Positions 1-64,000 of a stretch of 64,000 nt of DNA are shown here, one piece after another. The DNA comes from Ostreococcus lucimarinus (Eukaryota): the NCBI GenBank assembly GCA_000092065.1, contig CP000583.1; one strand, given 5' to 3'. The notes beneath the pieces were generated by a model. The model did not search any database. It was not told the origin of the DNA and saw nothing but the letters and a program-made list of their open reading frames with translations. The translations under genes were made by a program, and so were the position numbers. Numbering within the stretch: the stretch's first letter is position 1; each line of letters begins with the position of its first letter.

Positions 1-1238
1 GGAGGATGAACCCGGATAAGCGCATGATTTTACTGCTGAATAAGATTGATTTAGTGCCGAAGGAGAATGTGTTGGCGTGGTTGACGTATTTCCGCGAGGA
101 ACTACCGACGGTGGCGTTCAAGTGCGCGACGTCTGGCGGGAGCGGAAAGTTGGGCGCGAGAAACGCAAACTTTAAATCGTCCGGAAACGCGCTCGGTGGT
201 GCGGACTCTTTGGGCGCGGAGAGTGTGTTGGAGATGTTGAAGAACTACGCGCGCAACAAGAACATCAAGACGGCGATCACGGTCGGGATCGTCGGGTTCC
301 CGAACGTCGGTAAATCGAGTCTCATCAACTCGTTGAAGCGAAGTCGAACCGCGGCGGCGGTGGGTAACACGCCGGGGATGACCAAGGTTTTGAAGGAGAT
401 CAAACTCGACAAGCACGTCAAGTTGATCGACTCTCCCGGTGTTGTCTTTGCGAGCGCGCTCGGTGAGTCCGCGGGCGCCGCCGCGTTGCGCAACTGCATC
501 AAGGTTGAACGCATTGACGACCCAATCGCTCCGGTGCACGAAATCACTCGTCGATGTCCGGCGCAACAACTCATGCTCATGTACAAAACTGGAAGGTTCG
601 GCGATGTCGACGACTTTTTACGTCAGGTCGCGCGGTTACAAGGTAAGTTGAAGAAGGGCGGGATCCCGGACCTGAAGGCGGCGGCGCGCGTCGTGCTCAC
701 GGACTGGAACAACGGACGCATTCCGTACTTCACCTCGCCGCCGAAGCGCGAGGAGAATAAGGAACACGCCGGCGCGGAAATCGTCGGCAATTGGAGCGCA
801 GAGTTCGACGCCGACAAAGTTTTCGCCGCCGAACAGTCCACCGTTATCGCGGGTTTGCCTGAAAACGAGGACGAGGACGATTTTATGCCCGTGCAGTCGC
901 TCGGCAACGGCCTCATCGAGGCGCACGACTTGAGCGAAGACGAAGCCGACATGGACGAGGACGAAGCCGACGACATGGAGAATGACGCTCCGGTGCAAGT
1001 CATCCGCGCGCGAGATGATTCCGAGGCTGGTCGCACTCAGCGCGCGCTCGAACACGCGCGCGCTAAAACAGCCGCGAAGGCGTCTTCGGCCCGACAAAAA
1101 GTCCTCTACGGGAACGAGGGACAATACAATCCAAGCGACGCGCGCGCGGCGAAGAAACGCGCGCGGCGCCAAGCCAAAGCCGTCGCCGACGCCGCAGAGG
1201 ACGACAGCGGCTCAGACTTTGACTGGGAGGGGGAGTAG
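1..1238 (+). CDS. Nucleolar GTPase of the circularly permuted YlqF/GNL3 (nucleostemin/Nug1-like) family. The 5' end is truncated by the window edge (the frame is open to position 1).
   Basis: The G4 motif NKIDL precedes the G1 P-loop GFPNVGKSS and a DSPG G3-like motif, which is the circularly permuted GTPase order. The C-terminus is an acidic/basic tail. The first-M ORF 6..1238 is in frame to position 1. Confidence 0.8.
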   Translation, partial: RMNPDKRMILLLNKIDLVPKENVLAWLTYFREELPTVAFKCATSGGSGKLGARNANFKSSGNALGGADSLGAESVLEMLKNYARNKNIKTAITVGIVGFPNVGKSSLINSLKRSRTAAAVGNTPGMTKVLKEIKLDKHVKLIDSPGVVFASALGESAGAAALRNCIKVERIDDPIAPVHEITRRCPAQQLMLMYKTGRFGDVDDFLRQVARLQGKLKKGGIPDLKAAARVVLTDWNNGRIPYFTSPPKREENKEHAGAEIVGNWSAEFDADKVFAAEQSTVIAGLPENEDEDDFMPVQSLGNGLIEAHDLSEDEADMDEDEADDMENDAPVQVIRARDDSEAGRTQRALEHARAKTAAKASSARQKVLYGNEGQYNPSDARAAKKRARRQAKAVADAAEDDSGSDFDWEGE

Positions 1239-1273
1239 ACGTTGTCATGATCATTTTTAGCGGCTAATTGATC

Positions 1274-2899
1274 CTACAATACACTCGATGACGGCGCGAA
1301 TTCGCCGGCGCTCGCTCGCAAACTAGACGCCCGCGCCATGGCGAGCTCGGGCGTGCGAATCGGCGACAGACCCTTCGCCTTAATCTTCGACGGCTTGAGC
1401 GACGATTCGTACTGCACGTCGTTCGTCTGCGGCGTGACTGACTCGACGTCTTCTTCGCTCTCGTTCCCTGGCAACAACGGCTCGTAGTGCGCCGCCTCTT
1501 CGTCGTCGTCAGAATCACTCTCACTCTCGTTCTCGCCGTTGTCATCGCGAGGCGACATCTCTTGTCGAGGCAACCACACGTGCACGCGTCCAGCGAGCCA
1601 CGCCACGCGCCACGCGTTCAGCGCCAACTTCGCCGTCCAAATGCCCTTCAGACTTACCAGCGGGCGATTCGCGAGATACAGCGTCGGCAAGAAAACCAAA
1701 CCAACCCCGGTGGCCATGACTTCGCGAACGAACGAGAAACTGTGCGTGGCGTAGATGAATCCATCATACACGAAAACCGCCGCGTTGATCGGCTGCGCGA
1801 GCACGAGCACTCGCCACACCCCCGAGCCGAGCAGCGCCTCTTTCGTTTTCGCGTCGCGCGTGAACACGCTCGGAATCGCCGATTCGCCCGCCACGAGCGC
1901 GGCGCTGAAGACGAATCCGGTGACGACGCCCCACGCGACGAGCGTGTGCGACAATCGCACGAGCTCATCCTTTCGACCGGCGCCGAACAAACGCGACCCG
2001 ATCACCGTCGCGCACGTCGCGAATCCGTCGACGACGTACGAGCACACCATCCACAGCGACACGACGATGTGGTGCGCCGCCAATCCGCTCGGCTCCAAGT
2101 TCCTCGCGGCGACGACCACCGCGACGAAGAACGAGCTCTGCAACAAAATCGACCGCGCCACCATGCTCGCGCCGTTCGCCAAAAATCCAAACGTCTCCGC
2201 CGCGCCCAACCGTCTCGCCGACGTCGCTCGCGGCGCGAGCGGCTCGTCCCAACCTCGCGGCGTCGTCGTCGACACCAACCACCACCCCAATCCCGCCTGC
2301 GCGACGCTCACCGCGAACGTTCCGACGCCGATCCACCGCATCTTCGCCGCGTCTCCCCTCCCCAGCCCCAGCGCCGCGAGCGTCGCCGCCGCGTCCGCCG
2401 CCGCCTTTCCCGCCGACCACCGCGTCGCCGTCTCCACCCTGCCGATCCCGCACACCGTCCCCATCGCGCTCTCGAACGCCATCGCGAACGGCGTCGCGCC
2501 CAGGACCCACGGGAACATCTCGTTCGCCAGCGCCGCGACTTCCGGCGTCAACCGAAACGCGCCTCGCGCGCTCGGCGTCAGCGTCGCCGCGCACGCGATC
2601 GCGCTCGCCGTCCCGCTCACCAGCGCCAGCGCCATCGCCAGCGCCGCGCACATCCGCGCGCGCTCGCGATCGTTCGCGCCCGCGCGCGCGCCGACCTCGG
2701 CCGCGACGCCGTCGGCGAGAAAGTTGAGCGCGCCCGCGCTCAGCCGCGCCACCGCGCGCGCGACGCCGAACGCCGCCTGCGCGTCGCTCGACGCGCGCGC
2801 GCCCACGAGCGCGAGCTGGAGCGCCTGCGACAGCGGCGCGGCGACGCATCGCGCCGCGCCGGCGAGCGAGACGCGCGCGAGGACGCCGCGGCGCGGCAT
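1274..2899 (-). CDS. MATE (multidrug and toxic compound extrusion) family efflux transporter.
   Basis: The product is a ~540 aa polytopic membrane protein with MATE-like conserved blocks (…FGAGRKDEL…, …VFVYDGFIYATHSFSFV…). The ATG at 2899 is the first M after the Arg-rich, low-complexity upstream part of the long ORF 1274..3823. The acidic C-terminal tail is typical of eukaryotic MATEs. Confidence 0.7.
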   Translation of the reverse strand: MPRRGVLARVSLAGAARCVAAPLSQALQLALVGARASSDAQAAFGVARAVARLSAGALNFLADGVAAEVGARAGANDRERARMCAALAMALALVSGTASAIACAATLTPSARGAFRLTPEVAALANEMFPWVLGATPFAMAFESAMGTVCGIGRVETATRWSAGKAAADAAATLAALGLGRGDAAKMRWIGVGTFAVSVAQAGLGWWLVSTTTPRGWDEPLAPRATSARRLGAAETFGFLANGASMVARSILLQSSFFVAVVVAARNLEPSGLAAHHIVVSLWMVCSYVVDGFATCATVIGSRLFGAGRKDELVRLSHTLVAWGVVTGFVFSAALVAGESAIPSVFTRDAKTKEALLGSGVWRVLVLAQPINAAVFVYDGFIYATHSFSFVREVMATGVGLVFLPTLYLANRPLVSLKGIWTAKLALNAWRVAWLAGRVHVWLPRQEMSPRDDNGENESESDSDDDEEAAHYEPLLPGNESEEDVESVTPQTNDVQYESSLKPSKIKAKGLSPIRTPELAMARASSLRASAGEFAPSSSVL

Positions 2900-2936
2900 C
2901 GCGCGTCGGCGTCTGACCGTCACACCGCGACGCGGA

Positions 2937-4189
2937 TGACGGCGCGCGCGCGACGCGACGCGCGCGACGACGACGGCGACGCGCGCGACGACGCGCGCCG
3001 GACGCGTTCGAGCGACGACGCGCGCCGGATGCGCGTCGCGAGGCGAAGACTGGACGAAGGCGCGCCCGCGGCTCGAACGACGGCGGCGCGCGTCGACGCC
3101 GCGCGGCGCGCGATCGGACGCGCGATCGCGCGCGCGCTCGATCAATTGGGCGCGTTCGAGCGCGGCGCGACGAAGCTCGTCGGGTTCGGCGCGGGATGGC
3201 TCGCGGTGCGCGCGCCGGCGGCGGCGTGCGGGTGCGCGGCGGGCGCGTACGGCGGCGGTTTGGCGGCGTGCGGCGCGTGCGCGCTGGGCGCGGCTTGGGT
3301 CGCGGCGCGAGGACCGATCAGGGCGGTGAAAGATTTGGTGATCGGGATGGCGCTGAGCGTGTTGCCGGCGGCGCTGACGGCGACGAGCGCGCTGAGCGCG
3401 TGGAGACGGGGGGCGACGACGCTGGACGGCGAGCGGACGAACGCGATGAGCGCGGACGCGGCGAGCGCGGACGCGATATCGGTCGTGGGACTGGCGCGCG
3501 CGCACTTTAGGTTTGATTTGATGGGAGAGCATCACGCCGCGCTGCCCGCGGAGGATGAGAAATACATGTACAAGGCTGGGGCGGAGGCGACGGGGACGGT
3601 TTGCGCGGTGCCGGTGACGTACGACGGATGGACGCGCGCGAACGCGGTGCCGCTGTGGTACGTGTGCGATAACGATTGGGCGGGGCACAGGGATTGCACC
3701 CAGGCGTACGAAGGCGATTACGACGCGCGCCGCGGGTGGTACGGGCTGCGTCCTTTGCGCAAGTGCTTGCGAGCGCCGCTCGACGCGCTCGACGCCGGCG
3801 CGACGGAGCTGCATTTTTTGCATTTGGATTTTCAGCAGTCATTCGAGCGCAAACACGCGCTGAGCGAGGGGGCGCTGATGCGTGCGAGCGTGCAGCACCA
3901 AGTCTCCATCGATCTCTCCGCGCCGCGCGTGTACTGGAACCCGATTCAAGAGCCGTGTTGCGCCGCGCTCGCCAAGGAGGACGACGCGCTCCTGACGGCG
4001 GTGACCGTCCTGAGCGTCTTACCGCTCGCGTACCTCGTCTATCGCGACATCTTGGAGGCGTGGAAAAAGAGGATCAACGTGGAGAGCACGAAGCGGGCGT
4101 TTTACACGCGCGCTGAGCTTTTGGGCGCGTCCCGGTTGAGCGGGGCGTCCCGCCGAGCGCCGCACTCGTCGACTCGTCGGCGGTCATGA
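2937..4189 (+). CDS. Hypothetical protein. The N-terminal half is hydrophobic and the C-terminal half is conserved-looking but unassigned (LWYVCDNDWAGHRDCTQAY…).
   Basis: This is the 3' portion of the long + ORF 1487..4189. From the ATG at 2937 the codon third positions are strongly G/C and use the same NNG preferences as neighbouring bona fide genes. I recognise no domain. Confidence 0.45.
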
Positions 4190-4956
4190 TCACCCACGCC
4201 TCGCTGCTCACCGCTTGGTTCGCCGTCGCGGTGGCGACGTTCCCGTTCCTTTTCACCGCGACGGCGCCCTACGGGAAGTTCGTTCGCGCGGGATGGGGAC
4301 CGTTCATCGACGGCAACGTCGGCTGGGCGACGCAAGAGGTCGTCTCGCCCATCGCCTTTTGGCTCGGGCACACGCGCGGTGACGCCATCTTCGACGATTT
4401 GACCCATCGCACGCCCGCTAGTGGGTATGCTCGAGCGTTACCGTGGGTGTTCACCGCGCATTACGTCTATCGCGCGTTGATATATCCCGCGACGCGTCGC
4501 ATGAGTCGCACCACGGCAGCCACCGTGTGCGCCGCCGTCGGTTTCAACGTCATCAACGGCGTGTTAATAGGCGCCGAGCTCGCGCACGGGTCGGCGAAGC
4601 CGAACGACGCGCAAATCATCGCCGGCGCGGCCATCATGGCGTGCGGAGCGGCGTTAAACATCTGGTACGACACCCTCCTCGCGCGACTGCGCGCTCAGCG
4701 CGCGTCCGGCGCGTACGTCGTCCCGACCGGCGGCCTATTCAATCTCGTCGCCTGTCCGCACTATCTCGGCGAGTCGATCGAGTGGATCGGTTTCGCGATT
4801 CTCACCGCCCCCGCGAGATCCACCGCGGTGTTCGCGTTTTGGACCTTCGCCAACCTCTTTCCTCGCGCCGTCGCCACGAGGGCGTACTATCGCCGCCGCT
4901 TCGGCGCGCGCGCGTTCCCCGACCGCATCCGCGCCATGATCCCTTTCATCGCCTAG
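4186..4956 (+). CDS. 3-oxo-5-alpha-steroid 4-dehydrogenase (steroid 5-alpha-reductase / polyprenol reductase, DET2-like) family protein.
   Basis: The product is a 256 aa multi-TM protein with the family's C-terminal signature …GGLFNLVACPHYLGESIEWIGFAIL…. Its start ATG overlaps the stop of the upstream ORF (ATGA). Confidence 0.75.
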   Translation: MITHASLLTAWFAVAVATFPFLFTATAPYGKFVRAGWGPFIDGNVGWATQEVVSPIAFWLGHTRGDAIFDDLTHRTPASGYARALPWVFTAHYVYRALIYPATRRMSRTTAATVCAAVGFNVINGVLIGAELAHGSAKPNDAQIIAGAAIMACGAALNIWYDTLLARLRAQRASGAYVVPTGGLFNLVACPHYLGESIEWIGFAILTAPARSTAVFAFWTFANLFPRAVATRAYYRRRFGARAFPDRIRAMIPFIA

Positions 4957-5029
4957 CCCCGCGTCCCCGTTCCCTTTTCGCGCGCGCGCAGTTCTCGGTT
5001 CTCGGTTCTCAATCTTTTCGCGCGCTGTA

Positions 5030-5034
5030 TGTAA
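5030..5034 (+). terminator. Candidate green-algal poly(A) signal TGTAA downstream of the 5-alpha-reductase gene.
   Basis: The sequence gcgctgTATGTAAgtc lies ~75 nt after the stop at 4956. TGTAA is the established poly(A) signal in chlorophyte algae. Similar TGTAA motifs follow the aldolase gene (~18207) and ECM29 (~30436). Confidence 0.3.
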
Positions 5035-5171
5035 GTCTTTCGTTGCGCGCCGCCGTCGCTCGCCTCGCCGCGCGGCGTCGAAAACCCTCGCCAAAAACCC
5101 GAAAAGACGCCGACACCCGACATTCGCCGCCGGCCCGCGCGCGCGCCGACCGCTCTCGCCCGCGGGCCGTC

Positions 5172-6485
5172 ATGCGCGTCCTGTCGCGCGTCGTCGCGCC
5201 CGCGCCGCTCGCGCGCGCGCGCGACGCCCGCGCGGCGTGCGACGCGCGACGACGCGCGGCGGCGGCGACGCGATCGACCGCGCGCGCGAACGACGGCGAC
5301 GACGCGCGACGACGCGCGGGCGACGCGAACGAACGGCGCGTGACGATGGAACGAAGCGCGATGAAGCGCGCGACGCGACGCGCGACGCACGTCGCGCGAG
5401 CGTCGAGCGCGGAGACGACGGATAAGCCGCTGGACCACGTGCTGGACAAGCTGCGCGCGCGAGGCAAGGACGCGGTGCAGGTGCTGATGCTGTTGAGCCT
5501 GTTCGCGTGCTGGTACGGGTTCAACATCGTGTTCAACATACATAACAAACAGATTTTGAAGAGCTTTCCGTACCCGGTGACGGTGACGCTGATCGAACTC
5601 GGCGTGGGGAGCGCGTTGATTTGCGCGATGTGGGCGAGCGGGGCGAAAAAGCCGCCGACGCTGACGAAGGAGATGCTGAAACCGATCGTGCCGTTGGCGG
5701 TGATTCACGCGGTTGGGAATTTGTTGACGAATGTTTCGCTTGGGAAGGTGGCGGTGTCGTTCACGCACACGATTAAGGCGATGGAACCGTTCTTTTCGGT
5801 GTTGCTCTCGGCGTTGTTCTTGGGGGATATTCCCTCGCTCGCCGTCGTCGGCGCGCTCGTGCCGGTTGTCGGCGGCGTCGCGCTCGCGTCCATGACGGAA
5901 GTCAGCTTTTGCTGGGCGGGCTTTTTGGCCGCCATGGGGTCGAACATCACGTTCCAGTCGCGAAATGTGCTGAGTAAGAAGATGATGGGGTTGTCGTCGA
6001 TCAAAGGAGCCATCGACAACATCAACTTGTTCAGCGTCATCACGATGTTGAGCTGCGTGGTGTGTCTTCCCATCGCCATCGGCCTTGAGGGTGTTCACTT
6101 CACCCCTTCCACTATAAGCGCGGTCGGCGTGAGCGTCCAAGAGTTGGCCAAGAGCTTGATGATTGCCGGTTTCTGCTTCCAAATGTACCAGCAAATCTCG
6201 TACATGATTCTTTCTCGCGTCAGCCCGGTGACGCACTCTGTCGGTAACTGCATGAAGCGTGTCACCGTCATCGTCGTCACGCTGCTGTACTTCAAGAACC
6301 CAGTTTCTCCGCTCAATATGGCGGGCACCGCTTTGGCCTTGAGCGGCGTGTTCTTGTATTCGAGAGCCAAGCGCGCTGAGGGAGACAAGAAAAAGGCGGC
6401 GGCGGCGACGCCGGCGTTCACTCGAAGCGACTCGGCGTACAATGATACGTTCCGCGCGACGACTGGCTTGAGCAACATCGAATAA
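5172..6485 (+). CDS. Plastidic triose-phosphate/phosphate translocator family (TPT/PPT/GPT) transporter with an Arg/Ala-rich transit peptide.
   Basis: Family blocks are present: …FPYPVTVTLIELGVG…, …AVGNLLTNVSLGKVAVSFTHTIKAMEPFFSVLLSALFLG…, …SNITFQSRNVLSKK…, …NCMKRVTVIVVTLLYFKNPVSPLN…. The ATG at 5172 is in frame. Upstream of it the long ORF 4443.. is an Arg-rich GC artefact. Confidence 0.85.
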   Translation: MRVLSRVVAPAPLARARDARAACDARRRAAAATRSTARANDGDDARRRAGDANERRVTMERSAMKRATRRATHVARASSAETTDKPLDHVLDKLRARGKDAVQVLMLLSLFACWYGFNIVFNIHNKQILKSFPYPVTVTLIELGVGSALICAMWASGAKKPPTLTKEMLKPIVPLAVIHAVGNLLTNVSLGKVAVSFTHTIKAMEPFFSVLLSALFLGDIPSLAVVGALVPVVGGVALASMTEVSFCWAGFLAAMGSNITFQSRNVLSKKMMGLSSIKGAIDNINLFSVITMLSCVVCLPIAIGLEGVHFTPSTISAVGVSVQELAKSLMIAGFCFQMYQQISYMILSRVSPVTHSVGNCMKRVTVIVVTLLYFKNPVSPLNMAGTALALSGVFLYSRAKRAEGDKKKAAAATPAFTRSDSAYNDTFRATTGLSNIE

Positions 6486-6669
6486 GAATGAGAGTCGAGC
6501 GGTGACGTGGTTGTAGCATTTTCACACTTAGCAGCAATAATTCTACCTTGTCAGTACGAGACACGATGCCTCTTCGATTCGCGTCACGTTTGTGTTTGCG
6601 TATGTGTTACAGTGGAATTTCACCGTTCTAGGTGTGAGCGCTAATCGCGTCACGCTAAATTAATCGTTT

Positions 6670-9600
6670 TCATACAGTTGGCGTCGTCGGGGTCGTCGGG
6701 GTCGCCGTCATGGGAGTCGAGTTTTTTGAGTTGGCTTTCGCCTTCAATCTTGCGACGTATTGATCGAGCAGCGCATTGATCTTTTGCTTGCGCGAGTCTG
6801 TAAGAAACGCGCTCGTGCCTTGTTCCGTGTTCTGGTCAAACTTCCTCGGGATCACAGTCATCACTTTAACCATGCTTTTTCGAACAATCGTTCTGAGTTG
6901 CGACTTGGTGAGGTCTTGAACGCTGAGCGTCGTCTTGATGAAGTGCAACACGCGTTGCGCGAGAAGCGTATCCGCCGCCACCTTTGGGAGCTTCGCTTTT
7001 GATGGCATTGTATTCTTTGAACACTCAGCTGGAGACACCGCAGAAGCGAGATCGGGACCGCTTTCAGGGGCGCTTTGCTTCTGCAACAAAGCTGCACGCA
7101 CATTTGAGTCAACCACCGGATCAGGGTTAGATTCAACCATCTCGGGCTTCGGCGGCGGCGGCGATGACGGTAAAAGAGTCGACGTTGGCAACTGAGCGCC
7201 TTCGCACTTCTTCTTGCACGCACGCTCGTGCGCGGCGAAGCCAGCGCCCTTCATCGACTTGTAAACCTGGCAGAACGAGCACGTTAGCATCTTCGCATCC
7301 ATGTCGCGCTTCTTCTTGCACGCACGCTCGTGCGCGGCGAAGCCAGCTCCCGGAGCGCCTGTGAAAGTTCTGCAGTACGAGCACGTGATCGGCTCCTTCG
7401 CGGGCGTTGAGCTCGGCGGCGGTTGCGTACGCGGAGCCGGCGGCGATGACGGTAAAGAAGTCGACGTTGGCAACTGAGCGCTTTCGCGCTTCTTCTTGCA
7501 CGCACGCTCGTGCGCGGCGAAGCCAGCTCCTGGCGCGCCTGTGAAAGTTCTGCAGTACGAGCACGTGATCGGCTCCTTCGCGGGCGTTGAGCTCGGCGGC
7601 GGTTGCGTACGCGGAGCCGGCGGCGATGACGGTAAAGAAGTCGACGTTGGCAACTGAGCGCTTTCGCGCTTCTTCTTGCACGCACGCTCGTGCGCGGCGA
7701 AGCCAGCTCCTGGCGCGCCTGTGAAAGTTCTGCAGTACGAGCACGTGATCGGCTCCTTCGCGGGCGTTGAGCTCGGCGGCGGTTGCGTACGCGGAGCCGG
7801 CGGCGATGACGGTAAAGAAGTCGACGTTGGCAACTGAGCGCTTTCGCGCTTCTTCTTGCACGCACGCTCGTGCGCGGCGAAGCCAGCTCCCGGAGCGCCT
7901 GTGAAAGTTCCGCAGTACGAGCACGTGATCGGCTCCTTCGCGGGCGTTGAGCTCGGCGGCGGTTGCGTACGCGGAGCCGGCGGCGATGACGGTAAAGAAG
8001 TCGACGTTGGCAACTGAGCGCTTTCGCGCTTCTTCTTGCACGCACGCTCGTGCGCGGCGAAGCCAGCGCCCTTCATCGACTTGTAAACCTGGCAGAACGA
8101 GCACGTTAGCATCTTCGCATCCATGTCGCGCTTCTTCTTGCACGCACGCTCGTGCGCGGCGAAGCCAGCTCCCGGCGCGCCTGTGAAAGTTCCGCAGTAC
8201 GAGCACGTGATCGGCTCCTTCGCGGGCGTTGAGCTCGGCGGCGGTTGCGTACGCGGAGCCGGCGGCGATGACGGTAAAGAAGTCGACGTTGGCAACTGAG
8301 CGCTTTCGCGCTTCTTCTTGCACGCACGCTCGTGCGCGGCGAAGCCAGCTCCCGGCGCGCCTGTGAAAGTTCTGCAGTACGAGCACGTGATCGGCTCCTT
8401 CGCGGGCGTTGAGCTCGGCGGCGGTTGCGTACGCGGAGCCGGCGGCGATGACGGTAAAGAAGTCGACGTTGGCAACTGAGCGCTTTCGCGCTTCTTCTTG
8501 CACGCACGCTCGTGCGCGGCGAAGCCAGCTCCCGGCGCGCCTGTGAAAGTTCTGCAGTACGAGCACGTGATCGGCTCCTTCGCGGGCGTTGAGCTCGGCG
8601 GCGGTTGCGTACGCGGAGCCGGCGGCGATGACGGTAAAGAAGTCGACGTTGGCAACTGAGCGCTTTCGCGCTTCTTCTTGCACGCACGCTCGTGCGCGGC
8701 GAAGCCAGCTCCCGGCGCGCCTGTGAAAGTTCTGCAGTACGAGCACGTGATCGGCTCCTTCGCGGGCGTTGAGCTCGGCGGCGGTTGCGTACGCGGAGCC
8801 GGCGGCGATGACGGTAAAGAAGTCGACGTTGGCAACTGAGCGCTTTCGCGCTTCTTCTTGCACGCACGCTCGTGCGCGGCGAAGCCAGCTCCCGGAGCGC
8901 CTGTGAAAGTTCTGCAGTACGAGCACGTGATCGTCTTCACATCCATCTCGTGCTTCTTCTGGCACGCGCGTTTGTGCGCAGCATACCCTGCGCCGCCGAA
9001 GCCCTCGTACTCATACACGTTGCAAAACACGCACCGCTTCAGGACCTTCTCAGTTACTTGCACCGGCTGGACCACTACGGGCGAGAACGTTCCTTGCTCG
9101 TGTTTTCGCTTGCACACACGCTCGTGCGCGGCGAACCCAGCGCCTTTTGCACTCGCGTAGACTTGACAGTGCGGACAAGTAAGTGTGTTCTTCTCCTTCT
9201 CGAGGCGCTTCTTGCACGCGCGCTCATGCGCGTAAAACCCGACACTTTTCACGGCTTCGTACGTGTGGCAATACGAACAAGTGAGCGTTTGCTTGCCTAA
9301 AGTCGCCTCAGCAGACAAGCAGGCTGGATCGTTCGGTATCGTAGTGGGTGCAATTTTCTCCAGAACTTTCCCCGGAAGCGCAGCGTGTGTCGACGTCGCC
9401 GGCGCTGGCACCGGCGCCGGCATGTCGACTGCGTCGCCGGGCGAGTTTGACTCGGAATTCCAATGCGCGATTGAAGTTTCATCGTCCGTAGAAGCATGTT
9501 TTACTTCGACTTCTGGCTGCGTCACTTCTTCATTGTCTTCTTCATTCGTCATCGCCACGTCTTCCGTCGGTGCGACGGCCTCCGTCTCCTCGTTGGTCGC

Positions 9601-10806
9601 GCGCTGCGTCTGCGTCACTTCTTCTTCCGCGGCGCCAAAAGTCTCTTCTTCCTTCTCGATCGTCTTCTTTTTCGGCACGCTGCTCGGGAACAAGAATTCG
9701 GCGCGAACTTCTGTGACTTGGGGCGAGTCTTCTTCTACGTCTGTCTCTGCGATTTCGTCATCCTCTTCGACTTCACCCACGTCTTGTGGCACCTCGATGT
9801 TGTCGTAGTCGTCTTCGGCGATGAAATCATCGACGACATCCTTCACCGCGGGCGCGATGGCGACTAAATCATCGTCCAGCAAACTCGGCGTGGGGTCGTA
9901 TTTGGGCTTGGGTTTCCTCTTTTGCCGCGGCTTCTTCACCTTCATCACCTGGTCGAATCCCGCCAAGTCACCCATGGGTTTGCGCTTCGAGCTCGGAAAC
10001 ATCATCGTAAGATCGAGCGCGGGTTCTTCGACGTGATCGCCCGCGCCCGGTGCGGCTTCCTCGACTTGATTCGCGCGCGCTCCTTCGTTCGCCTCCGCCG
10101 CGGTCGCCGTCGTCGTCGCGCCGCCCGCCGCCGTCGCCGTTCGCCGCTCGTCCTCGTCCTCGTCTTCGTCCGCCTCCTCCTCCTCTCGCACGAACCCCTC
10201 CACCAAGGCGTTGAAATCCATCGCATCGTCATCGTCCCCATCGACTAAATCATTCGCATTCTTCGTCGTCGTCTCGCCGTTCTTCTCGAAATCCACCACG
10301 ACGGTTTCCGTCTCCCTCGTCGCCGTCTCGCCGTCTCTCCCCTCCGTAGGCGCGCTCGCGAACAGCCGCTCCGCGATCTCCCTCGCGCGCACCACCGCGT
10401 CCATGGCGTCCTCGATCGTCATCCCTTCCGCGCCATCGTCGCTCCCTCGTCCCGTGAACGACGCCACCACCGCCTCGGCGTCGCCGTCTCGCGCGCCCCC
10501 GCGCGTCATCTCCTCCTTCACCCCTCGTTCGATCGCCGCGTCCGCGCGTCGTCGCGCCGCCTCGTGCGCCCGTATCGCCTCGTCCCGCGCCCGCTCGTAC
10601 GTCGCCCGCGCGTCGTCGCGCGCCGCGTCGTCGCCGCGCGCGTCCGCAGCCGTCGGACCCAAGAGAAATTCGAATCCGGCGGCGCGCGCGTGTCGCGCGA
10701 TCGCGATCGGCTCGAACGACGGCCCCTGGAGCCTGATGTACTTGCACACCAGCGCGATGTGCTTGGCGTGGTCCGCGCGCGCGGCGCTCGGCGAGCGCTC
10801 CGCCAT
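6670..10806 (-). CDS. Large (~1,378 aa) tandem-array zinc-finger protein. Its core is a run of C-x2-C-x12-H-x3-C (C2HC) fingers separated by Pro/Ser/Thr-rich linkers. The N-terminal region is acidic, and the C-terminal tail resembles a DEK-C/SAP-like helical DNA-binding domain.
   Basis: The unit ITCSYCRTFTGAPGAGFAAHERACKKKRESAQLPTSTSLPSSPPAPRTQPPPSSTPAKEP is repeated at least 10 times, with variant fingers (LTCSFCQVYKSMKGAGFAAHERACKKKRDMDAKM; LTCPHCQVYASAKGAGFAAHERVCKRK). The C-terminus …LLAQRVLHFIKTTLSVQDLTKSQLRTIVRKSMVKVMTVIPRKF… is DEK_C-like. I take the ATG at 10806 (MAERSPSAARADHAKHIALV…) as the start; upstream of it ORF 6670..11229 is Arg/Ser low complexity. Confidence 0.7.
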   Translation of the reverse strand: MAERSPSAARADHAKHIALVCKYIRLQGPSFEPIAIARHARAAGFEFLLGPTAADARGDDAARDDARATYERARDEAIRAHEAARRRADAAIERGVKEEMTRGGARDGDAEAVVASFTGRGSDDGAEGMTIEDAMDAVVRAREIAERLFASAPTEGRDGETATRETETVVVDFEKNGETTTKNANDLVDGDDDDAMDFNALVEGFVREEEEADEDEDEDERRTATAAGGATTTATAAEANEGARANQVEEAAPGAGDHVEEPALDLTMMFPSSKRKPMGDLAGFDQVMKVKKPRQKRKPKPKYDPTPSLLDDDLVAIAPAVKDVVDDFIAEDDYDNIEVPQDVGEVEEDDEIAETDVEEDSPQVTEVRAEFLFPSSVPKKKTIEKEEETFGAAEEEVTQTQRATNEETEAVAPTEDVAMTNEEDNEEVTQPEVEVKHASTDDETSIAHWNSESNSPGDAVDMPAPVPAPATSTHAALPGKVLEKIAPTTIPNDPACLSAEATLGKQTLTCSYCHTYEAVKSVGFYAHERACKKRLEKEKNTLTCPHCQVYASAKGAGFAAHERVCKRKHEQGTFSPVVVQPVQVTEKVLKRCVFCNVYEYEGFGGAGYAAHKRACQKKHEMDVKTITCSYCRTFTGAPGAGFAAHERACKKKRESAQLPTSTSLPSSPPAPRTQPPPSSTPAKEPITCSYCRTFTGAPGAGFAAHERACKKKRESAQLPTSTSLPSSPPAPRTQPPPSSTPAKEPITCSYCRTFTGAPGAGFAAHERACKKKRESAQLPTSTSLPSSPPAPRTQPPPSSTPAKEPITCSYCRTFTGAPGAGFAAHERACKKKRESAQLPTSTSLPSSPPAPRTQPPPSSTPAKEPITCSYCGTFTGAPGAGFAAHERACKKKRDMDAKMLTCSFCQVYKSMKGAGFAAHERACKKKRESAQLPTSTSLPSSPPAPRTQPPPSSTPAKEPITCSYCGTFTGAPGAGFAAHERACKKKRESAQLPTSTSLPSSPPAPRTQPPPSSTPAKEPITCSYCRTFTGAPGAGFAAHERACKKKRESAQLPTSTSLPSSPPAPRTQPPPSSTPAKEPITCSYCRTFTGAPGAGFAAHERACKKKRESAQLPTSTSLPSSPPAPRTQPPPSSTPAKEPITCSYCRTFTGAPGAGFAAHERACKKKRDMDAKMLTCSFCQVYKSMKGAGFAAHERACKKKCEGAQLPTSTLLPSSPPPPKPEMVESNPDPVVDSNVRAALLQKQSAPESGPDLASAVSPAECSKNTMPSKAKLPKVAADTLLAQRVLHFIKTTLSVQDLTKSQLRTIVRKSMVKVMTVIPRKFDQNTEQGTSAFLTDSRKQKINALLDQYVARLKAKANSKNSTPMTATPTTPTTPTV
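7190..9000. repeat. Near-perfect 180-bp tandem repeat array (at least 8 essentially identical units plus diverged flanking units), each unit coding one C2HC finger plus linker of the gene above.
   Basis: The anchor gcgcttcttcttgcacgcacgctcgtgcgcggcgaagccagc recurs at 7486, 7666, 7846, 8026, 8308, 8488, 8668 and 8848. Spacing is exactly 180 bp except one 282-bp step that spans a variant unit. This also explains the long antisense pseudo-ORFs 7133..8965, 7284..8045 and 8106..8867. Confidence 0.9.
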
Positions 10807-10847
10807 GACGACGCGATGTGACGCGGCGGCAGTGCGCGACGGTCCGG

Positions 10848-12398
10848 ATGGCGCGCGCGATGCGCGTCGCGACGACGCGCGCGCGAGAGACGCGCGCGAG
10901 GTGCGAGCGCGCGCCGAGCCGGCGCGCGCGCGCGCGCGCGGCGACGCGCGCGAGAAATCGCGCGACGCGCGACGACGGGGCGGATGACGTGTTCGGTGCC
11001 GAGGAGAGATTCGATGACGACGACGCGCGCGGGACGATCGGACGCGCCGTCGCGCGCGTCGCGGCGTGCGCGGTGACGCTGAACGCGCTCGGCGCGGACG
11101 CGGCGCTGATGGAGGGGACGGAGGTCGGTTGGACGAGGACGAGGACGACGGCGACGACGACGACGACGAACGACGCGCGCGACGACGACGCGTCGGCGCC
11201 GGAGGGGCGGTATAGGACGTACATCGCACCGGATGTCCCGCTCGGGGACGCCGCGGTGCGGTTGCCGATGCCAGCGCGCGAAGCCAAGAGAGACGGCGCG
11301 TACAAGACGGTGCAGGCGACGCAGCGGTTTACGGATGGCGAGCGCGAGACGGTGCGATTGTTTAATAACGCCAAGGCGAGCGTCGTGTACATCACCAATG
11401 TCGCCGTGCGCAGAGATGCGTTCACGTTGAATCTCACGGAACAGCCGCAAGGGGCGGGGAGCGGCATCGTCTGGGACGACAAGGGGCACATCGTCACCAA
11501 CTACCACGTCATCGACAAGGCGAATCAGTTGAAGGTGTCGTTTTTGCCGAATAAAGGCGGGGTGCAGAATCAGAAGACGTACGACGCCGCAATCGTTGGG
11601 TTCGACGACGATAAGGACATCGCCGTGCTGCAGGTGAACGACCCAGAGGCGCTGCGGGAGATGAAACCGCTCGTCATCGGAACGAGCGGAGACTCCATGG
11701 TGGGCCAGCGTGTCTTCGCGATCGGGAACCCGTTTGGGCTCGATCACACGCTCACAACCGGCATCATCAGCGGCCTCGGACGAGAGATTCAAAGCGGTAA
11801 CACCGGGCGCCCAATCGACGGCATCATTCAAACGGACGCGGCGATCAATCCCGGCAACTCGGGGGGCCCTTTGTTGAATTCGTCGGGACAGCTCATCGGC
11901 ATCAACACCGCGATTTATTCCGCGTCCGGGACGTCCAGCGGCGTGGGATTCGCCCTCCCGAGCGACATGGTGAGCGGTATCGTCGATCAAATCATTCGTT
12001 ACGGTCGCGTGACGCGTCCGATTCTCGGCGTCTCCTTCGCCCCCGACGGCGCGCTCGACCAGCTCGGCCTCGGCGGCGTGTTGGTGCTCGACGCTCGCGC
12101 GGGCGGTCCCGCCGCGCGCGCCGGCGTCCGCAGCACCACGCGCGACGAATCCGGCCGTCTCATCCTCGGCGACATCATCATCGAGCTCGCGGGCGAGCAA
12201 ATTCAAGACTCCAGCGATTTATACCGCACCCTCGACAAGCTCTCCGTCGGCGAAACCGTCGACGTGACGCTCTTGCGAGGCGTCGACAAAGTCTCCGCCC
12301 GCGTCACCCTCGACGACGTCAAGGACATGAAACCTCCGACCGCGTCCACGATCGTCATCCCGATGCGCACCAAGAAGTCTCCAAACTCGCCGTACTAG
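10848..12398 (+). CDS. Deg/HtrA-type trypsin-like serine protease with a C-terminal PDZ domain, probably organelle-targeted.
   Basis: The catalytic triad context is present: …HIVTNYHVI… (His), …DIAVLQV… (Asp), …GNSGGPLLNSSGQLIGINTAI… (Ser). A PDZ-like region follows (…LGVSFAP…GGVLVLDARAGGPAARAGV…). The listed ORF begins at a GTG at 10818; the first in-frame ATG is at 10848. Confidence 0.85.
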   Translation: MARAMRVATTRARETRARCERAPSRRARARAATRARNRATRDDGADDVFGAEERFDDDDARGTIGRAVARVAACAVTLNALGADAALMEGTEVGWTRTRTTATTTTTNDARDDDASAPEGRYRTYIAPDVPLGDAAVRLPMPAREAKRDGAYKTVQATQRFTDGERETVRLFNNAKASVVYITNVAVRRDAFTLNLTEQPQGAGSGIVWDDKGHIVTNYHVIDKANQLKVSFLPNKGGVQNQKTYDAAIVGFDDDKDIAVLQVNDPEALREMKPLVIGTSGDSMVGQRVFAIGNPFGLDHTLTTGIISGLGREIQSGNTGRPIDGIIQTDAAINPGNSGGPLLNSSGQLIGINTAIYSASGTSSGVGFALPSDMVSGIVDQIIRYGRVTRPILGVSFAPDGALDQLGLGGVLVLDARAGGPAARAGVRSTTRDESGRLILGDIIIELAGEQIQDSSDLYRTLDKLSVGETVDVTLLRGVDKVSARVTLDDVKDMKPPTASTIVIPMRTKKSPNSPY

Positions 12399-12458
12399 CG
12401 CGTCCTCGCCTCGCTGTAACTGTACCATTCTTTCCTTCGTCATTCGTCGGCGCGCGCG

Positions 12459-14474
12459 ATGCCCGACCGATGGCCTCCCGCGCTGGAGATCCCGCGCGCG
12501 CTCAATGACGACCCCGCGTTCCACGCCGCGGCGCCGGACGCGTACGTGTGCGCGCTCACGCGCGAGGTGATGAAGAATCCCGCCGTCGTCGGACGCACGG
12601 GACGGAGCTACGAGCGCGCGGCGATCGACGCGTGGATCGCGCGCCACGGGCGCGATCCCGTCGCGACGAGCGTCAAAGTGACGCGCGAGGACGCCGCGCC
12701 GAATCGCGCGGTGCGGGCGTCGATCGAGCGGTACGTCGCGCGCGAGACGGCGAGGCGCGCGCGAGGGGCGGCGACGGCGAACGAAGGCGCGAACGAAGAC
12801 GCGAACGAAGACGCGAACGAAGACGCGAACGAGACGGACGACGAGGAAGACGATGAGGAAGACGAGACGAGCGATGGGGAAGGAGAGGCGAAGGAATCGG
12901 GCGGGACGGCGGTGAACTGGCGCGCGAGAGTGGAGACGGCGACGCGCGAGACGGCGACGCGCGAGACGGCGGAGACGAGAAAGGTGCGCAGATATTTGTT
13001 TCCGCGGCGACGCGTCGACGTCGTGAGGGCTGAGTTTCTCGTGACGTCAGTGACGTATCCACAGCGCGCCGATGAGCCCGACGGGAAGTTTTTCAGGTTT
13101 AAAATGGAAGACTTGACGAAAATCGTCGGCGATTGGGCGGGCGAGGATTTGGAGGCGTACAAAAAGGGTGAGGTTAAAGACGGTCAAGGCGCGTCGTTCG
13201 TCGTGAGACGCACGGATAAGGATGGGAACGTTAAAGGTACGAAAACAGTGTGCGTCTGGGGTGGGCCGAAAGGACAAGGTGTTGGACGCTGGAACCCGGC
13301 GGTTCGCGCAAAGGCGGGCGACTGGGCTGTCGGCGATAAAGTCACTTTGATGAATTACAGCGAAGCGCTCGCGATGCCACCGCGGACGTTTCCACTATCT
13401 ATCAAAGAGTACAAAATACACTCACCCACGGGCTGGAACCTCCCCGCGAACGCTATCCGTTTCGGCCAAGCTGGTTTGATCGGGCACTGGTGGAAGACGC
13501 TCGACGTAGAGTTCGTGTTGGATGACTCAAACGTAGGTACGCGAGTGTACGGCGTTCACACCGATGCGCCGTATGAAACTCTCAAATTTGAAGTCCAAGC
13601 TCTTCGCTCTGACGGACGGTGGCACAAAGTTCGCTTAAGCTCGAAGAAAGTACCTTGGGGACGCACGTTTAAGCGTCCGGTTGATGACGCTACGTCCATT
13701 CGCGTGACGTGGCCAGATACTGATTTGCACAAGTTACCTCTCAGTGCTCACCGTAGTGGCGAAGGTTTACACGCCAACATCGTCGGTTCTACGACTGATA
13801 TCGACATATTATCCGTGGTTCACCCCACGGCAGGGGCTGACGGTAAATATTTCCGCTTCGACCCCGCAGCCATGGCGGCGGCGCGCGGCGGTGCGCGTGA
13901 CTGGGAAGGGACGTATACTTGCTATGTGCTTCGCACTGGCGTCCGAGATAAAGTGACGTTCAAACATGGACCGCTCGGCAAATCTGCCTCGAAGACTTTA
14001 TATCGACACGTCGAGTCCGACGATGAAGATACGAAGCCAAAAAAGTCCTTTTTAGCTACCGTCGCGGGCAAAGGGCGCAAGTTTATTCGCTTCGGCAAGT
14101 CACGCAGCGAAATAGAGGCGGGAGAGAACGACGACGTCTCCGAAGATGATGACGCGGAGACTGGCGAAGAAGTTGTCGCCGACGACGCTGACACGAATGA
14201 AGACGTTGAGAAAGAAGAGCATGAACTCGTGCAAGCACTCGGTATTGGATGCTATTCCACCGGCGCTCGCCCGGGAGACTGGCGCGTCGGCGACGTCATC
14301 TTGCTCAAGCGCTACGTCCTTCAGCCCGGCGTCGTGGAGCCCTCGCGACCAGCCGCATCAACACGCAAAGATGGATACGAAGAGGCGTCAAAAACAGACG
14401 AGTGGTTCCGGGTCTACCACCCGGACCCGATCGAACCCAATCAAGTCGACGAAGTCGTCATTCCCGACACCTAG
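12459..14474 (+). CDS. U-box domain protein (putative E3 ubiquitin ligase) with an acidic linker and a C-terminal region of repeated, unassigned ~100-aa modules.
   Basis: The N-terminal U-box reads AYVCALTREVMKNPAVVGRTGRSYERAAIDAWIARHGRDPVATSVKV…PNRAVRASIERYV. Repeated motifs follow (…KFFRFKMEDL…GDWAVGDKVTL…, …KYFRFDPAAM…, …GDWRVGDVILL…). Codon usage is typical of the other genes. Confidence 0.7.
   Translation: MPDRWPPALEIPRALNDDPAFHAAAPDAYVCALTREVMKNPAVVGRTGRSYERAAIDAWIARHGRDPVATSVKVTREDAAPNRAVRASIERYVARETARRARGAATANEGANEDANEDANEDANETDDEEDDEEDETSDGEGEAKESGGTAVNWRARVETATRETATRETAETRKVRRYLFPRRRVDVVRAEFLVTSVTYPQRADEPDGKFFRFKMEDLTKIVGDWAGEDLEAYKKGEVKDGQGASFVVRRTDKDGNVKGTKTVCVWGGPKGQGVGRWNPAVRAKAGDWAVGDKVTLMNYSEALAMPPRTFPLSIKEYKIHSPTGWNLPANAIRFGQAGLIGHWWKTLDVEFVLDDSNVGTRVYGVHTDAPYETLKFEVQALRSDGRWHKVRLSSKKVPWGRTFKRPVDDATSIRVTWPDTDLHKLPLSAHRSGEGLHANIVGSTTDIDILSVVHPTAGADGKYFRFDPAAMAAARGGARDWEGTYTCYVLRTGVRDKVTFKHGPLGKSASKTLYRHVESDDEDTKPKKSFLATVAGKGRKFIRFGKSRSEIEAGENDDVSEDDDAETGEEVVADDADTNEDVEKEEHELVQALGIGCYSTGARPGDWRVGDVILLKRYVLQPGVVEPSRPAASTRKDGYEEASKTDEWFRVYHPDPIEPNQVDEVVIPDT
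12789..12833 (+). repeat. 12-bp coding microsatellite (GCGAACGAAGAC)x3.7, encoding (ANED)n, inside the U-box gene.
   Basis: The repeat is read directly from the sequence. Confidence 0.9.
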
Positions 14475-14516
14475 ACAAAAATGCGAGCAGTTAACAATAG
14501 AATCAAAATTTTCCTA

Positions 14517-15920
14517 CTAAGCCTTGCCTTCAAAACGCGGCAAGGCGCCACTTAAGAATACCTTCCCCGTGATGCCGAGCGTTCCCGCCATGAAGAACGC
14601 GACGTCTCGAAACAAGCTCACCGGACCCGCTCCCGTTTCCAACGCGCCGATGAATCGGCTACTTTGCATGATCGCCGCCGTGGGCGGTTTCCTAATGCCC
14701 TCATACGCACGGAGTGCCTGTTTCACCGTGTCATATTCAGCGCCAACTTTCGATAGTTCGCTTGCGATACAAAGTGCGTCTTGCATGGCTTGATTCGCGC
14801 CTTGCCCGAGGAAAGGAGGCATAGCGTGGCATGCGTCGCCGACGAGGCTAATCGTTCCGGCGTCATCGCTCCACGAATCCAATACGTCGTGGTAATGCAC
14901 ACCGACGTCAAAGAATCGATCGCATGCCTCGGCTACGTCAATAGCACTTTGGGGCATACCCTTTTCACGCATCAAAGCCACGGCTTCTTCCTTTGCTGCG
15001 GCTTTTGCGCGCCACGCCGTGTTTTCGTCGCGCTTGGTTTTGTCTTGGACGCACAGCGCGATGTTGTGCTGCTTGTTCTGCGCCCCTTCGCCGCCGCCTG
15101 TGAACACGAGCATGTACGCGCCGTCTGCGAACCATTGATGGGCGATGTTCATTTCACTCGCCGCTCGTGCGGTCGAGCCCGCAGGTGTGCATCCGAAAAC
15201 GATGCGAATACCGCTGTACTTTGGCGGCGATTCGCCGCCATCCACCGCCTCGCGCGCACGACTATCGATGCCATCCGCGCCGATGACTAAATCAAACACC
15301 TCTCGATCGCCATTCTCAAACTCGATCTCTGCATTGCTTCCGCGCGATCGCACTGCTTTCACCCCGCGATCAAACATCAAACACTCGCTCGGCAGCGCGT
15401 CCGCCATCGCGCGTTGCAAATCTGCCCGCTGCACCGTCCCCGCCAACACCCTCCCACTTTCGCTCACCAACGCCTCGCATCCGTCGTCGTCGCCGCGTAT
15501 CATATCGTGTACTCTCACCTCAAACAATCCGAATCCTCCATTCGCTCGTCGCGCTTTGACACCGAGCAAATCATTCGCCAACGCGTCGTAGGTCGCCTCG
15601 AGCCCGAGCTCGCAGAGCACTCTCGCGCCGCCATTCAAATTGAACCCTCCGCCGACGTTCGGCTTGATCGCCTCCGTTCTTTCGAACACGCGCACTCCAT
15701 CGATGCCTTTCGCGCGAAGCGCCAGCGCGGTGGCTAACCCGCTCGGCCCACCGCCGATGACGGCGACTTTCTTGTCGCTCCAAAAGCTCGAGCCGTCGGG
15801 TCGAGGCGGAAGAGCGAAGCGTTTTACGAGCGCACGGCGCGCGTTCGAAGTCGCGCGCGACGGCGAGAACGAGAACGCGCGTTTGCACGACGTCGACGCG
15901 CACGCGCGCTCGGCGAACAT
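14517..15920 (-). CDS. FAD-dependent aromatic-ring/zeaxanthin-epoxidase-like monooxygenase (UbiH/ZEP/salicylate-hydroxylase class), with an N-terminal targeting-like extension.
   Basis: The product carries a GxGxxG dinucleotide fold (VAVIGGGPSGLATALAL), a DG motif (DLVIGADGIDSRAR) and a GD motif (LVGDACHAMPPFLGQGANQAMQDA). Confidence 0.8.
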   Translation of the reverse strand: MFAERACASTSCKRAFSFSPSRATSNARRALVKRFALPPRPDGSSFWSDKKVAVIGGGPSGLATALALRAKGIDGVRVFERTEAIKPNVGGGFNLNGGARVLCELGLEATYDALANDLLGVKARRANGGFGLFEVRVHDMIRGDDDGCEALVSESGRVLAGTVQRADLQRAMADALPSECLMFDRGVKAVRSRGSNAEIEFENGDREVFDLVIGADGIDSRAREAVDGGESPPKYSGIRIVFGCTPAGSTARAASEMNIAHQWFADGAYMLVFTGGGEGAQNKQHNIALCVQDKTKRDENTAWRAKAAAKEEAVALMREKGMPQSAIDVAEACDRFFDVGVHYHDVLDSWSDDAGTISLVGDACHAMPPFLGQGANQAMQDALCIASELSKVGAEYDTVKQALRAYEGIRKPPTAAIMQSSRFIGALETGAGPVSLFRDVAFFMAGTLGITGKVFLSGALPRFEGKA

Positions 15921-16031
15921 CGCGCGGACGTGTGACGAGTTTTAACGAGAGATGTGACTTTCGTTGCAACGGGACGCCTTCGCGGCGAGGCTCGGCAATA
16001 ATTTTATAATGTACTGTGGCGCCACATCGGC

Positions 16032-17057
16032 TCAATCGTGGTGCGCTTTGGCGCCATTTGGTTCGTCTTCATCGTCGCTCCTCACGTCCTCCGCGTTTCC
16101 GGTCGCTAGCACCTTGTGCACGACGTTGACGATGAGTTTAAACCAATACACCTGCAAGCCGAGAATGACGTAGAGCAACGCGACGCACAGCCAGTACGGG
16201 ATCGATGGGCTAAAATACCGCCTCGCCTCGAAGTGCACGGAGTACACCACGTACGGATACATCACCAGTCGCATGACGAAAAATATGACGAGAAAAATAC
16301 CGAACAACACGTCGGCGGCGAGTTGATATTTCTTATCCCCGCGCGCGTCCCCGACGTACTTCGCGCACTTCGCCGCGTGCAACGGTACGTCCGCCGGGTC
16401 CAGCACGAGCATGATCACCGCCCCCACGCGCGTCCAACCGACGATGTACGACACCCAAATCACTCCGATCGTCGCAAAATGATGCAATTGCATCTCCCAA
16501 AAATCTTTCCGCTTATGTTCGAGAAACACGTTGGCCGCCCCCGCGACGTATCGCGCCCCGTACGCCAGATAGTACGCCCGCAGCGCGCTCTCCGTCGCCC
16601 GCGTCTTCACCGGTGCCCCGATCCACCACTCGCTCGACGGCCAGAACCATCGCTGTCCAGGCACTATCGCGCACCCGATGATCGTGAACGTCCCGTACGT
16701 CGCCATCTCGAGCGCGCTCTGCGCGAACTTTTCCATCTTTCGTCGTCGCGCCTTGCGCGCGCCGCCGACGCCGCGCGCGCCGTAACCCATCAGTCGTCCC
16801 GCTAGCGGTTCGACGACGGCGCGCCGTAACAACCAGTTGAACGCGAACATGATTATCGCGTAGATGAGCGTCACGCGCGCGTCCAGCGCGGCGTCGGGCG
16901 CGCGCACGCGCGACGCGACGGCGCGTGGCGTCGCGTGTTCACCGGCGCGCAATTTAAATCCGAATTGCGCCGCCAGCGCGCCGACGTCGTCGCTCACGAC
17001 GCGCGCGGCGTGGCGCCACGTCGAGGATGACGTCGCCGACGCGCGCGAGGCGAACAT
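16032..17057 (-). CDS. TLC-domain ceramide synthase (LAG1/longevity-assurance homologue).
   Basis: The Lag1p motif …QLHHFATIGVIWVSYIVGWTRVGAVIMLVLDPADVPLHAAKCAKY… is present in a multi-TM protein with an acidic C-terminus. The start is set at the ATG at 17057 (MFASRAS…), since the upstream part of ORF 16032..17525 is Arg-rich low complexity. Confidence 0.75.
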   Translation of the reverse strand: MFASRASATSSSTWRHAARVVSDDVGALAAQFGFKLRAGEHATPRAVASRVRAPDAALDARVTLIYAIIMFAFNWLLRRAVVEPLAGRLMGYGARGVGGARKARRRKMEKFAQSALEMATYGTFTIIGCAIVPGQRWFWPSSEWWIGAPVKTRATESALRAYYLAYGARYVAGAANVFLEHKRKDFWEMQLHHFATIGVIWVSYIVGWTRVGAVIMLVLDPADVPLHAAKCAKYVGDARGDKKYQLAADVLFGIFLVIFFVMRLVMYPYVVYSVHFEARRYFSPSIPYWLCVALLYVILGLQVYWFKLIVNVVHKVLATGNAEDVRSDDEDEPNGAKAHHD

Positions 17058-17177
17058 CGCGGCGACCGCGCGAGCGCGCGAGCGGTGCGAGGCGCTGAGT
17101 GCGGGACGACGGGATAACGCCTCACTTTCGCGCGCGCGTTCGAGCGCACGGTCGTCTCGCGCGCGCGTCTCGCGCCG

Positions 17178-18191
17178 ATGTCGTTCGCGGATGAGCTGCG
17201 CGCCACGGCGCTCGCGCTGAGCGCGCCGGGCAAGGGAATCCTGGCCGCGGACGAGAGCACGGGGACGATCGGAAAGCGGCTCGCGTCGATCGGTGTCGAA
17301 AACGCGATTGAAAATCGAGTCGCGCTGCGCGAATTGCTCTTCAGCGCGCCGGGGTTCGAGAAGTACGTCAGTGGAGTGATACTGTTCGATGAAACGCTGC
17401 GATCGACGGGGAAGAGCGGGACGTCGTTCGCGGAGATGCTGCGATCGAGAGGCGTGACGCCGGGCATCAAAGTCGACGCGGGGACGCGAGCGCTCGACGC
17501 GTCGCCGAACGAAACCTTCACGCAAGGCTTAGATGGGTTGGCGGAACGCTGCGAAGAATATTACGCCATGGGCGCGCGATTTGCGAAGTGGCGCGCGGTG
17601 CTGACGATTGATGAGGCGAAAGGATTGCCGAGCGCGTTGGCGTTGGCGGAGAACGCGAACGCGTTGGCGAGGTACGCGAGCGCGTGTCAATCGCGAGGTT
17701 TGGTGCCGATCGTTGAACCCGAAATTTTGATGGACGGCGCGCACGGTATCGAAGTCTGCGGGGCGGTGACGCGCAGGGTGCTGGACGCGGTGTTTTCGGC
17801 GCTGCGTTTGCACGGCGTGCAGTTGGACGGGATGATTTTGAAGCCAAACATGGTGACGCCGGGGGCGAGCGCGAAGACGAGCGCGAACGTCGACGCCGAA
17901 GTCGCGCGAGCGACCGTCGCGGCGCTGTGTGACACCGTTCCGCCGTCAGTGCCGGGTATTTTGTTCTTATCGGGCGGACAGAGCGAAGAAGAGGCGACCG
18001 AGCGTTTGCGATTGATGAACACGACGCAAAAAGCCGATCGAGCGCCGTGGACGCTCTCCTTCTCCTACGGCCGCGCGCTTCAAGCCAGCTGCTTGAAGGC
18101 GTGGGGTGGTAAGTCCGAAAACGTGAGCGCCGCCCAAGCGGCGTTCTTAGACCGATGCAAATCAAACTCCGAAGCGTCGATCCGTCGCTAG
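17178..18191 (+). CDS. FBA: Fructose-1,6-bisphosphate aldolase, class I. There is no transit peptide, so it is probably cytosolic.
   Basis: The full-length 337 aa product has strong class-I blocks (…[18 protein letters not shown]…, …ILFDETL…, …[12 protein letters not shown]…, …LKPNMVTPG…). Confidence 0.95.
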
Positions 18192-18344
18192 AAAACTACG
18201 ATGTAATGGAACTCGTGATCCATCCCGACGCTCGAGCGCCGATCTCGCCGTCGAACTTGGCACCTCACTCCGCGCCCCCCTTCGTCGCGCGTCGCCGCGC
18301 GACGCCCTCGCGGCGCGCGTGCGCGAAGAAGACGATCAACAGAC

Positions 18345-20063
18345 ATGCTCTCTTCGCTCCCGTGCGAACTCTGGGCGCACATCGCGTCGTTTCTACCGCT
18401 GCGCGATCGGGAGACTTTGCTTGAAACGTGTGCCGAGACTCGCGAAGGAGTGATTTTCCTTTGCGAATGCGCGCGCACGCGGCTTCTCGCGCGCCGTGGG
18501 TACTTTTTCGAGAACGAATATGGTTTGCCGTGCGTCGACGAGGAGGAGGTGGGGTTTCACGCGCGCGCGTTGCTTCGGCACACGAGCGCGTTGTCGACGA
18601 CGAAGCGCGACGCCGCCGCAAAGTTTTGCGCCGCGATGACGGCGGCGTTTTCCGATGCGCTCGATGATCCGGATTTCGAGATGACAGAAAATGAACGCGT
18701 CGATCGAGTGTCGCGCATGATGAAGGTGGCGAGCGCGGAGTTGAGCCACAGATGCCGTGGGAAAGCGGTGGGATTATTCTTGCGATACGAAATCGATGAT
18801 TTGGAGACGGCGATCGGCGTCGGCGAACTCGGGCTGGTGGAACATGAACTTTTCGATATGAATGAGGACAAGGAAGAACGTATCAAGTACGAGCGGGCGT
18901 CGTTGCGATCGTATCTGCGAGTGTTCATCGTGACGCACGTCGTGCTCGGCTCGGAAACGCTGTCGCATCTGTACACAGAGAGCTCGCATCGGTACGATTT
19001 AGAGGCAGCGTTCGCTTGGAAGGCGTTCACGATTGGATTCATGGGCTTGCTCACTACGCGAGAATCAACGAGCGCGGAATTGCTGCGTACGCTCACGATG
19101 CCAAACGTGCGTTGGTTTCTTCTGAACTTGTACAAAAACGGTACCGCACACGCGACGACGACAAACGCGAGCGAAACGCACTCGATCCTGGATTCGATCG
19201 CGGATTTGTACTCGAAGAGCATCGATATCGAAATTGCGACTTTTCGCCAGTACGAAGTGGACTCACTCACGGGTATGACGGCATTGCAGCGAGCTGAGCA
19301 AATGTTTACTGTGGTTCACGAGCGCGTGCATCCGAACGAAGTGTTTAACGACAACATTGCCGCGCTTGCCAAAATCCTTTCGCTCATCGTCCGTGAGACG
19401 AATCAAGACAAGGCTTCATTTGCGCGAGTTGTGTTCGACTTGACGCGAGGATGGGACGCTTCATTCAAGCTTATGCTGCTCGGATCTTTATGGGAGGCGT
19501 GTCCGCAGACGGATTATCTACTGCGAGCTCTTCTAAGACGCGACTTCGTTCCTGCGCCATTCGATCAAGACGACGGCGGCCTCGGTATCATGGACGTGCA
19601 AGCGACGCGAGTTGGTCGAAAGCTTCTCGCGGTTTTCGAGCAGCGTCATCACGTACGCTTGAAGCCGGACACGTGCGTTAGCCTGTTCGAACTCGCGCGA
19701 AAGAACTGGACAGAGGAAGACGACGAGCGCATGGTTCGGAGTCTGTTGAAAGATTGCAACGTTGGCGTGTCGTTATCTCTCACTGCGTGCTCGTACGAAT
19801 GCTGCCGAAACGGTATCAACGATAACGTGCTCGCTCTGGTCGTGTTCCTCGCCGAGCGCGGTGTCGCGCGCTCCAAACGCGTTTCATCCTTCGACGAGCC
19901 CGCGCCGAAACGGCGCCGCGTCGTCAAGCTCGGCGAAGAAGACGCCTCAAACGAGGAGTCGCTCTTATATTTAGATTTCGAGTACGAGGTCGGCGTGTTC
20001 TCTCAACGCGAATCTCCCGAGTCTCAGGATCTTACGCCCGAATGGCTCGCTCGAGAAGAGTGA
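18345..20063 (+). CDS. F-box-like domain protein of otherwise unknown function.
   Basis: An N-terminal F-box consensus LPCELWAHIASFLPLRDRETLLETC is present. The rest of the 572 aa product is unassigned, but it is a long, non-low-complexity ORF. Confidence 0.6.
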   Translation: MLSSLPCELWAHIASFLPLRDRETLLETCAETREGVIFLCECARTRLLARRGYFFENEYGLPCVDEEEVGFHARALLRHTSALSTTKRDAAAKFCAAMTAAFSDALDDPDFEMTENERVDRVSRMMKVASAELSHRCRGKAVGLFLRYEIDDLETAIGVGELGLVEHELFDMNEDKEERIKYERASLRSYLRVFIVTHVVLGSETLSHLYTESSHRYDLEAAFAWKAFTIGFMGLLTTRESTSAELLRTLTMPNVRWFLLNLYKNGTAHATTTNASETHSILDSIADLYSKSIDIEIATFRQYEVDSLTGMTALQRAEQMFTVVHERVHPNEVFNDNIAALAKILSLIVRETNQDKASFARVVFDLTRGWDASFKLMLLGSLWEACPQTDYLLRALLRRDFVPAPFDQDDGGLGIMDVQATRVGRKLLAVFEQRHHVRLKPDTCVSLFELARKNWTEEDDERMVRSLLKDCNVGVSLSLTACSYECCRNGINDNVLALVVFLAERGVARSKRVSSFDEPAPKRRRVVKLGEEDASNEESLLYLDFEYEVGVFSQRESPESQDLTPEWLAREE

Positions 20064-20130
20064 ATCGCGTCGCTTTGCGCGAATTTCATTTGCGTTCGTC
20101 GTCGCGTTGTTTTGATATTTCATCGAATGA

Positions 20131-20589
20131 TTACGCATCCTTCTTCGTCTCCTTCACCGCCTTGGTGCATCCGAGCTGCTCCAACGTCTCCACAATCTTA
20201 GCCACGTTCGCACCGCGAATTTGCTCGCCGTGCGGCTCGCCTTCGGACGTGTAAAACGCAAAAGTCGGCATCGCCGTCACGTTGTGCGCCCCGCTCACCG
20301 CCCCATTCTTATCGACGTCCACCTTGATAAACATCGCGTCGTACTCTTCCGACATGTCCGCGAACACCGGCGCGATTCGCCGACACGGCCCACACCACGT
20401 CGCCGTAAAATCAACAACCACCGCTCGCTTCGCCGCCTTCGCCTCCGCCAACGCCTCCGCGAACGCCTCCGCCGTCTCGCACTCCACCACCCGCTTCTTC
20501 TCCACCGCCCCTCCTCGCGCGTCTCCGTACCCGAGCATCGACCGAATCACCGATCCGATGAACCGAAACGTCACGTACATCACCAGCAC
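20131..20589 (-). CDS. TRX: Thioredoxin (Trx h/f-like).
   Basis: The active site WCGPC sits in the context …VVVDFTATWCGPCRRIAPVF…KVDVD…AMPTF…. The first M is at 20589; an alternative start at MLGYG is about 17 codons in. Confidence 0.85.
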   Translation of the reverse strand: MLVMYVTFRFIGSVIRSMLGYGDARGGAVEKKRVVECETAEAFAEALAEAKAAKRAVVVDFTATWCGPCRRIAPVFADMSEEYDAMFIKVDVDKNGAVSGAHNVTAMPTFAFYTSEGEPHGEQIRGANVAKIVETLEQLGCTKAVKETKKDA

Positions 20590-21023
20590 GCGCGCGTGTT
20601 TCGGCAGCTGCGCGTCGCGTCGCTCGCGCCCTCGTCAGTCGTCGCTCGCGCGCCGCGCCCGTTCGAGATCCAGACGCGTCGTTCGGTCGCACCTTTTCAA
20701 AATACGCCTCCGCCGCCGCGCGCGCGCTTTGCACCATCCCGCCGAGATCCATCGTCGCCGTCGTCGCCGTCGTCGTCGCGCGTCGTCGTCGCGCGTCTTC
20801 GCCGGCGATCGCGGGCGCGCGCGGGCGTCGCGGCGCGTTCGAGTTCCGTGTGTAGTGTCTCATTGATTCTCTTCGCGGCGCCCACGATGCGGGTCTCGAT
20901 CTCGTATTGCGCGCGCGGGAGATCTATCAGACGACGCGCGCCGTGTGTTTGGTCCGTGTGTACACCGCGCGTCCACGAGACCACGCCGCCGCCGCCGCCG
21001 ATCGTCGCACACGCGCGCGCGCG

Positions 21024-22776
21024 ATGCTGCTGCTGTTCGAGACCCCGGCGGGGTACTCGCTGTTCAAGGTCAAGGCCGAGAAGAAGCTCCAGGACGCGGA
21101 GGTGCGTGCGACGCGCGGTGACGACGACGCGACGCGACGCGACGCGACGCGAGCGCGCGCGAAAAGGCGCGCGCGATCGACGCGAAAGGCGGTGGGACGC
21201 GCGACGCGCGCGCGGGCGGCGGTCGACGACGCGGGACGCGCGACGCGCGAGGGGCGCGACGGTCGTGGACGCGGGACGACGCGAGGGAGGACGCGCGGGC
21301 GGGCGCGCGCGGACAAAAGGGCGGGAGTCGATTCGCGAGGGAATTGGCGAATTGGGGATTGGCTGGCGAGGAAGACGCGACGCGAGGACGAGGGACTGAC
21401 GATGCGCGCGCGCGCGAACGTGAACGCAGAAGTTGCAAGATGCTTTCAGCACGGTGGAGGGGGCGAAGAAGATGGTGTCGATGAAGGCGTTTAGTAAGTT
21501 TGAGAATACGACGGAGGCGCTCGCGGCGGCGGCGACGCTGGTGGATTCCAAAGTCGGGAAGAACTTGAAAAAGTTTTTGTCGAAACACGCCGAGGGGGAG
21601 ACTTTGGCGGTGGCGGACTCTAAACTCGGCGCGGCGATCAAAGAGAAGCTGGGTATTAACTGCGTCGCCGATAGTGGGGTTATGGAACTCATGCGCGGCG
21701 TGCGTTACCAGCTCAACGAGTTGATCGGAGGGTTGACGGATGCCGATCTCGCGCCGATGGCTTTGGGTTTGTCTCACTCCTTGTCGCGATATAAGCTCAA
21801 GTTTTCTCCGGATAAGGTTGATACCATGGTTATTCAAGCCATCGGCTTGCTCGACGAACTCGACAAGGAATTGAACACGTATTCCATGCGCGTGCGCGAG
21901 TGGTACGGGTGGCACTTCCCCGAGCTCACGAAGATCATCGCGGATAACATGCAGTACGCCAAGGCTGCGAAACTCATGGGTGATCGCGCGAAGGCGGCGG
22001 GGATCGACTTCTCTGGTATTCTCGATGAAGACGTCGAACAAGAGGTAAAAGACGCCGCCATCATTTCCATGGGGACGGAAATTTCCGAAGAAGATTTGAG
22101 CAACATTGGACAGTTGGCCGACCAAGTCATCTCCTTGAGCGAGTACCGTGCGCAACTGTACGATTATCTGAAGGCTCGAATGAACGCCATCGCGCCCAAC
22201 CTGACGGTGCTCGTCGGCGAACTCGTCGGCGCTCGTCTCATCTCCCACGCGGGTTCGTTGATGAACCTCGCCAAGCACCCGGCGTCTACGGTGCAAATTT
22301 TGGGAGCGGAAAAGGCTCTTTTCCGCGCGCTCAAGACCAAGCATGAAACTCCAAAGTATGGTTTGATCTATCATGCCTCACTCATCGGCCAAGCGGCGCC
22401 CAAGTTCAAGGGGAAAATTTCTCGCGTCTTGGCGGCGAAGTGCGCGTTGTCGATTCGCGTCGACGCTCTTGGGGAATCCTCCGAGGCGACGATTGGCGTT
22501 GAAGCGCGCGAAAAGGTCGAGGCACGATTACGACAGCTTGAAGGCAAGACGCTTGGCGAAGCTTCTGGCGTCAAGAAGATGTCTGGAGACATAAAGAAGC
22601 ACGACAAGGACCGCAACGCGGACGCGCCGGCGCTTCTCACCGCGCCGCGTTCGTACAATCCGGATAAGGATGCGACGAAGAAGGAGAAAAAGGAGAAGAA
22701 AGATAAGAAAGAGAAGCGTAAGAGCGAAGGCGACTCTCCAAAGTCTTCGAAGAAGAGCAAGAAGAACAAAGATTAA
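21024..22776 (+). CDS. NOP58: Box C/D snoRNP protein Nop58 (NOP5). The gene has two exons, join(21024..21101, 21430..22776), and a C-terminal KKE/D repeat tail.
   Basis: Exon 1 encodes MLLLFETPAGYSLFKVKAEKKLQDAE, the canonical Nop58 N-terminus. Exon 2 continues KLQDAFSTVEGAKKMVSMKAFSKFENT… through the NOP and Nop domains. The tail …KKEKKEKKDKKEKRKSEGDSPKSSKKSKKNKD distinguishes Nop58 from Nop56. Confidence 0.85.
21102..21429 (+). other. Spliceosomal intron of NOP58 (328 nt, phase 0), GTGCGT…CTGAC(N~28)CAG.
   Basis: The donor gag|GTGCGTgcg is at 21102. The branch-like sequence gggaCTGACgatg is ~30 nt upstream of the acceptor aacgCAG|AAG at 21429. The split reconstitutes the conserved Nop58 N-terminus, which is otherwise missing from the ORF. 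Confidence 0.75.
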
Positions 22777-22928
22777 CATCTTCCACGACTCTCATTCCTC
22801 TTAGCTCTCGTGTACTCTAGTAGCCTCTTTTTCAGTCCGATGGACTTCGAACGAATTCAAGTTTTACCACTAGCGACTTAATAAACAAGACAAAATCATC
22901 AACAACGACTCATCTGGGTTACACGTCG

Positions 22929-24269
22929 CTACGTATCTTCCGAAATCGAAAGCCACTGCGTGAAGATCGCTTTTTTGCCGGAGACTACGGGTTGCGCCTC
23001 GTGCAGCGATCGCATCGCCTCTTGTCCGTTTTCTCCCACGTTCCAAAACAAGATGGCTCGCCCGCGTTTCGGGAACACTCGAATCCCAAGCGTCGTCGAA
23101 TCGCACCCACAAAGCGGCACACACTTCGGAAAGAACGTCGCCCCGCCTTCTTCAGGCTCTTGAAGATAGCACATGAACGTCATCGATCTTTTGAGACTGC
23201 CCGCTCTGTTGTCGTAATGCGCCGTATATCGCTCAGTTGGACCGTACTGAACTATTTGCATCGGTTCGTGTTGATACATGACCTTGACATTTTTTCGTCG
23301 CTCGACGATCAACGGCAGACGAATCGCGGCTTGAATCCTGCGCTCGATTTCGAGAACCAAATCGTCGTGCGCCCGAGCCCCGGTGAGAAAAGTAGACGTC
23401 GAAGTCCGACCTTCCGAAAGTTTCCCGTCCGTCACGCGCGATCGCTGCATACTTGGACGCGCGATCTCAATCAATTGATCCCCCTCTTCTTCGCTCAAGA
23501 AATCTTCGAGCACGAACAAGAGACAGTCGTTTGACAGAACGCGAACGCTCGACGCGACTTGGGGCGGCGGCTTCGATCGGTGTCGCGAGACTCGCAACTC
23601 GCTCATCCAAACCTCGACGACGAATTCGTCGTCGAGGTTTCCGAGCGCGTGCAAGTCGTCGGCAAGATTGAACACGTGCTTGATTCCCCACATATCACCC
23701 TCGCGGTCGAACCTGCGATCGAAGAAAGTCTCAAAGTGCCGCTCGTCGTTCGCCGCGCCGATGAAGGTCACGCTCAACGCCGCCTCCACCGCGTGCGCGC
23801 GCGCCGCATCGCGCGACCTCTGCACGTACACCGACACCGAATCAGCGACGCCATCGTCACCCGCGCGCATCACGAATCGCCATCCAATCTTCGTTCGCTT
23901 CCCGTCGCACACGAAGGCTTGAAACTCGGGAGATCGCCGTTCCGCCTCCGCCGCCGTCGGACGCGCCACTCGCCATCGCACCCGATCCCCTCCCTCGCGT
24001 CCATCTTCATCGTATTCCACCACCGCTCGCAGCTTCCCGTCCCCTCGCGCGCTCTCCCGCGCCGCGTCCGATCGCGCCGCGTCCGATCGCGCCGGCGCGC
24101 AATCGACCGCGCCGCGCGTCACGACGAGACACCGCTCGCCCCTCGACGGCACGTCCACCCCTCCCCGCTCCCGTCGTCGCCCCGACCGCGTCCGCCCGAG
24201 TCCGCCCGTCGACGCGCTCGCCGCGATGTCCCTCGCGCGCGCGTCCCGCGTCGACATTCCCGCCCCCAT
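22929..24269 (-). CDS. Prolyl 4-hydroxylase alpha-like 2-oxoglutarate/Fe(II) dioxygenase with an N-terminal MATH/TRAF-like domain.
   Basis: The C-terminal P4Hc core reads …YTAHYDNR…GGATFFPK…GRAILFWNVGENG…HEAQPVVSGKKAIFTQWL…. The N-terminal region …FQAFVCDGKRTKIGWRFVMRAGDDG…VSVYVQ…AALSVTFIGAANDE…WGIKHVF…LDDEFVVEVWM has MATH-domain spacing. The start at 24269 is uncertain. Confidence 0.7.
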   Translation of the reverse strand: MGAGMSTRDARARDIAASASTGGLGRTRSGRRRERGGVDVPSRGERCLVVTRGAVDCAPARSDAARSDAARESARGDGKLRAVVEYDEDGREGGDRVRWRVARPTAAEAERRSPEFQAFVCDGKRTKIGWRFVMRAGDDGVADSVSVYVQRSRDAARAHAVEAALSVTFIGAANDERHFETFFDRRFDREGDMWGIKHVFNLADDLHALGNLDDEFVVEVWMSELRVSRHRSKPPPQVASSVRVLSNDCLLFVLEDFLSEEEGDQLIEIARPSMQRSRVTDGKLSEGRTSTSTFLTGARAHDDLVLEIERRIQAAIRLPLIVERRKNVKVMYQHEPMQIVQYGPTERYTAHYDNRAGSLKRSMTFMCYLQEPEEGGATFFPKCVPLCGCDSTTLGIRVFPKRGRAILFWNVGENGQEAMRSLHEAQPVVSGKKAIFTQWLSISEDT

Positions 24270-24575
24270 CCCGCGCGACGCGCGTCCTCGCGCGAGACCG
24301 AGACCGACTTATTTCGTCCGATCGCGCGCCGATCGCGCGAATCGTCGTCGCCCGCGCCCGCGCCCGCGCGCGCCGTCGCGTCGTCGTCGCGCTCGGATCG
24401 CGCGCCGCGTTTTTTTCGCGCGCGCGCGTCGGTCTTCGCGCCGCGAATCCGCGCGCGCGCGTCGCGATCTCGCGCCGCGCGCGCCTCGGATGCGTCAACG
24501 TCGAGCGTCGAACTCGTCGGTTTGTATTCCGCGTCGACGATCGAGGGCGACCGCGGCACAGTCGCGCGCGAAGGA

Positions 24576-27500
24576 ATGGCGACCGAAACGGACGAGCGCG
24601 CGTCGATCGAGCGCGCGCTGACGTCGCTCGCGCTGACGGACGACGCGGCGCTGGAGCGCGTGCTCGAAAAGCTGCTGCCGAGCGCGATCGACGCGCTCGC
24701 GACGACGCATCCGAACAATGTCGCGAAAATCATGGATCTGCTGAGACACATCAATAAGCGCGTGAACGCGACGACGACGATCGGGTTGCCGCTGGAGAGG
24801 ATGGTGGACGCGTATTTGACGACGACGAACGCGATGGTGCGGAATTTTGCGCTGGTGTACGCGGAGAAGGCGTTTGAGAGGGCGGACGCGGAGACGCGGG
24901 AGATTCAAATCGCGCGAGCGTGTCGAGGGGCGTCGAGACGGTCGAGTGAACAGGCGGATATGGTGTTTCGAATGGCGATGCAGGCGCTGGGGGAGCTTTC
25001 GACGAGAGATCCGAGGCGCGATGTGGAATTTTTGAGCGATGATGACGATCGGAAGTTGTTTTTGAGACGCGCGAGAGATTTTTTCGCGTACTCGCCGAAC
25101 GCCGTGGGAACGAGCGCGAGGACGACACCAAATCGTTTGGAGGCGCATTTATCGGCGTTGGCGGGGGCGTCGATCGGGGTTGAAGGAGCACCGGAGGGAG
25201 CGTTGCGAGCGGCGGCGGAAGCACAGCGAGAAGACGCCGAGAGGAGCGTCGAGGCGCCGACGTTGAGCGCGCCGCCGAGCCTGTCGCCGAGCGCGGTGGA
25301 ACGGATTTTAGGGAAAGGGAAAGCGCCACCTACGCCGGTGGCGTTAGGTAAGCGAAAGTTAAAGCTACTTGAATACATAGCGAGCGCGGAGGTGCTCGAT
25401 CCCGTGCCAGATATCGATATGGACGACGCGGGCGTCGACGATGGCGTCGAGAAGGAGCGCGAGACAAAGAGTAGATTCTTAGTGAGTGGGGCGGAAATGC
25501 TCACGCATTGTCTCATCGCGTCGTGTGATGGTGATCATGAAGTATCCAAACGTGGCGAAGAATTACTCAAGCGACGATGTACGTGGGAGACGAACAAGCC
25601 GATTGTCAACTTGGACGACGGGGCAACGACGAGCGAATTATTCCAACTCTTCCTCGGTTCATCGCTGGACGTGCCGGTGGAGTCTCGCATCTTGCCCGCC
25701 TCGCCGGCGGTGAAATTAAAAATCATGAATTTGCTCACGCGATCCATGGCGGCGGCTGACGCGTTCCCGAAAAATCTCGAGACGGTGAAAATGTGCCTGT
25801 ACGGCGACGGTACGACGACACGATTGAAGGCGTGCGGCATGCAGTTTACCGTATGGATGCTGACTCACGCGACGAGTAAGGAATTACTCGCGTTTGCCCC
25901 TTCGTTAATGAATGGTATGCTCGAAATTTTAGATTCGCGCACCGACGGCTCGAACGAGGGAGATCAGACTGTGACTTTTGCGCAAGAAACTTTGCGCGGA
26001 TTTTGCTATCAAGCACTTTCGCAGCTCGCCGAGCGCGACAAAGTGAGCGTGAATCGAGACGTGTTGCTTGCCGAGCGAGTTTTCGACGCGTTAGAAAGCG
26101 AACCAGATGGCGTGAAATCCTACGTGCAAGAGGCGGCGCGAACGCTAGTTTCGGCGTATCGCGATTCGCCGTCGACGTACGTACAAACGCGAATGGAAGA
26201 ATTGATTTTGAGTGCCATCGAGGACAATGATAACAAGGTCAAGCGTCTCGTCGGTGCGCAATGGGCGACTGAAATGTTTCCGTTCTCACACGTCCCGTCG
26301 CGGTATGCCAGCATTTTAGCCTCGGGGGACGCCAAGCACGAGATGCAAACGCTGGGCCGACGAGGTTTGCAACCGAGCGCGACTCGCAAGACAAAGGACG
26401 ACGCGGTTTTACACATCGAGCGCTGGGACGGGTGCGATCGAGAAGTCACCGCGCGCTCGTGGGTGGATGAGAACGCGATGTTTGTGGATTTAACAAGCGA
26501 CCATTATCGATACATGGAATATCTGGCGTTCTGTCGAGGCGAGACGCCTCGCGTGCTAGAAAAGCACCCACCAGCGTCTTCGTTACTTCGGTATCTCGTC
26601 ATCAAACTTCCTGGCTTGAACGTCGACCCCGCACTACACGCGGCTTTGCTTTTGCCTGAGAACGCCATGATAAGTGCACTGGATTTCGTGAACGCGTGTT
26701 TAAAGAGCGATTATTCCAAGTCGAGAAAGTTGGAGGCGAACGACGTGAAGCTCTACCTCAACTTTTTGAACCGGTGCCTCGTCAAATCGTCGGGACCAGC
26801 CCTCGCGAGCGAAGCCTTACGTAGTTTCATAGACTTGCTCGAGCGTGAACCAGCGTTACTCAGCGAAAAGGCTACCGCGGATGCGATTCTAGTGCGTCTG
26901 AGACACTTCGTGTCTCACACAGATGCAGAGACTCGTCGGCGCGCCGCCAAACTTTGCGGCGTTCTTGTTGGTAATCTTGAGGCCGATGCGAGGGTACCTT
27001 TTATGGATGAATTTCTGTCGCTGTGTAAAGGAGACGAACGTGGCGCTCGTCTGGAGCACCAAGAGGGCGCATTAAGCGCGACTGGCTACATCGTAGGTTC
27101 AGGAAAGATTCCGGATGTCGACGCGCTGCGCGCAATTCAAACCTTTGTCGACTTGGCAAAGAAAGTAGGCAAAGGACAAAGTGCCGAAGCTAACTTGGCG
27201 AGTGTCGCGGCGGAAGCGATCGGTCACGCAGGACTACGTAAGCCCTTGCACGCTGATATCATCGAGGACGCGCTCGACGCAGTGTGTGGCGTTCTGCAAA
27301 ACACAGATCCACACGTCGCCAAGCTAGGCGCTCGAGCCGCTGGACACATCATGCTCACGGATGCAAGTGAAAGTACCGCATCTGCGCTTTTACCGCGGCT
27401 TCTTGCGATGTGCGAGGTGAAACACGATGACACACAGTTCGCCATAGGTGAGGCGGTTGCGTGTGCGTGGGGGGGCGTCGATGTCGACGCCGATCGCGTG

Positions 27501-30416
27501 CTCACGACGTCTTTTGTTTCGCTTAACGCCGCTATGAAGTCGCTCGCCTCTGAAGGCAATGACGGTGCCTCTATCGTCGGTATGGATGTTGATGAAATTA
27601 AAGCGCGAGTTGCGGCGTACGATCAAGCGAGCGATCCGCGTGCGCACGTCCATCGCGCCGTGCTCGACGCAATTTTCAACCAGTACATTTACAGCGCTCG
27701 TGTCGAAAAGAGATGCGCTGCGTGCGTCTGGTTGCTTTCTCTCGTCACGCACACGAACAACCATCCACGGTTGTTATCGATGCTTCAAGACGTTCAGGAA
27801 GCGTTTGGATCCTTGTTGGGTGATCAGAACGATCTCACACAAGAACTCGCGAGTCGAGGGATGAGCATCTTGTACGACATGGGCGATGAGGTTCAACAGA
27901 AGGAACTTCTCGCTGCGCTGATGGGCACGCTCAACGGCGTCGCGCCAAAGAAGCGTCACATCAAGCTCGACGACAAGGCTGAAGTTTTCGAAGAAGGTAC
28001 CATCGCACTCGATGATAAAGCGTTGAGAAGTGGTGATAGCGATAAGAGTTCTCTCACGACGTACCAGGAGCTTTGCAGCGTCGTAACGGATATAGGGCAG
28101 CCCGACTTGATTTACAAATTCATGGATCTCGCAAACCATCAGCGCGCGATGAATTCATCTCGAGGTGCCGCGTTCGGATTTGCCTCCATCGCGAAGCGCG
28201 CGGGTGATGCTGTGACGCCACACTTGGAGAAGCTCGTGCCAAAACTTTATCGGATGATGCACGATCCGAATCCACAGATGCAAGAGGCAGTCAGAGGCAT
28301 CTGGGTGTCTTTGGTGGATTCGCCAAAGGCAACCGTGGACAAGCACTTTGAAGCCATCATGGATGAGTTATTGCGTGAGTCTGGCAGTCGACTTTGGCGG
28401 ACGCGTCAATCGAGTGCAAGTGCGTTGAGTGAAATATTGTCCGGGCGAACTTTCAAAGAGATCGAACCTTACTTGGAGAAAATTTGGGACGTGTGCCTAC
28501 GCGTCATCGACGACATCAAAGAAACAGTGCGCATATCGGGCGAAGGTTTGTGCCGATCGGTGCGTTCATTGACACTGCGCCTATGCGACGCCCACCACAG
28601 CGGACCAAGTGAAGTCAAGGGAACAATTGGTATCGTTTTGCCAATCATGCTTGAGCGCGGACTACTTTCCACGGTGAAGGAGGTGCAAGCGCTTAGCATG
28701 GATGTCATCATGAAATTGGTCAAGTTTGCCGACGGCGACGCCATCAGACCACACATCGCTGAAATCGTGAAAACGCTGTTAGAATCGCTTTCGGGCATGG
28801 AAGACTCGAGATTGAATTACATCGAACAGCACGCCGCGTCGTTTGGACAGGGAGCAAGTGATAAGTTGGAGGCGATGCGTTTGCGCGCGGCGAAATCAAG
28901 TCCGATGGGCGAGACGCTCGACCTTCTCATGGCGCACATTGACGAAGACGTGATGAAAGAGCTCGTTTCCACTATGAACTCTGTGTTGCGAACGGGCGTG
29001 GGCCTCAATACTCGAGCGGGCGCGGGTCGTTTTCTTCAGCGTTTGTGTATGCGACGCGGTCGACTCGTGCGACCGCACGCCGCGACTCTGTTCAAGATGC
29101 TTTTGGCGTCGGCAGTGAATGACGCATCGGCAGCGGTGCGAACGAGTTTCATCTCCGCCATCGCCGCCATCGCGCGGTACGCCGAAGAGCCCGGAGTCAA
29201 TGCTTTAGCGCAAGAGATCGCACGCTTATTCAAGAGCGACACCGAAACTGAACGTGCTGTTGCGGCGCAGCTTGCACTCGAGCTGTCGCGCAACGCGCCC
29301 GATGCGTTGAGTCCGCAAAAAACTCTTGTTCTTCCCCTCGCTTTCGTCGGCTCCTATGATTCCATCGACGCCGGTAAGAAAAAGTGGAGTGAAGTGTGGG
29401 AAGAAAATTCGGGCGGCGTCTCGGCAAGCCTTCGCGTTTACTTTGACGAAATTCTCGCGATAACATTTGAGTACTTGGCGGCGAAGCAGTGGCAACGCAA
29501 GAAGCAAGGCGCGGAAGTTTTCGCCGCAATATCGCGCGCGTCCGCAGATGTCATCGCGACCAGAGCTGATGATGTGATTACACGACTTTTGGCCGAGCTT
29601 CCTGGACGTATATGGGAAGGGAAGACATCCGTTCTTGATGCGGTGGCGGCATTGACGAGCGCTTGCCCACGACAAATTGACGCGACGGCTGTGGTGGATG
29701 CTTTGCTCACCGAGAGTCAAAGAGCTAAGACTGATTACCGCAAGTCCGCTCTAGATGCTGTTGATGCAGTACTCGTCGCGATTGCGTCAACGGAGAGCGA
29801 TATTGACACGGAAATTATCGCGAAAGTTGTTCCGGTGGTGGAGTGCGCGTTAAAAGCAGCGCCTGCGCCCGTCGATGACATCGACTCTGGCGTCGGTGCC
29901 GCAGGATCTTTGGAACGCCAAAACGAAGCTAAGTACGAGGCCGAGAAGCGTCAGAAATCCCAGTCGATGACAGCGACTGCCGCAACGACCGTTCTCGCGA
30001 CTGTGCTGAATCGCTTCAAATCTCTCGATGCAATTCGTCCGCATGCTTCGCTATGCGCCGAGCTTTGCGTCGCAAGTCTCGATGCGGAGTTAAGCAAAGA
30101 TCGTCGACGCCAAGGTCTGAAGGCAGTCGTCGGCTTGATGCGTATCGTTCGAGATTCGAAAGAATCCGTGGCCTCGTTCGCTGTCGAGCCTCTTCTTGAA
30201 GTCGTCGTCGCTGCCGCCGGCGACTCATCCTCCACGGCGCTTCGGCTCGACGCTATCGAAGCCTTACTCGCGCTCGCGAGCCATACGCCGGTAAAGTCAG
30301 CGGTAGAAGATGCGCTAAAGCAATGCGTAACGAATGACAAATCTCCAGACGTTGTTCGATCCGCCATGCGCGCGAGAGCCGAACTCACGGGAGGTACAGT
30401 CCCGATGACAGCATAG
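24576..30416 (+). CDS. ECM29: Proteasome adaptor ECM29 (ECPAS) homologue, a ~1,946 aa HEAT-repeat protein. It is intronless here.
   Basis: There is extended collinearity with ECM29 (…VPSRYASILASGDAKHE…; …GQPDLIYKFMDLANHQRAMNSSRGAAFGFASIAKRAGD…; …LVPKLYRMMHDPNPQMQEAVRGIWVSLV…; …LRAAKSSPMGETLD…). The ATG at 24576 (MATETDERAS…) is the start. The first ~1 kb of ORF 23559.. runs antisense to the P4H gene and is an artefact. Confidence 0.85.
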   Translation: MATETDERASIERALTSLALTDDAALERVLEKLLPSAIDALATTHPNNVAKIMDLLRHINKRVNATTTIGLPLERMVDAYLTTTNAMVRNFALVYAEKAFERADAETREIQIARACRGASRRSSEQADMVFRMAMQALGELSTRDPRRDVEFLSDDDDRKLFLRRARDFFAYSPNAVGTSARTTPNRLEAHLSALAGASIGVEGAPEGALRAAAEAQREDAERSVEAPTLSAPPSLSPSAVERILGKGKAPPTPVALGKRKLKLLEYIASAEVLDPVPDIDMDDAGVDDGVEKERETKSRFLVSGAEMLTHCLIASCDGDHEVSKRGEELLKRRCTWETNKPIVNLDDGATTSELFQLFLGSSLDVPVESRILPASPAVKLKIMNLLTRSMAAADAFPKNLETVKMCLYGDGTTTRLKACGMQFTVWMLTHATSKELLAFAPSLMNGMLEILDSRTDGSNEGDQTVTFAQETLRGFCYQALSQLAERDKVSVNRDVLLAERVFDALESEPDGVKSYVQEAARTLVSAYRDSPSTYVQTRMEELILSAIEDNDNKVKRLVGAQWATEMFPFSHVPSRYASILASGDAKHEMQTLGRRGLQPSATRKTKDDAVLHIERWDGCDREVTARSWVDENAMFVDLTSDHYRYMEYLAFCRGETPRVLEKHPPASSLLRYLVIKLPGLNVDPALHAALLLPENAMISALDFVNACLKSDYSKSRKLEANDVKLYLNFLNRCLVKSSGPALASEALRSFIDLLEREPALLSEKATADAILVRLRHFVSHTDAETRRRAAKLCGVLVGNLEADARVPFMDEFLSLCKGDERGARLEHQEGALSATGYIVGSGKIPDVDALRAIQTFVDLAKKVGKGQSAEANLASVAAEAIGHAGLRKPLHADIIEDALDAVCGVLQNTDPHVAKLGARAAGHIMLTDASESTASALLPRLLAMCEVKHDDTQFAIGEAVACAWGGVDVDADRVLTTSFVSLNAAMKSLASEGNDGASIVGMDVDEIKARVAAYDQASDPRAHVHRAVLDAIFNQYIYSARVEKRCAACVWLLSLVTHTNNHPRLLSMLQDVQEAFGSLLGDQNDLTQELASRGMSILYDMGDEVQQKELLAALMGTLNGVAPKKRHIKLDDKAEVFEEGTIALDDKALRSGDSDKSSLTTYQELCSVVTDIGQPDLIYKFMDLANHQRAMNSSRGAAFGFASIAKRAGDAVTPHLEKLVPKLYRMMHDPNPQMQEAVRGIWVSLVDSPKATVDKHFEAIMDELLRESGSRLWRTRQSSASALSEILSGRTFKEIEPYLEKIWDVCLRVIDDIKETVRISGEGLCRSVRSLTLRLCDAHHSGPSEVKGTIGIVLPIMLERGLLSTVKEVQALSMDVIMKLVKFADGDAIRPHIAEIVKTLLESLSGMEDSRLNYIEQHAASFGQGASDKLEAMRLRAAKSSPMGETLDLLMAHIDEDVMKELVSTMNSVLRTGVGLNTRAGAGRFLQRLCMRRGRLVRPHAATLFKMLLASAVNDASAAVRTSFISAIAAIARYAEEPGVNALAQEIARLFKSDTETERAVAAQLALELSRNAPDALSPQKTLVLPLAFVGSYDSIDAGKKKWSEVWEENSGGVSASLRVYFDEILAITFEYLAAKQWQRKKQGAEVFAAISRASADVIATRADDVITRLLAELPGRIWEGKTSVLDAVAALTSACPRQIDATAVVDALLTESQRAKTDYRKSALDAVDAVLVAIASTESDIDTEIIAKVVPVVECALKAAPAPVDDIDSGVGAAGSLERQNEAKYEAEKRQKSQSMTATAATTVLATVLNRFKSLDAIRPHASLCAELCVASLDAELSKDRRRQGLKAVVGLMRIVRDSKESVASFAVEPLLEVVVAAAGDSSSTALRLDAIEALLALASHTPVKSAVEDALKQCVTNDKSPDVVRSAMRARAELTGGTVPMTA

Positions 30417-30459
30417 CGCAAAAAGGAGCTTGCTCCGTGTAAATTACTACAACGATGAA

Positions 30460-31020
30460 TTAAATGTTCGGCAATACGAACGTCACGAGACTGACGAATC
30501 CGATGAGCAAGATGAGCGCGTTCCAAACTCCCGCCTGCACCCCCATCATGGTGAAGTTGGCCACCATGCCCGAGACCTCGCGCTTTTCGTCATCCGTCAA
30601 GTTGGCGTTGTCCACGATGCTCGACGTCACCACGTCTTTCCGCCCCTCCCAAAACTGTTCCTCTTCTGCCTTCGCTTGCACGTACGTCGCCAAATCATCG
30701 AGCGTATTCTCCAGTTTTCGCACGGCGTCTTCGTCGTCTTCGCTCGGTGCTCGACCCTCAAGCGCGTCTTGGTACAGCTGCAGCGCCTTGAGATCGTTCC
30801 GGTTCCCCGCCACCACGCGACGAATGGTCGGCATCTTCGTGTTCATCGCCTTCAAGTCGTCCGTGAGCGTTTTCGCGCGTTCGATGAGGGCGTCGGTCGT
30901 GACTTGGGCGCGAATGACGGATCGCGAGCGGGACGGATAAGCCGCGCGGCGCGAGGCGGCGACGGTCGTGCGCCCGGAGACTTGCGCTGGCGTCATCGTT
31001 CGCGCGAACGACGCGTGCAT
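30460..31020 (-). CDS. Hypothetical tail-anchored membrane protein (N-terminal transit-peptide-like region, coiled-coil middle, single C-terminal TM helix).
   Basis: The 186 aa ORF ends in a C-terminal hydrophobic segment …VWNALILLIGFVSLVTFVLPNI, with an acidic/coiled segment before it. No family is assigned. Confidence 0.45.
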   Translation of the reverse strand: MHASFARTMTPAQVSGRTTVAASRRAAYPSRSRSVIRAQVTTDALIERAKTLTDDLKAMNTKMPTIRRVVAGNRNDLKALQLYQDALEGRAPSEDDEDAVRKLENTLDDLATYVQAKAEEEQFWEGRKDVVTSSIVDNANLTDDEKREVSGMVANFTMMGVQAGVWNALILLIGFVSLVTFVLPNI

Positions 31021-31104
31021 CGTTATTCGACTACGAGCGTCGATGGCGCGATCGTGAGCGCGCGCTGGGAAGTGCCGCGCGTGGGGCTCCGCTCTGGCTC
31101 ATCA

Positions 31105-31779
31105 TCAGGCGACGTCGTCCGCCTGAAGCGTCGCTTCAGAATCCTCTAAAAACCGCCCCGACGCCCATCCAGAGTAATGACACCTCCACGTCCCGTCGTC
31201 ATAAGCGTCTACGACGCACTCGGCGAAGTTTCCGACGCCGCGTCGCATCTGGCACAGACGCTTTTCCTCGCGGTTGGCGCCGCCGGCGAACAGCCGACCG
31301 AGCACGCCGCCGTGCGTCACGGCGATGATCTTCTTTCCGGCGTAGTTTCCCGTGCTTACTGTTTGGAAAAACGCGCTCAATCGCGCGTCCACTCCCGCGC
31401 TCGACTCACCGCCGCCGGGCACGGCGGCGTTGCGGTCGCGCGACTTCCACACCTTGAATGCCGAAGGCACCGACGTCGCGAGCGAAGCCCTCTCGAGTCC
31501 TTGCAAGTCTCCCAAGTGACGCTCTCTCAGGTTCGCGTCTTCGATGAGCGCCAAGTCCAGGGCGTCTGCGATCGCCCGCCCGGTGACGCTGGCGCGGCGG
31601 AGGTCGCTGCTAAACACCGCGACGGCGTCGTCGTGCGCAGCGGCAGCTCTCGGCGCCGCGAGCGCAACTTGTTCGAGTCCGGTTTCGTCAAGCGGTGGGT
31701 CCAGTTGGCCTTGTATTGAGTGTCGAGCGTTGAACTCCGACTGCGCGTGCCTGAAAAAGACGACTCTGGTCGACGGCAT
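31105..31779 (-). CDS. Histidine phosphatase (phosphoglycerate mutase-like) family protein.
   Basis: The catalytic motif RHAQSEFN (RHG-type) is near the N-terminus, with a second His region …IIAVTHGGVLGRL…; the product is 224 aa. Confidence 0.75.
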   Translation of the reverse strand: MPSTRVVFFRHAQSEFNARHSIQGQLDPPLDETGLEQVALAAPRAAAAHDDAVAVFSSDLRRASVTGRAIADALDLALIEDANLRERHLGDLQGLERASLATSVPSAFKVWKSRDRNAAVPGGGESSAGVDARLSAFFQTVSTGNYAGKKIIAVTHGGVLGRLFAGGANREEKRLCQMRRGVGNFAECVVDAYDDGTWRCHYSGWASGRFLEDSEATLQADDVA

Positions 31780-31900
31780 GCCCGGTTGTGAGGTGGTGAG
31801 CTTGATTGATTCGATAACTGTCAGTTTTCATTTTCAACTCGTTTTGTGATTGTCGTGCGAGCTAAGAGCAGATTCAAGAGCATGGGATTCTACGAACGCG

Positions 31901-34009
31901 TTAGAACTGCACGTACAGGTCGCGATCGGCGTTCATTTCCTGAACCAACTCGACCGCCTCCGTGAGGGCGACTTCGCCGAATTTGGTCAAGTAGTTGTTG
32001 TTGATGGAGAGCGTTTGCAAGGAACCGTCTGCATTGTTCTTGATCGCCTGCGCCAGAGCGAAAGCGCCCTTGTCCTTGATTTCGTTGTAACCGAGGTCGA
32101 GGTTGGTCAATACTTCGTTGACGACGCCGAGCGACTGCGCGAGCGCCGCAACGCCGTCGTCGCCAAGGTCGTTGCCGCGCAAATCCAACACCGCGAGCGA
32201 GCTCGAGTACTTGATCGCATCCGCGAATGCGAAGCCGCCTTCCTTGCCAATTTTACACCAGCCCATACGCATGGTATTTAATTTACCATGAAATTTCACC
32301 GTCTCTGCGAGAGCCTTGCCACCGGGGACACCGATCGGGTTGTACCCGAGTTCGAGCGTCACCAAGGATTCGTTGTCTCGCAACGCTTCAGCAAGCTTCT
32401 CGGCGCCGAAAGCGCCGATGTTGTTCCCACCGATATCAAGAAGCTCTATCTTCTTGTTATCTTTGAGCGATTCGGCGACAGCGGCGCAGCCGTCGTTTGC
32501 GAGCTCGTTCATGTACAGGTTGAGATGCGTCAACGCGTCGTCGTCCTTGAGATAATCGCGAAGCGCCGGTCCTGCTTCGGGGCCGATGGAGTTGTTGCCG
32601 AGGTCCAAGTTGTTAATTTTATCTTTGCGCGCCGCCAGTCCCTCACAGAGCTTGATGCAACCTTCGTTGCCTATGTCGTTTCCGTTCAATTGGAGAGAGC
32701 GCAACCCAGTGTTCTCCTTGAACGCGGCGCCGAGCGCCGCGGCGCCGAGAGTGCCGACGTAGTTGCCGCTCAGAGCGAGCAACTCCACCGTGCTATTCTG
32801 CGCAAACGCCTGAGCGAGCGCGCCTGAACCTTCGTAATCGACCATATTGTTGTTCATCTCGAGGGAAGTGATGGTGGTGTTCGTCTTGAGCGCCTCGGCG
32901 ATTGCCCTGGCGCCTTCGTCGCCGATCGAGCACGCGTTCAAGTTGATGGTTGTAATCTTTTCATCCGTCTTGAGATAGTCCGCCAACACCTTCGCACCTT
33001 CGTCGCCCAGCGAGTTACTCGCGAGCGACAACATCGTCAGCGTGTCGTTACACTTCAGCGCCTCGCAAAGCGCCGTGACGCCCTCGACGCCGATGCCGTT
33101 CGCGCTCATGTCCACGCACGTAGCCACGTTATTGTACGCGAACGCTTCGGCGATGAAGCACGTACCTTCGTCACCGAGATTCTTACCACTCGCGTCGACT
33201 GTTTGCACCCGTCGCAGTTCGTCCATGACGTCGCGAAGCATGCGCTTGGCTTCGCGCGTGATGATCTTCTTCTGTTGTTGCTGCTGCTTCGGCGCCACGG
33301 ACACCGGCCCGTCCATACCGTCCTCTCCAACTCCACTCGCGACCGGGACGTCATCGCTCGTCGCGCCCATGGACGGCATACCGCCATCGAACGCGCCGCG
33401 GTCCCCAGGCGACGATGCCTTCCCCCCGCCGCCCTTCAACTTCGTCCACGCAAAGTACCCGACGACGGCGAGCGCCGCGCCCGCCGCGCCGACGACGGTC
33501 ATATCCACCTCCATCGCCGTCCCCGCACCGCCGCTTCGCTGACCGACCGTCGCCTTCTTCTTTTTCGCGCCCGATCGCTTCTTTTTCCCTCCCGCGGATT
33601 TCGTCTTCTTCCCGCTCGCGCTCGCGCCGCTCGCCGCGCTCGGCGCCAGCGCGTTCGCGTCCGCCGGCGCCGACGTCTCTCGCCCCATCTCGCCCTCGCC
33701 CGTCGCCTCCGTCGCCGTCGCGCCATCACCGACGTCCGCGTCGCCCGACGACGCGTCCGCGTCGCGCGCGACGTCCGTCGTCGCGCTCGCGTCCCCGCTC
33801 GCATTCGTCGTCCCCGAGGTTTCCGCGCCGTCTCTTCCGTCACTGTTCGCGCCGTTCGCGCCCGCCGTCGCGCGCGCCGCCGCGCATCGACGCGCGATCG
33901 CGCGTCCGACCGGTCGCGCGCGCGCGCGCGCGTCGAGCGCCGCGCGCGACGCGACGCGACGCGCGCATTTCGCCGAGGAAAACCTCGCGGTCGACGGGGA
34001 CGTCGCCAT
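31901..34009 (-). CDS. RNI-like leucine-rich-repeat protein (ribonuclease-inhibitor / NLRC3-type LRRs) with an N-terminal low-complexity region and a predicted TM/anchor segment.
   Basis: At least 12 LRRs of the xLxLxxNxIGDEGAxALAEALKxN type make up the C-terminal ~430 aa. The N-terminus carries (K/G)-rich and hydrophobic (VVGAAGAALAVVGYFAW) segments. The exact start codon is uncertain. Confidence 0.7.
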   Translation of the reverse strand: MATSPSTARFSSAKCARRVASRAALDARARARPVGRAIARRCAAARATAGANGANSDGRDGAETSGTTNASGDASATTDVARDADASSGDADVGDGATATEATGEGEMGRETSAPADANALAPSAASGASASGKKTKSAGGKKKRSGAKKKKATVGQRSGGAGTAMEVDMTVVGAAGAALAVVGYFAWTKLKGGGGKASSPGDRGAFDGGMPSMGATSDDVPVASGVGEDGMDGPVSVAPKQQQQQKKIITREAKRMLRDVMDELRRVQTVDASGKNLGDEGTCFIAEAFAYNNVATCVDMSANGIGVEGVTALCEALKCNDTLTMLSLASNSLGDEGAKVLADYLKTDEKITTINLNACSIGDEGARAIAEALKTNTTITSLEMNNNMVDYEGSGALAQAFAQNSTVELLALSGNYVGTLGAAALGAAFKENTGLRSLQLNGNDIGNEGCIKLCEGLAARKDKINNLDLGNNSIGPEAGPALRDYLKDDDALTHLNLYMNELANDGCAAVAESLKDNKKIELLDIGGNNIGAFGAEKLAEALRDNESLVTLELGYNPIGVPGGKALAETVKFHGKLNTMRMGWCKIGKEGGFAFADAIKYSSSLAVLDLRGNDLGDDGVAALAQSLGVVNEVLTNLDLGYNEIKDKGAFALAQAIKNNADGSLQTLSINNNYLTKFGEVALTEAVELVQEMNADRDLYVQF

Positions 34010-34182
34010 CGCGACGCGTCCGCGCGTCCGCGCGTCCGCGCGCGTCGACGATCGCGCGCGCGGTGGCCTCGCGCTTCGTGCGCGCGCGATTCGAGCGCGA
34101 TTCGAGCGTCGCCGTCGTCGCGCGGCGCGACGATGAGTGCGGGACGGCGCGTCGGCGTCGACACAAATCGTCTCGCGCGCGA

Positions 34183-35616
34183 ATGGCGCGCGGACGCGCG
34201 CGCGTCGATCGCCGCGCGCTGGCGCTCGCGGTGTGCGTCGCGGCGTCGAGCGTCGCGCGCGGGCGCGCGGCGGTCGACGCGCGCGCGGCGGCGTCGAGAT
34301 GGTTGGACGACGCCATCGCGCGGGGCGGTGTCGACCTCATCGACGGCGCGCGCGTCGCGGACGAACGCGCGGGGAGCGATCGACTCGGACTCGCGCTGAC
34401 GCACGCGCCGGTAGAACGCATGGAGGCGTACGCGCGCGTGCGGTGGAACGAGACGCTGCATCCGTCGAGGTACGACGCGACGGCGCCGGGCGGATTGGGC
34501 TCGGCGTTGGCGTCGATGCGGAGCGAGCACGGGAACGACGATAAGATGGCGCTGATCGTGTGCTTATTGTATGAGCGGTATGAATTGGGCGATCGAAGCG
34601 CGTTCGCGGAATATTTCAGGACGATGCCGGGGGAATTCGATACGCCGACGCACTGGAGCGACGACACGGCGAAGGAGTTGCGCGGGAGCGATACGTACGA
34701 GGTGGACATCGTGGATGAGTACAAGTTGTTGAATACGGTGTGGAACGCGCTACGCGTGCGAGTGTTTGACGTTTACACGGATGTTTTCGTCGGGAAAGCG
34801 GCGAGATCGTTGTACGCGTTGCGGTGGGCGTGGACGGTGGCGCACGCGCGAGCGACGCGGGTGAGCGGCAAGGATGGGTTGGCGCTCGTTCCGGTGATTG
34901 ATATGATTCGAGAGTGCGGCAAAGATGTTGATGCTGATAAAACTGACATCGTCGATGACGAGGGATTCGCGGTGTACGATCCACACGCGGATGAGGTGGT
35001 GGTGTACGCGAAGCGAGACTACGCTCCGGGCGAAGAACTTTGCGAGCGATTCGGCGGCTGGAACAATGGCGAGTCGGTGCAGCATCTCGGGTACTTACCA
35101 GACGTGCATACAAACTCAACGCGTAATTGTGTGTTGATGGTTCTCACGCCAGAGAAGAAAAGAAACGAAGAGAAGGTTCGCAAGGCTGGTTTTGACGTCC
35201 CCTGGCGCGTTTGCGTACCGTCTGCGGCGAGCGAGTCGTCTTTGGACATGCTCTCGGCGTATGCCGAGCTCGCGAGTGGTCGTGCCGTGGAGATCGGTGG
35301 CGATGGTGTGCCTAAGAATGTTCGTCGTGACGGTGTACGAGATGTCCTACTAGCGCGTCTCAAACGCTACCCGACTTCGCTCGAGCAAGACGACGCCGCG
35401 CTCTCGACGATGCGTGATTCCATGCGAGAATTCGCCGCCGCACTCGAGCGAGATGACATGCAACTTCTCGAGCGCGAGCGCGTTCGAGAAAAACTCAGAG
35501 ACATGCGTCGGAGCGCGCTGGCAGTGGAACTTCGCGTGCGCGAAAAGACCATCCTCAACGCTCTCATAGATAGAGTAGCGCCCGCCGCGGATGAACTCGT
35601 CAAGGATGAGCTGTAG
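34183..35616 (+). CDS. SET-domain lysine methyltransferase of the Rubisco-LSMT/SETD3 type (SET + Rubis-subs-bind-like C-terminal region), with a transit-peptide-like N-terminus.
   Basis: Diagnostic blocks: …GLALVPVIDMIRECG…, …VYAKRDYAPGEELCERFGGW…. The ATG at 34183 is in frame within ORF 33415..35616, whose upstream part is low-complexity. Confidence 0.7.
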   Translation: MARGRARVDRRALALAVCVAASSVARGRAAVDARAAASRWLDDAIARGGVDLIDGARVADERAGSDRLGLALTHAPVERMEAYARVRWNETLHPSRYDATAPGGLGSALASMRSEHGNDDKMALIVCLLYERYELGDRSAFAEYFRTMPGEFDTPTHWSDDTAKELRGSDTYEVDIVDEYKLLNTVWNALRVRVFDVYTDVFVGKAARSLYALRWAWTVAHARATRVSGKDGLALVPVIDMIRECGKDVDADKTDIVDDEGFAVYDPHADEVVVYAKRDYAPGEELCERFGGWNNGESVQHLGYLPDVHTNSTRNCVLMVLTPEKKRNEEKVRKAGFDVPWRVCVPSAASESSLDMLSAYAELASGRAVEIGGDGVPKNVRRDGVRDVLLARLKRYPTSLEQDDAALSTMRDSMREFAAALERDDMQLLERERVREKLRDMRRSALAVELRVREKTILNALIDRVAPAADELVKDEL

Positions 35617-35947
35617 CTCTGATGTAAACGAAGGAAGTTCAAATAGATTGATCGCCGCTTGTTTGTTGTTACAAAACGTTGATAAATCGCAAACGGTGTG
35701 GTCGAGCGGATGAGATGGCGTAGACATCAGGCCGCCAAAAATAATAATGTTTTCATGTTCAAGAGAAGTGTGACTGATGACACACTTCTTTGGAAAATGG
35801 GTAGAAAATACAAAATGTGAACAGTTGGATAAATGAGAAAGACTTCAAGCGATCGTGAGTGCCTTTCGGGACAAAATAAATGTTGAAATCGGGTGCTGTG
35901 GAAGCCATGACACATATGGTACAAAAGCGCTGAGGTGGAAAAGTCTC

Positions 35948-36967
35948 TCACTTCTTGGACACTTGGCAAAGCTTTTGGATGTACTGCACGCTGGTGACAT
36001 TATGATCAGCGACGGATCGTGTACCAAACTCGACGATGCCATCGTCCAATGGGACACCGATGACGGTTCGAATGTTGGCTTGCTCGGCTTGACGCTTGCG
36101 TTGGAAGCTCCACGCCGGCAACTGGCGAATGTCTTCGTGCCACTCGTAGTTTCCGGTGTAGCCAATCCTTCCTGGCATCCCAAAACCCATACTGAAGCGC
36201 TTAAACATCGTGAATGACGTGTCCACGAATAAACTTATCCCGCTCGCGTCTGGTATGCACACTCGAGACACGCACGTGAGCGACTTCTTGTCTTCGTCAA
36301 ACTCCCAAAACAACCCATAGTCGAAGCCCTTGGCTTCGCACACGAATCGCATACGCATCTCCATCGAGCTCGTACTCGCACAGCGTTCAAGTGGATTGAC
36401 CAAAGGTCCGTCGCGATGAAACATCGACATCGCTTCGTCGAGCAACCGATCGATTTGTTGCCTTGACCCGCTCCTCGTCAAATCCGCGCTCGCCATCGTT
36501 TGCGCGCTCGTCTGAGACTCTCGCGCGCTATTCATGAAATCCGTCATGCTTTCCACGCGTTTATTATTCGCCGCATCCATTCGGTTATCGTCATCTTCCA
36601 AGCTTCCATCCTCACTCTCAAACGACCCAAACGTCCCCGTCGTCTCGAGCGCGCTGTCCGGCGACACGTGCCTTCGCTCCGAAGACGCGTCCGTCTTCGC
36701 CGCGAGCGCACTCTTCTGCCCTCCTCGCGCCTCATTCCCTCTCACGCGCGTGTCATCACTCGAACGAACCGAAAGACTCTGCAGCATCGCCCCCGGATGA
36801 CTCACCAGCGGGTGTTCTTGCGCGTCCCTCTCGCGCGCTCGAGGACCAATGTCCAACGTGGCGCTCGTTCGTCGAGTCAGCTCGTCCCTCGACGCCATCT
36901 CGCGCTCGATCACCGCCTGAACGCTTGCGATCGCTCGCGCGATATCCAAGCCACCGATCACGATCAC
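35948..36967 (-). CDS. Protein with a bHLH-MYC/MYB_N-type N-terminal interaction domain. No bHLH was detected.
   Basis: Motif order and spacing parallel plant MYC/GL3 N-terminal domains: …FDYGLFWEF… (cf. WTYAIFWQ), …FGMPGRIGYTGNYEW… (cf. LPGKAF…W), …IRTVIGVPLDDGIVEFGTRSV… (cf. IQTIVCIP-NGVVELGS). Confidence 0.55.
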   Translation of the reverse strand: MIVIGGLDIARAIASVQAVIEREMASRDELTRRTSATLDIGPRARERDAQEHPLVSHPGAMLQSLSVRSSDDTRVRGNEARGGQKSALAAKTDASSERRHVSPDSALETTGTFGSFESEDGSLEDDDNRMDAANNKRVESMTDFMNSARESQTSAQTMASADLTRSGSRQQIDRLLDEAMSMFHRDGPLVNPLERCASTSSMEMRMRFVCEAKGFDYGLFWEFDEDKKSLTCVSRVCIPDASGISLFVDTSFTMFKRFSMGFGMPGRIGYTGNYEWHEDIRQLPAWSFQRKRQAEQANIRTVIGVPLDDGIVEFGTRSVADHNVTSVQYIQKLCQVSKK

Positions 36968-37308
36968 TCGATCGACGCAGTTCGCGTCGCGCGCGCGCGC
37001 ACCGTCGACGGCTCGCGATCGCCCTCGCGGGTGTTTCGCGGGACGTCACGCGGGATTCGACGATTCTCGCGCTTCACGCTGCGATCGACGCGTTCGAGCG
37101 CGCGCGAAGCGTCACGCGCGGTCGATGGAAAGTCGTGCGCTCGTCGCGCGCGCGTGGGCGGCGGACGGGCGTCGCGCGCGCGCGCGCGGCGGTGTCGCGT
37201 CACGCGCGGGTGTCGGGGACAGCGCGGCGATAACGTTCGTGCGATAAACAAATTTGATGCCTGTTTGGGCATTTGTAATACGGTGTTTGTCGCGCGTCGA
37301 AATACCCG

Positions 37309-37324
37309 AAAAAGTGCACTTTTT
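37309..37324. promoter_or_regulatory. Perfect 16-bp palindrome AAAAAGTGCACTTTTT, extended by a direct repeat (GCACTTTTT)x2, in the 5' flank of the MYC_N-domain gene.
   Basis: This is an AT-rich island in otherwise GC-rich DNA, ~340 bp upstream of the ATG at 36967 on the minus strand. The palindrome is self-complementary across the central GTGCAC. Confidence 0.35.
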
Positions 37325-37476
37325 GCACTTTTTGCCCGAGTCTTATCTCTTCGTCGACGACGGCGACGCGCGACGACGACGCGCGACGGCGACGCGCGAC
37401 GAAGGGAGAGGAATCGGGCGCTGGTGATGAGATGATTCTAAGTCAAAGAGTGATTATCGCAACGACGCGGGATGGT

Positions 37477-40400
37477 CTACGCGACGATGTCGCCGGGCAA
37501 GCCGAGCTTTTCGACGAGCTTGGGGACGACGGCGCCGTCGTCTTTGTCCACCTCGCCGCGAAGATCGGCGAGTTTGACGCCGGAAGCTTTCAATAACGCG
37601 GGCATTTTGTCGGTGTCGTCGCCGGCGAGCGCTTGCACGCGGGCGAGAACGTGAGCGAAGATGGTGAGGGCGAAACCTTCGGCTAAGATGTACCCGGGGT
37701 CTTCCCCCTCCGGCGTGGCTTTACGAAGGGCATCGGCGAGGGAGGCGAGCGTGCAAGAGCCATCGATAACTGGTCCAGCGAGAGAGGCGGCGATGTGGTC
37801 ACCAGCCTTGGGCAAGTCGCACATGACATCTTCGATGTTGTTGAAGAGCGGCGCAAAACCTTCAATCAACTGAGCGCCAGACATCGGGCCGTCAGAGGCG
37901 GCGAGCGCGCGAACGAGCCCGTACGCAGCCTCCCAGTCCATGTCGCGACGCTCAAAGCTCGTCGTCAAGAAGTATTCGATGAACGCAACGATGCGTCGCG
38001 GGTCCCACGTTGCGATGACCTTAACGGCTTCGCTGGTGTCCTTATCGTCATAAAAGTACTCCGTCGTCTTCTTGCGCTCAGCAATGAAAGCTGCGTCGTC
38101 GACCATGGCCTTCTCCTCCGTCGCCACCTTTGGCACAGGTACCGCCGCAGGCTTAGACTCAGCCGCTGAAAGTGTGCCTCGCGGCTGCGGAATGCTCGAT
38201 CGAGCGTCCATCTCGCGTGCGCCGCCGCCGCCTCTGACATCACCTCCCCCACGCTCGCGCTCGTCGCGCACGCCACTACCACCCGCACCACGTCGATCGC
38301 CACCGCCGAATGCACCTCGCGATTCGGTGCGTTGGAATCCGCCTGATCGATCGTCGCCACCTCGTGGCGCGCCACGGCTCGGGGGACGATCAAAGTCGCC
38401 GCCTCGGCGACTGTCGCTTCGCGGCATGGCACCAAATGAACCAGTGCGCTCGGGGCGACCGCCGGCACGGCGCGTTTGCTCCATGGCTGCGCGTTGTGCG
38501 TCGCGGTGAACGTCTTCAATCTTCTTCGGGCCTTCTTCCTTGCGACGCTCGCGCCACCCCTTGGCGCGAGTGTCCATGACGTCTTGCAACATGAATCGAT
38601 GACGAGAAGACATCTCTTCAGATTTGCTCAACACTTCCATGCGGCGGAAGTACGCATCCATGTACGCCTTGGCTTTTTGGTGATCAAGTTGACCGCCAAC
38701 AGTAGTCATGAGCTTACACAAAGCCTCCACGTCTTCCTCGTTCGGAGTCTTTTCGCCCTCGCCTAGAAGCTTCATGATGCACGTATGCATAATGCGTTCG
38801 GTGAGCATTGACTTTTTGAATAATTCACCGATGAAACGAATGTTACCGAGCATGCGTCTGCGCGCCTGGAGAAGTCTGTCCTCTCTCTTCAGTTGCTTGC
38901 GTCGCTCTTCGAGCGCAAGCTCCTCCTCAGTCTTCGGCTTTGGCGGTTCATCGATTTCACCATCCTCGAGCTCCTTCTCAGTCTCGGACTTTTCTTCACC
39001 CTCTTCACCCTCTTTCTTGTCGTCGTCTTCATCGTCACCCGCTTCAGCCTTGGCGATGGCTTTGTCGCCAGATTCGAACTCTTCTTGGCACTTGTTAAGA
39101 AGTACGCGCTTGAACGTGATAGCTTGTTGTCCCTCCGGCGCAGCGGGATCTAAGAATTCTACGCCCTCGCTCAAGAAGCGATCAGAAAGCACGCGACACA
39201 ACTCGGCGTACAAAGAAGAGAAGGTGGGCTCTTGAAGCGCCTTTTCGAACAATTGTCCGATGAGTCCGACCAAAGTGATGGCTTCGGTGATGCCGACGTC
39301 GAGAAGCTTCTCGAGAAGCTTCTCAAAGTTATCAGGTGTAAGCTTGTTGAGAATCGCCTTGAACGAACGCTGACGTTTCTGTTCTTCATCGTCCACGGTA
39401 CCAATGACGTACTTGTTATCTGTCTTGTGCAACTTCGGGAGCTCGCCTGCTGGGATGCGATATTGCGACTGGTTGTATCCGCCGCCACCGCGACGATCGC
39501 CGCGACGACCACCTTCGCCCGCGGGCAACTGTCGATGCGCCCACTTATCATCTCCTTTTTTACCGTCGTAACCACCGCCACCGCGGCTTCCACCGCCTCG
39601 ACGACCGCCGCCACCGCCGCGACCGCCACCGAACGATTGCACTCCCGGCGGACAAATGAAACCAGGCACGGGCCAGTAGTCAATGTCATCAGGAACGGTC
39701 CAATTCGCTGGCGTTGTTTGTGCGATCGGGGCATCGCGCATGGCTTTGAGCTCATCCACAGTGTACTTGCCATCGGCAGGTTTCGCCGCGAGGGTGAAGT
39801 CTGTAATCGGCGGCGGCAAGCGCGAGCGCTTCACGTCGGCGGCGGATCCAACGTCAGAGCCAGCGTCGGAGCCGATGCTCGAGACAGATTCCGACGTCGC
39901 GAGCTGCACCCCAGCCACGGCTTCGGCGAGCTCCTCGACGACTTTGTGCTTGGGCGGTTCGGGCGCCTTGGGCGCTTCCTCTTGCTTGGGAGGCTGCGGC
40001 TTGGGCGCTTCGGGAGCCTTGCGCAAAATGTCCGCCGCCGTCGGCGCCACGGGTTTCACCGGCGCCGGCGCGGGTGCCGGCACTTCCGCGGCTTTCGGTG
40101 CGACCGGTTCGGGCGCGGGCGCGGGCGCGGGCGGCGCCGCGGGCTTGGCCGCCATCGCCGCAAAGTTGATCGGCGGCGGCACCGCCGGCGCGGACGCGGC
40201 CGGCGCGACTGGCGCCGCCGGCGCCGCCGGCGCCGGCGATGCGACACCCGCAGGCGCCGCCGCTGCGACAGCAGCGGGCGACGCGCTCGCCGCGGGAGGC
40301 GTCGACGACACCGGCTTCTCAACCTTGACCTCTTGCTTCGTCTTCGGGTTAACAATCTTGATCGCCTTGCTCGCCACCTTTGTCGGCGGCGTCGACGGCG

Positions 40401-40827
40401 TCGACGGCGGTTTGATCCCCGGCGGCTTCGCGTACGCCGGCATTCCCATCGGTGGCATTCCCATCATCATCCCCGGATGAAACGGCGCTCCTCCCTGCAC
40501 GAACATCTGCCCCGGAGCCATCCCCGGCGCGCCCGGCTTCCCGCCCGGCGGCATCATCCCCATCATCGGTCCTCCCGGCATCGGTCGACCCCCCGGCGGC
40601 ATCCCCGGCATCCCCATTCCCGGTCCTCCCACCCCGGGCTTTCCTCCCCCGCCCTTCGCCATGTTCATCGTCCCGAACATGAACTGTTGCGGCGGCATGC
40701 CGCTCCCCGCCGCGCTCGCGATGACCTTCTTCTCCTCCTCCGTTCCCTTCGCCCCCCCCCCGCTCGCGTTCCCGCGCGGTTGCGGCACTCCCGGCGCCTG
40801 ATTACGATTCGGCATCGCGCCCGACAT
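37477..40827 (-). CDS. EIF4G: Eukaryotic translation initiation factor 4G (eIF4G).
   Basis: The N-terminus is Pro/Gly/Ala-rich with a 4E-binding-like KYTVDELKAM. A MIF4G domain follows (…FKAILNKLTPDNFEKLLEKLLDVGI…LIGQLFEKALQEPTFSSLYAELC…), and there is a C-terminal MA3 domain (…VKVIATWDPRRIVAFIEYFLTTSFERRDMDWEAAYGLV…). Confidence 0.85.
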   Translation of the reverse strand: MSGAMPNRNQAPGVPQPRGNASGGGAKGTEEEKKVIASAAGSGMPPQQFMFGTMNMAKGGGGKPGVGGPGMGMPGMPPGGRPMPGGPMMGMMPPGGKPGAPGMAPGQMFVQGGAPFHPGMMMGMPPMGMPAYAKPPGIKPPSTPSTPPTKVASKAIKIVNPKTKQEVKVEKPVSSTPPAASASPAAVAAAAPAGVASPAPAAPAAPVAPAASAPAVPPPINFAAMAAKPAAPPAPAPAPEPVAPKAAEVPAPAPAPVKPVAPTAADILRKAPEAPKPQPPKQEEAPKAPEPPKHKVVEELAEAVAGVQLATSESVSSIGSDAGSDVGSAADVKRSRLPPPITDFTLAAKPADGKYTVDELKAMRDAPIAQTTPANWTVPDDIDYWPVPGFICPPGVQSFGGGRGGGGGRRGGGSRGGGGYDGKKGDDKWAHRQLPAGEGGRRGDRRGGGGYNQSQYRIPAGELPKLHKTDNKYVIGTVDDEEQKRQRSFKAILNKLTPDNFEKLLEKLLDVGITEAITLVGLIGQLFEKALQEPTFSSLYAELCRVLSDRFLSEGVEFLDPAAPEGQQAITFKRVLLNKCQEEFESGDKAIAKAEAGDDEDDDKKEGEEGEEKSETEKELEDGEIDEPPKPKTEEELALEERRKQLKREDRLLQARRRMLGNIRFIGELFKKSMLTERIMHTCIMKLLGEGEKTPNEEDVEALCKLMTTVGGQLDHQKAKAYMDAYFRRMEVLSKSEEMSSRHRFMLQDVMDTRAKGWRERRKEEGPKKIEDVHRDAQRAAMEQTRRAGGRPERTGSFGAMPRSDSRRGGDFDRPPSRGAPRGGDDRSGGFQRTESRGAFGGGDRRGAGGSGVRDERERGGGDVRGGGGAREMDARSSIPQPRGTLSAAESKPAAVPVPKVATEEKAMVDDAAFIAERKKTTEYFYDDKDTSEAVKVIATWDPRRIVAFIEYFLTTSFERRDMDWEAAYGLVRALAASDGPMSGAQLIEGFAPLFNNIEDVMCDLPKAGDHIAASLAGPVIDGSCTLASLADALRKATPEGEDPGYILAEGFALTIFAHVLARVQALAGDDTDKMPALLKASGVKLADLRGEVDKDDGAVVPKLVEKLGLPGDIVA

Positions 40828-41363
40828 CTCTCGAGTCGTCCCTCGCGTCTCCGCGCCCTCCGCGCGCGTCGCGCGCGCCGATCGATCGCCGACGCTCGCC
40901 TCGCCGCCGCCGATCGACGCGCCGCGCGCCGTCGCTCGCCGTCGCTCGCGGTCGCTCGCGTCCGCCGAGTCGTCGCGCGCTCGGATCGTCGTCGACCGAT
41001 CGGCGCTCGCGTCGAAGTCGGACGTGCGCGAGACGCGCCGTCGTTCTGCCGTCGCCGCGCCGCGCGCGCGTCGCCTCGTCGTCGGGCGAGGTCAAAACGC
41101 TCGGTGATTAGGGTCACGCGCGCACATGGCCTCGCGCGCGTCGAGACTACGGCGTCGCGCGTCCTCGTGCGTTTATCTCGATCGACGCGCGCCGTCGATC
41201 GCGGTCGCGCGATCGATCGACGCCTCGAGGGTCGACGCGCGCGCGCGATCGAGGTTCGATCGCGGGTTCGATCGACGCGGGCGCGCGCGGGGCGTCGCGC
41301 GGCGCGGCGCGGCGCGGCGCGGCGCGCGAGACGACGACGCGCGACGACGCGAGGCGACGCGGG

Positions 41364-44300
41364 ATGGACGCGCGCGCGACGTCGAGGGCGTCGGCGTGGA
41401 CGCGCGCGCGCGAGACGCGCGCGAGGGGCGAGCGACGCGCGGCGAGCGGCGACGGCGCGCGCGCGCGGGCGAACGCGCGGCGGCGAGCGACGCGCGCGAC
41501 GCGCGCGCGAGGGGCGGAGCACGCGCTGGACGCGCTGTACCTGGGCGGACGCGCCGAGCGGGACGCGCGCGAGCTCGTGCTGCGGATCGGGGAGAGCGAG
41601 GTGAGGCTGGAGACTGGGAAGATTGGGTTGCAGGCGAACGGCGCGGTGTTCGCGAGCGAGGGGGAGACGGTGCTGTACAACACGGCGTGCGCGTCGAGGG
41701 AGTGCACGGGAGATGGGTCGTTCGTGCCGCTGACGGTGAATTACGCGGAGCGGTTCTCGGCGGCGGGGAGGACGTCGGGAGGGTATAAGAAGCGAGACGG
41801 GGGGTTAAGAGAAAACGAGACGCTCAAGGCGCGATTGGTCGATCGGCCGATACGACCGATGATGTACAAGGGATGGGGATACGAAACGCAGGTTTTGCAG
41901 TGGTTGATGAGTTTTGACGCCGAGCGATCGACGGATGCGCTGGCGATCACGGCGGCGTCGGCGGCGTTGGCGGTGAGCGACATTCCGCTGAAGAAGCCCG
42001 TCGTGGGCGTTCGAGTGGGTCTGATGCCTGGCTCGGATGAACCGGTGGTGAATCCGACGTCGGAACAAATGAAACAATCGAGATTGGACTTGGTGCTCGC
42101 CGGCACGGACGAGGCGGTGCTCATGATTGAGGGCTTTTGCGACTTTTTGACCACGGATGAAATGTTGCGAGCGATTGAAAAGGGCCAAGAGGCGGTGGCC
42201 AAGGCGTGCAAGGAAATTGACGCTTGGGCCGCAACTGTCGCGCCGCAGAAGATGATGCAAAAACTCATCGTGCAGCCCGAGGGCGTGGACGAGGCTGTCG
42301 CTGCGCTCGTGGAGGATGAATTGAAGCAAGCCATCGTCGTTCCGATCAAGCAAGAGCGAGGGGCGATGATTGGCGCCGCCCGCGAACGCGCAGTGGAAGC
42401 TCTTCAAGATGAATTCCAGGTACGTCAGTGGTTGCGCATACGCTGTCTCGCGCGAATCGGCGCTATTTCTCGCGCGAAACCTCGATAAGTCCCGCGCTCT
42501 ACCGAATAGTCGCAGCCGTTTCTCTCGAGAACTTGTTGGTTGCGGCTCAACTGCGAGCGCGTAAAGAAACGTGAATGCTTCGAACGGGCGCCCAGCCCAC
42601 CTTGGTGTCGCAGCCGAGTACTTCTGGATCCGCCCTTTGCACGCATTGCAAATTCTTGACGACGCCGCGAGCGAGACGGAACCGACTGACTTATGTACAC
42701 TTTTTCACACATCGTCGCAGGCTTCCGCCGTAATCAACGCGTGCGGCAAAATTGAGTCACGCGCCCTTCGCGACGTGATCCGAACCAAAGGTCGTCGTCA
42801 AGATGGTCGCACGACGTCGATGATTCGTCCGATTGCGTGCGAGGCGGGTATACTTCCTCGAACGCATGGCAGCTCGTTATTTACTCGCGGCGAAACGCAA
42901 GCCATCGGCGTCGCGACTCTCGGCGGTAGTCAGGATGCTCAGCGTCAAGACGACGTCGAAGCGGGCGAAGACAAACGCTTCATGTTGCACTACTTCTTCC
43001 CTCCGTCATCTGTTGGCGAAACTGGTCGCACGGGTGGCGCATCCCGACGTGAGATTGGTCACGGAAACTTGGCTGAACGCGCGCTCATGCCCATCCTTCC
43101 ATCGGAGGAGGACTTCCCTTTCGTGTGCAAACTGGAAAGCACAATCACGGAAAGTAACGGTTCCTCGTCAATGGCCACTGTCTGCGCGGGCACGCTCGCT
43201 TTGCTCGATGCCGGTGTTCCTATTAAAAGGTGCGGGTTTGGCGACATAGTCGTCGCGGAAATATTTTTCGAAAAAGCCAGGTCCTTAAGAACGCTCTTCG
43301 TTGCGCCGCTTTTGTGGTGTATGGAGAGAGATCGAGTCATAACTTGGCGACATTCAGATGCATAGCGACGCGTTTTGCGTCGTTTATTTGCTGCTGCGCT
43401 AGCGGTTGAACCGTGGAACGGACGATTCTTCAACTGTCCCGCGCTGTATTCAAACGCCGCGCGGAAATTTGTTTCTCGCGTCGCGCTCGCTCTCTCAGTC
43501 ACTGACCTTTTTTTATATTTTCAATTCGCAGGAAAGTCGCGGGTATCGCCATGGGCTTAATTTTGGGTTCTGAAGCCGCGGGCGGTGGCGATGAGCTCGA
43601 GCCCATCGTTCTCACCGATATCTTGGGCTCTGAAGACGCGCTCGGCGACATGGATTTTAAAGTTGCAGGCGACAAGGACGGTATCACCGCGTTCCAGATG
43701 GATATCAAGGTCGAAGGTATCACGATCGATGTCATGAAAACCGCGCTCGAAGAGGCGCAAAAGGGACTCGTGCACATCCTCGGCGAGATGGAAAAATGTG
43801 ACCCTGCGCCCGCGGGCGCCACGAGCAAGTATGCCCCGCGCATCGCTTCCATCGCGGTGCCGGAGAAGTACTTTGGCAAAGTCATCGGTAAGGGTGGGGA
43901 GACCATTCGTTCCATCATGGAGAAGACTGGTGCTGAGAACATCGATGTTAACAAAGAAAAGGAGATGGTGTTTGTCACTGGTGGCGCTGACGCGGACCTC
44001 GATGCGGCGATTCGGATGATCGAGGGCATGATTGTTGAACCAGAGGTGGGTAAAATTTATCGCGGCTGCGTCGTGAAGAAGGTTGTTGAATTCGGCTGCT
44101 TTGTTGAATATTTGCCGGGTCTCGAAGGACTTGTCCATATCAGTGAGCTCGACGTTTCACGCGTGCCAAACGTCTCCGACGTGACGTCCGAAGGAGCGGT
44201 GATGGATGTCAAGATTATCGCGGTCGATAATCGTGGTAAAACCAGTCTGAGTCGCAAAGAAGTTTTATTGGAGGAAAACCCAGAACTCGCCGCGGCCGGT

Positions 44301-44438
44301 TCTATGTCCGACGACAGCGCGAATGAAAGGAACGGTGGTGGCGGCGGACGAGGTGGTGGCGGACGCGGGGGTCGCGGTGGTCGTGCAGGACCGAAACGTG
44401 ATTCGGGCGGCCCCAAGCGCGACTCGGGCGGGTTCTAA
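41364..44438 (+). CDS. PNP: Polyribonucleotide nucleotidyltransferase (PNPase), organellar type with an N-terminal presequence. It has three exons: join(41364..42419, 42721..43229, 43532..44438).
   Basis: Exon 1 encodes RNase PH domain 1 (…[24 protein letters not shown]…). Exon 2 encodes RNase PH domain 2 (…[21 protein letters not shown]…[15 protein letters not shown]). Exon 3 encodes …VAGIAMGLI…[18 protein letters not shown]… followed by KH and S1 domains. The splice junctions restore the expected conserved sequence (…VPIK|R|KVAGIAMG…). Confidence 0.85.
42420..42720 (+). other. PNPase intron 1 (301 nt, phase 0): GTACGT … aCTGACttatgtacactttttcacacatcgtcgCAG.
   Basis: A canonical GTACGT donor follows …DEFQ. 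A CTGAC branch motif and a pyrimidine tract precede the CAG acceptor. Exon 2 begins [12 protein letters not shown]… in frame. Confidence 0.75.
43230..43531 (+). other. PNPase intron 2 (302 nt, phase 2): GTGCGG … cACTGACctttttttatattttcaattcgCAG.
   Basis: The split AG|G codon gives Arg. The intron is AT-richer than its flanks and has the same CTGAC + polypyrimidine + CAG architecture as intron 1. Confidence 0.7.
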
Positions 44439-44504
44439 TTTTTCTGATTTTTCGCGCATTTTTATCGGCATTACTAGATGTAGAGCTAGGCTATTGCGAT
44501 TGAC

Positions 44505-47033
44505 TTAAAGCTTAAAGCGCTCCTCGCTAGCAGATCCCCGAGTAGACCCCCGAGTTCCTTCACGAAACACCTTCTTCGGCGTCGAATTTTTCACCGACTT
44601 GGCTTTGGGCTTCCCCTTTTCGTCTTTGAAGGCGTGGTCCGCGTGTCGATGCGCGTCCAGGCGCTCGATGAGATCAGCTTTGCGTCCCTTTGTCGGTAGC
44701 CCATGGCATTTCAACTCCAGCTTGAGTTCCCCCACTTGCTTCTTTTCCCACGCTCGCCGCGGATCCACCGCCTCGTCTTCTGCTTCCTCTGGGTCGGCGT
44801 TCATCGTAGCGTCGGCGTTCGTGTCGTCGTCTTCATCTTCGTCTTCATCTTCGTCTTCATCTTCGTCTGGTTCGGACTCTGATTCAGGCTCTGAGCCAGC
44901 GTTCGAATCAGACGAATCTGATACATCCGCTTCTCGGCTTCGCTTCTTCCCCGACGACGGACTCCGTGCTGCTGGTGTTTCTTCGGAACGCCTCTCTTTT
45001 CGTGGCAAATTTTCTTGACATCCATTCGTATCATCACCTTTTCGCCCTTCCAGAGCCGAGATATCGATATGTCGAAACTTTGGCTTGATTTCGTCCTCTT
45101 CGCTTTCACGCTTTATCTCCACGCCCTCCTTCGGAGCTTCTGAGCCATCCTCCACGTTTGCATCGGCATCCGCGTCGGTATCAGCTTTGGCTTTGAATTT
45201 AGCGTGTTGCTGTTTGGCGTTATTTTGCCTATCCAGGACTCCAAGCGCGGCGGCGAGGCGCGATCCTGAGCCTGCCGCCGCACGAGCCGCGCCACCTCTC
45301 TCCGCGATGCCAAGCGCCGCTTCCTTCGCTTGCATGTCCATTAAGGGCTTCAATAAATCACCTGCATTCGGCGGATAAAACAAACGCTCAGCTTTTTTGC
45401 GATGGTGTTCGGCACGCAGCAAGACATCCGACTCGGTGGCGGCGTCGTCAGATTCGTTTTCATCCTTTGACGTGATGGAATCGCCTTCAGATGAATCCTT
45501 CGTCGGGCGAAGTGCTCCATGCGCGGCCGTTTCTTGCAGATGCTTTCGTGCCTTTATGGCAAACTTTCCATAGTCCATATGCCAACGAAGTCTCAGAGTT
45601 TCCAACATGCTTTGCACCGTGCCGAGGACGCCTCCAGTACCTCCCGCCTCGTGCTGCTCGATCCCCGATCCGAAGTCCACGTCTGTGCCGTACGGCATGA
45701 ACGGAGTGACGGCCAGAATGTGCGACTGCGCTTCAGCCTCCCATACGACAGTTCTATCGTCTACGATGACCGTGAGTTCGGCGGGAAAGTGAGCGCCGCA
45801 CGTCGTGCGCAAAGATTTCATCTCGTCCACGCCGACGGACTTGACTCTGTGCTCGAGTTGTGCGGGTTCAAACACCGCCCCGTGCGGATCTAAAATCCTA
45901 CAAACCTCCCGCGCGTAGTTATTGGAAGCTTTTGTACAAACAAAAACTTCAGCGCGCTTTGATTGACGACCGTCGGATCCGGCCAAGTACTTTCGCATCT
46001 CCTCCCAACCCGGACGCACGTGCACGAGCATCGCCGTGGCGGGGTTTGCCGGGTTGATCACCGTGAACACGAGCATCGCGCCCTTGATGTGCGGACTCGG
46101 AATTCGAATAATGTTTCGCAATCTTTGCATACCGTTGGGCAAGCTCTCGATCTCTGGAATCGTCACCGATCGTCTGTTGTTGTGCGTCACCGCGCCTTCG
46201 GAACAATACTGGTACAGCATCGCTCTATCGGTTTGCAAGCGCCGCAGCGCTTGCTCGCACGCAATCTTATCCTGCTTCACCTCTTCAATCATCACCGTCG
46301 AAACCCTCGGATTCGTCACGTCGAACTTCATCAGGCTCACCATTTTCAACCGCGTCGCCTCGATGCGTCGATCCAACATGTGCAGCGTCGTCGACTGCAC
46401 GAGCGTCTCGTCCAAATCAAACACCACCACCAAGCGATTATGTTTCAACAACGGTTGCGCGTACGCCGGCGCCATCTCATCCGTTTTAAACGCCACAAAC
46501 CGCGTCGTCGCGGACGCTCCTCCGTCCGCCCGCCTCTCATCTCCCGTCCCCTCGCCTCCGTCCTCTTCGCCTTCGCGCGTCGCCTCCGGCACCGCCACCA
46601 AGTGCAGTTCCCCGCTCGTCCTCCCCTCCCCATCCTTCATCTGCACCACCGCGCTCTTATTCTCCCGCGTCATCTCCGCGTGTAACTCCTCGATCGCTCG
46701 TCTCTCCTCCTCCTCGCACGTCGCGCACGGCGCGCATCGAAACGACGGCGCGCCCCCGCTCGAGCGCGCGAGAAAGTGCAGCGCCGCGAGCGGATCGAAC
46801 GCGTCTCGAGATTCCCAGAACCCAACGATCGCCATCTCCCCCCCCGCGCCGCGCAATTCTTCCAGCAGCGTCTCGTTCGCCGTTCGCTTCGCGCCCGCGT
46901 TCGCTTCGCGCGCGTCGCCGTCGTCGTTCGCGCGCGGATCCTCCGCGACGCCCTCGAGCGCGTCGCACGCGAGCCTGAGCCCCGTCTGACGCTCGCGCTT
47001 CACCACGCTCGCCGTGAGCGCGACCGGCGGCAT
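44505..47033 (-). CDS. FCP1-homology (NLI-interacting factor/HAD-like) protein phosphatase with an acidic region and a C-terminal SAP motif.
   Basis: The DxDxT catalytic motif lies in …LVVVFDLDETLVQS…, with more NIF-domain sequence downstream (…VFVCTKASNNYAREVCRILDP…VIVDDRTVVW…). The acidic stretch is …EPDEDEDEDEDEDEDDD…. The SAP-like element is …VGELKLELKCHGLPTKGRKADLIERL…. Confidence 0.7.
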   Translation of the reverse strand: MPPVALTASVVKRERQTGLRLACDALEGVAEDPRANDDGDAREANAGAKRTANETLLEELRGAGGEMAIVGFWESRDAFDPLAALHFLARSSGGAPSFRCAPCATCEEEERRAIEELHAEMTRENKSAVVQMKDGEGRTSGELHLVAVPEATREGEEDGGEGTGDERRADGGASATTRFVAFKTDEMAPAYAQPLLKHNRLVVVFDLDETLVQSTTLHMLDRRIEATRLKMVSLMKFDVTNPRVSTVMIEEVKQDKIACEQALRRLQTDRAMLYQYCSEGAVTHNNRRSVTIPEIESLPNGMQRLRNIIRIPSPHIKGAMLVFTVINPANPATAMLVHVRPGWEEMRKYLAGSDGRQSKRAEVFVCTKASNNYAREVCRILDPHGAVFEPAQLEHRVKSVGVDEMKSLRTTCGAHFPAELTVIVDDRTVVWEAEAQSHILAVTPFMPYGTDVDFGSGIEQHEAGGTGGVLGTVQSMLETLRLRWHMDYGKFAIKARKHLQETAAHGALRPTKDSSEGDSITSKDENESDDAATESDVLLRAEHHRKKAERLFYPPNAGDLLKPLMDMQAKEAALGIAERGGAARAAAGSGSRLAAALGVLDRQNNAKQQHAKFKAKADTDADADANVEDGSEAPKEGVEIKRESEEDEIKPKFRHIDISALEGRKGDDTNGCQENLPRKERRSEETPAARSPSSGKKRSREADVSDSSDSNAGSEPESESEPDEDEDEDEDEDEDDDTNADATMNADPEEAEDEAVDPRRAWEKKQVGELKLELKCHGLPTKGRKADLIERLDAHRHADHAFKDEKGKPKAKSVKNSTPKKVFREGTRGSTRGSASEERFKL

Positions 47034-47291
47034 CGTCGCCGTCGTCCGCGTCCGCGCGCGGCGCGCGGGCGTCGCGCGGCGCGACGCGAGGCGGCGAATG
47101 CCGCCGACGCGCGCGCGACGACGCGGTCGAGCGCGGCGTCAGAGCGCCGCGCGCGGACGCCGCGCGCGGGCGAGGCGGCGATGGCGGCGCGCGCGGCGGC
47201 GCGCGCGGCGGCGCGCGACGGCGCGACGCGCGACGCGCGCGCGCGCGCGGGACGCGCGCGGGAACGGCGCGCGTCCGCGAGGCGAACGCCG

Positions 47292-47426
47292 ATGGTTCGC
47301 GCGACGACGCGGGACGAGCGCGCGCGCGTGTACATCGAGCACACGGATGCGTACGGCGTGGTGTTTTACGCGAATTACTTCGCGTTCGCGTCGAACGCGG
47401 CGGAGGCGCTCGGGAGAGTCGCGGCG

Positions 47427-47458
<32 letters not shown>

Positions 47459-48191
47459 GAACGCCGGCGGTTTCGATTTCGGGCGCGCGTTTCGATGCGC
47501 GAGGATCGAGCATTGTAAGTACGCGCGCGCGGCGACTCTGGGAGACGCCATCGCGGTTCGGTCGGAGGTGGTGCGCGCGGACGAACGGAGCGCGACGTTG
47601 AGGCAAGAAATCGTTTCGGCGAACGACGACGCCGACGAGACGGTGTTTCTCAGCGCGGAAATAACGTACGCGGGCGCGGGCGCGGAAACGGACGATAGTG
47701 TGGGTGTCGGCGACACCGCGGGCGATGAGACGTTCGCGGCGCCGTGGGAGATGGAAGACGGGAGATGCGCGTCGACGGCGGTGAGGATGTATCGAGGCGA
47801 ACGCTCCGCCGCCCAACGCTCGCACGTCGACATCTTGCGATTCTTCGAACGCGCTCGAACCGACGCCATCGGTGGTTCGGACGCGCTGAGTGCGCTGCAG
47901 GACGATGGCGTTGTCGTCGTCGTGTCGCGTTTGCAGGCGTATTTCCCGCGCGGCGACGGTTCCCAATCGAAATCTTCGTCATCTGTTATCCCGGTGTACG
48001 ACGTCAAATCAACCGTCGAACTCAAGCGTCGCGGTATCCAAGTCGTGTTTCACCAAGCCATGTTTGCCGACGACGGCGCGTGCGTCGGATACGGCGATGT
48101 CACGTGCACGTGCTTGGACGCGAAGACTATGCGTCCGATGCCGTGCCCGCCGGCGCTCGTTGACACGTTCGCGCCGTTCTGCATCGCGTGA
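47292..48191 (+). CDS. Hotdog-fold acyl-CoA thioesterase (4HBT family), possibly tandem hotdog, with a Gly-rich insert.
   Basis: The motif …YIEHTDAYGVVFYANYFAF… is typical of the 4HBT/YbgC class. The start is set at the ATG at 47292. A longer Ala/Arg-rich targeting-like extension is possible from an upstream in-frame ATG (~47180), but the 5' end of ORF 46776.. overlaps the FCP1 gene and is an artefact. Confidence 0.6.
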
Positions 48192-48351
48192 GCCCTAGCG
48201 CTAGCCCGCTCGACGCGACGAAGCAGCGATCGATGTAAAATCATCCGTTCTCTAGTTTCTTATTCGCCGCGCGCCGATCTTCGCGTCGCGGCCGATTTCT
48301 CTCCGCTCTCGACGCGCCGCCGCCGCACTCGCCGCCGCGCGCGCGCCGTCG

Positions 48352-49359
48352 ATGCCGGACATCGTCCGCATCGGCGGCACCGACCTCGTGCGCACGCGTG
48401 AGGCGAACGGCGAGTTCACGTACCGCCCCGTGGACGCGCAAACCGGCGCCGTGGTGGACGCCGCGACGTTTGAGGCGCGGAAGAAGGCGCAGAGGCAAGC
48501 GCAGCTCGCGAACGATCCTCGAGCGAACGAGCGCGCGGCGAACGAATGGGCGGCGCAGACGCGCGCGGCGATCGCGCGCACGCGCGTCGATGAATCGCGA
48601 CGGCTGAAGCGGGAAGACGCGCAGCGAAGGGAGCGGGAGAGCGGAACGACGGGACCGAGACGGCGCGCGAGAGAGCTCGGCGCGTCGGCGAAACCGTCGA
48701 AAGTGCTCACAGATTTGCGAGAGGAGATGCGCATCGCGGAAGCGACGGGATTGAAGAAGAAAAATCCAGGGTCGTATTCGTTTCTCAAAGCGGCGCTGGA
48801 CGTGGAGGAGGGGAAGCACGCGCGCGCGGTGGAGGCTGCGAGGAAGCGCGACTACGCGAAGGCTCGGTCGAGGAAAGGGGTGAAGGGAGACGCGGGATTA
48901 GACGCGGAGTTGAGCTCGGGAGACGAGGACAATGCGCCGAGAATTCGCGGGTCGTTGGCGGATTTGGATGATCCAGATTATCGCCGCGACGCGCGACCGA
49001 CGACGGCGAAGGCGCCGACGCCGATGCCGACAAAGGCGACAAAGGCGAAAGGCCTGTGCAGACGGTGCAAATTGCCAGGTCATCTTGCGCGCGATTGCAT
49101 GACGGACGAAAAGGATCTTCCAACCGCGAACAAGAGCGTCGTCGACGCGGTGGCGAGCGAAATTGAGCGTTTGGACGTCACGGGCGACGTCGCGCCTAAG
49201 GCGGCGAATATCCCGAAGCCTAGGAGCGCGAAGCATGGCGCGAGCAAGAACGACGACGCGAACGACCCCGATTACGCACGAGAACCGGTGTCGAAGAAAA
49301 CGAGCGGGCGTGGAGGAAGAGGCGGCCGAGGTGGACAACAAAGGCTCGTGGTCACGTGA
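48352..49359 (+). CDS. Basic/charged hypothetical protein with a CCHC zinc knuckle and a C-terminal RGG-like tail.
   Basis: The knuckle is CRRCKLPGHLARDC (C-x2-C-x4-H-x4-C). The N-terminal two-thirds are highly charged and coiled-coil-like. The tail is [10 protein letters not shown]. Confidence 0.55.
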   Translation: MPDIVRIGGTDLVRTREANGEFTYRPVDAQTGAVVDAATFEARKKAQRQAQLANDPRANERAANEWAAQTRAAIARTRVDESRRLKREDAQRRERESGTTGPRRRARELGASAKPSKVLTDLREEMRIAEATGLKKKNPGSYSFLKAALDVEEGKHARAVEAARKRDYAKARSRKGVKGDAGLDAELSSGDEDNAPRIRGSLADLDDPDYRRDARPTTAKAPTPMPTKATKAKGLCRRCKLPGHLARDCMTDEKDLPTANKSVVDAVASEIERLDVTGDVAPKAANIPKPRSAKHGASKNDDANDPDYAREPVSKKTSGRGGRGGRGGQQRLVVT

Positions 49360-49379
49360 TTTTATTTTACAACATGGAT

Positions 49380-50948
49380 TCACGCACTCAAGTTGAGCGT
49401 GCGTTCAACGGCGTCGTTCCAACGCGCGTAGTTCGTTTCGCGAGCTTCGATGGATAGTTTCGGGACGAACTCTGTGATGTCCCGATCACCATCACCTTCG
49501 CTGACGTTCGCGAAAACGTCTTCCTCTGTCATCAACCCGGCGCCGATGGCTGCGGCGTACGCCGCGCCTCGAGCCGTCGTCTCCACATCCGAGGGACGAA
49601 TGACATTCAAACCGATGCAATCGGCTTGAATTTGCATGAGAAGATTATTTGCACTCGCGCCGCCGTCAACTTTAAGCGCACTCAGCGAATGCGAGGTCGA
49701 TTCAGCCATGTCTTGACGCATGGCGTCGAGAACGTCTCTCGATTGAAACGCGATGGCGTCTAGCGCGGCTCGCGCGATGTGTCCTTTGTTGACGTACTGC
49801 GTCAGCCCCACAATCACACCACGCGCGTCTTCGCGCCATCTTGGCGCAAAAAGACCGCTAAATGCGGGGACAAACGATACACCAGCGGCATCTTCCACGG
49901 TGCCGGCGAGACTTTCGATATCGCTCGCCGTTTTAATCAACCCGAGATTATCGCGTAACCAGTGCACGACCGCGCCCGCGATTGCGACAGAACCCTCCAA
50001 AGCATACTTTGGGGTTTTGTCTCGTCCTCCGAGCTGCCACGCCATAGTCGTGAGCAGCCCGTGCTTCGAGCGCACGATGGTTGAACCCGTATTGAGAATC
50101 ATGAAGCAACCGGTGCCGTACGTATTCTTCGCCTGACCAACGTCGCATCTCTGTCCGAGCGTGGCCGATTGCTGATCACCGATGCATCCCGTAATTTTGA
50201 TCCCTCCTAAACCCTCGATGCTCGCATCGATCTCGCCAAAATCCTCGGCGCACGATTTGATCTCCGGCAGCGCGTCCATCGGCACGCCGAGCGTCTCGCA
50301 CGTCGCCGCGTCCCACGTCAAATCATCCAATCGCATCAGCAGCGTTCGCGACGCGTTCGAAACATCCGTAATGTGCGCTTTCCCGCCGGTGAGTTTATAC
50401 ACCAACCAACTCTCGATCGTTCCAAAGCACAAATCTTTTTCGCGCGCCGCCTCGCGCACGCCCTCGTCGTTTTCCAACAACCACCGCATCTTCATCGCGC
50501 TAAAATACGTGCTCACCGGCAACCCACACGTCGCGACGAACGCGTTCTTATCCCCATCGCACGCCTCTCTCACCACCGCATCGCACGTCTCCCGCGTGCG
50601 CGAGTCCAACCACACCACCGCGTTCGCCAGCGCCGTCCCGTCGCTTCGCCGCCACGCGCACGTCGTCTCTCGCTGATTCGTGATCCCCACGCACGCCAGA
50701 TCGCTCGCCGTCACGCCCGCCGATCGCAGCGCCTCCCTCGCGCACGTCAGCGCGCGCTCAAAGATCTCCTCCGCGTCGTGCTCGCACCATCCCGGCGCCG
50801 GATACCGTTGCGCGTGCTCCCGCTGCGCCGACGCGATCTTCACGTACGTCCTCGCGTCCCGCGGCGCCGTCGTCTCGTACACGACGAACCGCGTGGACGT
50901 CGTCCCCTGATCCAGCGCGCCGACGCACGTCGCGCGCCGACGCGCCAT
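49380..50948 (-). CDS. GK: Glycerol kinase.
   Basis: FGGY-family blocks are present from the N-terminus (…VGALDQGTTSTRFVVY…) through …GCIGDQQSATLGQ… and …YALEGSVAIAGAVVHWLRDNLG… to the C-terminus. The start is set at the ATG preceding the conserved N-terminus; a 65-codon in-frame upstream extension to 51143 (a possible presequence) cannot be excluded. Confidence 0.85.
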   Translation of the reverse strand: MARRRATCVGALDQGTTSTRFVVYETTAPRDARTYVKIASAQREHAQRYPAPGWCEHDAEEIFERALTCAREALRSAGVTASDLACVGITNQRETTCAWRRSDGTALANAVVWLDSRTRETCDAVVREACDGDKNAFVATCGLPVSTYFSAMKMRWLLENDEGVREAAREKDLCFGTIESWLVYKLTGGKAHITDVSNASRTLLMRLDDLTWDAATCETLGVPMDALPEIKSCAEDFGEIDASIEGLGGIKITGCIGDQQSATLGQRCDVGQAKNTYGTGCFMILNTGSTIVRSKHGLLTTMAWQLGGRDKTPKYALEGSVAIAGAVVHWLRDNLGLIKTASDIESLAGTVEDAAGVSFVPAFSGLFAPRWREDARGVIVGLTQYVNKGHIARAALDAIAFQSRDVLDAMRQDMAESTSHSLSALKVDGGASANNLLMQIQADCIGLNVIRPSDVETTARGAAYAAAIGAGLMTEEDVFANVSEGDGDRDITEFVPKLSIEARETNYARWNDAVERTLNLSA

Positions 50949-51457
50949 CGCGGCGTCGCGCGATGTCGATCGTCGCGCGCCGCGCGCGCGACCGCGCCGT
51001 CGATCGCGCGATCGCGCGTCGATCGACGGTCGAGGGTTCGTTGACGCCGCGCGAAGCTCGACGCGTCGATCGAGGTCGGTCGCTCCGATCGATCGCGGTG
51101 CGCGGCGGCTCGCGCGCGGACGCGGCGTCGCGCGACACATCACGGCGACGACGCGCGCGATGGCGACGCAATTCGCGCGCGCGAGCGCGCTCGAGACGTG
51201 CGTGTGACGCGCGACCGCGCGACGCGCGCGCGCGTAACGCGCGACCGCGCGCGCGTCGGAGGCGTCGCGCGCGGATAAAGCCCTGCGATGACGATGACGA
51301 TGGCGCGGCGCGACGACGACGACGACGAAGACGACGACGCGAGACTGACGAGGGCGCGAACGACGACGACGATGGCGACAGACGCACGACGCTTCGATCG
51401 AACCGCGGACGACGAAGCGTGGAGACGCGAGCGAGCAAGGTGGAGAGGAACCCGCGG

Positions 51458-52666
51458 ATGGCGCAACTGAAGGCTGGGTACTTGTTTCCGGAGATCGCGC
51501 GCATTCGCAACGCGCACTTGGAGAAGAATCCGGACGCGAAGATCATCTCTCTTGGGATCGGTGACACGACGGAACCGATTCCTAAGCCGATCACGGATGG
51601 GATGGTGGCCGCGGCGGCGGCGTTGGGCACGAAGGAAGGGTACTCGGCGAAGGGCGGGTACGGACCCGAGGCGGGTCAAATGGAATTGCGCAAGACTATC
51701 GCGGAAAAGCTCTACAAGGGGACGCCGATCACGTACGAAGACGTGTTCGCGTCTGATGGGTCCAAGTGCGATATCTCGCGCATGTTGCAAATGTTTGGCA
51801 GTGGACGTAAGATTGCGGTGCAAGACCCGTCGTACCCGGCGTACGTCGATTCCTCCGTCATCATGGGTCACTCCACGGGCTTCAACGACGCGGTCAAGCA
51901 GTACGAAAACATTACGTACATGCCGTGCGGCGCTGAGAATGATTTCTTTCCGGACTTGTCCGCGGCTAAGAGCGCGGAACTCATCTTCTTCTGCTCCCCG
52001 AATAACCCGACGGGCGCCGCGGCGACGCGCGCGCAGCTCACCGAGCTCGTGAACCAAGCTTTGGAGAGTGGATCCATCATCATCTACGACGCGGCGTATT
52101 CCGCGTTTGTCGGTAACCCGGACTGCCCGAAGACTATTTACGAAATTCCGGGCGCTGAGAAGTGCGCGATCGAGACGTGCTCGTTCTCCAAGTACGCCGG
52201 TTTCACCGGTTTGCGTCTCGGCTGGACCGTCTTCCCGGAGGCGCTCAAGTTTTCCGACGGCTCCTCCGTGCGTCAAGATTGGACCCGTATGATGGGTACG
52301 TCCTTCAACGGTGCGTCTACTGTCGCGCAAGGTGCCGGTCTCGCGTGCCTCACCGACGCCGGTTTGGCCGCCATGGGTGATATGGTTGCGTTTTACAAGG
52401 AAAACGCCGCCATCCTCAAGCGCACGTGGGAAGAAATGGGCTACAAAGTGTACGGTGGTACCGATGCGCCTTACGTGTGGGTTTCTTTCGAAGGCCGCGA
52501 CTCATGGGAAGTCTTCACGGAAATCCTCGACAAGACGGACATCGTCACCACCCCAGGCGCCGGTTTCGGCCCCGCCGGGAACGGCTACGTGCGCTGCAGC
52601 GCGTTCGGCAGCCGCGAGAACATCAACGAAGCCGCGCGTCGTCTCAAAGAGTCTTTCTCGAAGTAA
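51458..52666 (+). CDS. DAPL: LL-diaminopimelate aminotransferase (DapL/AGD2-type PLP aminotransferase). The true 5' end is probably further upstream (transit peptide).
   Basis: The sequence …LKAGYLFPEIARIRNAHLEKNPDAKIISLGIGDTTEPIP… matches the characteristic DapL N-terminus, with …DGSKCDISRMLQMFG…IAVQDPSYPAYVDSSVIMG… and the …SFSKYAGFTGLRLGW… PLP-lysine region. The frame stays open upstream to 50963 and encodes …SKVERNPR, which looks homologous to mature DapL. Confidence 0.8.
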   Translation: MAQLKAGYLFPEIARIRNAHLEKNPDAKIISLGIGDTTEPIPKPITDGMVAAAAALGTKEGYSAKGGYGPEAGQMELRKTIAEKLYKGTPITYEDVFASDGSKCDISRMLQMFGSGRKIAVQDPSYPAYVDSSVIMGHSTGFNDAVKQYENITYMPCGAENDFFPDLSAAKSAELIFFCSPNNPTGAAATRAQLTELVNQALESGSIIIYDAAYSAFVGNPDCPKTIYEIPGAEKCAIETCSFSKYAGFTGLRLGWTVFPEALKFSDGSSVRQDWTRMMGTSFNGASTVAQGAGLACLTDAGLAAMGDMVAFYKENAAILKRTWEEMGYKVYGGTDAPYVWVSFEGRDSWEVFTEILDKTDIVTTPGAGFGPAGNGYVRCSAFGSRENINEAARRLKESFSK

Positions 52667-52967
52667 ATGCGCGGGCGTTGAGTAGGCACCGTTTTAATAA
52701 TAATCGTCACGCTAATTGGTACAGGAAGGTTTAGGAAGGAAGGAAGATTGGATAAATAAAAATGTCACGTTGTATAGAATTACATTCCGACTGGCGCTTT
52801 GAAGAGCCTTCGCGAGGCGTTGTGTACAGCGTTCGCTCTTCGCCGCGGGTTCGGGAAGCCAAAACAATCCTTCTCTAAATTTTTGCTTGCCGCAGTTTGA
52901 AAAAATGTCCAAATGAATGAAAATTTGGCCTTTGCTGACGACGTCCTGAAGGGCTGACGATGGAAAC

Positions 52968-54485
52968 TCATCGCCGGCTCTCCGCCGCCGCTTTGGCCTT
53001 GGCCTGTTTGGCCGCGAGCTCTCGCACCTTGGCGAGAAGCTCTTGTGGGATCTCTCGCTTCTTGTCGCCCACGGTCTTCACAGACTGTTGCGGCAACATT
53101 GCGATGCGTAAGAGGTTGCGCCACTTATCCTTGAGATCCACCGCCGTGCGGTGTTCGATGGCGGTGAAACCGAGCTTTTTGATATCTGCCCACTTACCGC
53201 CGCCGCACTGCGCGACGCCGCGCACGAGCGCTTCGGCTTCTTCGAGTGCCCAAGGATTGTGATGCTTACTACGACGACCGGTGCCATTCTCGCCGGGTTT
53301 ACCTCTACCGGCGGGTTTGCCAGCGGCGCGACCGGATCCTTTCTTGCCGATGTCGCCGTCGTTGGATTCGGCATCGCTCACGCTCTTCGCCTTTTTGTGC
53401 GCACTCTTCGGGAGTGTGGCTTCGGCGGAGCGCTTTCCCTTGGCGCCCTTACCGCCTCGTCCTTTCGCCGCGACGCCACGTCTGGGGCTCTCGTGTTCGT
53501 CCATAGCGTCGTCGTCGTACAACGAGCGCGCAGACTTGACTTGGCGCTTGCCCGCGGCGCGCTTGGGCGATGCTTGCGGCTTGAAGCGAGATGCGCCCAC
53601 GTTCATGAGGGTGTCCTCGCCGGAAAGCGGCGAGCTGAATCGGCTCGACGGCGGCGTGAAGTCGTCGCCATTTCTGAACGCTTCGAGTCGCTTAAGGATC
53701 CACTGTCTATTGTTTGAGTTGGTGTCCTTGCCGAAGAGAGCGCGATACTGCCCGCGCAGAGAGGCGATGGATTCAACCTCGGTGTGCCCTGGAACACCGA
53801 AATCGATCACAGCTGGGACGTGCGCATACGCGCCGTGCGCGCCACCACCCGAAGCCCACTCGGGCTCGTGATCATTCGGCGCGACGAGACCGCACAAATT
53901 GCCGTTGCTCATCCAAGACGAGAGCGGCGGCGCGTTGTGCTCGACGAAAATTTCAGCGCCTTCGTCATCGATGAGACCGATGGCGCCGTCCATAATCGGT
54001 GCGCCGAATTCACACAGCAAGTTCTCCGCGGCTTCATCCAGGGTGACGTCGAACGGGGAGTACGACCGGTTCGACGCGGCGTCGCCGCTCAAGTAGGCCA
54101 CGCTCTGCGTCGACGCCTTGTCGTCGTCGTCGCTTCCACCTGACGCCGTGAGCATGCCCAAATTCCCCATCGACCCACTTCCCGTTCCAAGCATTGCCCC
54201 ATACCCGTGTTCCAACAACGCTCCACGCTCCGCCGCCGCGCGTCTCTGCGCCTTCGTCGCGCTCAAAATTTCCCGCTCCGCCGCCTTCAGCACCGGATCC
54301 GCGTCGAACGGCCCCGCCTCCGACACGAATCCCGCCATTTGTTGATCTACCGCATCGGTATCCCCATTCACATCGGGTCGATTCACGAATCTATACCCGC
54401 GCACCGCTCCCGGCGCGCCGTCCCGTCGCAGCGCCGCGCGCGTCGCATGACACCCGGGTGTTTGGGATGGCGCCATGGTCGCCAT
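52968..54485 (-). CDS. Myb/SANT-domain (telobox/TRF-like) DNA-binding protein. The Myb domain is at the extreme C-terminus, after a long disordered basic region.
   Basis: The C-terminal Myb domain reads …HNPWALEEAEALVRGVAQCGGGKWADIKKLGFTAIEHRTAVDLKDKWRNLLR…. The ATG at 54485 (MATMAPSQ…) is taken as the start; upstream of it ORF 52968..54875 is Arg-rich. Confidence 0.65.
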   Translation of the reverse strand: MATMAPSQTPGCHATRAALRRDGAPGAVRGYRFVNRPDVNGDTDAVDQQMAGFVSEAGPFDADPVLKAAEREILSATKAQRRAAAERGALLEHGYGAMLGTGSGSMGNLGMLTASGGSDDDDKASTQSVAYLSGDAASNRSYSPFDVTLDEAAENLLCEFGAPIMDGAIGLIDDEGAEIFVEHNAPPLSSWMSNGNLCGLVAPNDHEPEWASGGGAHGAYAHVPAVIDFGVPGHTEVESIASLRGQYRALFGKDTNSNNRQWILKRLEAFRNGDDFTPPSSRFSSPLSGEDTLMNVGASRFKPQASPKRAAGKRQVKSARSLYDDDAMDEHESPRRGVAAKGRGGKGAKGKRSAEATLPKSAHKKAKSVSDAESNDGDIGKKGSGRAAGKPAGRGKPGENGTGRRSKHHNPWALEEAEALVRGVAQCGGGKWADIKKLGFTAIEHRTAVDLKDKWRNLLRIAMLPQQSVKTVGDKKREIPQELLAKVRELAAKQAKAKAAAESRR

Positions 54486-55071
54486 CCCGCGCGCGCGATT
54501 AATCCCTCCGCGCGTCCGCTCGCGCGCCTCCACCGCGTCCGCTCGCGCGCCGAATCGACCGATCCGTTTTCTTTCCTCGACTCCCGCGCGTCCTCGTCCC
54601 CGTTCGCGCGTCGCGCGCGTCACGAACGACCAGTCACGCGCGTCCGAGGCGATCGCTCGACGTCGCGCGGCCGTCGGCGTCGCGATTCCGTCACCGAAAG
54701 CGCGTCGCCTCGTCGCGCGCGTCGCGCGCGGGCGTTCGTCCGCGCGCGCGAAATCCGCGCGAGTTTTCCACGCGCGGCGTCGCGCGGCGCGAGCGTCGTG
54801 CGAGCGCGCGCGTGCGGCGCGCGTCGGCGTGTCGCGGCGCCGCCGCCGCGCGCGAGAGCGGCGGCGCGTTTCCAACCGGAACGCGCGCGCGCGCGCGATG
54901 GCGCTGTCGGGGCCTCGAACGCGATGCGCGACGCGGTTTTTCGTGATCGGTCCCTAGATCTGTACCTTGTCACTGTTTACTCATACCCGAAAGTCGGATC
55001 ATTTTCTTATCGGGTGACGTCTGACGACGAGCCGTGACGTCTGACGCGGCGACTTTCGTGCGCCGACTTTC

Positions 55072-55653
55072 GTGTTTTCGCAGATCGCGCTCTGGATGCG
55101 TCGACTACGAGTGTTCGGACGAGTGTTCGGACGTTCGGACGTTCGGACGTTCGGACGTTCGGACGCCCGCGTCGGTCGCCGCGCCGGCGTCGTCGCCATC
55201 GCGCGACGCCGCGCTCTCTTCCGCGCGCGCGCGGAGACGGCGCCGCGCGACCGATCGGCGATGTCGCGCGCGATGCGCGGCGCGGTGCGCGACGCCCTGC
55301 GACGATCGCTCGCGGAGCAGGCGCCGCACTCGCTGCGCGTGCACATGAGCAACAAGTACGTGTACGCGCAGATCGTGCGCGCGCTCGACGGCCACGTCGT
55401 CGCGAGCGCGTCGACGATCGAGCGCGCGTTCCCGTTCGCGGAGAGCGACGCGAGCGCGAGCGCGACGACGCGCGAGATGCGGTCGAGGAGCGATAAGCGG
55501 GCGGCGGCGGCGGTGGGCGACGCGCTCGCGCGCAGGGCCAAGGCGGCGAACGTCGACGCGGTGAAGTGGACGCGACCGTACGGCAAGCGGTTTCACGGGA
55601 AGATCGCGTCGTTGATGGAGGCGCTGAAGAGCGGTGGGGTGGGATTGTTGTAG
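55072..55653 (+). CDS. RPL18: Organellar (bacterial-type) ribosomal protein uL18 with an Arg-rich N-terminal presequence. The conserved core starts at the M at 55261.
   Basis: The core …LRVHMSNKYVYAQIVRALDGHVVASAST…SDKRAAAAVGDALARRAKAANVDAVKW…YHGKIASLMEALKSGG… is L18/5S-rRNA-binding-like. The upstream 63 codons are Arg/Phe/Gly-rich and contain a microsatellite. Confidence 0.7.
   Translation: MFSQIALWMRRLRVFGRVFGRSDVRTFGRSDARVGRRAGVVAIARRRALFRARAETAPRDRSAMSRAMRGAVRDALRRSLAEQAPHSLRVHMSNKYVYAQIVRALDGHVVASASTIERAFPFAESDASASATTREMRSRSDKRAAAAVGDALARRAKAANVDAVKWTRPYGKRFHGKIASLMEALKSGGVGLL
55109..55164 (+). repeat. Microsatellite (GAGTGTTCGGAC)x2(GTTCGGAC)x4 in the 5' region (putative presequence) of the uL18 gene.
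   Basis: The repeat is read directly from the sequence. It encodes the FGRSDVRT-type peptide repeat seen in the ORF translation. Confidence 0.9.
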
Positions 55654-55840
55654 CTTTGTAGTGCGATGTGCGTTTGTATTCGTTCGCGTCGACGCGCGCG
55701 AGAGACGCGAAATCACTCGACGCGCGAGAGGCGCGTCGACGCCGCATTCGTCGTCGCCTCGGGACGCGTGAAGCGCGCGCGCGCGCCGTCGATCGCGCGT
55801 TTGAGCGTTTTCGTTCGTCTCTCGTCCCGCGCGCGACGCG

Positions 55841-56653
55841 ATGGGGTCTTCCGACGACGAGAAACCTCGCGCCGCCGAGCGCGAGGCGAAGAAGGAGAAG
55901 AAGGAAAAGAAGGAAAAGAAGGAGAAGAAGTCTTCCGATGGCGGCGACGAGGGCGACGAGAAGAGACCGACGGCGACGCCGGTTGAGATTCACACGCTGT
56001 TTTTCGGACAGATGCCGTTCGATACGAAGTCTTCGGACATCATGCCTTGGTTGAAGGCGAATTTGACCAGACACGGGTGCGGATTCGATATTAAGGACAT
56101 ACGCATGGCGGGAGGGGACGGCACGGGGACGCCGGGAAAGGCGAAAAAGTTTAAAGGGTACGCGTTCGTTGATTTTACGACGAATAAAGCGGCGAAGAAG
56201 GCGATGAAATTGCATCAGACGTTGTTTCGCGGACGGCCGGTGACGGTGGAGCGGTGCGCGCGCAAGGAGTACGCGGCGCCAAAGTCGGAGAAACGGAAGC
56301 GCGCGGCGGAGGGTGGGGGCGAAGGCGCGGATGGAGAGCCTGAAAAGAAGATGTTGAAGACACTGGTGGAACCGGATGCGGTGAAGGCCATGGTGGCGGA
56401 GGCTGCGGAGAACAGCGAGGGCACGCTCGCCGCGAACGACTGCGACGAAAAAGTCTTGTCCTTCTTGGGCTTGCTCCCCTCGGACGTGTGTCAAAAGGCG
56501 GTGAATGAGATCAAAAAGGTTTGCATGAAGGGTAACCAAGCGAAGAATAAGGGGGCGTACTTCATGGGGATCATTCGCAAGGTGAGCAAGACGTCGTGGG
56601 AGGAACGCGCGAAAGCCGACGCGGCGAAGGCAAAAGGCGCCGCCGAGTCTTAG
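55841..56653 (+). CDS. RRM-domain RNA-binding protein with a KKE-rich N-terminus and a conserved unassigned C-terminal region.
   Basis: The RRM has RNP2-like LFFGQMPFDT and RNP1-like KGYAFVDF. The N-terminal tract is (KKEKKE)n. Confidence 0.7.
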   Translation: MGSSDDEKPRAAEREAKKEKKEKKEKKEKKSSDGGDEGDEKRPTATPVEIHTLFFGQMPFDTKSSDIMPWLKANLTRHGCGFDIKDIRMAGGDGTGTPGKAKKFKGYAFVDFTTNKAAKKAMKLHQTLFRGRPVTVERCARKEYAAPKSEKRKRAAEGGGEGADGEPEKKMLKTLVEPDAVKAMVAEAAENSEGTLAANDCDEKVLSFLGLLPSDVCQKAVNEIKKVCMKGNQAKNKGAYFMGIIRKVSKTSWEERAKADAAKAKGAAES

Positions 56654-56779
56654 AAGAAAAGAGAATTGTGATATGCAATATGTAGTTTGTGTGTAGTCAT
56701 TGAACTTGCGTTTGATCGGCGTGTGCTATATGGTACAACATACTGTGCGAGATGTTTTTATTGGGACGTCTCCGCGACT

Positions 56780-59512
56780 TTAAGCCGGAGCCGCGAAGCC
56801 GAGAACCTTGTCCGCCAAGTCGGCCGGAGCGTACACGGCGACGGTGCGCGAGGGCAAGTACGCCAAGAACGAGGCCGGGCGACCGTTGAAGGCGTAATCT
56901 TCGGCGACAAATTCGGGCGCCGTGTACGTCCACAAGTTGGAGTAACCACCAAATTCGGGGTTGTCCGAGCTCAGCACGAGCTTGTAATTCGTCTTTTCCT
57001 TGCATCCGATGCGGTAGTCGCTAAACGACTGCGTCGGGTTCCAGTTGAACACAAACACCAAGTCACCGCGCTCGAACACGACAACTTTATCCGCGTCGCT
57101 CTTGCACGACGTGTACTGGTGGCTAGACGCGAGGTACTTGAAAGCGCCGGCGACCTTGTTCATCTGCGCGTCGAACGCGTTGAGGTACTTGTAGCGCAAG
57201 TGGTCCATGTCGGCCAAGTCGAATCGTCGGCGGCACAAATGGTACGAGTTGCCGTTACCCGGGATGAATTCACCCGTCGACGCCTCGACGCGATCATCGC
57301 GCGGGAAATCGATCCACTCCGGGTGGCCGAATTCGTTACCCATAAAGTTCAAGTAACCTTCGCCACCGAGACCCATCGTGAATTGGCGAATCATCTTGTG
57401 CAAGGCAATGCCGCGCGACACGACGGGGCTGTCGGGTACCAGCGTGGACATGTTGGTGTACATTTCTGCATCCATCAACCAGAAAGCGGTAGTCTTATCG
57501 CCAACGAGCGCTTGATCGTGAGATTCGGCGTAAGAGATGCACTTTTCGCCGTAGCGACGGTTCTCCATGGTGAACACCAAGTTACCCATGTCCCAGTTTT
57601 CATCCGAACCCCACTCGCTCAAGACCTCGATCCACTTGTCCGCGATGGCCATTTGGAGGCGATAGTCGAAACCGACACCGCCTTCGCTGACCGGGCGGCA
57701 AAGCGTCGGCATGCCGCTCACGTCTTCCGCGATCGTCGTCATCTTGCCTTCGTAGAGAGTGTGAAGCATGTCGTTGGCGAGCATGAGGTACACCATGGCG
57801 TCGACGTCAGTGGCCATGCCAAAGTACTCTTCATAGTTACCCGTGAAGGCGACTTGAAGACCGTGATGCTTGTACATCATGGACGTCACGCCATCGAAAC
57901 GGAAACCATCAAACTTGAATTCTTCGATCCAGTAGCGAAGGTTCGAGAGCAAGTAGCGCACGACTTCCCATTCGCCGTAGTTGAAGCATCGGGAATCCCA
58001 CATCCAATGATAACCTTCCGGACCAGAGTGGAAGTACTGACCGTTGCTACCGTCGAACATGTTGATGCCGTCGATGGAGTTGGACGACGCGTGAGAGTGC
58101 ACCAAATCCATGAGCACGGTGAGGCCCATGGAGTGCGCCTTGTCGACCAAGTACTTCAATTCATCGGGCGTACCGCATCGAGAAGACACGCCGAAGAAAT
58201 TGGTGACGTGGTAGCCGAAAGATGCGTAGTACGCGTGCTCTTGAACAGCCATCAATTGTACGGCGTTGTAACCGAGGTCTTTGATGCGCGGCAAGACATC
58301 GTCGGCGAACTCGACGTAAGAGTTGATCTTCGGCTCGGTGGAAGACATCCCGACGTGCGCTTCGTAAATGCGAAGCTCTTCGGGGGCATCCGGTCGCTCG
58401 TACTTGAACTTGTACTGCTCTTCTTCCGGGGGATCGTAGTAGATGCCGTTGAACGGAATTTCGCCTTGCGCCTGCACCGCGTACTTGATCCAAGCCGGGA
58501 TGCGGTCGACGGGTTCGCCGTTGGGAATTTGAAGATGAATCTTCACGCGAGAGCCGTGCGGGATGGCCGGAGAACCGTCCGCGTTGTTCGGAAGGAACAC
58601 TTCGAACACGCCGTAATCGTTCTTGGTCATCCACTTGCCATTCTCGCCGAGATCCCAACCGTTGAAGTCGCCGCGAAGGCACGCGGCCGACGCGTTCGGC
58701 GCCCACTCTCTGTAAGTAATGCCCTCCGCGGTGCGCGTGAAACCCATCTTTTCATAGCCTCGGCTGAACTTTTCGATGCCACCTTCGTGATCTTCGATCG
58801 CTTGGCGCAAGTTCTTGAACTTTTCGAAACGATGACCGAGGTGTCCCTTGTGGTGTTCCAACATCGAGTCGAGCGCGCAGACGGCGAAACCATCGCCCTC
58901 AATCGGCGGCATCTTGAATCCCTCCAAACGATCCGCCTTTTCCGTGAACGCACCGACGGTCACCGGCGCAGACACCGGTTGCGGCGTCGGTTCCGGCTTC
59001 GCCGCCGCCGCCTCCGGCTCCGGCTTCGCCGCCGCCGGTTCCTCCACCGCCACCGCCGCCGCCGCCATCCCCGTCGCCGCCGCCGCCTCCTCGGCGTCCA
59101 ACTCCGCCTTCAATCTCTCGTTTTCCAACCGCAGCGCCTCCACCGCCGCCGTCACCGCGTCCAAATCAAACCCGTCTCCGCTCGCCTTGACCGTCGCGCG
59201 TCCTCTCGCCTGCGAACGAATAATCGCGATCGATTCGTCAGTCCTCCCGCCGCGCGCGCGCGTCCGACCCCATCCACCGTCCCGTCGTCGCCGCGTCGCT
59301 CGCGCGTCGATCTCTTCGTCGCCGCGCGTCGATCGTCGCGTCGTCGCGTCGTCGCGCGTCCGATCGCGTCCGTCATCCGTTATCCACTTCGCGCGTCGCG
59401 CGCGCGCCGCTCGACGCACCGTGACGCGTCGCGTCGCGCGCGCGCGCGAGACTCTCGTCGCGGGCCGCGCGAAGCGCGCGCTCGGCGCGGTCGCGCGCGC
59501 GCTCGGCGCCAT
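56780..59512 (-). CDS. SBE: Starch branching enzyme (1,4-alpha-glucan branching enzyme, GH13) with a plastid transit peptide.
   Basis: Continuous GH13 blocks are present, including CBM48 (…[22 protein letters not shown]…), the catalytic region (…[12 protein letters not shown]…, …IAEDVSGMP…, …YAESHDQ…) and the C-terminal beta domain. The N-terminal ~110 aa is Arg/Ala/Thr-rich. Confidence 0.95.
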
Positions 59513-59597
59513 GTCGAGTCGTCGCGCGTCGGTGTGCGCCGACGACGCGCGCGCGCGAAGGAGAGGCGCAGATGCGTCGACGCGCGATCGACGTTTG

Positions 59598-59610
59598 TGA
59601 TATATTATAC
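59598..59610 (+). promoter_or_regulatory. TATA-like element (GATATATTATACG) in an AT-rich island of the 187-bp divergent spacer between SBE and cycloartenol synthase.
   Basis: It lies ~95 bp upstream of the CAS ATG at 59700 and is the only AT-rich patch in the spacer. This is a positional argument only. Confidence 0.25.
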
Positions 59611-59699
59611 GTGTCGTATGTCCGAGTTATGTTTTTATCTCTCGCGCGACGCATCGACGGCCCGGCGCGCGGCGTCGACGACGGAGCGCGACGCGCGCG

Positions 59700-62093
59700 A
59701 TGTGGACGCTCGAGTGCGCGACGGCGGCGGGCGCGCGCGATGCCGCGACGCTCGAGACGCTGAACGCGCACGTCGGGCGACAGGTGTGGACGCACGTCGA
59801 CGCGAACGAGGGAGACGACGAGGCGGGCGAGACGACGACGACGACGACGACGACGACGGGCGAGGGAAACGCCGCGCGACGACGGTGGACGAAGGAAGAG
59901 ATAAAGAGGGGACGCGCGGCGCAAGACGCGATGCGGGCGGCGTACGCGAAGACGCGGCACGAGCGTAAACACAGCGAAGACGCGTTTCTGCGCGCGCAGT
60001 ACGACGCGAGGCGAAGCGCGCGAGGCTTGGAGACGAAGACGAAGACGCCGAGCGCGATGGAGATTTCGAGAGGGGAAAAAGAGGGGAAGGGCGTCGACGG
60101 GGAGGTGGTGCGGCGAGCGATGCGAGCGGGGATCGAGTATTATCGAGGGATACAGGACGAGGACGGACACTGGGCGAGCGACTACGGCGGGCCGATGTTT
60201 TTGATGCCGGGGTTGATCATCGCGGCGAACGTCATGGAAAAATCGGAGGAGATCATCGGTGAAGCGCGAGGGCGGGAGATGCTGAGATACCTGGAGAATC
60301 ACTTGAACGAGGATGGGGGCGTTGGGTTGCACATCGAAGGTCACAGTACAATGTTTGGGACGGTTTTGACGTACGTGGCGATGCGGTTGCTCGGCAAGGC
60401 GGCGGATTCGCCCGAGTGCGCGAAAACGCGCAAGTGGATCATCGATCGCGGTGGCGCGACGCAGGTACCGTCGTGGGGGAAGTTTTGGCTCGCCGTGCTG
60501 GGGGTGTACGAGTGGCACGGGTTGAATCCGATTCCGCCCGAGTGTTGGTTGTTGCCGTATTGGCTCCCCATGCATCCGGGTCGATTCTGGTGCCACTGTC
60601 GCATGGTGTACTTGCCGATGAGTTACCTGTACGGCATCCGGGCCACGGGTAAACCGACGGCGTTGACCGCGGCGTTGAAATCGGAGTTATACGCCGAGGC
60701 ATCGTACGACTCAATCAACTGGAACACTGCGAGAAACGCGTGCGCGAAGGAGGACTTGTACTACCCGCACCCGTGGATTCAAGACGTCGTCTGGTCGACG
60801 CTCATGAAGGTCGAGCCGTTCTTGATGAATTCTCGCGTGCGCAAGGCGGCGTGCGAAGATGCGATGCGGCAGATTCATTACGAGGACGAAAACACGCGCT
60901 ACGTGGACATTGGGCCGGTGAATAAAGTCTTCAATATGTTGTCATGCTGGTTTGAAGATCCCGATTCAGAGGCGGTGAAGAAGCACATTCCACGCATCGC
61001 CGACTACCTCTGGGTCGCCGAGGACGGGATGAAAATGCAAGGATACAACGGAAGTCAGCTGTGGGACTGCGCGTTTTCCGTTCAAGCGATCGTAGCGACG
61101 GGTTTAGCGGACGAATATGGCGAGTGCTTACGTCGCGCGCACGACTACATCGAAAAGAGTCAAGTACGAGACGACTGCCCTGATGTCGAAAAGTGGTATC
61201 GTCACATTTCCAAGGGTGCGTGGCCGTTCAGCACACGCGATCACGGTTGGCCGATCTCCGATTGCTCCTCCGAAGGCTTGAAGGCGGCTTTGACGCTGGC
61301 GTCGATGGACGAGAAACTCGTCGGCGAGGCGATTCCCGTCGACCGACTCGCGGATTGCGTGAACGTCATCCTATCCTATCAAAATCGCGGCAGTGGTGGC
61401 TGGGCTACGTACGAAAATACTCGATCGACGAAGTGGGTCGAGCTCTTGAACCCAGCGGAGACGTTCGGGGACATCATGATCGATTACCCGTACGTTGAGT
61501 GCTCGAGCGCGAGTTTGCAGGCGCTGTGCAAATTTTCTGAGCGCTATCCGGACATTCGCGCCAAGGATATCGCGCATGCCAAGAAGACTGGCCGAAAGTT
61601 TTTGAAAAGTATTCAACGCGCCGATGGAAGCTGGTACGGATCGTGGGCGGTGTGCTTCACGTACGGAACGTGGTTCGGCGTCCTGGGATTGATCGCCACG
61701 GGGTCGACGTACGAGACGTGCCCATCGCTTCGTAAAGCAGTCGAGTTCTTGCTCTCGAAACAGCAAGAAAATGGTGGATGGAGCGAGAGCTATTTATCGT
61801 GCGAGAAAAAGGCGTACCACGAGCTTCGCGACAAGGATGGTAAGCCGAAGCCGCACTTGGTAAACACGGGATGGGCGATGCTTGCGCTCATCGCCAGCGG
61901 TCAACAAAACCGCGACGCGACGCCATTACATCGCGCCGCACGATGCATGCTCTCACAACAATATGAGAACGGCGATTTCCCGCAGCAAAGCATCATGGGT
62001 GTCTTCAACGCCAACTGCATGATTTCCTACAGTTGCTACCGAAGCATTTTCACACTCTGGGCGCTCGGCGAGTACTGCAACAAAGTTCTGTAA
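59700..62093 (+). CDS. CAS1: Oxidosqualene cyclase, most likely cycloartenol synthase (sterol biosynthesis).
   Basis: The full-length 797 aa product begins with the N-terminal MWTLE…NAHVGRQVW (cf. the plant CAS MWKLK…NHVGRQ-W) and carries QW repeats (…QQENGGWSESY…, …RADGSWYGSW…). The catalytic-Asp motif is present as …WPISDCSSEGL… (a DCTAE variant). Confidence 0.9.
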   Translation: MWTLECATAAGARDAATLETLNAHVGRQVWTHVDANEGDDEAGETTTTTTTTTGEGNAARRRWTKEEIKRGRAAQDAMRAAYAKTRHERKHSEDAFLRAQYDARRSARGLETKTKTPSAMEISRGEKEGKGVDGEVVRRAMRAGIEYYRGIQDEDGHWASDYGGPMFLMPGLIIAANVMEKSEEIIGEARGREMLRYLENHLNEDGGVGLHIEGHSTMFGTVLTYVAMRLLGKAADSPECAKTRKWIIDRGGATQVPSWGKFWLAVLGVYEWHGLNPIPPECWLLPYWLPMHPGRFWCHCRMVYLPMSYLYGIRATGKPTALTAALKSELYAEASYDSINWNTARNACAKEDLYYPHPWIQDVVWSTLMKVEPFLMNSRVRKAACEDAMRQIHYEDENTRYVDIGPVNKVFNMLSCWFEDPDSEAVKKHIPRIADYLWVAEDGMKMQGYNGSQLWDCAFSVQAIVATGLADEYGECLRRAHDYIEKSQVRDDCPDVEKWYRHISKGAWPFSTRDHGWPISDCSSEGLKAALTLASMDEKLVGEAIPVDRLADCVNVILSYQNRGSGGWATYENTRSTKWVELLNPAETFGDIMIDYPYVECSSASLQALCKFSERYPDIRAKDIAHAKKTGRKFLKSIQRADGSWYGSWAVCFTYGTWFGVLGLIATGSTYETCPSLRKAVEFLLSKQQENGGWSESYLSCEKKAYHELRDKDGKPKPHLVNTGWAMLALIASGQQNRDATPLHRAARCMLSQQYENGDFPQQSIMGVFNANCMISYSCYRSIFTLWALGEYCNKVL

Positions 62094-62278
62094 AAGAAAT
62101 ACCTTTGAACTCGACAGCACGAGACAAACTCGTCCCAGGGAGCGGGTCGTGTGCGCACACACAAAATCGCGTGGACCTGGAGCAGCGCCCGCGTCGTCTC
62201 GCAGTAAACATTTCTTGAAACAAATACGCATTGAATTAATAATCACTTCCTGAAATCCATAAATACAACGCTGAAAAG

Positions 62279-62881
62279 CTACAGGTACCACAACACGCGC
62301 TTATCCGCCTTCAAAACCCCGTACACCGCCAACACGTCGTCCCCGCTCTCCATCTCCAGCGTCACGTTTGCGCTCACGTACTTCCCCTTCGAGCTCGGCC
62401 TCGCCGTCACGTTCTCCGGATGTATGTACCTCCCACCCAGCGCCTCCGAAATCATCTCTCGAACGCTATCGACGAACGTTCCGTCGTCCAAGCCGATGGC
62501 TTGAAACTTTCGCGCGCACGGGTACTCGTTGACGCGCGCGTCCAGCGCCTTCCACTTCGCGTCATTCTCATCGTCCTCGTTCGACGCCATCACCGTGGGC
62601 GTCCGCGCCTCGCTCGGCGTCGAGCGAGCATCGCGCGTTTTACGCAGCTCGCGCATGGTGTCGAGGAGCGAGGCATCGAGCGGCGTCGCGCGCTCTGGGT
62701 CGTCACCGCTCGAGGCGTCACCGCTCGCGGGGGAAGACGACGCGAATGCGACGCGCGCGCGCTGCGACGCGGGACGTGCGATGCGCCGGGTGACGTAGGT
62801 GTGTATACACTGCGCGCGCGCGAGGAGCATGGCGCTAGCGATGGCGAGAGGCGCGAAGTGCGGAGGTTTCAACGTTTGCAC
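62279..62881 (-). CDS. DUF493 (YbeD/UPF0250-like) small protein with an N-terminal targeting-like extension.
   Basis: The conserved DUF493 core is in the C-terminal ~90 aa (…YPCARKFQAIGLDDGTFVDSVREMISEAL…GKYVSANVTLEMESGDDVLAVYGVL…). Confidence 0.6.
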   Translation of the reverse strand: MQTLKPPHFAPLAIASAMLLARAQCIHTYVTRRIARPASQRARVAFASSSPASGDASSGDDPERATPLDASLLDTMRELRKTRDARSTPSEARTPTVMASNEDDENDAKWKALDARVNEYPCARKFQAIGLDDGTFVDSVREMISEALGGRYIHPENVTARPSSKGKYVSANVTLEMESGDDVLAVYGVLKADKRVLWYL

Positions 62882-62933
62882 GCTTACAGGCGAGAAGGGC
62901 TCGCCGTCGCGCGACGAGTAATGTTACACATGA

Positions 62934-64000
62934 TTAGCGTTTGGCGCGCGCGGCGCGTGATTTTGCCTTAGTTTTGTTCGCCTCGCGACTCGCCGCGGCG
63001 GTAGGGCGGAGCTCACCGCGCGCGAGCTCAGTTTTAACCTCGAGCGAGCCGCGGGAGATGCCGTGCGCTCGGCCATTCGCATCCGGTAATTTCGAGAGCC
63101 AACTCGCGAGTTCGCTCGAGGACGTGCGCCCGTTCGCTAGGTCGCGATAACGCGATAGAAGCTCGGGGACCACACTCGCGGGCTCGTCCACGAGCTCGAC
63201 GCGGAAGTGGCAAATGCCGGCGTCGATGAATGTTTTCAGGTACTCCGCGCCCGTTTGCGCCTGAGCGTTGAAGACGGTGTTTCGGCACCCCATGTCTGCG
63301 AGGACAAGATGGTCGGCACCGCGGTCGTCTCGCAAGTGCAAGTGCTTGCTCTCGCATGGATGGCCACAATCTTTGTACGAGTTTCCGTCGGACATGAATC
63401 GACAGAACACGCAGTGTTCGGTATGGAAGATTGGCAAATGCTGATGGACGATGACTTCGAGCTTGGACGCGCCCGCGGGACCGAGGGCGACTGCGAGCGC
63501 GCGTTGCTGCTCGGCGTTCAAGTCATGCGTTGGCGTCAAGCGCTCGAGTCCTGACCTCAGAAAGACGTCCGCACCGATTGCGTTGGCGGCGTTTAATGAA
63601 AAGTCACCACGAAGCGGTGGAATGACGACATCGGCGTCCGAGCGCCCGAGTTCGAGCAGTGTCTGTAATAAACCCGCCGATCGCACGAGCAGGGCGTCGG
63701 CGCCTAGATTGAGATAGTATCGCCACAGTTGCTCTTCTTCTGGCTTCAGCACGCGCGGCGTGGCGACCACGGCTGTTTTCCCCGCGGCTTGAACGAGACG
63801 AACCGTTTTTTGCAATCCGTGAACTTCTAAAAAGTCCAAAGCGATTTCGTCCACGCCATCGACAGTCACCGCAGCTTCGGCTTGCGCGCGCGTGCGACAG
63901 AGCACAGAGATGGACGGCAACCCGCTCGTAGGATTCACGCGCGGTTCTTTGCTCGCTCCTTTATCGCGTTGATCGATGATATCGCCCCACCATGCGTTGC
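62934..64000 (-). CDS. Peptidase-U32-family protein (YegQ/RlhA/UbiU-like). The 5' end runs off the window (the frame is open to position 64000).
   Basis: The U32 core has a conserved Cys cluster …IFHTEHCVFCRFMSDGNSYKDCGHPCE…; the surrounding sequence (…GADALLV…, …NTVFNAQAQ…) also looks U32-like. The listed ORF begins at a GTG, and the frame stays open upstream (…NAWWGDIIDQRDKGASKEPR…). Confidence 0.7.
   Translation of the reverse strand, partial: NAWWGDIIDQRDKGASKEPRVNPTSGLPSISVLCRTRAQAEAAVTVDGVDEIALDFLEVHGLQKTVRLVQAAGKTAVVATPRVLKPEEEQLWRYYLNLGADALLVRSAGLLQTLLELGRSDADVVIPPLRGDFSLNAANAIGADVFLRSGLERLTPTHDLNAEQQRALAVALGPAGASKLEVIVHQHLPIFHTEHCVFCRFMSDGNSYKDCGHPCESKHLHLRDDRGADHLVLADMGCRNTVFNAQAQTGAEYLKTFIDAGICHFRVELVDEPASVVPELLSRYRDLANGRTSSSELASWLSKLPDANGRAHGISRGSLEVKTELARGELRPTAAASREANKTKAKSRAARAKR

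What the first reader, a model, noticed from the sequence alone, without database searches (positions are those of the whole stretch)
6670..10806. Giant tandem-array C2HC zinc-finger gene built from near-identical 180-bp repeats
The central ~1.8 kb (about 7190-9000) is an almost perfectly periodic 180-bp array (anchors at 7486, 7666, 7846, 8026, 8308, 8488, 8668 and 8848). Each unit encodes one C-x2-C-x12-H-x3-C finger (CSYCRTFTGAPGAGFAAHERAC) plus a PSTS-rich linker. Diverged finger variants sit at both ends, and the C-terminal helical tail resembles a DEK-C/SAP-type DNA-binding module. The near-100% identity between units at the nucleotide level implies very recent expansion or concerted evolution, or possibly assembly collapse, so the true copy number is uncertain. 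I do not recognise this finger spacing as one of the common named families; it is closest to MYST-type C2HC. A chromatin or nucleic-acid binder with a variable number of fingers could be a rapidly evolving or strain-polymorphic locus.
Basis: seen in the sequence. Interest (0 to 1): 0.75.

Follow-up and report, generated by a model that had tools for sequence, protein, structure and literature searches.

The report
Lineage-specific zinc-finger minisatellite in Ostreococcus gene
One group of the marine picoalga Ostreococcus has inserted a run of 11-14 nearly identical zinc fingers, whose number differs between assemblies, into a conserved nuclear protein that in sister lineages has no fingers and that looks like a link between RNA polymerase II and the splicing machinery.

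Summary
Window 6670-10806 (- strand) is one 1378-codon ORF. It has 14 C2HC fingers: 3 diverged ones, then 11 encoded by 180-nt and 102-nt units that are 98-100% identical, including an 822-nt higher-order duplication. The window matches the Ostreococcus lucimarinus CCE9901 reference. The gene is XP_001416846.1 ('predicted protein'), whose model starts at Met100.

- The spacing is C-x2-C-x13-H-x3-C, not x12.
- The finger is a Cys-terminated variant of the classical C2H2 beta-beta-alpha finger. The closest solved structure is ZNF512B. It is not MYST-like.
- The C-terminal domain is an SRI-like (Set2-Rpb1-interacting) helical bundle, not DEK-C/SAP.
- The unannotated N-terminus is a SURP module.

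Syntenic orthologues in at least three other picoalgal lineages keep SURP, the central motifs and the SRI-like domain but have no fingers. The array is therefore a recent lineage-specific insertion.

Finger counts differ between assemblies: 14 here, 12 in two other chromosome-scale contigs, 11 in a sister lineage. Short-read contigs give 4-7, probably collapsed. Units are homogenised within each lineage (concerted evolution).

My best functional guess is a Pol II-CTD/spliceosome adaptor that gained a multivalent nucleic-acid-binding array. That function is inferred, not shown.

The parts
6670..10806 (-). Complete CDS, 1378 codons plus stop (stop at 6670-6672). The NCBI model XP_001416846.1 covers only 6673-10509 (from Met100).
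   Evidence: Translation. Exact match of P0064 (XP_001416846.1) to 6673-10509. The N-terminal 99 aa are conserved with in-frame indels in the relative L002 and in orthologues.
10654..10776 (-). SURP module (aa 11-51: ADHAKHIALVCKYIRLQGPSFEPIAIARHARAAGFEFLLGP)
   Evidence: The orthologue profile A2 hits only SURP structures in the PDB: SF3A1 at 4.3e-4, SUGP1/SF4 at 2.4e-3, SFSWAP at 0.01. Pfam Surp is the only family listed for this segment (E 0.22) and scores E 1.4e-3 in orthologue P0075. Both Pfam scores are below the gathering score.
9859..10014 (-). Most conserved central motif of the family (aa 265-316, DLTMMFPSSKRKP.GDL.GF..VMKVKK...PKPKY.PTP.LL.DDLVA), set in an acidic disordered region (aa 100-500: E 14.5%, D 11.3%)
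   Evidence: Invariant columns in the alignment of five orthologues; composition.
9706..9747 (-). Second conserved short motif, ETDVEEDSPQVTEV (aa 354-367)
   Evidence: alignment; coordinates.
9364..9381 (-). Single ALPGKV motif (aa 476-481) just upstream of the fingers. Fingerless orthologues carry 3-5 [FLM]PG[KR][PAV] copies in this segment.
8962..9279 (-). Diverged anchor fingers F1 (9214-9279), F2 (9112-9177) and F3 (8962-9033; x15 loop)
   Evidence: F1-F2 are under purifying selection against L002 (dN/dS 0.08).
7202..8940 (-). Near-identical coding minisatellite holding fingers F4-F14: nine GAPGAG-type fingers (seven followed by the 26-aa P/S/T-rich linker, giving 180-nt units; F8 and F13 followed directly by a short unit) and two 102-nt short units (F9 at 8038-8103, F14 at 7216-7281). 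It is organised as an 822-nt higher-order duplication.
6712..6993 (-). C-terminal SRI-like helical domain (aa 1272-1365)

Best explanation
This is a real, intact nuclear-protein gene of Ostreococcus lucimarinus.

Ancestral architecture, shared with syntenic orthologues in sister picoalgal lineages:
- an N-terminal SURP module, a protein-protein module otherwise found in splicing factors;
- a long acidic disordered region with two conserved short motifs;
- a C-terminal SRI-like helical bundle, the fold that Set2/SETD2 use to bind Ser2/Ser5-phosphorylated RNA polymerase II CTD.

The finger array:
- In the O. lucimarinus lineage only, an array of C2HC fingers was inserted into the disordered spacer before the SRI-like domain.
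- Each finger is a classical beta-beta-alpha finger with Cys as the fourth zinc ligand, spaced C-x2-C-x13-H-x3-C and followed by a KKKR basic tail.
- The array is encoded by a coding minisatellite of 102-nt and 180-nt units. It grows, shrinks and is homogenised by unequal recombination or gene conversion. As a result finger number (11-14) and unit order differ between assemblies, while units within one genome stay 98-100% identical.

Function (inferred, not shown): the protein bridges elongating Pol II (via the SRI-like domain) and spliceosomal partners (via SURP). The acquired array adds many weakly basic, flexibly linked zinc modules that bind nucleic acid, most likely nascent RNA, in a multivalent and largely sequence-non-specific way.
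For: Shown by tool results:
- ORF, array and unit identity.
- The window encodes three CCE9901 RefSeq proteins exactly.
- Only 14 proteins among 1.84 billion representatives match at E <= 0.001. The full-length ones (P0075, P0078, P0079, P0080) share the C-terminal domain and central motifs, and P0075 and P0079 also a recognisable SURP module, but none has fingers.
- The DegP-like protease | gene | TPT transporter synteny is kept in L001-L008.
- In 20 metagenome loci recovered with the C-terminal domain, all 5 lucimarinus-type loci have fingers. All 15 loci from three other lineages have none in any frame of the coding strand.
- SURP: PDB profile hits are exclusively SURP structures.
- Finger: the profile hits classical fingers. 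2gqj (ZNF512B) is best, and its first finger has the identical C-x2-C-x13-H-x3-C spacing. ZNF512B is described as pairs of an atypical C2HC finger and a typical C2H2 finger (PMC11602157). The AF2 model is beta-beta-alpha with pLDDT 89.
- Copy number: 14 (window), 12 (P0061/L003 and P0063, contigs of 957-962 kb, with different unit variants), 11 (L002).
- Concerted evolution: all L002 units share the substitutions I>L, Y>H, T>K, S>G and SL>LV relative to all window units. Units within a genome are nearly identical.
- Selection against L002: dN/dS is 0.02 for the SRI-like domain and 0.08 for F1-F2, so both are functional.

From the literature: SURP domains occur in splicing-related proteins and bind partners such as SF1 and SF3A3 (PMC9514218, PMC4666396). 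SRI binds Ser2/Ser5-phosphorylated CTD (PMC4872076, PMC4446442).
Against: - SURP and SRI both score below Pfam gathering thresholds: Surp 12-19 bits against 21.1, SRI 12.2 bits against 23.5.
- A profile of the C-terminal domain found no SRI entry in the PDB by sequence.
- No zinc binding, RNA or DNA binding, CTD binding, expression or localisation data exist.
- The helix positions that read DNA bases in classical fingers are Gly/Ala here (GAGFAAH), which argues against sequence-specific DNA reading but does not show RNA binding.
- C2HC variants such as the FOG fingers are protein-binding modules, so a nucleic-acid ligand is only a guess.
- The repeated long unit has dN/dS of about 0.9 against L002 (4 synonymous and 10 non-synonymous changes). 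This would also fit a weakly constrained insert.
- Finger counts from assemblies of unknown read type are not a population survey.
Confidence: 0.6

Rival explanations
1. The long array is an assembly artefact, with units spuriously multiplied or mis-joined in a repeat. The true gene would have only about 4-7 fingers, as most metagenome contigs show.
For: About 25 metagenome-derived versions have 4-7 fingers (830-984 aa). The window appears to be the single CCE9901 reference, so P0064 is not independent of it.
Against: The short versions come from k-mer assemblers (contig names k141_...). These cannot resolve 1.4-1.8 kb of 180-nt units that are 98-100% identical, so collapse is expected. Three independent long contigs carry long arrays with different internal variant orders: L003/P0061 and P0063 with 12 fingers, L002 with 11. 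P0009 keeps the short-finger-then-long-unit order that is specific to the window's internal structure.
Confidence: 0.07
2. It is a sequence-specific DNA-binding transcription factor or chromatin protein whose target specificity is set by the number of fingers.
For: The fingers are related to classical C2H2 DNA-binding fingers such as CTCF, ZBTB17 and ZNF512B. There is a basic KKKR tail after each finger. Copy number varies, and the repeated unit evolves quickly (dN/dS about 0.9). ZNF512B binds DNA and chromatin (PMC11602157, PMC13458389).
Against: The helix residues that would contact bases are invariant Gly/Ala in all 14 fingers and in the L002 lineage, so the fingers would all read the same thing, or nothing. 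Linkers are 12 or 38 aa, not the 5-residue TGEKP linker needed for contiguous DNA reading. The flanking SURP and SRI-like domains are RNA-processing and Pol II-associated modules.
Confidence: 0.15
3. The fingers are protein-protein interaction modules, as in the FOG/U-shaped CCHC fingers. The array would be a multivalent scaffold or condensate-forming platform rather than a nucleic-acid binder.
For: C2HC variants of the classical finger are known protein binders (established knowledge on FOG-1; not tested here). The fingers are separated by long P/S/T-rich disordered linkers with many SP/TP sites. ZNF512B overexpression aggregates chromatin in a zinc-finger-dependent manner (abstract of PMC11602157).
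Against: No partner is known. No FOG-type structure appeared among the profile or fold hits. The basic tail suggests a polyanion ligand.
Confidence: 0.13
4. The array is a selectively near-neutral passenger: a coding minisatellite that expanded inside a tolerant disordered spacer and does not contribute to the protein's function.
For: Orthologues function without it. The long-unit dN/dS is about 0.9. L002 carries a frameshift inside the array. Copy number varies freely.
Against: All four zinc ligands and the GAGFAAHERACKKK core are intact in all 14 window fingers, in all 12 of L003 and in the 11 of L002. F1-F2 have dN/dS of 0.08. The reading frame is kept through 1.8 kb in several assemblies. 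The L002 frameshift may be a long-read error.
Confidence: 0.05

Closest known systems
Atypical C2HC fingers of ZNF512B/KIAA1196 (PDB 2gqj) and classical C2H2 (TFIIIA-type) fingers in general
   Same: The first 2gqj finger has the identical ligand spacing C-x2-C-x13-H-x3-C. It is the best PDB profile hit (E 4.2e-5). The predicted fold is beta-beta-alpha. There is an aromatic residue after the second Cys and a hydrophobic residue three positions before His.
   Different: ZNF512B has four C2HC+C2H2 pairs. Here all 14 fingers are C2HC, are near-identical, and are separated by 12- or 38-residue linkers. The helix 'recognition' positions are Gly/Ala. The window protein has no Pfam zf-C2H2 hit.
PRDM9-type zinc-finger arrays encoded by coding minisatellites
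   Same: Finger units are head-to-tail and near-identical at the DNA level. They show concerted evolution within a lineage, copy-number and order differences between individuals or assemblies, and faster change in the repeated units than in the rest of the protein.
   Different: The unit is 180/102 nt rather than 84 nt, and the fingers are C2HC rather than C2H2. The variable residues lie in the beta-hairpin and linker, not at helix contact positions. The flanking domains are SURP and SRI-like, not KRAB/SET. No link to recombination is known. The comparison with PRDM9 rests on established knowledge and was not tested here.
SURP plus Pol II CTD-binding splicing-associated proteins (U2SURP/SR140 and CHERP: SURP + CID)
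   Same: They combine a SURP module with a domain of a kind that binds phosphorylated Pol II CTD. This suggests coupling of transcription and splicing (SURP; SRI-like).
   Different: Those proteins use a CID/RPR domain, not an SRI fold. They also carry RRM or G-patch domains, which are absent here. The U2SURP/CHERP architecture is cited from general knowledge, not tested here.
Set2/SETD2 SRI domain (PDB 2c5z, 2a7o)
   Different: There is no SET/AWS/WW context. Sequence identity is 10-16%, and the score is below the Pfam threshold. CTD binding is untested.
Pfam DUF7501 (PF24333), a family that includes the Haloferax volcanii protein HVO_1252
   Same: It is the only Pfam family whose whole-protein score passes its cut-off (92.4 bits against 27, 11 stretches).
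   Different: Each unit scores only 15.6-22.3 bits and covers positions 5-31/42 of a 58-position model. The only mention found in the papers library is a 'DUF7501 domain protein', HVO_1252, of the haloarchaeon Haloferax volcanii (PMC12091111). The summed score reflects repetition of a generic CxxC...HxxxC match.

Membership tests
Classical (TFIIIA-type) beta-beta-alpha zinc finger, C2HC variant | Four zinc ligands with spacing C-x2-4-C-x12-13-H-x3-5-(H/C) | tested here: met
   C-x2-C-x13-H-x3-C in 13 of 14 fingers and x15 in F3. The ligands are invariant in the 26-finger alignment A3.
Classical (TFIIIA-type) beta-beta-alpha zinc finger, C2HC variant | Beta-hairpin followed by a helix carrying the last two ligands | tested here: met
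   AF2 model ma309b1dd9cba has pLDDT 89, strands at residues 4-5 and 13-14, and a helix at 18-33. Foldseek matches are not significant; the best are the CHHC fingers of U11-48K and Gtsf1 (TM 0.53-0.67, E about 2-5).
Classical (TFIIIA-type) beta-beta-alpha zinc finger, C2HC variant | Significant sequence similarity to accepted members | tested here: met
   Profile A3 against the PDB gives 2gqj at 4.2e-5, ZBTB17 at 7e-5, CTCF at 3e-4 and ZNF32 at 1e-3. Of the 28 hits at E <= 10, 27 are C2H2 fingers. The related arrays in P0084 and P0086 score as Pfam zf-C2H2. The window protein itself gets no PF00096 hit.
Classical (TFIIIA-type) beta-beta-alpha zinc finger, C2HC variant | Binds zinc | not testable with these tools
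   Needs metal analysis of recombinant protein.
   No zf-MYST hit at E <= 10. No MYST chain appears among the PDB profile hits at E <= 10.
Pfam DUF7501 (PF24333) | Full-length match above the gathering score for one domain | tested here: not met
   Single units score 15.6, 17.8 and 22.3 bits against a cut-off of 27, and cover only positions 5-42 of the 58-position model. Only the sum over 11 repeats exceeds the cut-off.
SURP module (PF01805) | Sequence match to SURP profiles or structures, with the G-x-x-F-E ... F-x-F-L signature | tested here: met
   Profile A2 gives nine PDB hits, all SURP domains: SF3A1 at 4.3e-4, SUGP1 at 2.4e-3, SFSWAP at 0.01. The signature GPSFE...FEFL is present. Pfam scores are below gathering: 12 bits for the window and 19 bits for P0075, against 21.1. 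No structure model was made.
SRI (Set2-Rpb1 interacting) domain (PF08236) | Three-helix left-turned bundle superimposable on Set2/SETD2 SRI | tested here: met
SRI (Set2-Rpb1 interacting) domain (PF08236) | Sequence match above the Pfam gathering score | tested here: not met
   SRI scores 12.2 bits (E 0.24) in P0075 against a cut-off of 23.5, and is not listed for the window sequence. The PDB profile search found no SRI entry, and neither did Foldseek.
SRI (Set2-Rpb1 interacting) domain (PF08236) | Binds Ser2/Ser5-phosphorylated Pol II CTD repeats | not testable with these tools
   Needs peptide-binding assays.
Coding minisatellite with concerted evolution (PRDM9-like array dynamics) | Near-identical tandem coding units, differences in copy number and order between genomes, and units more alike within a lineage than between lineages | tested here: met
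   Units differ at 0-5 of 180 nt. Finger counts are 14, 12, 12 and 11 in four long contigs. There are lineage-wide fixed differences between all window units and all L002 units.
Coding minisatellite with concerted evolution (PRDM9-like array dynamics) | Positive selection at ligand-contacting positions | tested here: inconclusive
   dN/dS is 0.89 for the long unit, but from only 4 synonymous and 10 non-synonymous changes. The changes lie in the hairpin and linker, not the helix.

The most novel reading that the evidence does not exclude
One Ostreococcus clade recently grafted a self-expanding C2HC-finger minisatellite onto an otherwise undescribed SURP-SRI adaptor between Pol II and the spliceosome. 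Finger number would act as a strain-polymorphic tuning knob for co-transcriptional RNA handling, or for another fast-evolving interaction such as with prasinoviruses. That would make it a natural, datable case of new multivalent nucleic-acid-binding capacity arising by domain insertion plus repeat expansion.
Probability: 0.15. Interest if true: 0.7.

Novelty: new variant of a known kind. Interest (0 to 1): 0.42.

Why it matters
- The gene is annotated only as 'predicted protein', with a truncated model that hides its SURP module.
- The SURP / acidic disordered region / SRI-like architecture appears to be confined to a few picoalgal lineages: only 14 hits in 1.84 billion representative proteins. 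To my knowledge it is undescribed.
- The finger array can be dated (present in one clade, absent from syntenic orthologues) and differs between assemblies. It is therefore a clean natural example of how a zinc-finger array is born and expands inside a disordered spacer.
- Practically, the locus is a trap for short-read assemblies, which collapse it to 4-7 fingers. It could also serve as a strain marker for O. lucimarinus populations.
- The biochemical role is still inferred, so the finding is moderately rather than highly interesting.

Tried and rejected
- Full-length Pfam and PDB sequence searches gave only DUF7501 and noise. I rejected DUF7501 membership because every unit is sub-threshold and matches only part of the model. 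The only literature mention found is for a Haloferax volcanii protein.
- The search for homologous proteins with the C-terminal domain found only 2 near-identical fragments.
With a two-finger alignment it returned only two small C2H2 proteins.
- Foldseek of the 34-residue finger gave only non-significant CHHC-finger matches. I do not claim CHHC membership because the ligand pattern differs.
- A profile of the C-terminal domain against PDB sequences gave no SRI entry.
- A viral-contig scan for the finger pair gave one hit that proved to be a chance TFTGAPGAG match in a Cys/His-free phage structural ORF. I found no evidence of viral origin.
- A six-frame scan found no other C-x2-C-x11-15-H-x3-C motif elsewhere in the window or in orthologue loci L004, L005 and L007. 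No donor or remnant finger was found, and the origin of the first finger is unresolved.
- The prokaryotic promoter/terminator scan is irrelevant for this eukaryote.
- Literature searches for the accession numbers found nothing.
- The alternative-frame ORFs inside the array (610 aa at 7133-8965; two of 253 aa) are by-products of a stop-free repeat, not genes.

Full report
**1. Observation**

Window 6670-10806 (- strand) is one uninterrupted ORF of 1378 codons. Tandem Repeats Finder reports 180-nt arrays at 7304-8071 and 8126-8933 with 98-99% matches (scores 1494 and 1602). It also finds an 822-nt higher-order repeat (7150 against 7972, 97%).

A regular-expression scan of the protein finds 14 fingers spaced 34, 48, 36, 60, 60, 60, 60, 34, 60, 60, 60, 60 and 34 residues.
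- F1-F3 (8962-9279) are diverged.
- F4-F14 (7216-8925) come in two types. One is a GAPGAG type; seven of its nine copies are followed by a 26-residue P/S/T-rich linker, giving 60-aa, 180-nt units. The other is a short QVYKSMKGAG type (34 aa, 102 nt; F9 and F14).

Long units differ from each other at 0-5 of 180 nt.

**2. Source and gene model**

The window encodes three RefSeq proteins of Ostreococcus lucimarinus CCE9901 exactly:
- aldolase XP_001416560.1 at 17178-18188;
- the 'partial' phosphate translocator XP_001416557.1 at 5475-6401;
- XP_001416846.1 ('predicted protein', UniProt A4RTU6, 1279 aa) at 6673-10509.

The RefSeq model starts at Met100. The upstream 99 codons are in frame. They are conserved with in-frame indels in a diverged relative (L002) and in more distant orthologues, and they contain a recognisable domain (section 4). 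I therefore take ATG 10806 as the start. No paper in the searchable library mentions either accession.

**3. Is the array real, and does copy number vary?**

All near-identical proteins in the 15-billion-protein collection were compared.
- About 25 metagenome versions have 4-7 fingers (830-984 aa). Those traced to contigs come from k-mer assemblers (for example k141_754950). These cannot resolve 1.8 kb of near-identical 180-nt units, so I read the low counts as collapse.
- Two other chromosome-scale contigs (957 and 962 kb; P0061/L003 and P0063) have 12 fingers. Their unit variant orders differ from each other and from the window, and neither has an internal short finger.
- A more diverged relative (L002; about 91% nt identity in non-repeat coding sequence) has 11 fingers in yet another long/short order, plus one frameshift.

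The long array therefore exists in independent assemblies, and both its length and its order differ among them.

All L002 units share substitutions relative to all window units (I>L, Y>H, T>K, S>G, SL>LV, P>L), while units within each genome are nearly identical. This is the signature of concerted evolution or of post-split re-expansion. The true copy number in any one strain still needs long reads or PCR.

**4. What the protein is**

*N-terminus.* A profile of the N-termini of the window protein and its orthologues (A2) hits nine PDB sequences, all of them SURP domains: SF3A1 at 4.3e-4, SUGP1/SF4 at 2.4e-3 and SFSWAP at 0.01. The G-x-x-F-E...F-x-F-L signature aligns. Pfam Surp is the only family listed for this segment (E 0.22) and scores E 1.4e-3 in orthologue P0075. 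Both scores are just under the gathering score.

*Between the two.* There is an acidic disordered region (E+D about 26%) with two strongly conserved short motifs, DLTMMFPSSKRKP.GDL.GF..VMKVKK... at 9859-10014 and ETDVEEDSPQVTEV at 9706-9747.

**5. The finger**

A 26-finger profile (A3) hits the PDB almost exclusively at classical C2H2 fingers (27 of the 28 hits at E <= 10; the exception is a thioredoxin reductase at E 0.77).
- The best is 2gqj (ZNF512B/KIAA1196, 4.2e-5). Its first finger, CPTCNVVTRKTLVGLKKHMEVC, has exactly the C-x2-C-x13-H-x3-C spacing.
- ZBTB17, CTCF and ZNF32 follow.
- ZNF512B is described as four pairs of an atypical C2HC finger and a typical C2H2 finger (PMC11602157).

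The AF2 model of one finger is beta-beta-alpha with pLDDT 89. Foldseek gives only non-significant matches, the best being the RNA-binding CHHC fingers of U11-48K and Gtsf1.

Pfam's only above-threshold family is DUF7501 (92.4 bits summed over 11 stretches). Each unit scores only 15.6-22.3 bits against a cut-off of 27, over part of the model. The only mention of DUF7501 in the searchable papers is a Haloferax volcanii protein, HVO_1252. I do not file the finger there. No MYST match was found.

Two unidentified eukaryotic proteins (P0084 and P0086) carry arrays of 33-36-aa period of the same finger and score as Pfam zf-C2H2. The 34-aa unit is therefore the basic module, and the 60-aa unit is that module plus a P/S/T linker.

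**6. The array is a lineage-specific insertion**

An exhaustive phmmer search of a 5-finger version against 1.84 billion representatives returned only 14 proteins. The full-length ones (P0075 690 aa, P0078 615 aa, P0079 748 aa, P0080 509 aa) share the central motifs and the SRI-like domain, and P0075 and P0079 also have a recognisable SURP module. None has a finger. In the corresponding spacer they carry 3-5 copies of an [FLM]PG[KR][PAV] motif, of which the window keeps one (ALPGKV, 9364-9381).

They are orthologues by synteny. The order aldolase / TLC / FAD monooxygenase / DegP-like protease / this gene / TPT transporter / steroid dehydrogenase is kept in L001-L008.

A metagenome scan with the C-terminal domain returned 20 loci.
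- The 5 loci whose domain is 98-100% identical to the window all have fingers.
- The 15 loci from three other lineages (67%, 59% and 36% identity) have none in any frame of the coding strand.

No remnant finger exists in L004, L005 or L007, and no other such finger exists in the 64-kb window. A viral-contig scan gave only a chance hit. The donor of the first finger is unknown.

**7. Selection (window against L002, Nei-Gojobori)**

| Region | dN/dS |
|---|---|
| SRI-like domain | 0.02 |
| F1-F2 | 0.08 |
| Acidic region | 0.30 |
| First 60 codons | 0.43 |
| Short repeated finger | 0.52 |
| Long repeated unit | 0.89 (4 synonymous, 10 non-synonymous changes) |

The zinc ligands and the GAGFAAHERACKKK core are invariant in every finger of every lineage. 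The changes lie in the beta-hairpin and the linker. The anchor fingers and terminal domains are clearly constrained. The repeated units evolve fast, but the counts are too small to claim positive selection.

**8. Mechanism**

*Shown:* the gene, its architecture, the array, its restriction to one lineage, and its differences between assemblies.

*Inferred from family knowledge:*
- SURP modules occur in splicing-related proteins and bind helices of partners such as SF1 and SF3A3 (PMC9514218, PMC4666396).
- SRI domains bind Ser2/Ser5-phosphorylated Pol II CTD (PMC4872076, PMC4446442).

The ancestral protein is therefore most simply read as an adaptor between elongating Pol II and the splicing machinery. 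It would be analogous in logic to the SURP+CID proteins U2SURP and CHERP, but it is not a member of those families.

The inserted array adds 11-14 zinc modules. Each has net charge +5 and they sit on flexible linkers. The residues at classical base-contact positions are Gly/Ala and are identical in all fingers, and the linkers are far from the TGEKP type. I therefore favour multivalent, low-specificity binding of nascent RNA (or DNA) over sequence-specific DNA reading.

The rivals, with my confidence in each:
- protein-protein scaffold, 0.13;
- sequence-specific DNA/chromatin factor, 0.15;
- neutral passenger, 0.05;
- assembly artefact, 0.07.

**9. Novelty and verdict**

The finger type (an atypical C2HC version of the classical finger) and the array dynamics (a coding minisatellite, as in PRDM9) are known kinds. 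What is new, as far as these searches and my knowledge go:
- the SURP / disordered region / SRI-like family, which is confined to a few picoalgal lineages;
- the datable insertion and expansion of an all-C2HC array within it;
- the corrected gene model.

I rate it a new variant of a known kind, of moderate interest (0.42). Its family assignments (MYST-like finger, DEK-C/SAP tail) do not.

Noticed in passing
window 10510-10806 (- strand): The RefSeq model XP_001416846.1 starts at Met100 (10509). It omits 99 conserved N-terminal codons that contain the SURP module, so the public annotation hides the only recognisable N-terminal domain.
   Followed up: yes
window 10807-10971: The ATG of the finger gene (10806, - strand) and the candidate ATGs of the divergent DegP-like protease gene (10848 or 10860, + strand) are only about 40-55 nt apart. 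The start of the protease ORF is a (GC)n / CGCG-rich low-complexity tract (TRF rows 10851-10971). This implies either a tiny bidirectional promoter with overlapping 5' ends, or a protease start that lies further downstream.
   Followed up: partly
window 5475-6485 (+ strand): The neighbouring phosphate/PEP translocator is annotated as 'partial' (XP_001416557.1, 309 aa, 5475-6401). Metagenome gene calls for the same protein are 437 aa, and the window ORF runs on to 6485. That gene model also looks truncated.
   Followed up: partly
window 2001-4000 and 40001-42000: Two 2-kb stretches reach 72.8% G+C against about 60% for the window. The first coincides with long overlapping ORFs on both strands (1274-3823 on the - strand, 1487-4189 on the + strand).
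   Followed up: no
window 7133-8965, 7284-8045 and 8106-8867 (- strand, other frames): Long alternative-frame ORFs (610 aa and two of 253 aa) run through the repeat array. They are repetitive Arg/Ala-rich translations of the same stop-free units and are most likely not genes.
   Followed up: partly
L002 12500-12720: The 11-finger array of the diverged relative (ENA ERZ10646505 contig_19498) is split by a frameshift into an 863-aa ORF and a 590-aa ORF. This is either a long-read indel error or a pseudogenising mutation in that lineage.
   Followed up: partly
L004-L008 and L015-L029 (orthologue loci); window 9364-9381: Fingerless orthologues carry 3-5 copies of a short linear motif, [FLM]PG[KR][PAV] (for example FMLPGKPV), in the spacer where the finger array sits in O. 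lucimarinus. The most diverged lineage (L028/L029) carries one. The window protein keeps a single ALPGKV. The motif's function is unknown.
   Followed up: partly
P0084 (841 aa) and P0086 (540 aa), ENA metagenome proteins: These unidentified eukaryotic proteins have arrays of 33-36-aa period of the same C-x2-C-x12/13-H-x3-CK finger (for example LTCDHCHREDFLNKGALANHQRMCKHNPNR). They are the only other finger-bearing hits in 1.84 billion representatives, so this C2HC array type exists outside Ostreococcus.
   Followed up: partly

Follow-up and report, generated by a model that had tools for sequence, protein, structure and literature searches.

Enzymes of the collagen and plant subfamily of prolyl 4-hydroxylases (P4Hs) are familiar from the secretory pathway, where they act on collagen and on the cell-wall glycoproteins of plants and algae. 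Plant and algal P4Hs of the type of Chlamydomonas reinhardtii prolyl 4-hydroxylase 1 (Cr-P4H-1) are about 300 amino acids long and have an N-terminal anchor that takes them into the secretory pathway. To our knowledge, prolyl hydroxylation of specific proteins in the cytosol, the kind used in oxygen sensing, is found only in the PHD/PhyA lineage. The catalytic center of the subfamily has been described in Cr-P4H-1, where iron is bound by H143, D145, and H227 and the proline is set in place by Y140, W243, E127, and R161 (PMC5684110). Accessory domains also occur: in Toxoplasma PHYb, a conserved domain, D2, lies directly upstream of the catalytic domain (PMC6437050).

Here, we analyzed a P4H gene of the picoalga Ostreococcus lucimarinus within a window of 64,000 nucleotides (the whole stretch of DNA studied, from contig CP000583.1 of assembly GCA_000092065.1). 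What appears new is the fusion of a MATH domain to a collagen/plant-type P4H; both domain families were already known. The reading that we favor, to which we assign a probability of roughly 55%, is that the gene encodes a cytosolic P4H that is lipid anchored through an MGxxxS start and whose MATH domain docks substrates.

The open reading frame (ORF) listing of the window holds a single ATG-to-stop ORF of 446 amino acids (aa) on the minus strand, at exactly the coordinates from which the original prediction had started (22929 to 24269), and all of the strings quoted there (GWRFVMRAGDDG, VSVYVQ, AALSVTF, LDDEFVVEV, HYDN, ILFWN, and HEAQPV) are found in its translation. An in-frame stop precedes the ATG, and GC3 is 0.61 to 0.87 over the entire ORF. 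The gene lies between a convergent Nop56/58-type gene and a divergent ECM29-like gene (Table 1), and the order ECM29, P4H, Nop is retained around a 37%-identical relative (locus L001). A plus-strand ORF that runs from 23559 over the 5′ half of the P4H gene was rejected as an open-frame artefact, because starting the ECM29-like gene at 24576 gives a protein of 1946 aa, the same as its L001 orthologue. Long spurious ORFs are common in such GC-rich DNA; here, no stop interrupts the antisense frame between 23559 and 24575.

Table 1. Positions in the window of the P4H gene, its predicted domains and residues, and its neighbors
Feature	Position	Strand	Details
Whole coding sequence	22929..24269	-	446 codons plus stop codon (22929-22931); uninterrupted ORF
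Start codon and MGAGMSTR (Gly2, Ser6)	24246..24269	-	N-myristoylation-type consensus MGxxxS/T
N-terminal region, aa 1-77	24039..24269	-	Arg/Ala/Ser/Gly-rich, poorly conserved, predicted disordered; ARSDA-ARSDA direct repeat
Divergent MATH/TRAF-C-like beta-sandwich, aa 78-224	23598..24038	-	Signature W99, S113, F116, W130, S146/Y148, W194-G195-I196
W194-G195 codons	23685..23690	-	Profile-aligned to SPOP W131-G132 (DWGF strand of MATH domains); also USP7 DWGF
Linker between MATH and P4H domains, aa 225-240	23550..23597	-	Conserved R-SK...VASS motif (A1 consensus)
Prolyl 4-hydroxylase catalytic domain (2OG/Fe(II) double-stranded beta-helix), aa 241-446	22932..23549	-	
H351-Y-D353, HxD iron-ligand pair	23211..23219	-	Equivalent to Cr-P4H-1 H143, D145; invariant in A1 and A4
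H423, distal iron ligand	23001..23003	-	Equivalent to Cr-P4H-1 H227; invariant in A1 and A4
K433, predicted binder of 2-oxoglutarate C5 carboxylate	22971..22973	-	Equivalent to Cr-P4H-1 K237; aligned, invariant
Nop56/58-type snoRNP gene, convergent neighbor	21433..22776	+	Pfam Nop E 1.7e-88; also in L001
Upstream region common to P4H gene and ECM29-like gene	24270-24575		306 bp
ECM29-like proteasome adaptor, 1946 aa, divergent neighbor	24576..30416	+	Pfam ECM29_N E 3e-114; also in L001

The C-terminal half had been called a P4H, and it matches that family far above chance. Pfam PF13640 (2OG-FeII_Oxy_3) hits the window protein at an E value of 1.7e-13 (51.8 bits, the cut-off being 27), and the solved structures retrieved by phmmer include Cr-P4H-1 (E 7e-21), the Bacillus anthracis P4H (2.5e-17), human C-P4H alpha-2 (6e-12), and the PBCV-1 P4H (2e-10). 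With a curated HMM threshold passed and a fold nearest to solved P4Hs, aa 241 to 446 are of the collagen/plant type, and a test of the catalytic domain for membership in the PHD (EGLN) subfamily was negative. The protein stands outside the PHD/PhyA lineage, though it may act like the enzymes of that lineage.

The residues expected of an active enzyme are in place. Besides the iron ligands and K433, which with its counterpart K237 we take to be the 2-oxoglutarate-binding lysine of the P4H family, E335, Y348, R361, and W439 correspond to the proline-positioning residues E127, Y140, R161, and W243 of Cr-P4H-1. All eight positions (E335, Y348, H351, D353, R361, H423, K433, and W439) are invariant across the family alignments, which comprise 11 full-length relatives (A1) and a 10-sequence catalytic alignment (A4). 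From Y348 to D353, where the phmmer alignment is gap-shifted, the equivalence comes from a direct comparison of RYTAHYD with KYEPHYD. The HxD…H pattern of the original prediction is borne out by H351, D353, and H423, while its mention of RxS-type residues was mistaken, because this subfamily uses a lysine, here K433, for 2-oxoglutarate. Given that the iron triad, the 2-oxoglutarate lysine, and the proline-pocket residues are all intact and invariant, the enzyme looks catalytically competent by its residues.

For the N-terminal module, the single sequence and the family gave signals of different strength. The window protein matches Pfam MATH_2 at an E value of 3.9e-4 (21.1 bits), which is under the gathering score of 32; the domain scan proposed as a check therefore did find MATH, though below the Pfam threshold for this protein. 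An NCBIfam scan of the protein gave no match. The module alone, searched with phmmer, retrieved nothing relevant from the PDB and no canonical MATH protein from 1.84 billion representatives, the sequences returned from the latter being orthologous P4Hs and one tandem-repeat protein (P0093), which was rejected as a relative, its score being inflated by repetition. A word-indexed search with the alignment of the module (A2) found one near-identical fragment and nothing else.

Profiles of the family were run against 177,635 PDB sequences. With 10 orthologous modules (A2), the best 11 matches were all USP7 MATH domains, at E values of about 1e-3; with paralogues added (A3), USP7 and SPOP MATH domains were the only matches; and with three more distant relatives included (A5), each of the top 32 distinct sequences, with E values down to 3.3e-6, was a MATH domain of SPOP or USP7, and the PDB matches that followed lay in the noise at E values above 1. 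The MATH signal strengthens as family diversity enters the profile, from A2 through A3 to A5. Since the window protein by itself is sub-threshold in Pfam, membership in the MATH/TRAF-C family (Pfam PF00917, PF22486) rests on the family profile and not on the single sequence. A metagenomic relative (P0205) scores 1.3e-6 against MATH_2 (29.1 bits) and 4.6e-3 against MATH, beside PF13640.

The canonical MATH motifs (a beta1 Trp, S-x-x-F, W-x-hydrophobic, S-hydrophobic-Y-L, and W-G-hydrophobic-x-x-F) can be followed along the alignment, in which RVRW99RV, S113-P-E-F116, GW130RF, S146-V-Y148-V, and W194-G-I-K-H-V-F stand against MW36T, S-T-F57, W67-C-L, S-L-Y87-L, and W131-G-F-K-K-F of SPOP. An AlphaFold model of aa 75 to 241, made from only 10 to 11 sequences, is all-beta (pLDDT 74, pTM 0.72) and predicts an antiparallel beta-sandwich superimposable on solved MATH domains. 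SPOP and USP7 fill the top 50 Foldseek matches of the model (E down to 1.3e-6, probability 1.00), and in two independent fold searches, MATH domains alone rose above noise. The top fold matches of the module include TRAF1/3/6 and meprin A, and its identity to solved MATH domains is 10 to 21%.

An unrelated, lineage-specific beta-sandwich that resembles MATH through convergence or model bias would also be in keeping with that low identity, with the single-sequence Pfam score, and with the absence of canonical MATH proteins from the phmmer results. We consider this explanation very improbable: the Pfam scan, the family profiles against solved structures, and the two fold searches agree on the MATH/TRAF-like N-terminal domain that had been proposed. 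Judged by the profiles and the predicted model, aa 78 to 224 are a divergent yet genuine MATH-type domain.

How such a domain might serve a hydroxylase is suggested by the peptide-binding groove. SPOP positions Y87 and W131, which belong to the groove, and F133 correspond in the profile alignment to Y148, W194, and I196 of the window protein, so that their aromatic or hydrophobic character is retained. In SPOP, F102 and F133 lie within the substrate-binding domain (PMC12802387). The WG tryptophan is replaced in some orthologues, the motif reading RG in P0008 to P0010 and LV in a Lys/Glu-rich clade of A1, and a shared peptide-binding mode is therefore not guaranteed. By analogy, we infer that the MATH domain docks substrates. 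Its functional analogue would be the peptide-substrate-binding domain of collagen P4H, whose role it would take over, or the EF-hand domain of P4H-TM (PMC7948501).

The same architecture could instead use the MATH-like domain for self-association, as in TRAF trimers and meprin oligomers, or for intramolecular regulation or scaffolding. To this, which we hold to be unlikely, the TRAF and meprin fold matches and the uneven retention of the WG tryptophan lend some weight, as does the fact that collagen P4H, too, needs noncatalytic domains for assembly. However, the nearest sequence relatives, SPOP and USP7, are monomeric peptide-binding MATH domains, the character of the groove is kept at all three positions named above, and no coiled coil of the TRAF-trimer type is predicted beside the domain. 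The docking of substrates is the role that we prefer.

The setting in which docking would take place is indicated by the N terminus. The start of the protein fits the N-myristoylation consensus, with Met1-Gly2, a third residue that is small and uncharged, and Ser/Thr or another small residue as the sixth. Every clade keeps Met-Gly and a small sixth residue, and the next ~70 residues are not conserved. Orthologue clades start with MGAALS, MGA[SG]AS, MGVAQS, MGNAKS, and MGQKCS, the paralogues with MGCS[QA]SK, and the Chloropicon protein with MGANCGK; the start MGCRLS occurs as well. The cysteine that the paralogues have as their third residue is typical of proteins that are dually acylated, such as Src-family kinases, G-alpha subunits, and CDPKs. 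In the full-length model, pLDDT is 24 to 43 over residues 1 to 70, as expected of disorder, and low again in the linker at residues 225 to 233 (both in the numbering without Met1 that the model shares with alignment A1, one lower than that used here).

We found no signal peptide or hydrophobic anchor in the whole protein: the highest 19-residue Kyte-Doolittle mean is 1.09 and falls inside the MATH domain, and the N terminus is Arg-rich. Lacking a hydrophobic anchor, the protein falls outside the secretory type II P4H subgroup and most likely does not enter the secretory pathway, and from the consensus, Gly2 is probably myristoylated. Neither the myristoylation-type start nor the missing membrane anchor was part of the original prediction; both alter the likely cellular setting. 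A lipid-anchor signal in place of a secretion signal points to a cytosolic, membrane-tethered enzyme and makes it probable that chosen cytosolic proteins, rather than cell-wall proteins, are hydroxylated. Against a cytosolic enzyme stands the fact that the known substrates of the collagen/plant P4H subfamily are secretory proteins.

A P4H targeted to an organelle, or otherwise noncytosolic, would have the first ~75 residues as a transit peptide, possibly with a start at Met5, and the MG would be incidental. The disordered N terminus, rich in R, A, S, and G, would suit such a peptide, and two NCBI-sourced sequences of 442 aa (P0042 and P0043) do begin at Met5 and would lack the MGxxxS motif. 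This explanation nevertheless seems improbable to us, as Gly2 and the small residue at position 6 are kept from Ostreococcus to Chloropicon in a region that is otherwise not conserved, MGCSxSK at the head of the paralogues is a classical start for dual acylation, and there is no hydrophobic signal sequence.

Relatives of the window protein place both domains in one polypeptide, as the original prediction had claimed from the single ORF. Ten full-length orthologue clusters, 37 to 99% identical, align across both halves, and more than 10 orthologue clusters share the layout along with the synteny. Both halves are present, too, in the RefSeq model of O. tauri, XP_003077977.2, whose sole name is “Oxoglutarate/iron-dependent dioxygenase.” In a second, paralogous group of 640 to 780 aa, the MATH module is split by an insertion of 75 to 150 aa; this group includes Micromonas pusilla CCMP1545 XP_003056161.1, which was recovered also as an MMETSP transcript (P0148). 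A search with the catalytic-domain profile added, besides the metagenomic P0205, a Chloropicon maureeniae transcriptome protein of the same layout (P0203), and a truncated model from Parachlorella kessleri retains the DWGL half of the MATH domain. The 640- to 780-aa relatives, which carry low-complexity inserts, were considered as apicomplexan (PHYb-like) sequences and rejected; they are the Micromonas paralogues.

The proposed search of prasinophyte and plant P4Hs for the N-terminal module thus succeeded for prasinophytes, whereas the land-plant P4Hs retrieved by the catalytic-domain profile (306 to 311 aa) are without it. A scan of IMG/VR viral contigs gave no relative, which argues against a link to prasinovirus P4H genes. 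With the fusion present in Ostreococcus, Micromonas, Chloropicon (as a transcript), and Parachlorella, and so in several classes of Chlorophyta, we take it, on the sequences compared, that it is of old chlorophyte origin and that two species at least transcribe it as a single unit.

These relatives also bear on whether the gene model is an artefact, its 5′ half being UTR or a separate gene and the P4H half alone being translated. The long spurious ORFs of this GC-rich DNA, such as the antisense frame described above, are what speaks for an artefact. We think it extremely improbable, because the 5′ half is conserved as protein (invariant W, F, S, and G) across clades only 22 to 50% identical, gives a confident domain in the AlphaFold model, and is contiguous with the P4H in every relative, including O. 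tauri RefSeq and two transcriptome-derived proteins, and because no in-frame Met near the domain boundary is conserved as a start. The outcomes named beforehand as fatal to a MATH-P4H protein, a domain search without MATH or a 5′ half outside the coding sequence, are not what we found, with the caveat that the window protein alone scores under the Pfam gathering cut-off.

The original prediction had also held the architecture to be nonstandard. In agreement, the source names and literature searched contain no link between MATH and P4H, and precomputed Pfam annotation does not combine the two, save for a “faint” MATH_2 on one metagenomic relative. The MATH-P4H architecture appears undescribed within the resources searched.

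Taken in order, the four parts of the protein (the MGxxxS signal, the disordered Arg-rich spacer, the divergent MATH domain, and the collagen/plant-type P4H) suggest how a lipid-anchored, substrate-docking enzyme could work. A myristoyl group on the MGxxxS start would tether the protein to a membrane on its cytosolic side. Like those of SPOP, USP7, and the TRAFs, the MATH domain would bind a short linear motif, either in the substrate protein or in an adaptor, and so bring a proline close by within reach of the catalytic domain. The catalytic domain would then hydroxylate this proline with O2, Fe(II), and 2-oxoglutarate.

A larger claim, that this picoalgal lipid-anchored collagen/plant-type P4H with MATH-selected substrates is a cytosolic signaling enzyme independent of PHD-HIF and PhyA-Skp1, we advance only tentatively and regard as doubtful. 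A collagen-type core combined with a MATH domain and a predicted lipid anchor on the cytosolic side suggests that substrate-specific regulatory hydroxylation has been reached by a second route, independently. If this is correct, prolyl hydroxylation in green picoalgae would be a regulatory mark that responds to O2, iron, or 2-oxoglutarate, and the enzyme would span Mamiellophyceae, Chloropicophyceae, and at least one trebouxiophyte. The host algae are among the most abundant marine phototrophs, and their growth is iron limited and shaped by oxygen and by carbon/nitrogen status; iron, O2, and 2-oxoglutarate are the cosubstrates of this P4H. Prolyl hydroxylase would also join the short list of effectors fused to MATH domains. 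The system is a tractable test case in that the genome is small, the gene has one exon, and there are two paralogues.

Compared with described systems, the protein differs from Cr-P4H-1 (PDB 2JIG/2JIJ/3GZE) and the plant-type P4Hs, which are without its ~240-aa MATH-bearing N-terminal extension, and it has a myristoylation-type start and no hydrophobic segment. The animal collagen P4H alpha subunit and P4H-TM carry accessory domains of another fold and reside in the ER lumen, and the window protein implies no PDI partner. HIF PHD/EGLN, Dictyostelium and Toxoplasma PhyA, and Toxoplasma PHYb resemble its predicted setting in that they perform specific, O2- and 2-oxoglutarate-dependent hydroxylation in the cytosol; Toxoplasma PHYb, however, is a PHD-type enzyme, and its accessory domain is unlike the MATH domain found here. 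SPOP and USP7/HAUSP give the best sequence and fold matches, at 15 to 21% identity; the basic and acidic groove residues K129 and D130 of SPOP are not retained. Their logic, MATH first and then a module that modifies what MATH has bound, is that of the window protein as well, but the effector is here a prolyl hydroxylase in place of a BTB/CUL3 adaptor or a deubiquitinase.

Database sequences corresponding to the MATH-prolyl 4-hydroxylase (P4H) protein suggest that its N-terminus has been modeled too short. The conserved MGxxxS start lies four codons upstream of Met5 (MSTRDARA...), where two near-identical 442-aa sequences, P0042 (NCBI among its sources) and P0043, begin. Because both exclude MGxxxS, public models of the gene probably miss the predicted acylation motif. 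A short direct peptide repeat, ARSDA-ARSDA (aa 59 to 70), occurs in the disordered N-terminal region; the more distant orthologues lack it.

Features discussed, with window coordinates
Feature	Coordinates	Strand	Remark
Nop56/58-like ORF	21433-22776	+	TTG start codon
Antisense open frame	23559-24575	+	First 339 codons of the 2,285-aa ORF; opposite the P4H gene and intergenic region
ARSDA-ARSDA repeat	24060-24095	-	
Four codons ahead of Met5	24258-24269	-	Left out of P0042 and P0043
G+C-rich bins (2 kb each)	2001-4000; 40001-42000		72.8% G+C

The longer paralogues (P0011 to P0024 and P0096; e.g., Micromonas pusilla XP_003056161.1) begin with MGCS[QA]SK, a dual-acylation-type motif, and their MATH-like domain is interrupted by an insertion of 75 to 150 aa. 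Within this insertion a cysteine cluster, C-x-C-G-x3-C (e.g., CSCGDESC), is conserved, possibly as a small metal-binding knuckle.

The 2,285-aa plus-strand ORF returned by the ORF finder is genuine only from 24576 onward, as an ECM29-like protein of 1,946 aa; the open frame preceding it is not real coding sequence, such frames being typical of GC-rich DNA here. Bins other than the two tabulated have a G+C content of about 55 to 65%. For the Nop56/58-like gene, the start codon, together with a NOP5NT match whose first aligned profile position is 29, argues that the true 5' end must lie upstream, at an earlier ATG or in a further exon.

The ECM29-P4H-Nop order is kept at the locus of a metagenomic relative (L001; 7693-9012 and 98-5938). 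Although the P4H proteins are only 37% identical, this shared order indicates micro-synteny of long standing in Mamiellales.

Follow-up and report, generated by a model that had tools for sequence, protein, structure and literature searches.

A two-domain RlhA-type U32 gene in Ostreococcus lucimarinus: a candidate organellar RNA hydroxylase and its syntenic DUF493 neighbor

The window analyzed here, a stretch of 64,000 nucleotides from Ostreococcus lucimarinus contig CP000583.1, ends in a gene for a U32 protein, followed on the same strand by a gene for a DUF493 protein. U32 proteins have been described as almost exclusively bacterial, less often archaeal (PMC10990095). What, then, might such a protein do in an alga, where did its gene come from, and is the DUF493 gene a partner or only a neighbor?

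The U32 gene and its subfamily

An earlier note on this DNA, made from the sequence alone, had proposed a bacterial-type U32 gene accompanied by a same-strand DUF493 gene, and both identifications hold, with Pfam matches (PF01136 and PF04359) above their cut-offs (Table 1). The U32 frame (62934-63998, minus strand) runs for 354 codons without a stop before a TAA (62934-62936), its other end still open where the window stops; the C-terminal 354-residue fragment that it encodes matches Peptidase_U32 (PF01136) at E = 1.3e-12 (47.9 bits, cut-off 22.4). The complete 1019-aa protein is known from identical metagenome contigs, one of which (L001) agrees with the window at 100% identity over 1801 bases and carries the whole gene at L001:13235-16294, minus strand. 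From its N-terminus the protein comprises a presequence, a U32 domain, DUF3656 and a second U32 domain; Pfam places U32 at residues 162-388 (PF01136, E = 7.5e-90) and DUF3656 at 509-643 (PF12392, E = 3.5e-14), plus a second U32 stretch. The window thus holds the 3' third of the gene, encoding residues 666-1019, that is, the second, C-terminal U32 domain (‘RlhA2’). In its AlphaFold model (pLDDT 84.6) this C-domain folds as a U32 barrel, and the fold in PDB that it matches best is that of the U32 protein Mk0906 (5D88). This hit came from the fold search only; neither the full protein nor the C-domain, used as sequence queries against PDB, retrieved a U32 structure.

Table 1. Features at the end of the window (positions are those of the 64,000-nucleotide stretch)
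Feature	Position	Strand	Basis or remark
3' part of RlhA-type U32 gene	62934..64000	-	Last 354 codons and stop; runs past window edge
Cys-rich segment CVFCRFMSDGNSYKDCGHPC...ADMGC, putative [4Fe-4S] ligands	63285..63413	-	Translation; full-length C861, C864, C876, C880, C903
Intergenic spacer, U32 stop to DUF493 ATG, 103 bp	62831..62933	.	Sequence
DUF493 (YbeD-like) gene, 183 aa and stop from first ATG	62279..62830	-	PF04359, orthologue Met start
DUF493 domain proper, last 84 residues	62282..62533	-	Translation

The occurrence of U32 and DUF3656 in one chain has been reported to be unique to the RlhA subfamily, the 23S rRNA ho5C2501 synthase (PMC5727448), about half of whose members also have a second C-terminal U32 motif (Kimura et al., PMC5727448); D. 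radiodurans has both ho5C and an RlhA1-subfamily protein (PMC5727448). Both Peptidase_U32 and DUF3656 are found in the single algal chain. Escherichia coli RlhA aligns colinearly with it (E = 1e-57 over residues 88-643) at 29-42% identity, the upper value being that of the U32 core of the N-domain, and when the N-domain was compared by BLASTP with the four E. coli paralogues, RlhA was the best (196 bits, vs. 155 for TrhP, 130 for UbiU and 29 for UbiV). All NCBIfam equivalog cut-offs were missed: 217.8 vs. 534 bits for TrhP, 172.7 vs. 440 for UbiU and 61.7 vs. 275 for UbiV. Of the two activities that the earlier note had offered, RNA hydroxylation or anaerobic quinone biosynthesis, the former, in its RlhA form, is favored by DUF3656, by the best-scoring paralogue and by the wide misses of the UbiU, UbiV and TrhP cut-offs.

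The RNA in question might instead be tRNA, with the protein acting as an organellar TrhP-like hydroxylase that makes ho5U34 as the precursor of cmo5U/mo5U. An RNA substrate cannot be read from sequence, TrhP gives the top NCBIfam score, and the NCBIfam product name of TrhP marks it, too, as prephenate-dependent. That score nevertheless lies far under its cut-off, and the alignment with E. coli RlhA is both better and longer, taking in DUF3656 as well, so that we consider tRNA an unlikely target in comparison with rRNA.

The DUF493 gene: neighbor or partner

The open reading frame at 62279-62881 (minus strand) matches DUF493 (PF04359) at E = 8.8e-21 (74.7 bits, cut-off 24) over residues 117-200. 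A gene of 200 codons starting ~50 bp downstream of U32, as first described, needs correction: the figure of 200 counts from an in-frame GTG, whereas the first ATG, at 62830, lies, in the alignment, at the Met shared by the orthologues (‘ML(L)RA...’), shortening the protein to 183 aa and giving a true gap of 103 bp. The identical 183-aa protein is on public record in many assemblies. Its N-terminal region resembles a presequence, its middle is acidic/helical and conserved (DDPERA..LD..L), and the DUF493 domain lies at its C-terminus; land-plant DUF493 genes are similar in size (~198 aa in cotton). Since it passes the Pfam threshold and misses the YbeD equivalog cut-off (32.7 vs. 86), it is a member of the DUF493 family and no YbeD equivalog. 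We see it as an independently translated small ACT-like protein, and its N-terminus suggests that it is probably organelle-targeted too. We also considered that U32 and DUF493 might be fused, through read-through or a small intron, but rejected this because the frames differ and the DUF493 orthologues have in common a Met start and a presequence of their own.

The two genes had been suspected of being functionally linked. Taken further, this would make them a two-gene module in which DUF493 serves the hydroxylase as an accessory or regulatory subunit, the role that UbiT has for UbiU/V, and in which adjacency is kept by selection. They do lie on the same strand only ~100 bp apart, they are adjacent in four Ostreococcus lineages and in Bathycoccus despite a fall of DUF493 identity to ~50% in the latter, both proteins have presequence-like N-termini, and the O. 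tauri U32 record bears the DUF493 family name UPF0250. But the longer conserved loci share their flanks as well (ALO, SHMT, U32, DUF493, OSC, branching enzyme, hnRNP, RPL5), so that the adjacency adds nothing beyond general synteny, and a gap of this length is ordinary in this genome, other intergenic gaps at the locus measuring 55-796 bp. The orthologous spacers at further Ostreococcus loci have 98-134 bp. On a Micromonas-like contig (L099) the two are separated, DUF493 remaining beside OSC while U32 lies 6 kb off on the opposite strand, with four genes between.

Outside this group, a home-made HMM (E ≤ 1) found a DUF493 ORF within 6 kb at none of 80 bacterial RlhA loci, and none was seen within 8 kb at either of two GC-rich, intron-bearing algal loci (P0085 and P0115, both fragmentary). 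(Loci P0076 and P0040 are bacterial.) In E. coli, ybeD adjoins lipB and dacA, far from rlhA; DUF493 is present in land plants, yet no streptophyte appeared among the best 120 U32 matches. Conserved adjacency in other Mamiellales is therefore real for Ostreococcus and Bathycoccus, within a larger syntenic block, but it is broken in the Micromonas-like genome; being confined to that block and absent from the 80 bacterial and two other algal loci, it does not support a functional link. Close U32 orthologues are, in addition, widespread and tree-like across Chlorophyta. Together these are essentially the findings that the earlier note had named as refuting its proposal. We regard a two-gene module as very unlikely; the position of DUF493 appears, from these comparisons, to reflect inherited gene order, making it a syntenic neighbor and not a demonstrated partner.

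Conserved cysteines

Cysteine conservation was scored in 198 homologues, 70 of eukaryotic type and 128 bacterial. The N-domain motif CX6CX15CX3C (C253, C260, C276 and C280) is 100% conserved among them and aligns with C169, C176, C192 and C196 of E. coli RlhA, in which C169, C176, C580 and C611 are essential, ho5C2501 formation needing C169, C176 and C611 (PMC5727448). For the C-domain, a conserved cluster CVFC...DC...C had been pointed out, and its cysteines are indeed there (C196, C199, C211 and C215 in the numbering of the window fragment), but the invariant set is C196, C211, C215 and C238. In full-length numbering these five residues are C861, C864, C876, C880 and C903; C861, C876, C880 and C903 are 99-100% conserved in both groups, while the position of C864 holds Cys in 74% of the eukaryotic and 45% of the bacterial homologues. 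Alignment with E. coli RlhA pairs C861 with C572, C876 with C611 and C880 with C614; its essential C580 falls opposite a gap, with no Cys there, and the invariant C903 is without an E. coli counterpart. A profile alignment of the C-domain to UbiV (hhalign, E = 2e-5) puts C861, C876 and C880 on three Cys of UbiV CFTARSEDRPKDECETCC. As a match for the distant first Cys of UbiV, C699 was tried and rejected; because it is conserved in just 47% of the bacterial homologues, the invariant C903 is preferable as the fourth ligand. C861, C876, C880 and C903 form, on this conservation, the putative [4Fe-4S] ligand set of the C-domain.

The kinship with UbiV raises the question of whether the protein, as a UbiU/UbiV-like fusion, hydroxylates a prenylquinone (ubiquinone or plastoquinone) independently of O2, and not RNA. 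Its N-domain matches the UbiU model, its C-domain matches the UbiV model, and its two domains are laid out like the UbiU-UbiV heterodimer. Both model scores are, however, far under their cut-offs, the N-domain scores higher with RlhA than with UbiU, DUF3656 is reported to be specific to the RlhA subfamily, this locus has no UbiT/SCP2 gene nearby, and the literature describes the UbiUVT pathway for proteobacteria only. We therefore judge a quinone substrate highly improbable.

Distribution, predicted function and comparison with known systems

That the gene encodes a genuine collagenase-type peptidase or is a bacterial contaminant of the assembly, as database names (‘collagenase-like PrtC family protease’) and the deposition of the neighboring 183-aa DUF493 protein as ‘[bacterium]’ (MDA9599426.1) could suggest, is scarcely credible: the ‘[bacterium]’ label is a binning error, the U32 family is now tied to Fe-S and to a hydroxylation that depends on prephenate, the GC content of the U32 gene matches the window, its flanks are typical eukaryotic genes (nearby in the window are a cycloartenol synthase without introns, a starch-branching enzyme, RPL5 and a Myb protein), orthologues are annotated in the nuclear genomes of O. 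tauri and Bathycoccus, and the cycloartenol synthase gene occurs on at least 24 contigs, with U32 alongside at all four loci inspected, one of them on a 966-kb contig. Contamination is effectively refuted by this synteny, and the proposal that a eukaryotic nuclear genome encodes a bacterial-type U32 Fe-S protein stands. The host is eukaryotic and resembles Mamiellales, and the cluster of the branching enzyme includes a transcript of Ostreococcus sp. ‘lucimarinus’.

Full-length orthologues were found in O. tauri, O. mediterraneus, Bathycoccus, Coccomyxa, Micractinium, Volvox, Chlamydomonas, Ulva, Pedinophyceae, Picochlorum, Chloropicon and Bigelowiella, all of them plastid-bearing. These proteins, from green algae and Bigelowiella, carry N-terminal extensions rich in R, A, S and T, the median length being 83 residues in the 70 eukaryotic-type homologues vs. 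14 in the 128 bacterial ones. In our alga the extension ahead of the conserved core has ~85 residues (87 counted), with 22 R+K, 23 A and 10 D+E, the acidic residues mostly distal. Such an Arg/Ala-rich extension, missing in bacterial homologues, fits organelle targeting; the full N-terminus, from which targeting was to be judged, thus proved presequence-like, of basic and Ala-rich composition. To go by these features, the U32 protein probably works in an organelle. The presequence does not tell plastid from mitochondrion; the plastid is the more probable site. Plants and algae make prephenate in plastids.

As for origin, the nearest named bacteria among those sampled are gammaproteobacteria. 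Eukaryote monophyly is weak in a neighbor-joining tree (55% bootstrap). No cyanobacterium was seen among the sampled bacterial relatives, in a sampling not aimed at cyanobacteria; the contig scan looked for exact peptides (QCAQACRM and HCVFCRFM, for example), so its lack of cyanobacteria is not proof of their absence. Of the phylogenetic options first raised, the cyanobacterial or plastid-endosymbiont one is not indicated by this sampling.

On balance we think it probable that the protein is an RNA hydroxylase of the RlhA family, dependent on prephenate and Fe-S and targeted to an organelle (probably the plastid), with the DUF493 gene unrelated and syntenic. From the features above we infer its localization, cofactor, substrate and chemistry as follows. 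Synthesized in the cytosol, the protein would be imported into an organelle, most likely the plastid, by means of its ~85-residue basic N-terminal extension; each of its U32 TIM-barrel domains would hold a [4Fe-4S] cluster on four conserved Cys, in the manner of a fused UbiU-UbiV pair; and the enzyme would hydroxylate C5 of a pyrimidine in organellar RNA independently of O2, with prephenate as the oxygen donor. If E. coli RlhA is a guide, the likeliest target would be the universally conserved C2501 in the peptidyl-transferase center of 23S rRNA, modified during large-subunit assembly. RlhA requires Fe-S assembly and prephenate. Across the whole U32 family, the oxygen donor has been proposed to be prephenate, and direct hydroxylase activity in vitro is still to be demonstrated even for E. 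coli RlhA (PMC10990095).

A broader picture can be offered tentatively, as one possibility: green algae, and probably other plastid-bearing protists, may put 5-hydroxycytidine into the peptidyl-transferase center of plastid 23S rRNA by means of a nuclear-encoded two-domain RlhA, plastid prephenate and SUF-made Fe-S clusters, the gene having come from a gammaproteobacterium-like donor and not from the cyanobacterial endosymbiont, and having been lost in land plants. A presequence-bearing RlhA orthologue conserved throughout Chlorophyta predicts ho5C at the peptidyl-transferase center of algal organellar ribosomes, made by a chemistry that would use prephenate in the very compartment that makes it. 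Our literature searches on U32 or ho5C in chloroplasts gave nothing relevant and no report of ho5C in chloroplast or mitochondrial rRNA. The algal gene is a eukaryotic member of a known family of which no eukaryotic member is known to have been studied; if the prediction is true, it would be the first case of prephenate-dependent, O2-independent hydroxylation in a eukaryote, and the genetically tractable Chlamydomonas and Ostreococcus would provide a eukaryotic system for the poorly understood U32 family.

Among known systems, E. coli YbeD (PDB 1RWU) resembles the algal DUF493 protein in its C-terminal 84 residues, aligning weakly over a PSSKG(K/N)Y core (E = 0.12), while the 183-aa algal protein has in addition the presequence and the conserved acidic/helical region of ~60 aa. 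The UbiU-UbiV heterodimer shares with the algal U32 protein two U32 modules, each with a 4-Cys [4Fe-4S] site (putative in the alga), the N-domain being UbiU-like, the C-domain UbiV-like, and C861, C876 and C880 matching the three Cys of CFTARSEDRPKDECETCC; it differs in that the algal modules lie in one chain with DUF3656 between them, score well under the equivalog cut-offs and have no UbiT partner, and in that the first two aligned Cys are spaced by 14 residues in the alga but by 12 in UbiV. With E. coli RlhA (YdcP) the alga shares a U32 domain followed by DUF3656, the CX6CX15CX3C motif that includes the essential C169 and C176, and the C-terminal C572, C611 (essential) and C614 aligned with algal Cys; where E. 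coli RlhA has only a Cys-rich tail of ~150 aa, the alga has a complete second U32 barrel of ~300 aa, together with a presequence of ~85 aa and a basic C-terminal tail, all encoded by a nuclear, eukaryotic gene. Bacterial two-domain RlhA homologues (RlhA1+RlhA2), among them Thiosocius teredinicola WP_078119509.1 and Chromatiaceae, Halieaceae and Deinococcales MAG proteins, are 870-890 aa long and have neither the N-terminal extension nor the RKNPxLY-type motif, which is found in eukaryotes only; they have the same U32-DUF3656-U32 layout, colinear with algal residues ~86 to ~986 (the Deinococcales MAG homologues included), at 49-52% identity in the gammaproteobacterial clade and 44-47% in Deinococcales, and all eight conserved Cys are common to them and the alga.

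Gene pair and flanking order

The earlier note placed a U32 gene and a DUF493 gene in tandem on one strand, and an open frame with Pfam matches to both (E=1.3e-12 for Peptidase_U32 in the window fragment) confirms them as a real gene pair. Its spacer of about 50 bp was too short: since the 183-aa DUF493 protein and all its orthologues line up at their initial Met, and identical copies of this sequence occur in public assemblies, the start lies at the first ATG and the spacer is 103 bp, other gaps in this compact locus being 55 to 796 bp. The spacer holds a 15-codon upstream ORF (62886-62933, minus strand; ATG TGT AAC ... TAA) directly 3' of the U32 stop, which is probably meaningless. Two database records, MDA9599426.1 (the identical 183-aa DUF493 protein) and MDA9599427.1 (a partial copy of the window's cycloartenol synthase), carry the NCBI label '[bacterium]'; evidently an Ostreococcus contig was binned into a bacterial MAG.

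Features of the U32-DUF493 locus and domains of the full-length U32 protein
Feature	Location	Strand	Remarks
Cycloartenol synthase	59700-62093	+	intron-less
DUF493 ORF	62279-62881	-	counted from in-frame GTG; Pfam E=8.8e-21; downstream of U32
DUF493 gene, first ATG	62279-62830	-	183 aa; ATG at 62830
U32 gene, 3' part	62934-63998	-	354 residues, stop not counted; TAA at 62934-62936; open at window edge
U32 N-terminus with motif (Ostreococcus)	L001:16040-16294	-	outside window
N-terminal extension			~85 residues; Arg/Ala-rich
First U32 domain	residues 162-388
DUF3656	residues 509-643
Second U32 domain			C-terminal to DUF3656; portion encoded inside window

The window is nuclear DNA of an Ostreococcus of the 'lucimarinus' kind, an Ostreococcus sp. 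'lucimarinus' transcript being a member of the cluster to which the neighbouring starch-branching enzyme belongs; other genes around the pair, taking in the contigs that extend the locus, encode an hnRNP-like protein, RPL5, a Myb protein, SHMT and galactonolactone dehydrogenase. GC content in the window is 72.8% in two 2-kb stretches (2001-4000 and 40001-42000) and about 60% elsewhere. Four other Ostreococcus-type loci and Bathycoccus also have U32, then DUF493, then a cycloartenol synthase gene in convergent orientation, but the longer of these loci keep the wider gene block too, so the adjacency is informative only as synteny. In a Micromonas-like contig (L099; GC 68%, U32 59% identical) DUF493 still lies beside the cyclase, and U32 is 6 kb off on the opposite strand, next to RPL5, Myb and aminotransferase genes. 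The rearrangement that parts them falls within L099:1-11207 of a 2.58-Mb contig; in Ostreococcus, the RPL5/Myb/aminotransferase block that abuts U32 in this contig lies beyond the cyclase. No DUF493 ORF was found within 6 kb of RlhA at any of 80 bacterial loci, nor within 8 kb of U32 at two intron-bearing algal loci, and E. coli ybeD adjoins lipB, not rlhA. That DUF493 genes of similar size occur in land plants also argues against a pairing. Thus the functional partnership with DUF493 raised in the earlier note is essentially refuted and is the weaker explanation; the link is inherited gene order. The Bathycoccus DUF493 ORF, read from stop to stop (L098:11171-12013, 280 aa), has a 4-nt overlap at the U32 stop codon, and its protein carries a long Ser-rich N-terminal region.

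Full-length protein, distribution and origin

Contigs reaching beyond the window were obtained through exact look-up of cycloartenol synthase, and one of them (L001, 100% identical to the window across 1801 bases) gave a complete U32 product of 1019 residues. The window fragment gave a confident AlphaFold model (pLDDT 84.6); among solved structures the model is closest to Mk0906, a U32 protein (PDB 5D88), with generic TIM barrels coming next. Orthologues of full length (~950-1100 aa, 46-80% identical) are present in many green algae (O. tauri, O. mediterraneus, Bathycoccus, Coccomyxa, Micractinium, Volvox, Pleodorina, several Chlamydomonas species, Ulva, a pedinophyte, Picochlorum, Parachlorella and Chloropicon) and in one chlorarachniophyte, Bigelowiella, with partial matches in a diatom and a haptophyte transcriptome; none of the 120 best U32 matches was from a streptophyte. 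The O. tauri orthologue is annotated already as 'peptidase U32', and in its cluster P0146 (XP_003077999.1 / CAL52739.1) the 1031-aa protein is named 'Uncharacterised protein family UPF0250', the family name of the DUF493 neighbour, which suggests that the name was inherited from an earlier, merged gene model.

The N-terminal extension has a median of 83 residues in eukaryotic sequences vs. 14 in bacteria, and the algal protein is probably organelle-targeted. After the variable presequence and before the U32 core, the algal orthologues (P0137-P0256) share a short motif that bacteria lack, [RK][KR]NPxLY (GARKGARYL in Ostreococcus). The mature protein might begin there, or the motif might serve in docking; it was found in 41 of 70 eukaryote-clade sequences and five of six long sister sequences, vs. 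none of 43 from the gammaproteobacterial-type clade.

In a neighbour-joining tree with bootstrap, the eukaryote-type sequences group weakly (55%) and join a fully supported (100%) clade of 870-890-aa proteins, among them those of Chromatiaceae, Thiosocius, Halieaceae and other Gammaproteobacteria; the joint group has 92% support, with Deinococcales, Chloroflexi, Planctomycetes and Acidobacteria outside. No cyanobacterial sequences were among the best matches, but because our sampling could not target cyanobacteria, a lateral, non-cyanobacterial origin is only suggested. One bacterial homologue of RlhA (GCA_963852565.1, L012:6841-9404) is split into two overlapping ORFs, U32 (387 aa) then DUF3656+U32 (467 aa), with a gene for a SpoU-type RNA methylase after them; either a natural division into two subunits or a frameshift may account for the split.

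Predicted role and relation to RlhA and UbiUV

With this U32 gene, the known RlhA family has a eukaryotic member. Its protein joins a U32 domain to DUF3656, which is reported to occur only in the RlhA subfamily (Kimura et al., PMC5727448). The E. coli RlhA alignment is colinear with the algal protein (residues 88-643, E=1e-57), and RlhA is the closest of four E. coli paralogues to its N-domain (196 bits, 42% identity), ahead of TrhP (155 bits), UbiU (130 bits) and UbiV (29 bits). The protein fell far short of all three NCBIfam equivalog cut-offs, those of TrhP, UbiU and UbiV, and a TrhP-like tRNA target is the weaker reading, as is a UbiUV-like quinone substrate.

The protein would be imported into an organelle, carry one [4Fe-4S] cluster on each U32 barrel and, in a reaction that depends on prephenate but not on O2, hydroxylate C5 of an RNA pyrimidine in that compartment; the likeliest site would be C2501 of 23S rRNA. 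For RlhA to function, both Fe-S assembly and prephenate are needed. The plastid is favoured over the mitochondrion, because every gene-bearing lineage has plastids and it is there that plants and algae make prephenate. Prephenate is also the oxygen donor proposed for the U32 family, described as almost exclusively bacterial and archaeal (PMC10990095). The algal gene is already in databases as an uncharacterised 'peptidase U32', and we found no discussion of it in the U32 literature; its main value is a testable prediction, ho5C in algal organellar ribosomes.

In an alignment of 199 sequences, the N-domain CX6CX15CX3C (C253, C260, C276, C280) is invariant, its E. coli RlhA counterparts being C169, C176, C192 and C196, and the C-domain C861, C876, C880 and C903 are 99-100% conserved, the first three aligned with RlhA C572, C611 and C614. 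The Cys cluster of the earlier note held up here save for its second Cys, C864, which is partly conserved. A true peptidase, or a contaminant, is a weaker account. Experiments show that ho5C2501 is formed only if C169, C176 and C611 are intact, and a second C-terminal U32 motif (RlhA2) occurs in about half of RlhA subfamily members (Kimura et al., PMC5727448); the essential RlhA C580 has no aligned Cys in the algal protein. The C-domain profile also matches UbiV (hhalign E=2e-5), C861, C876 and C880 coinciding with the Cys trio in its segment CFTARSEDRPKDECETCC, so that the algal single chain resembles a fused version of the UbiU-UbiV pair.
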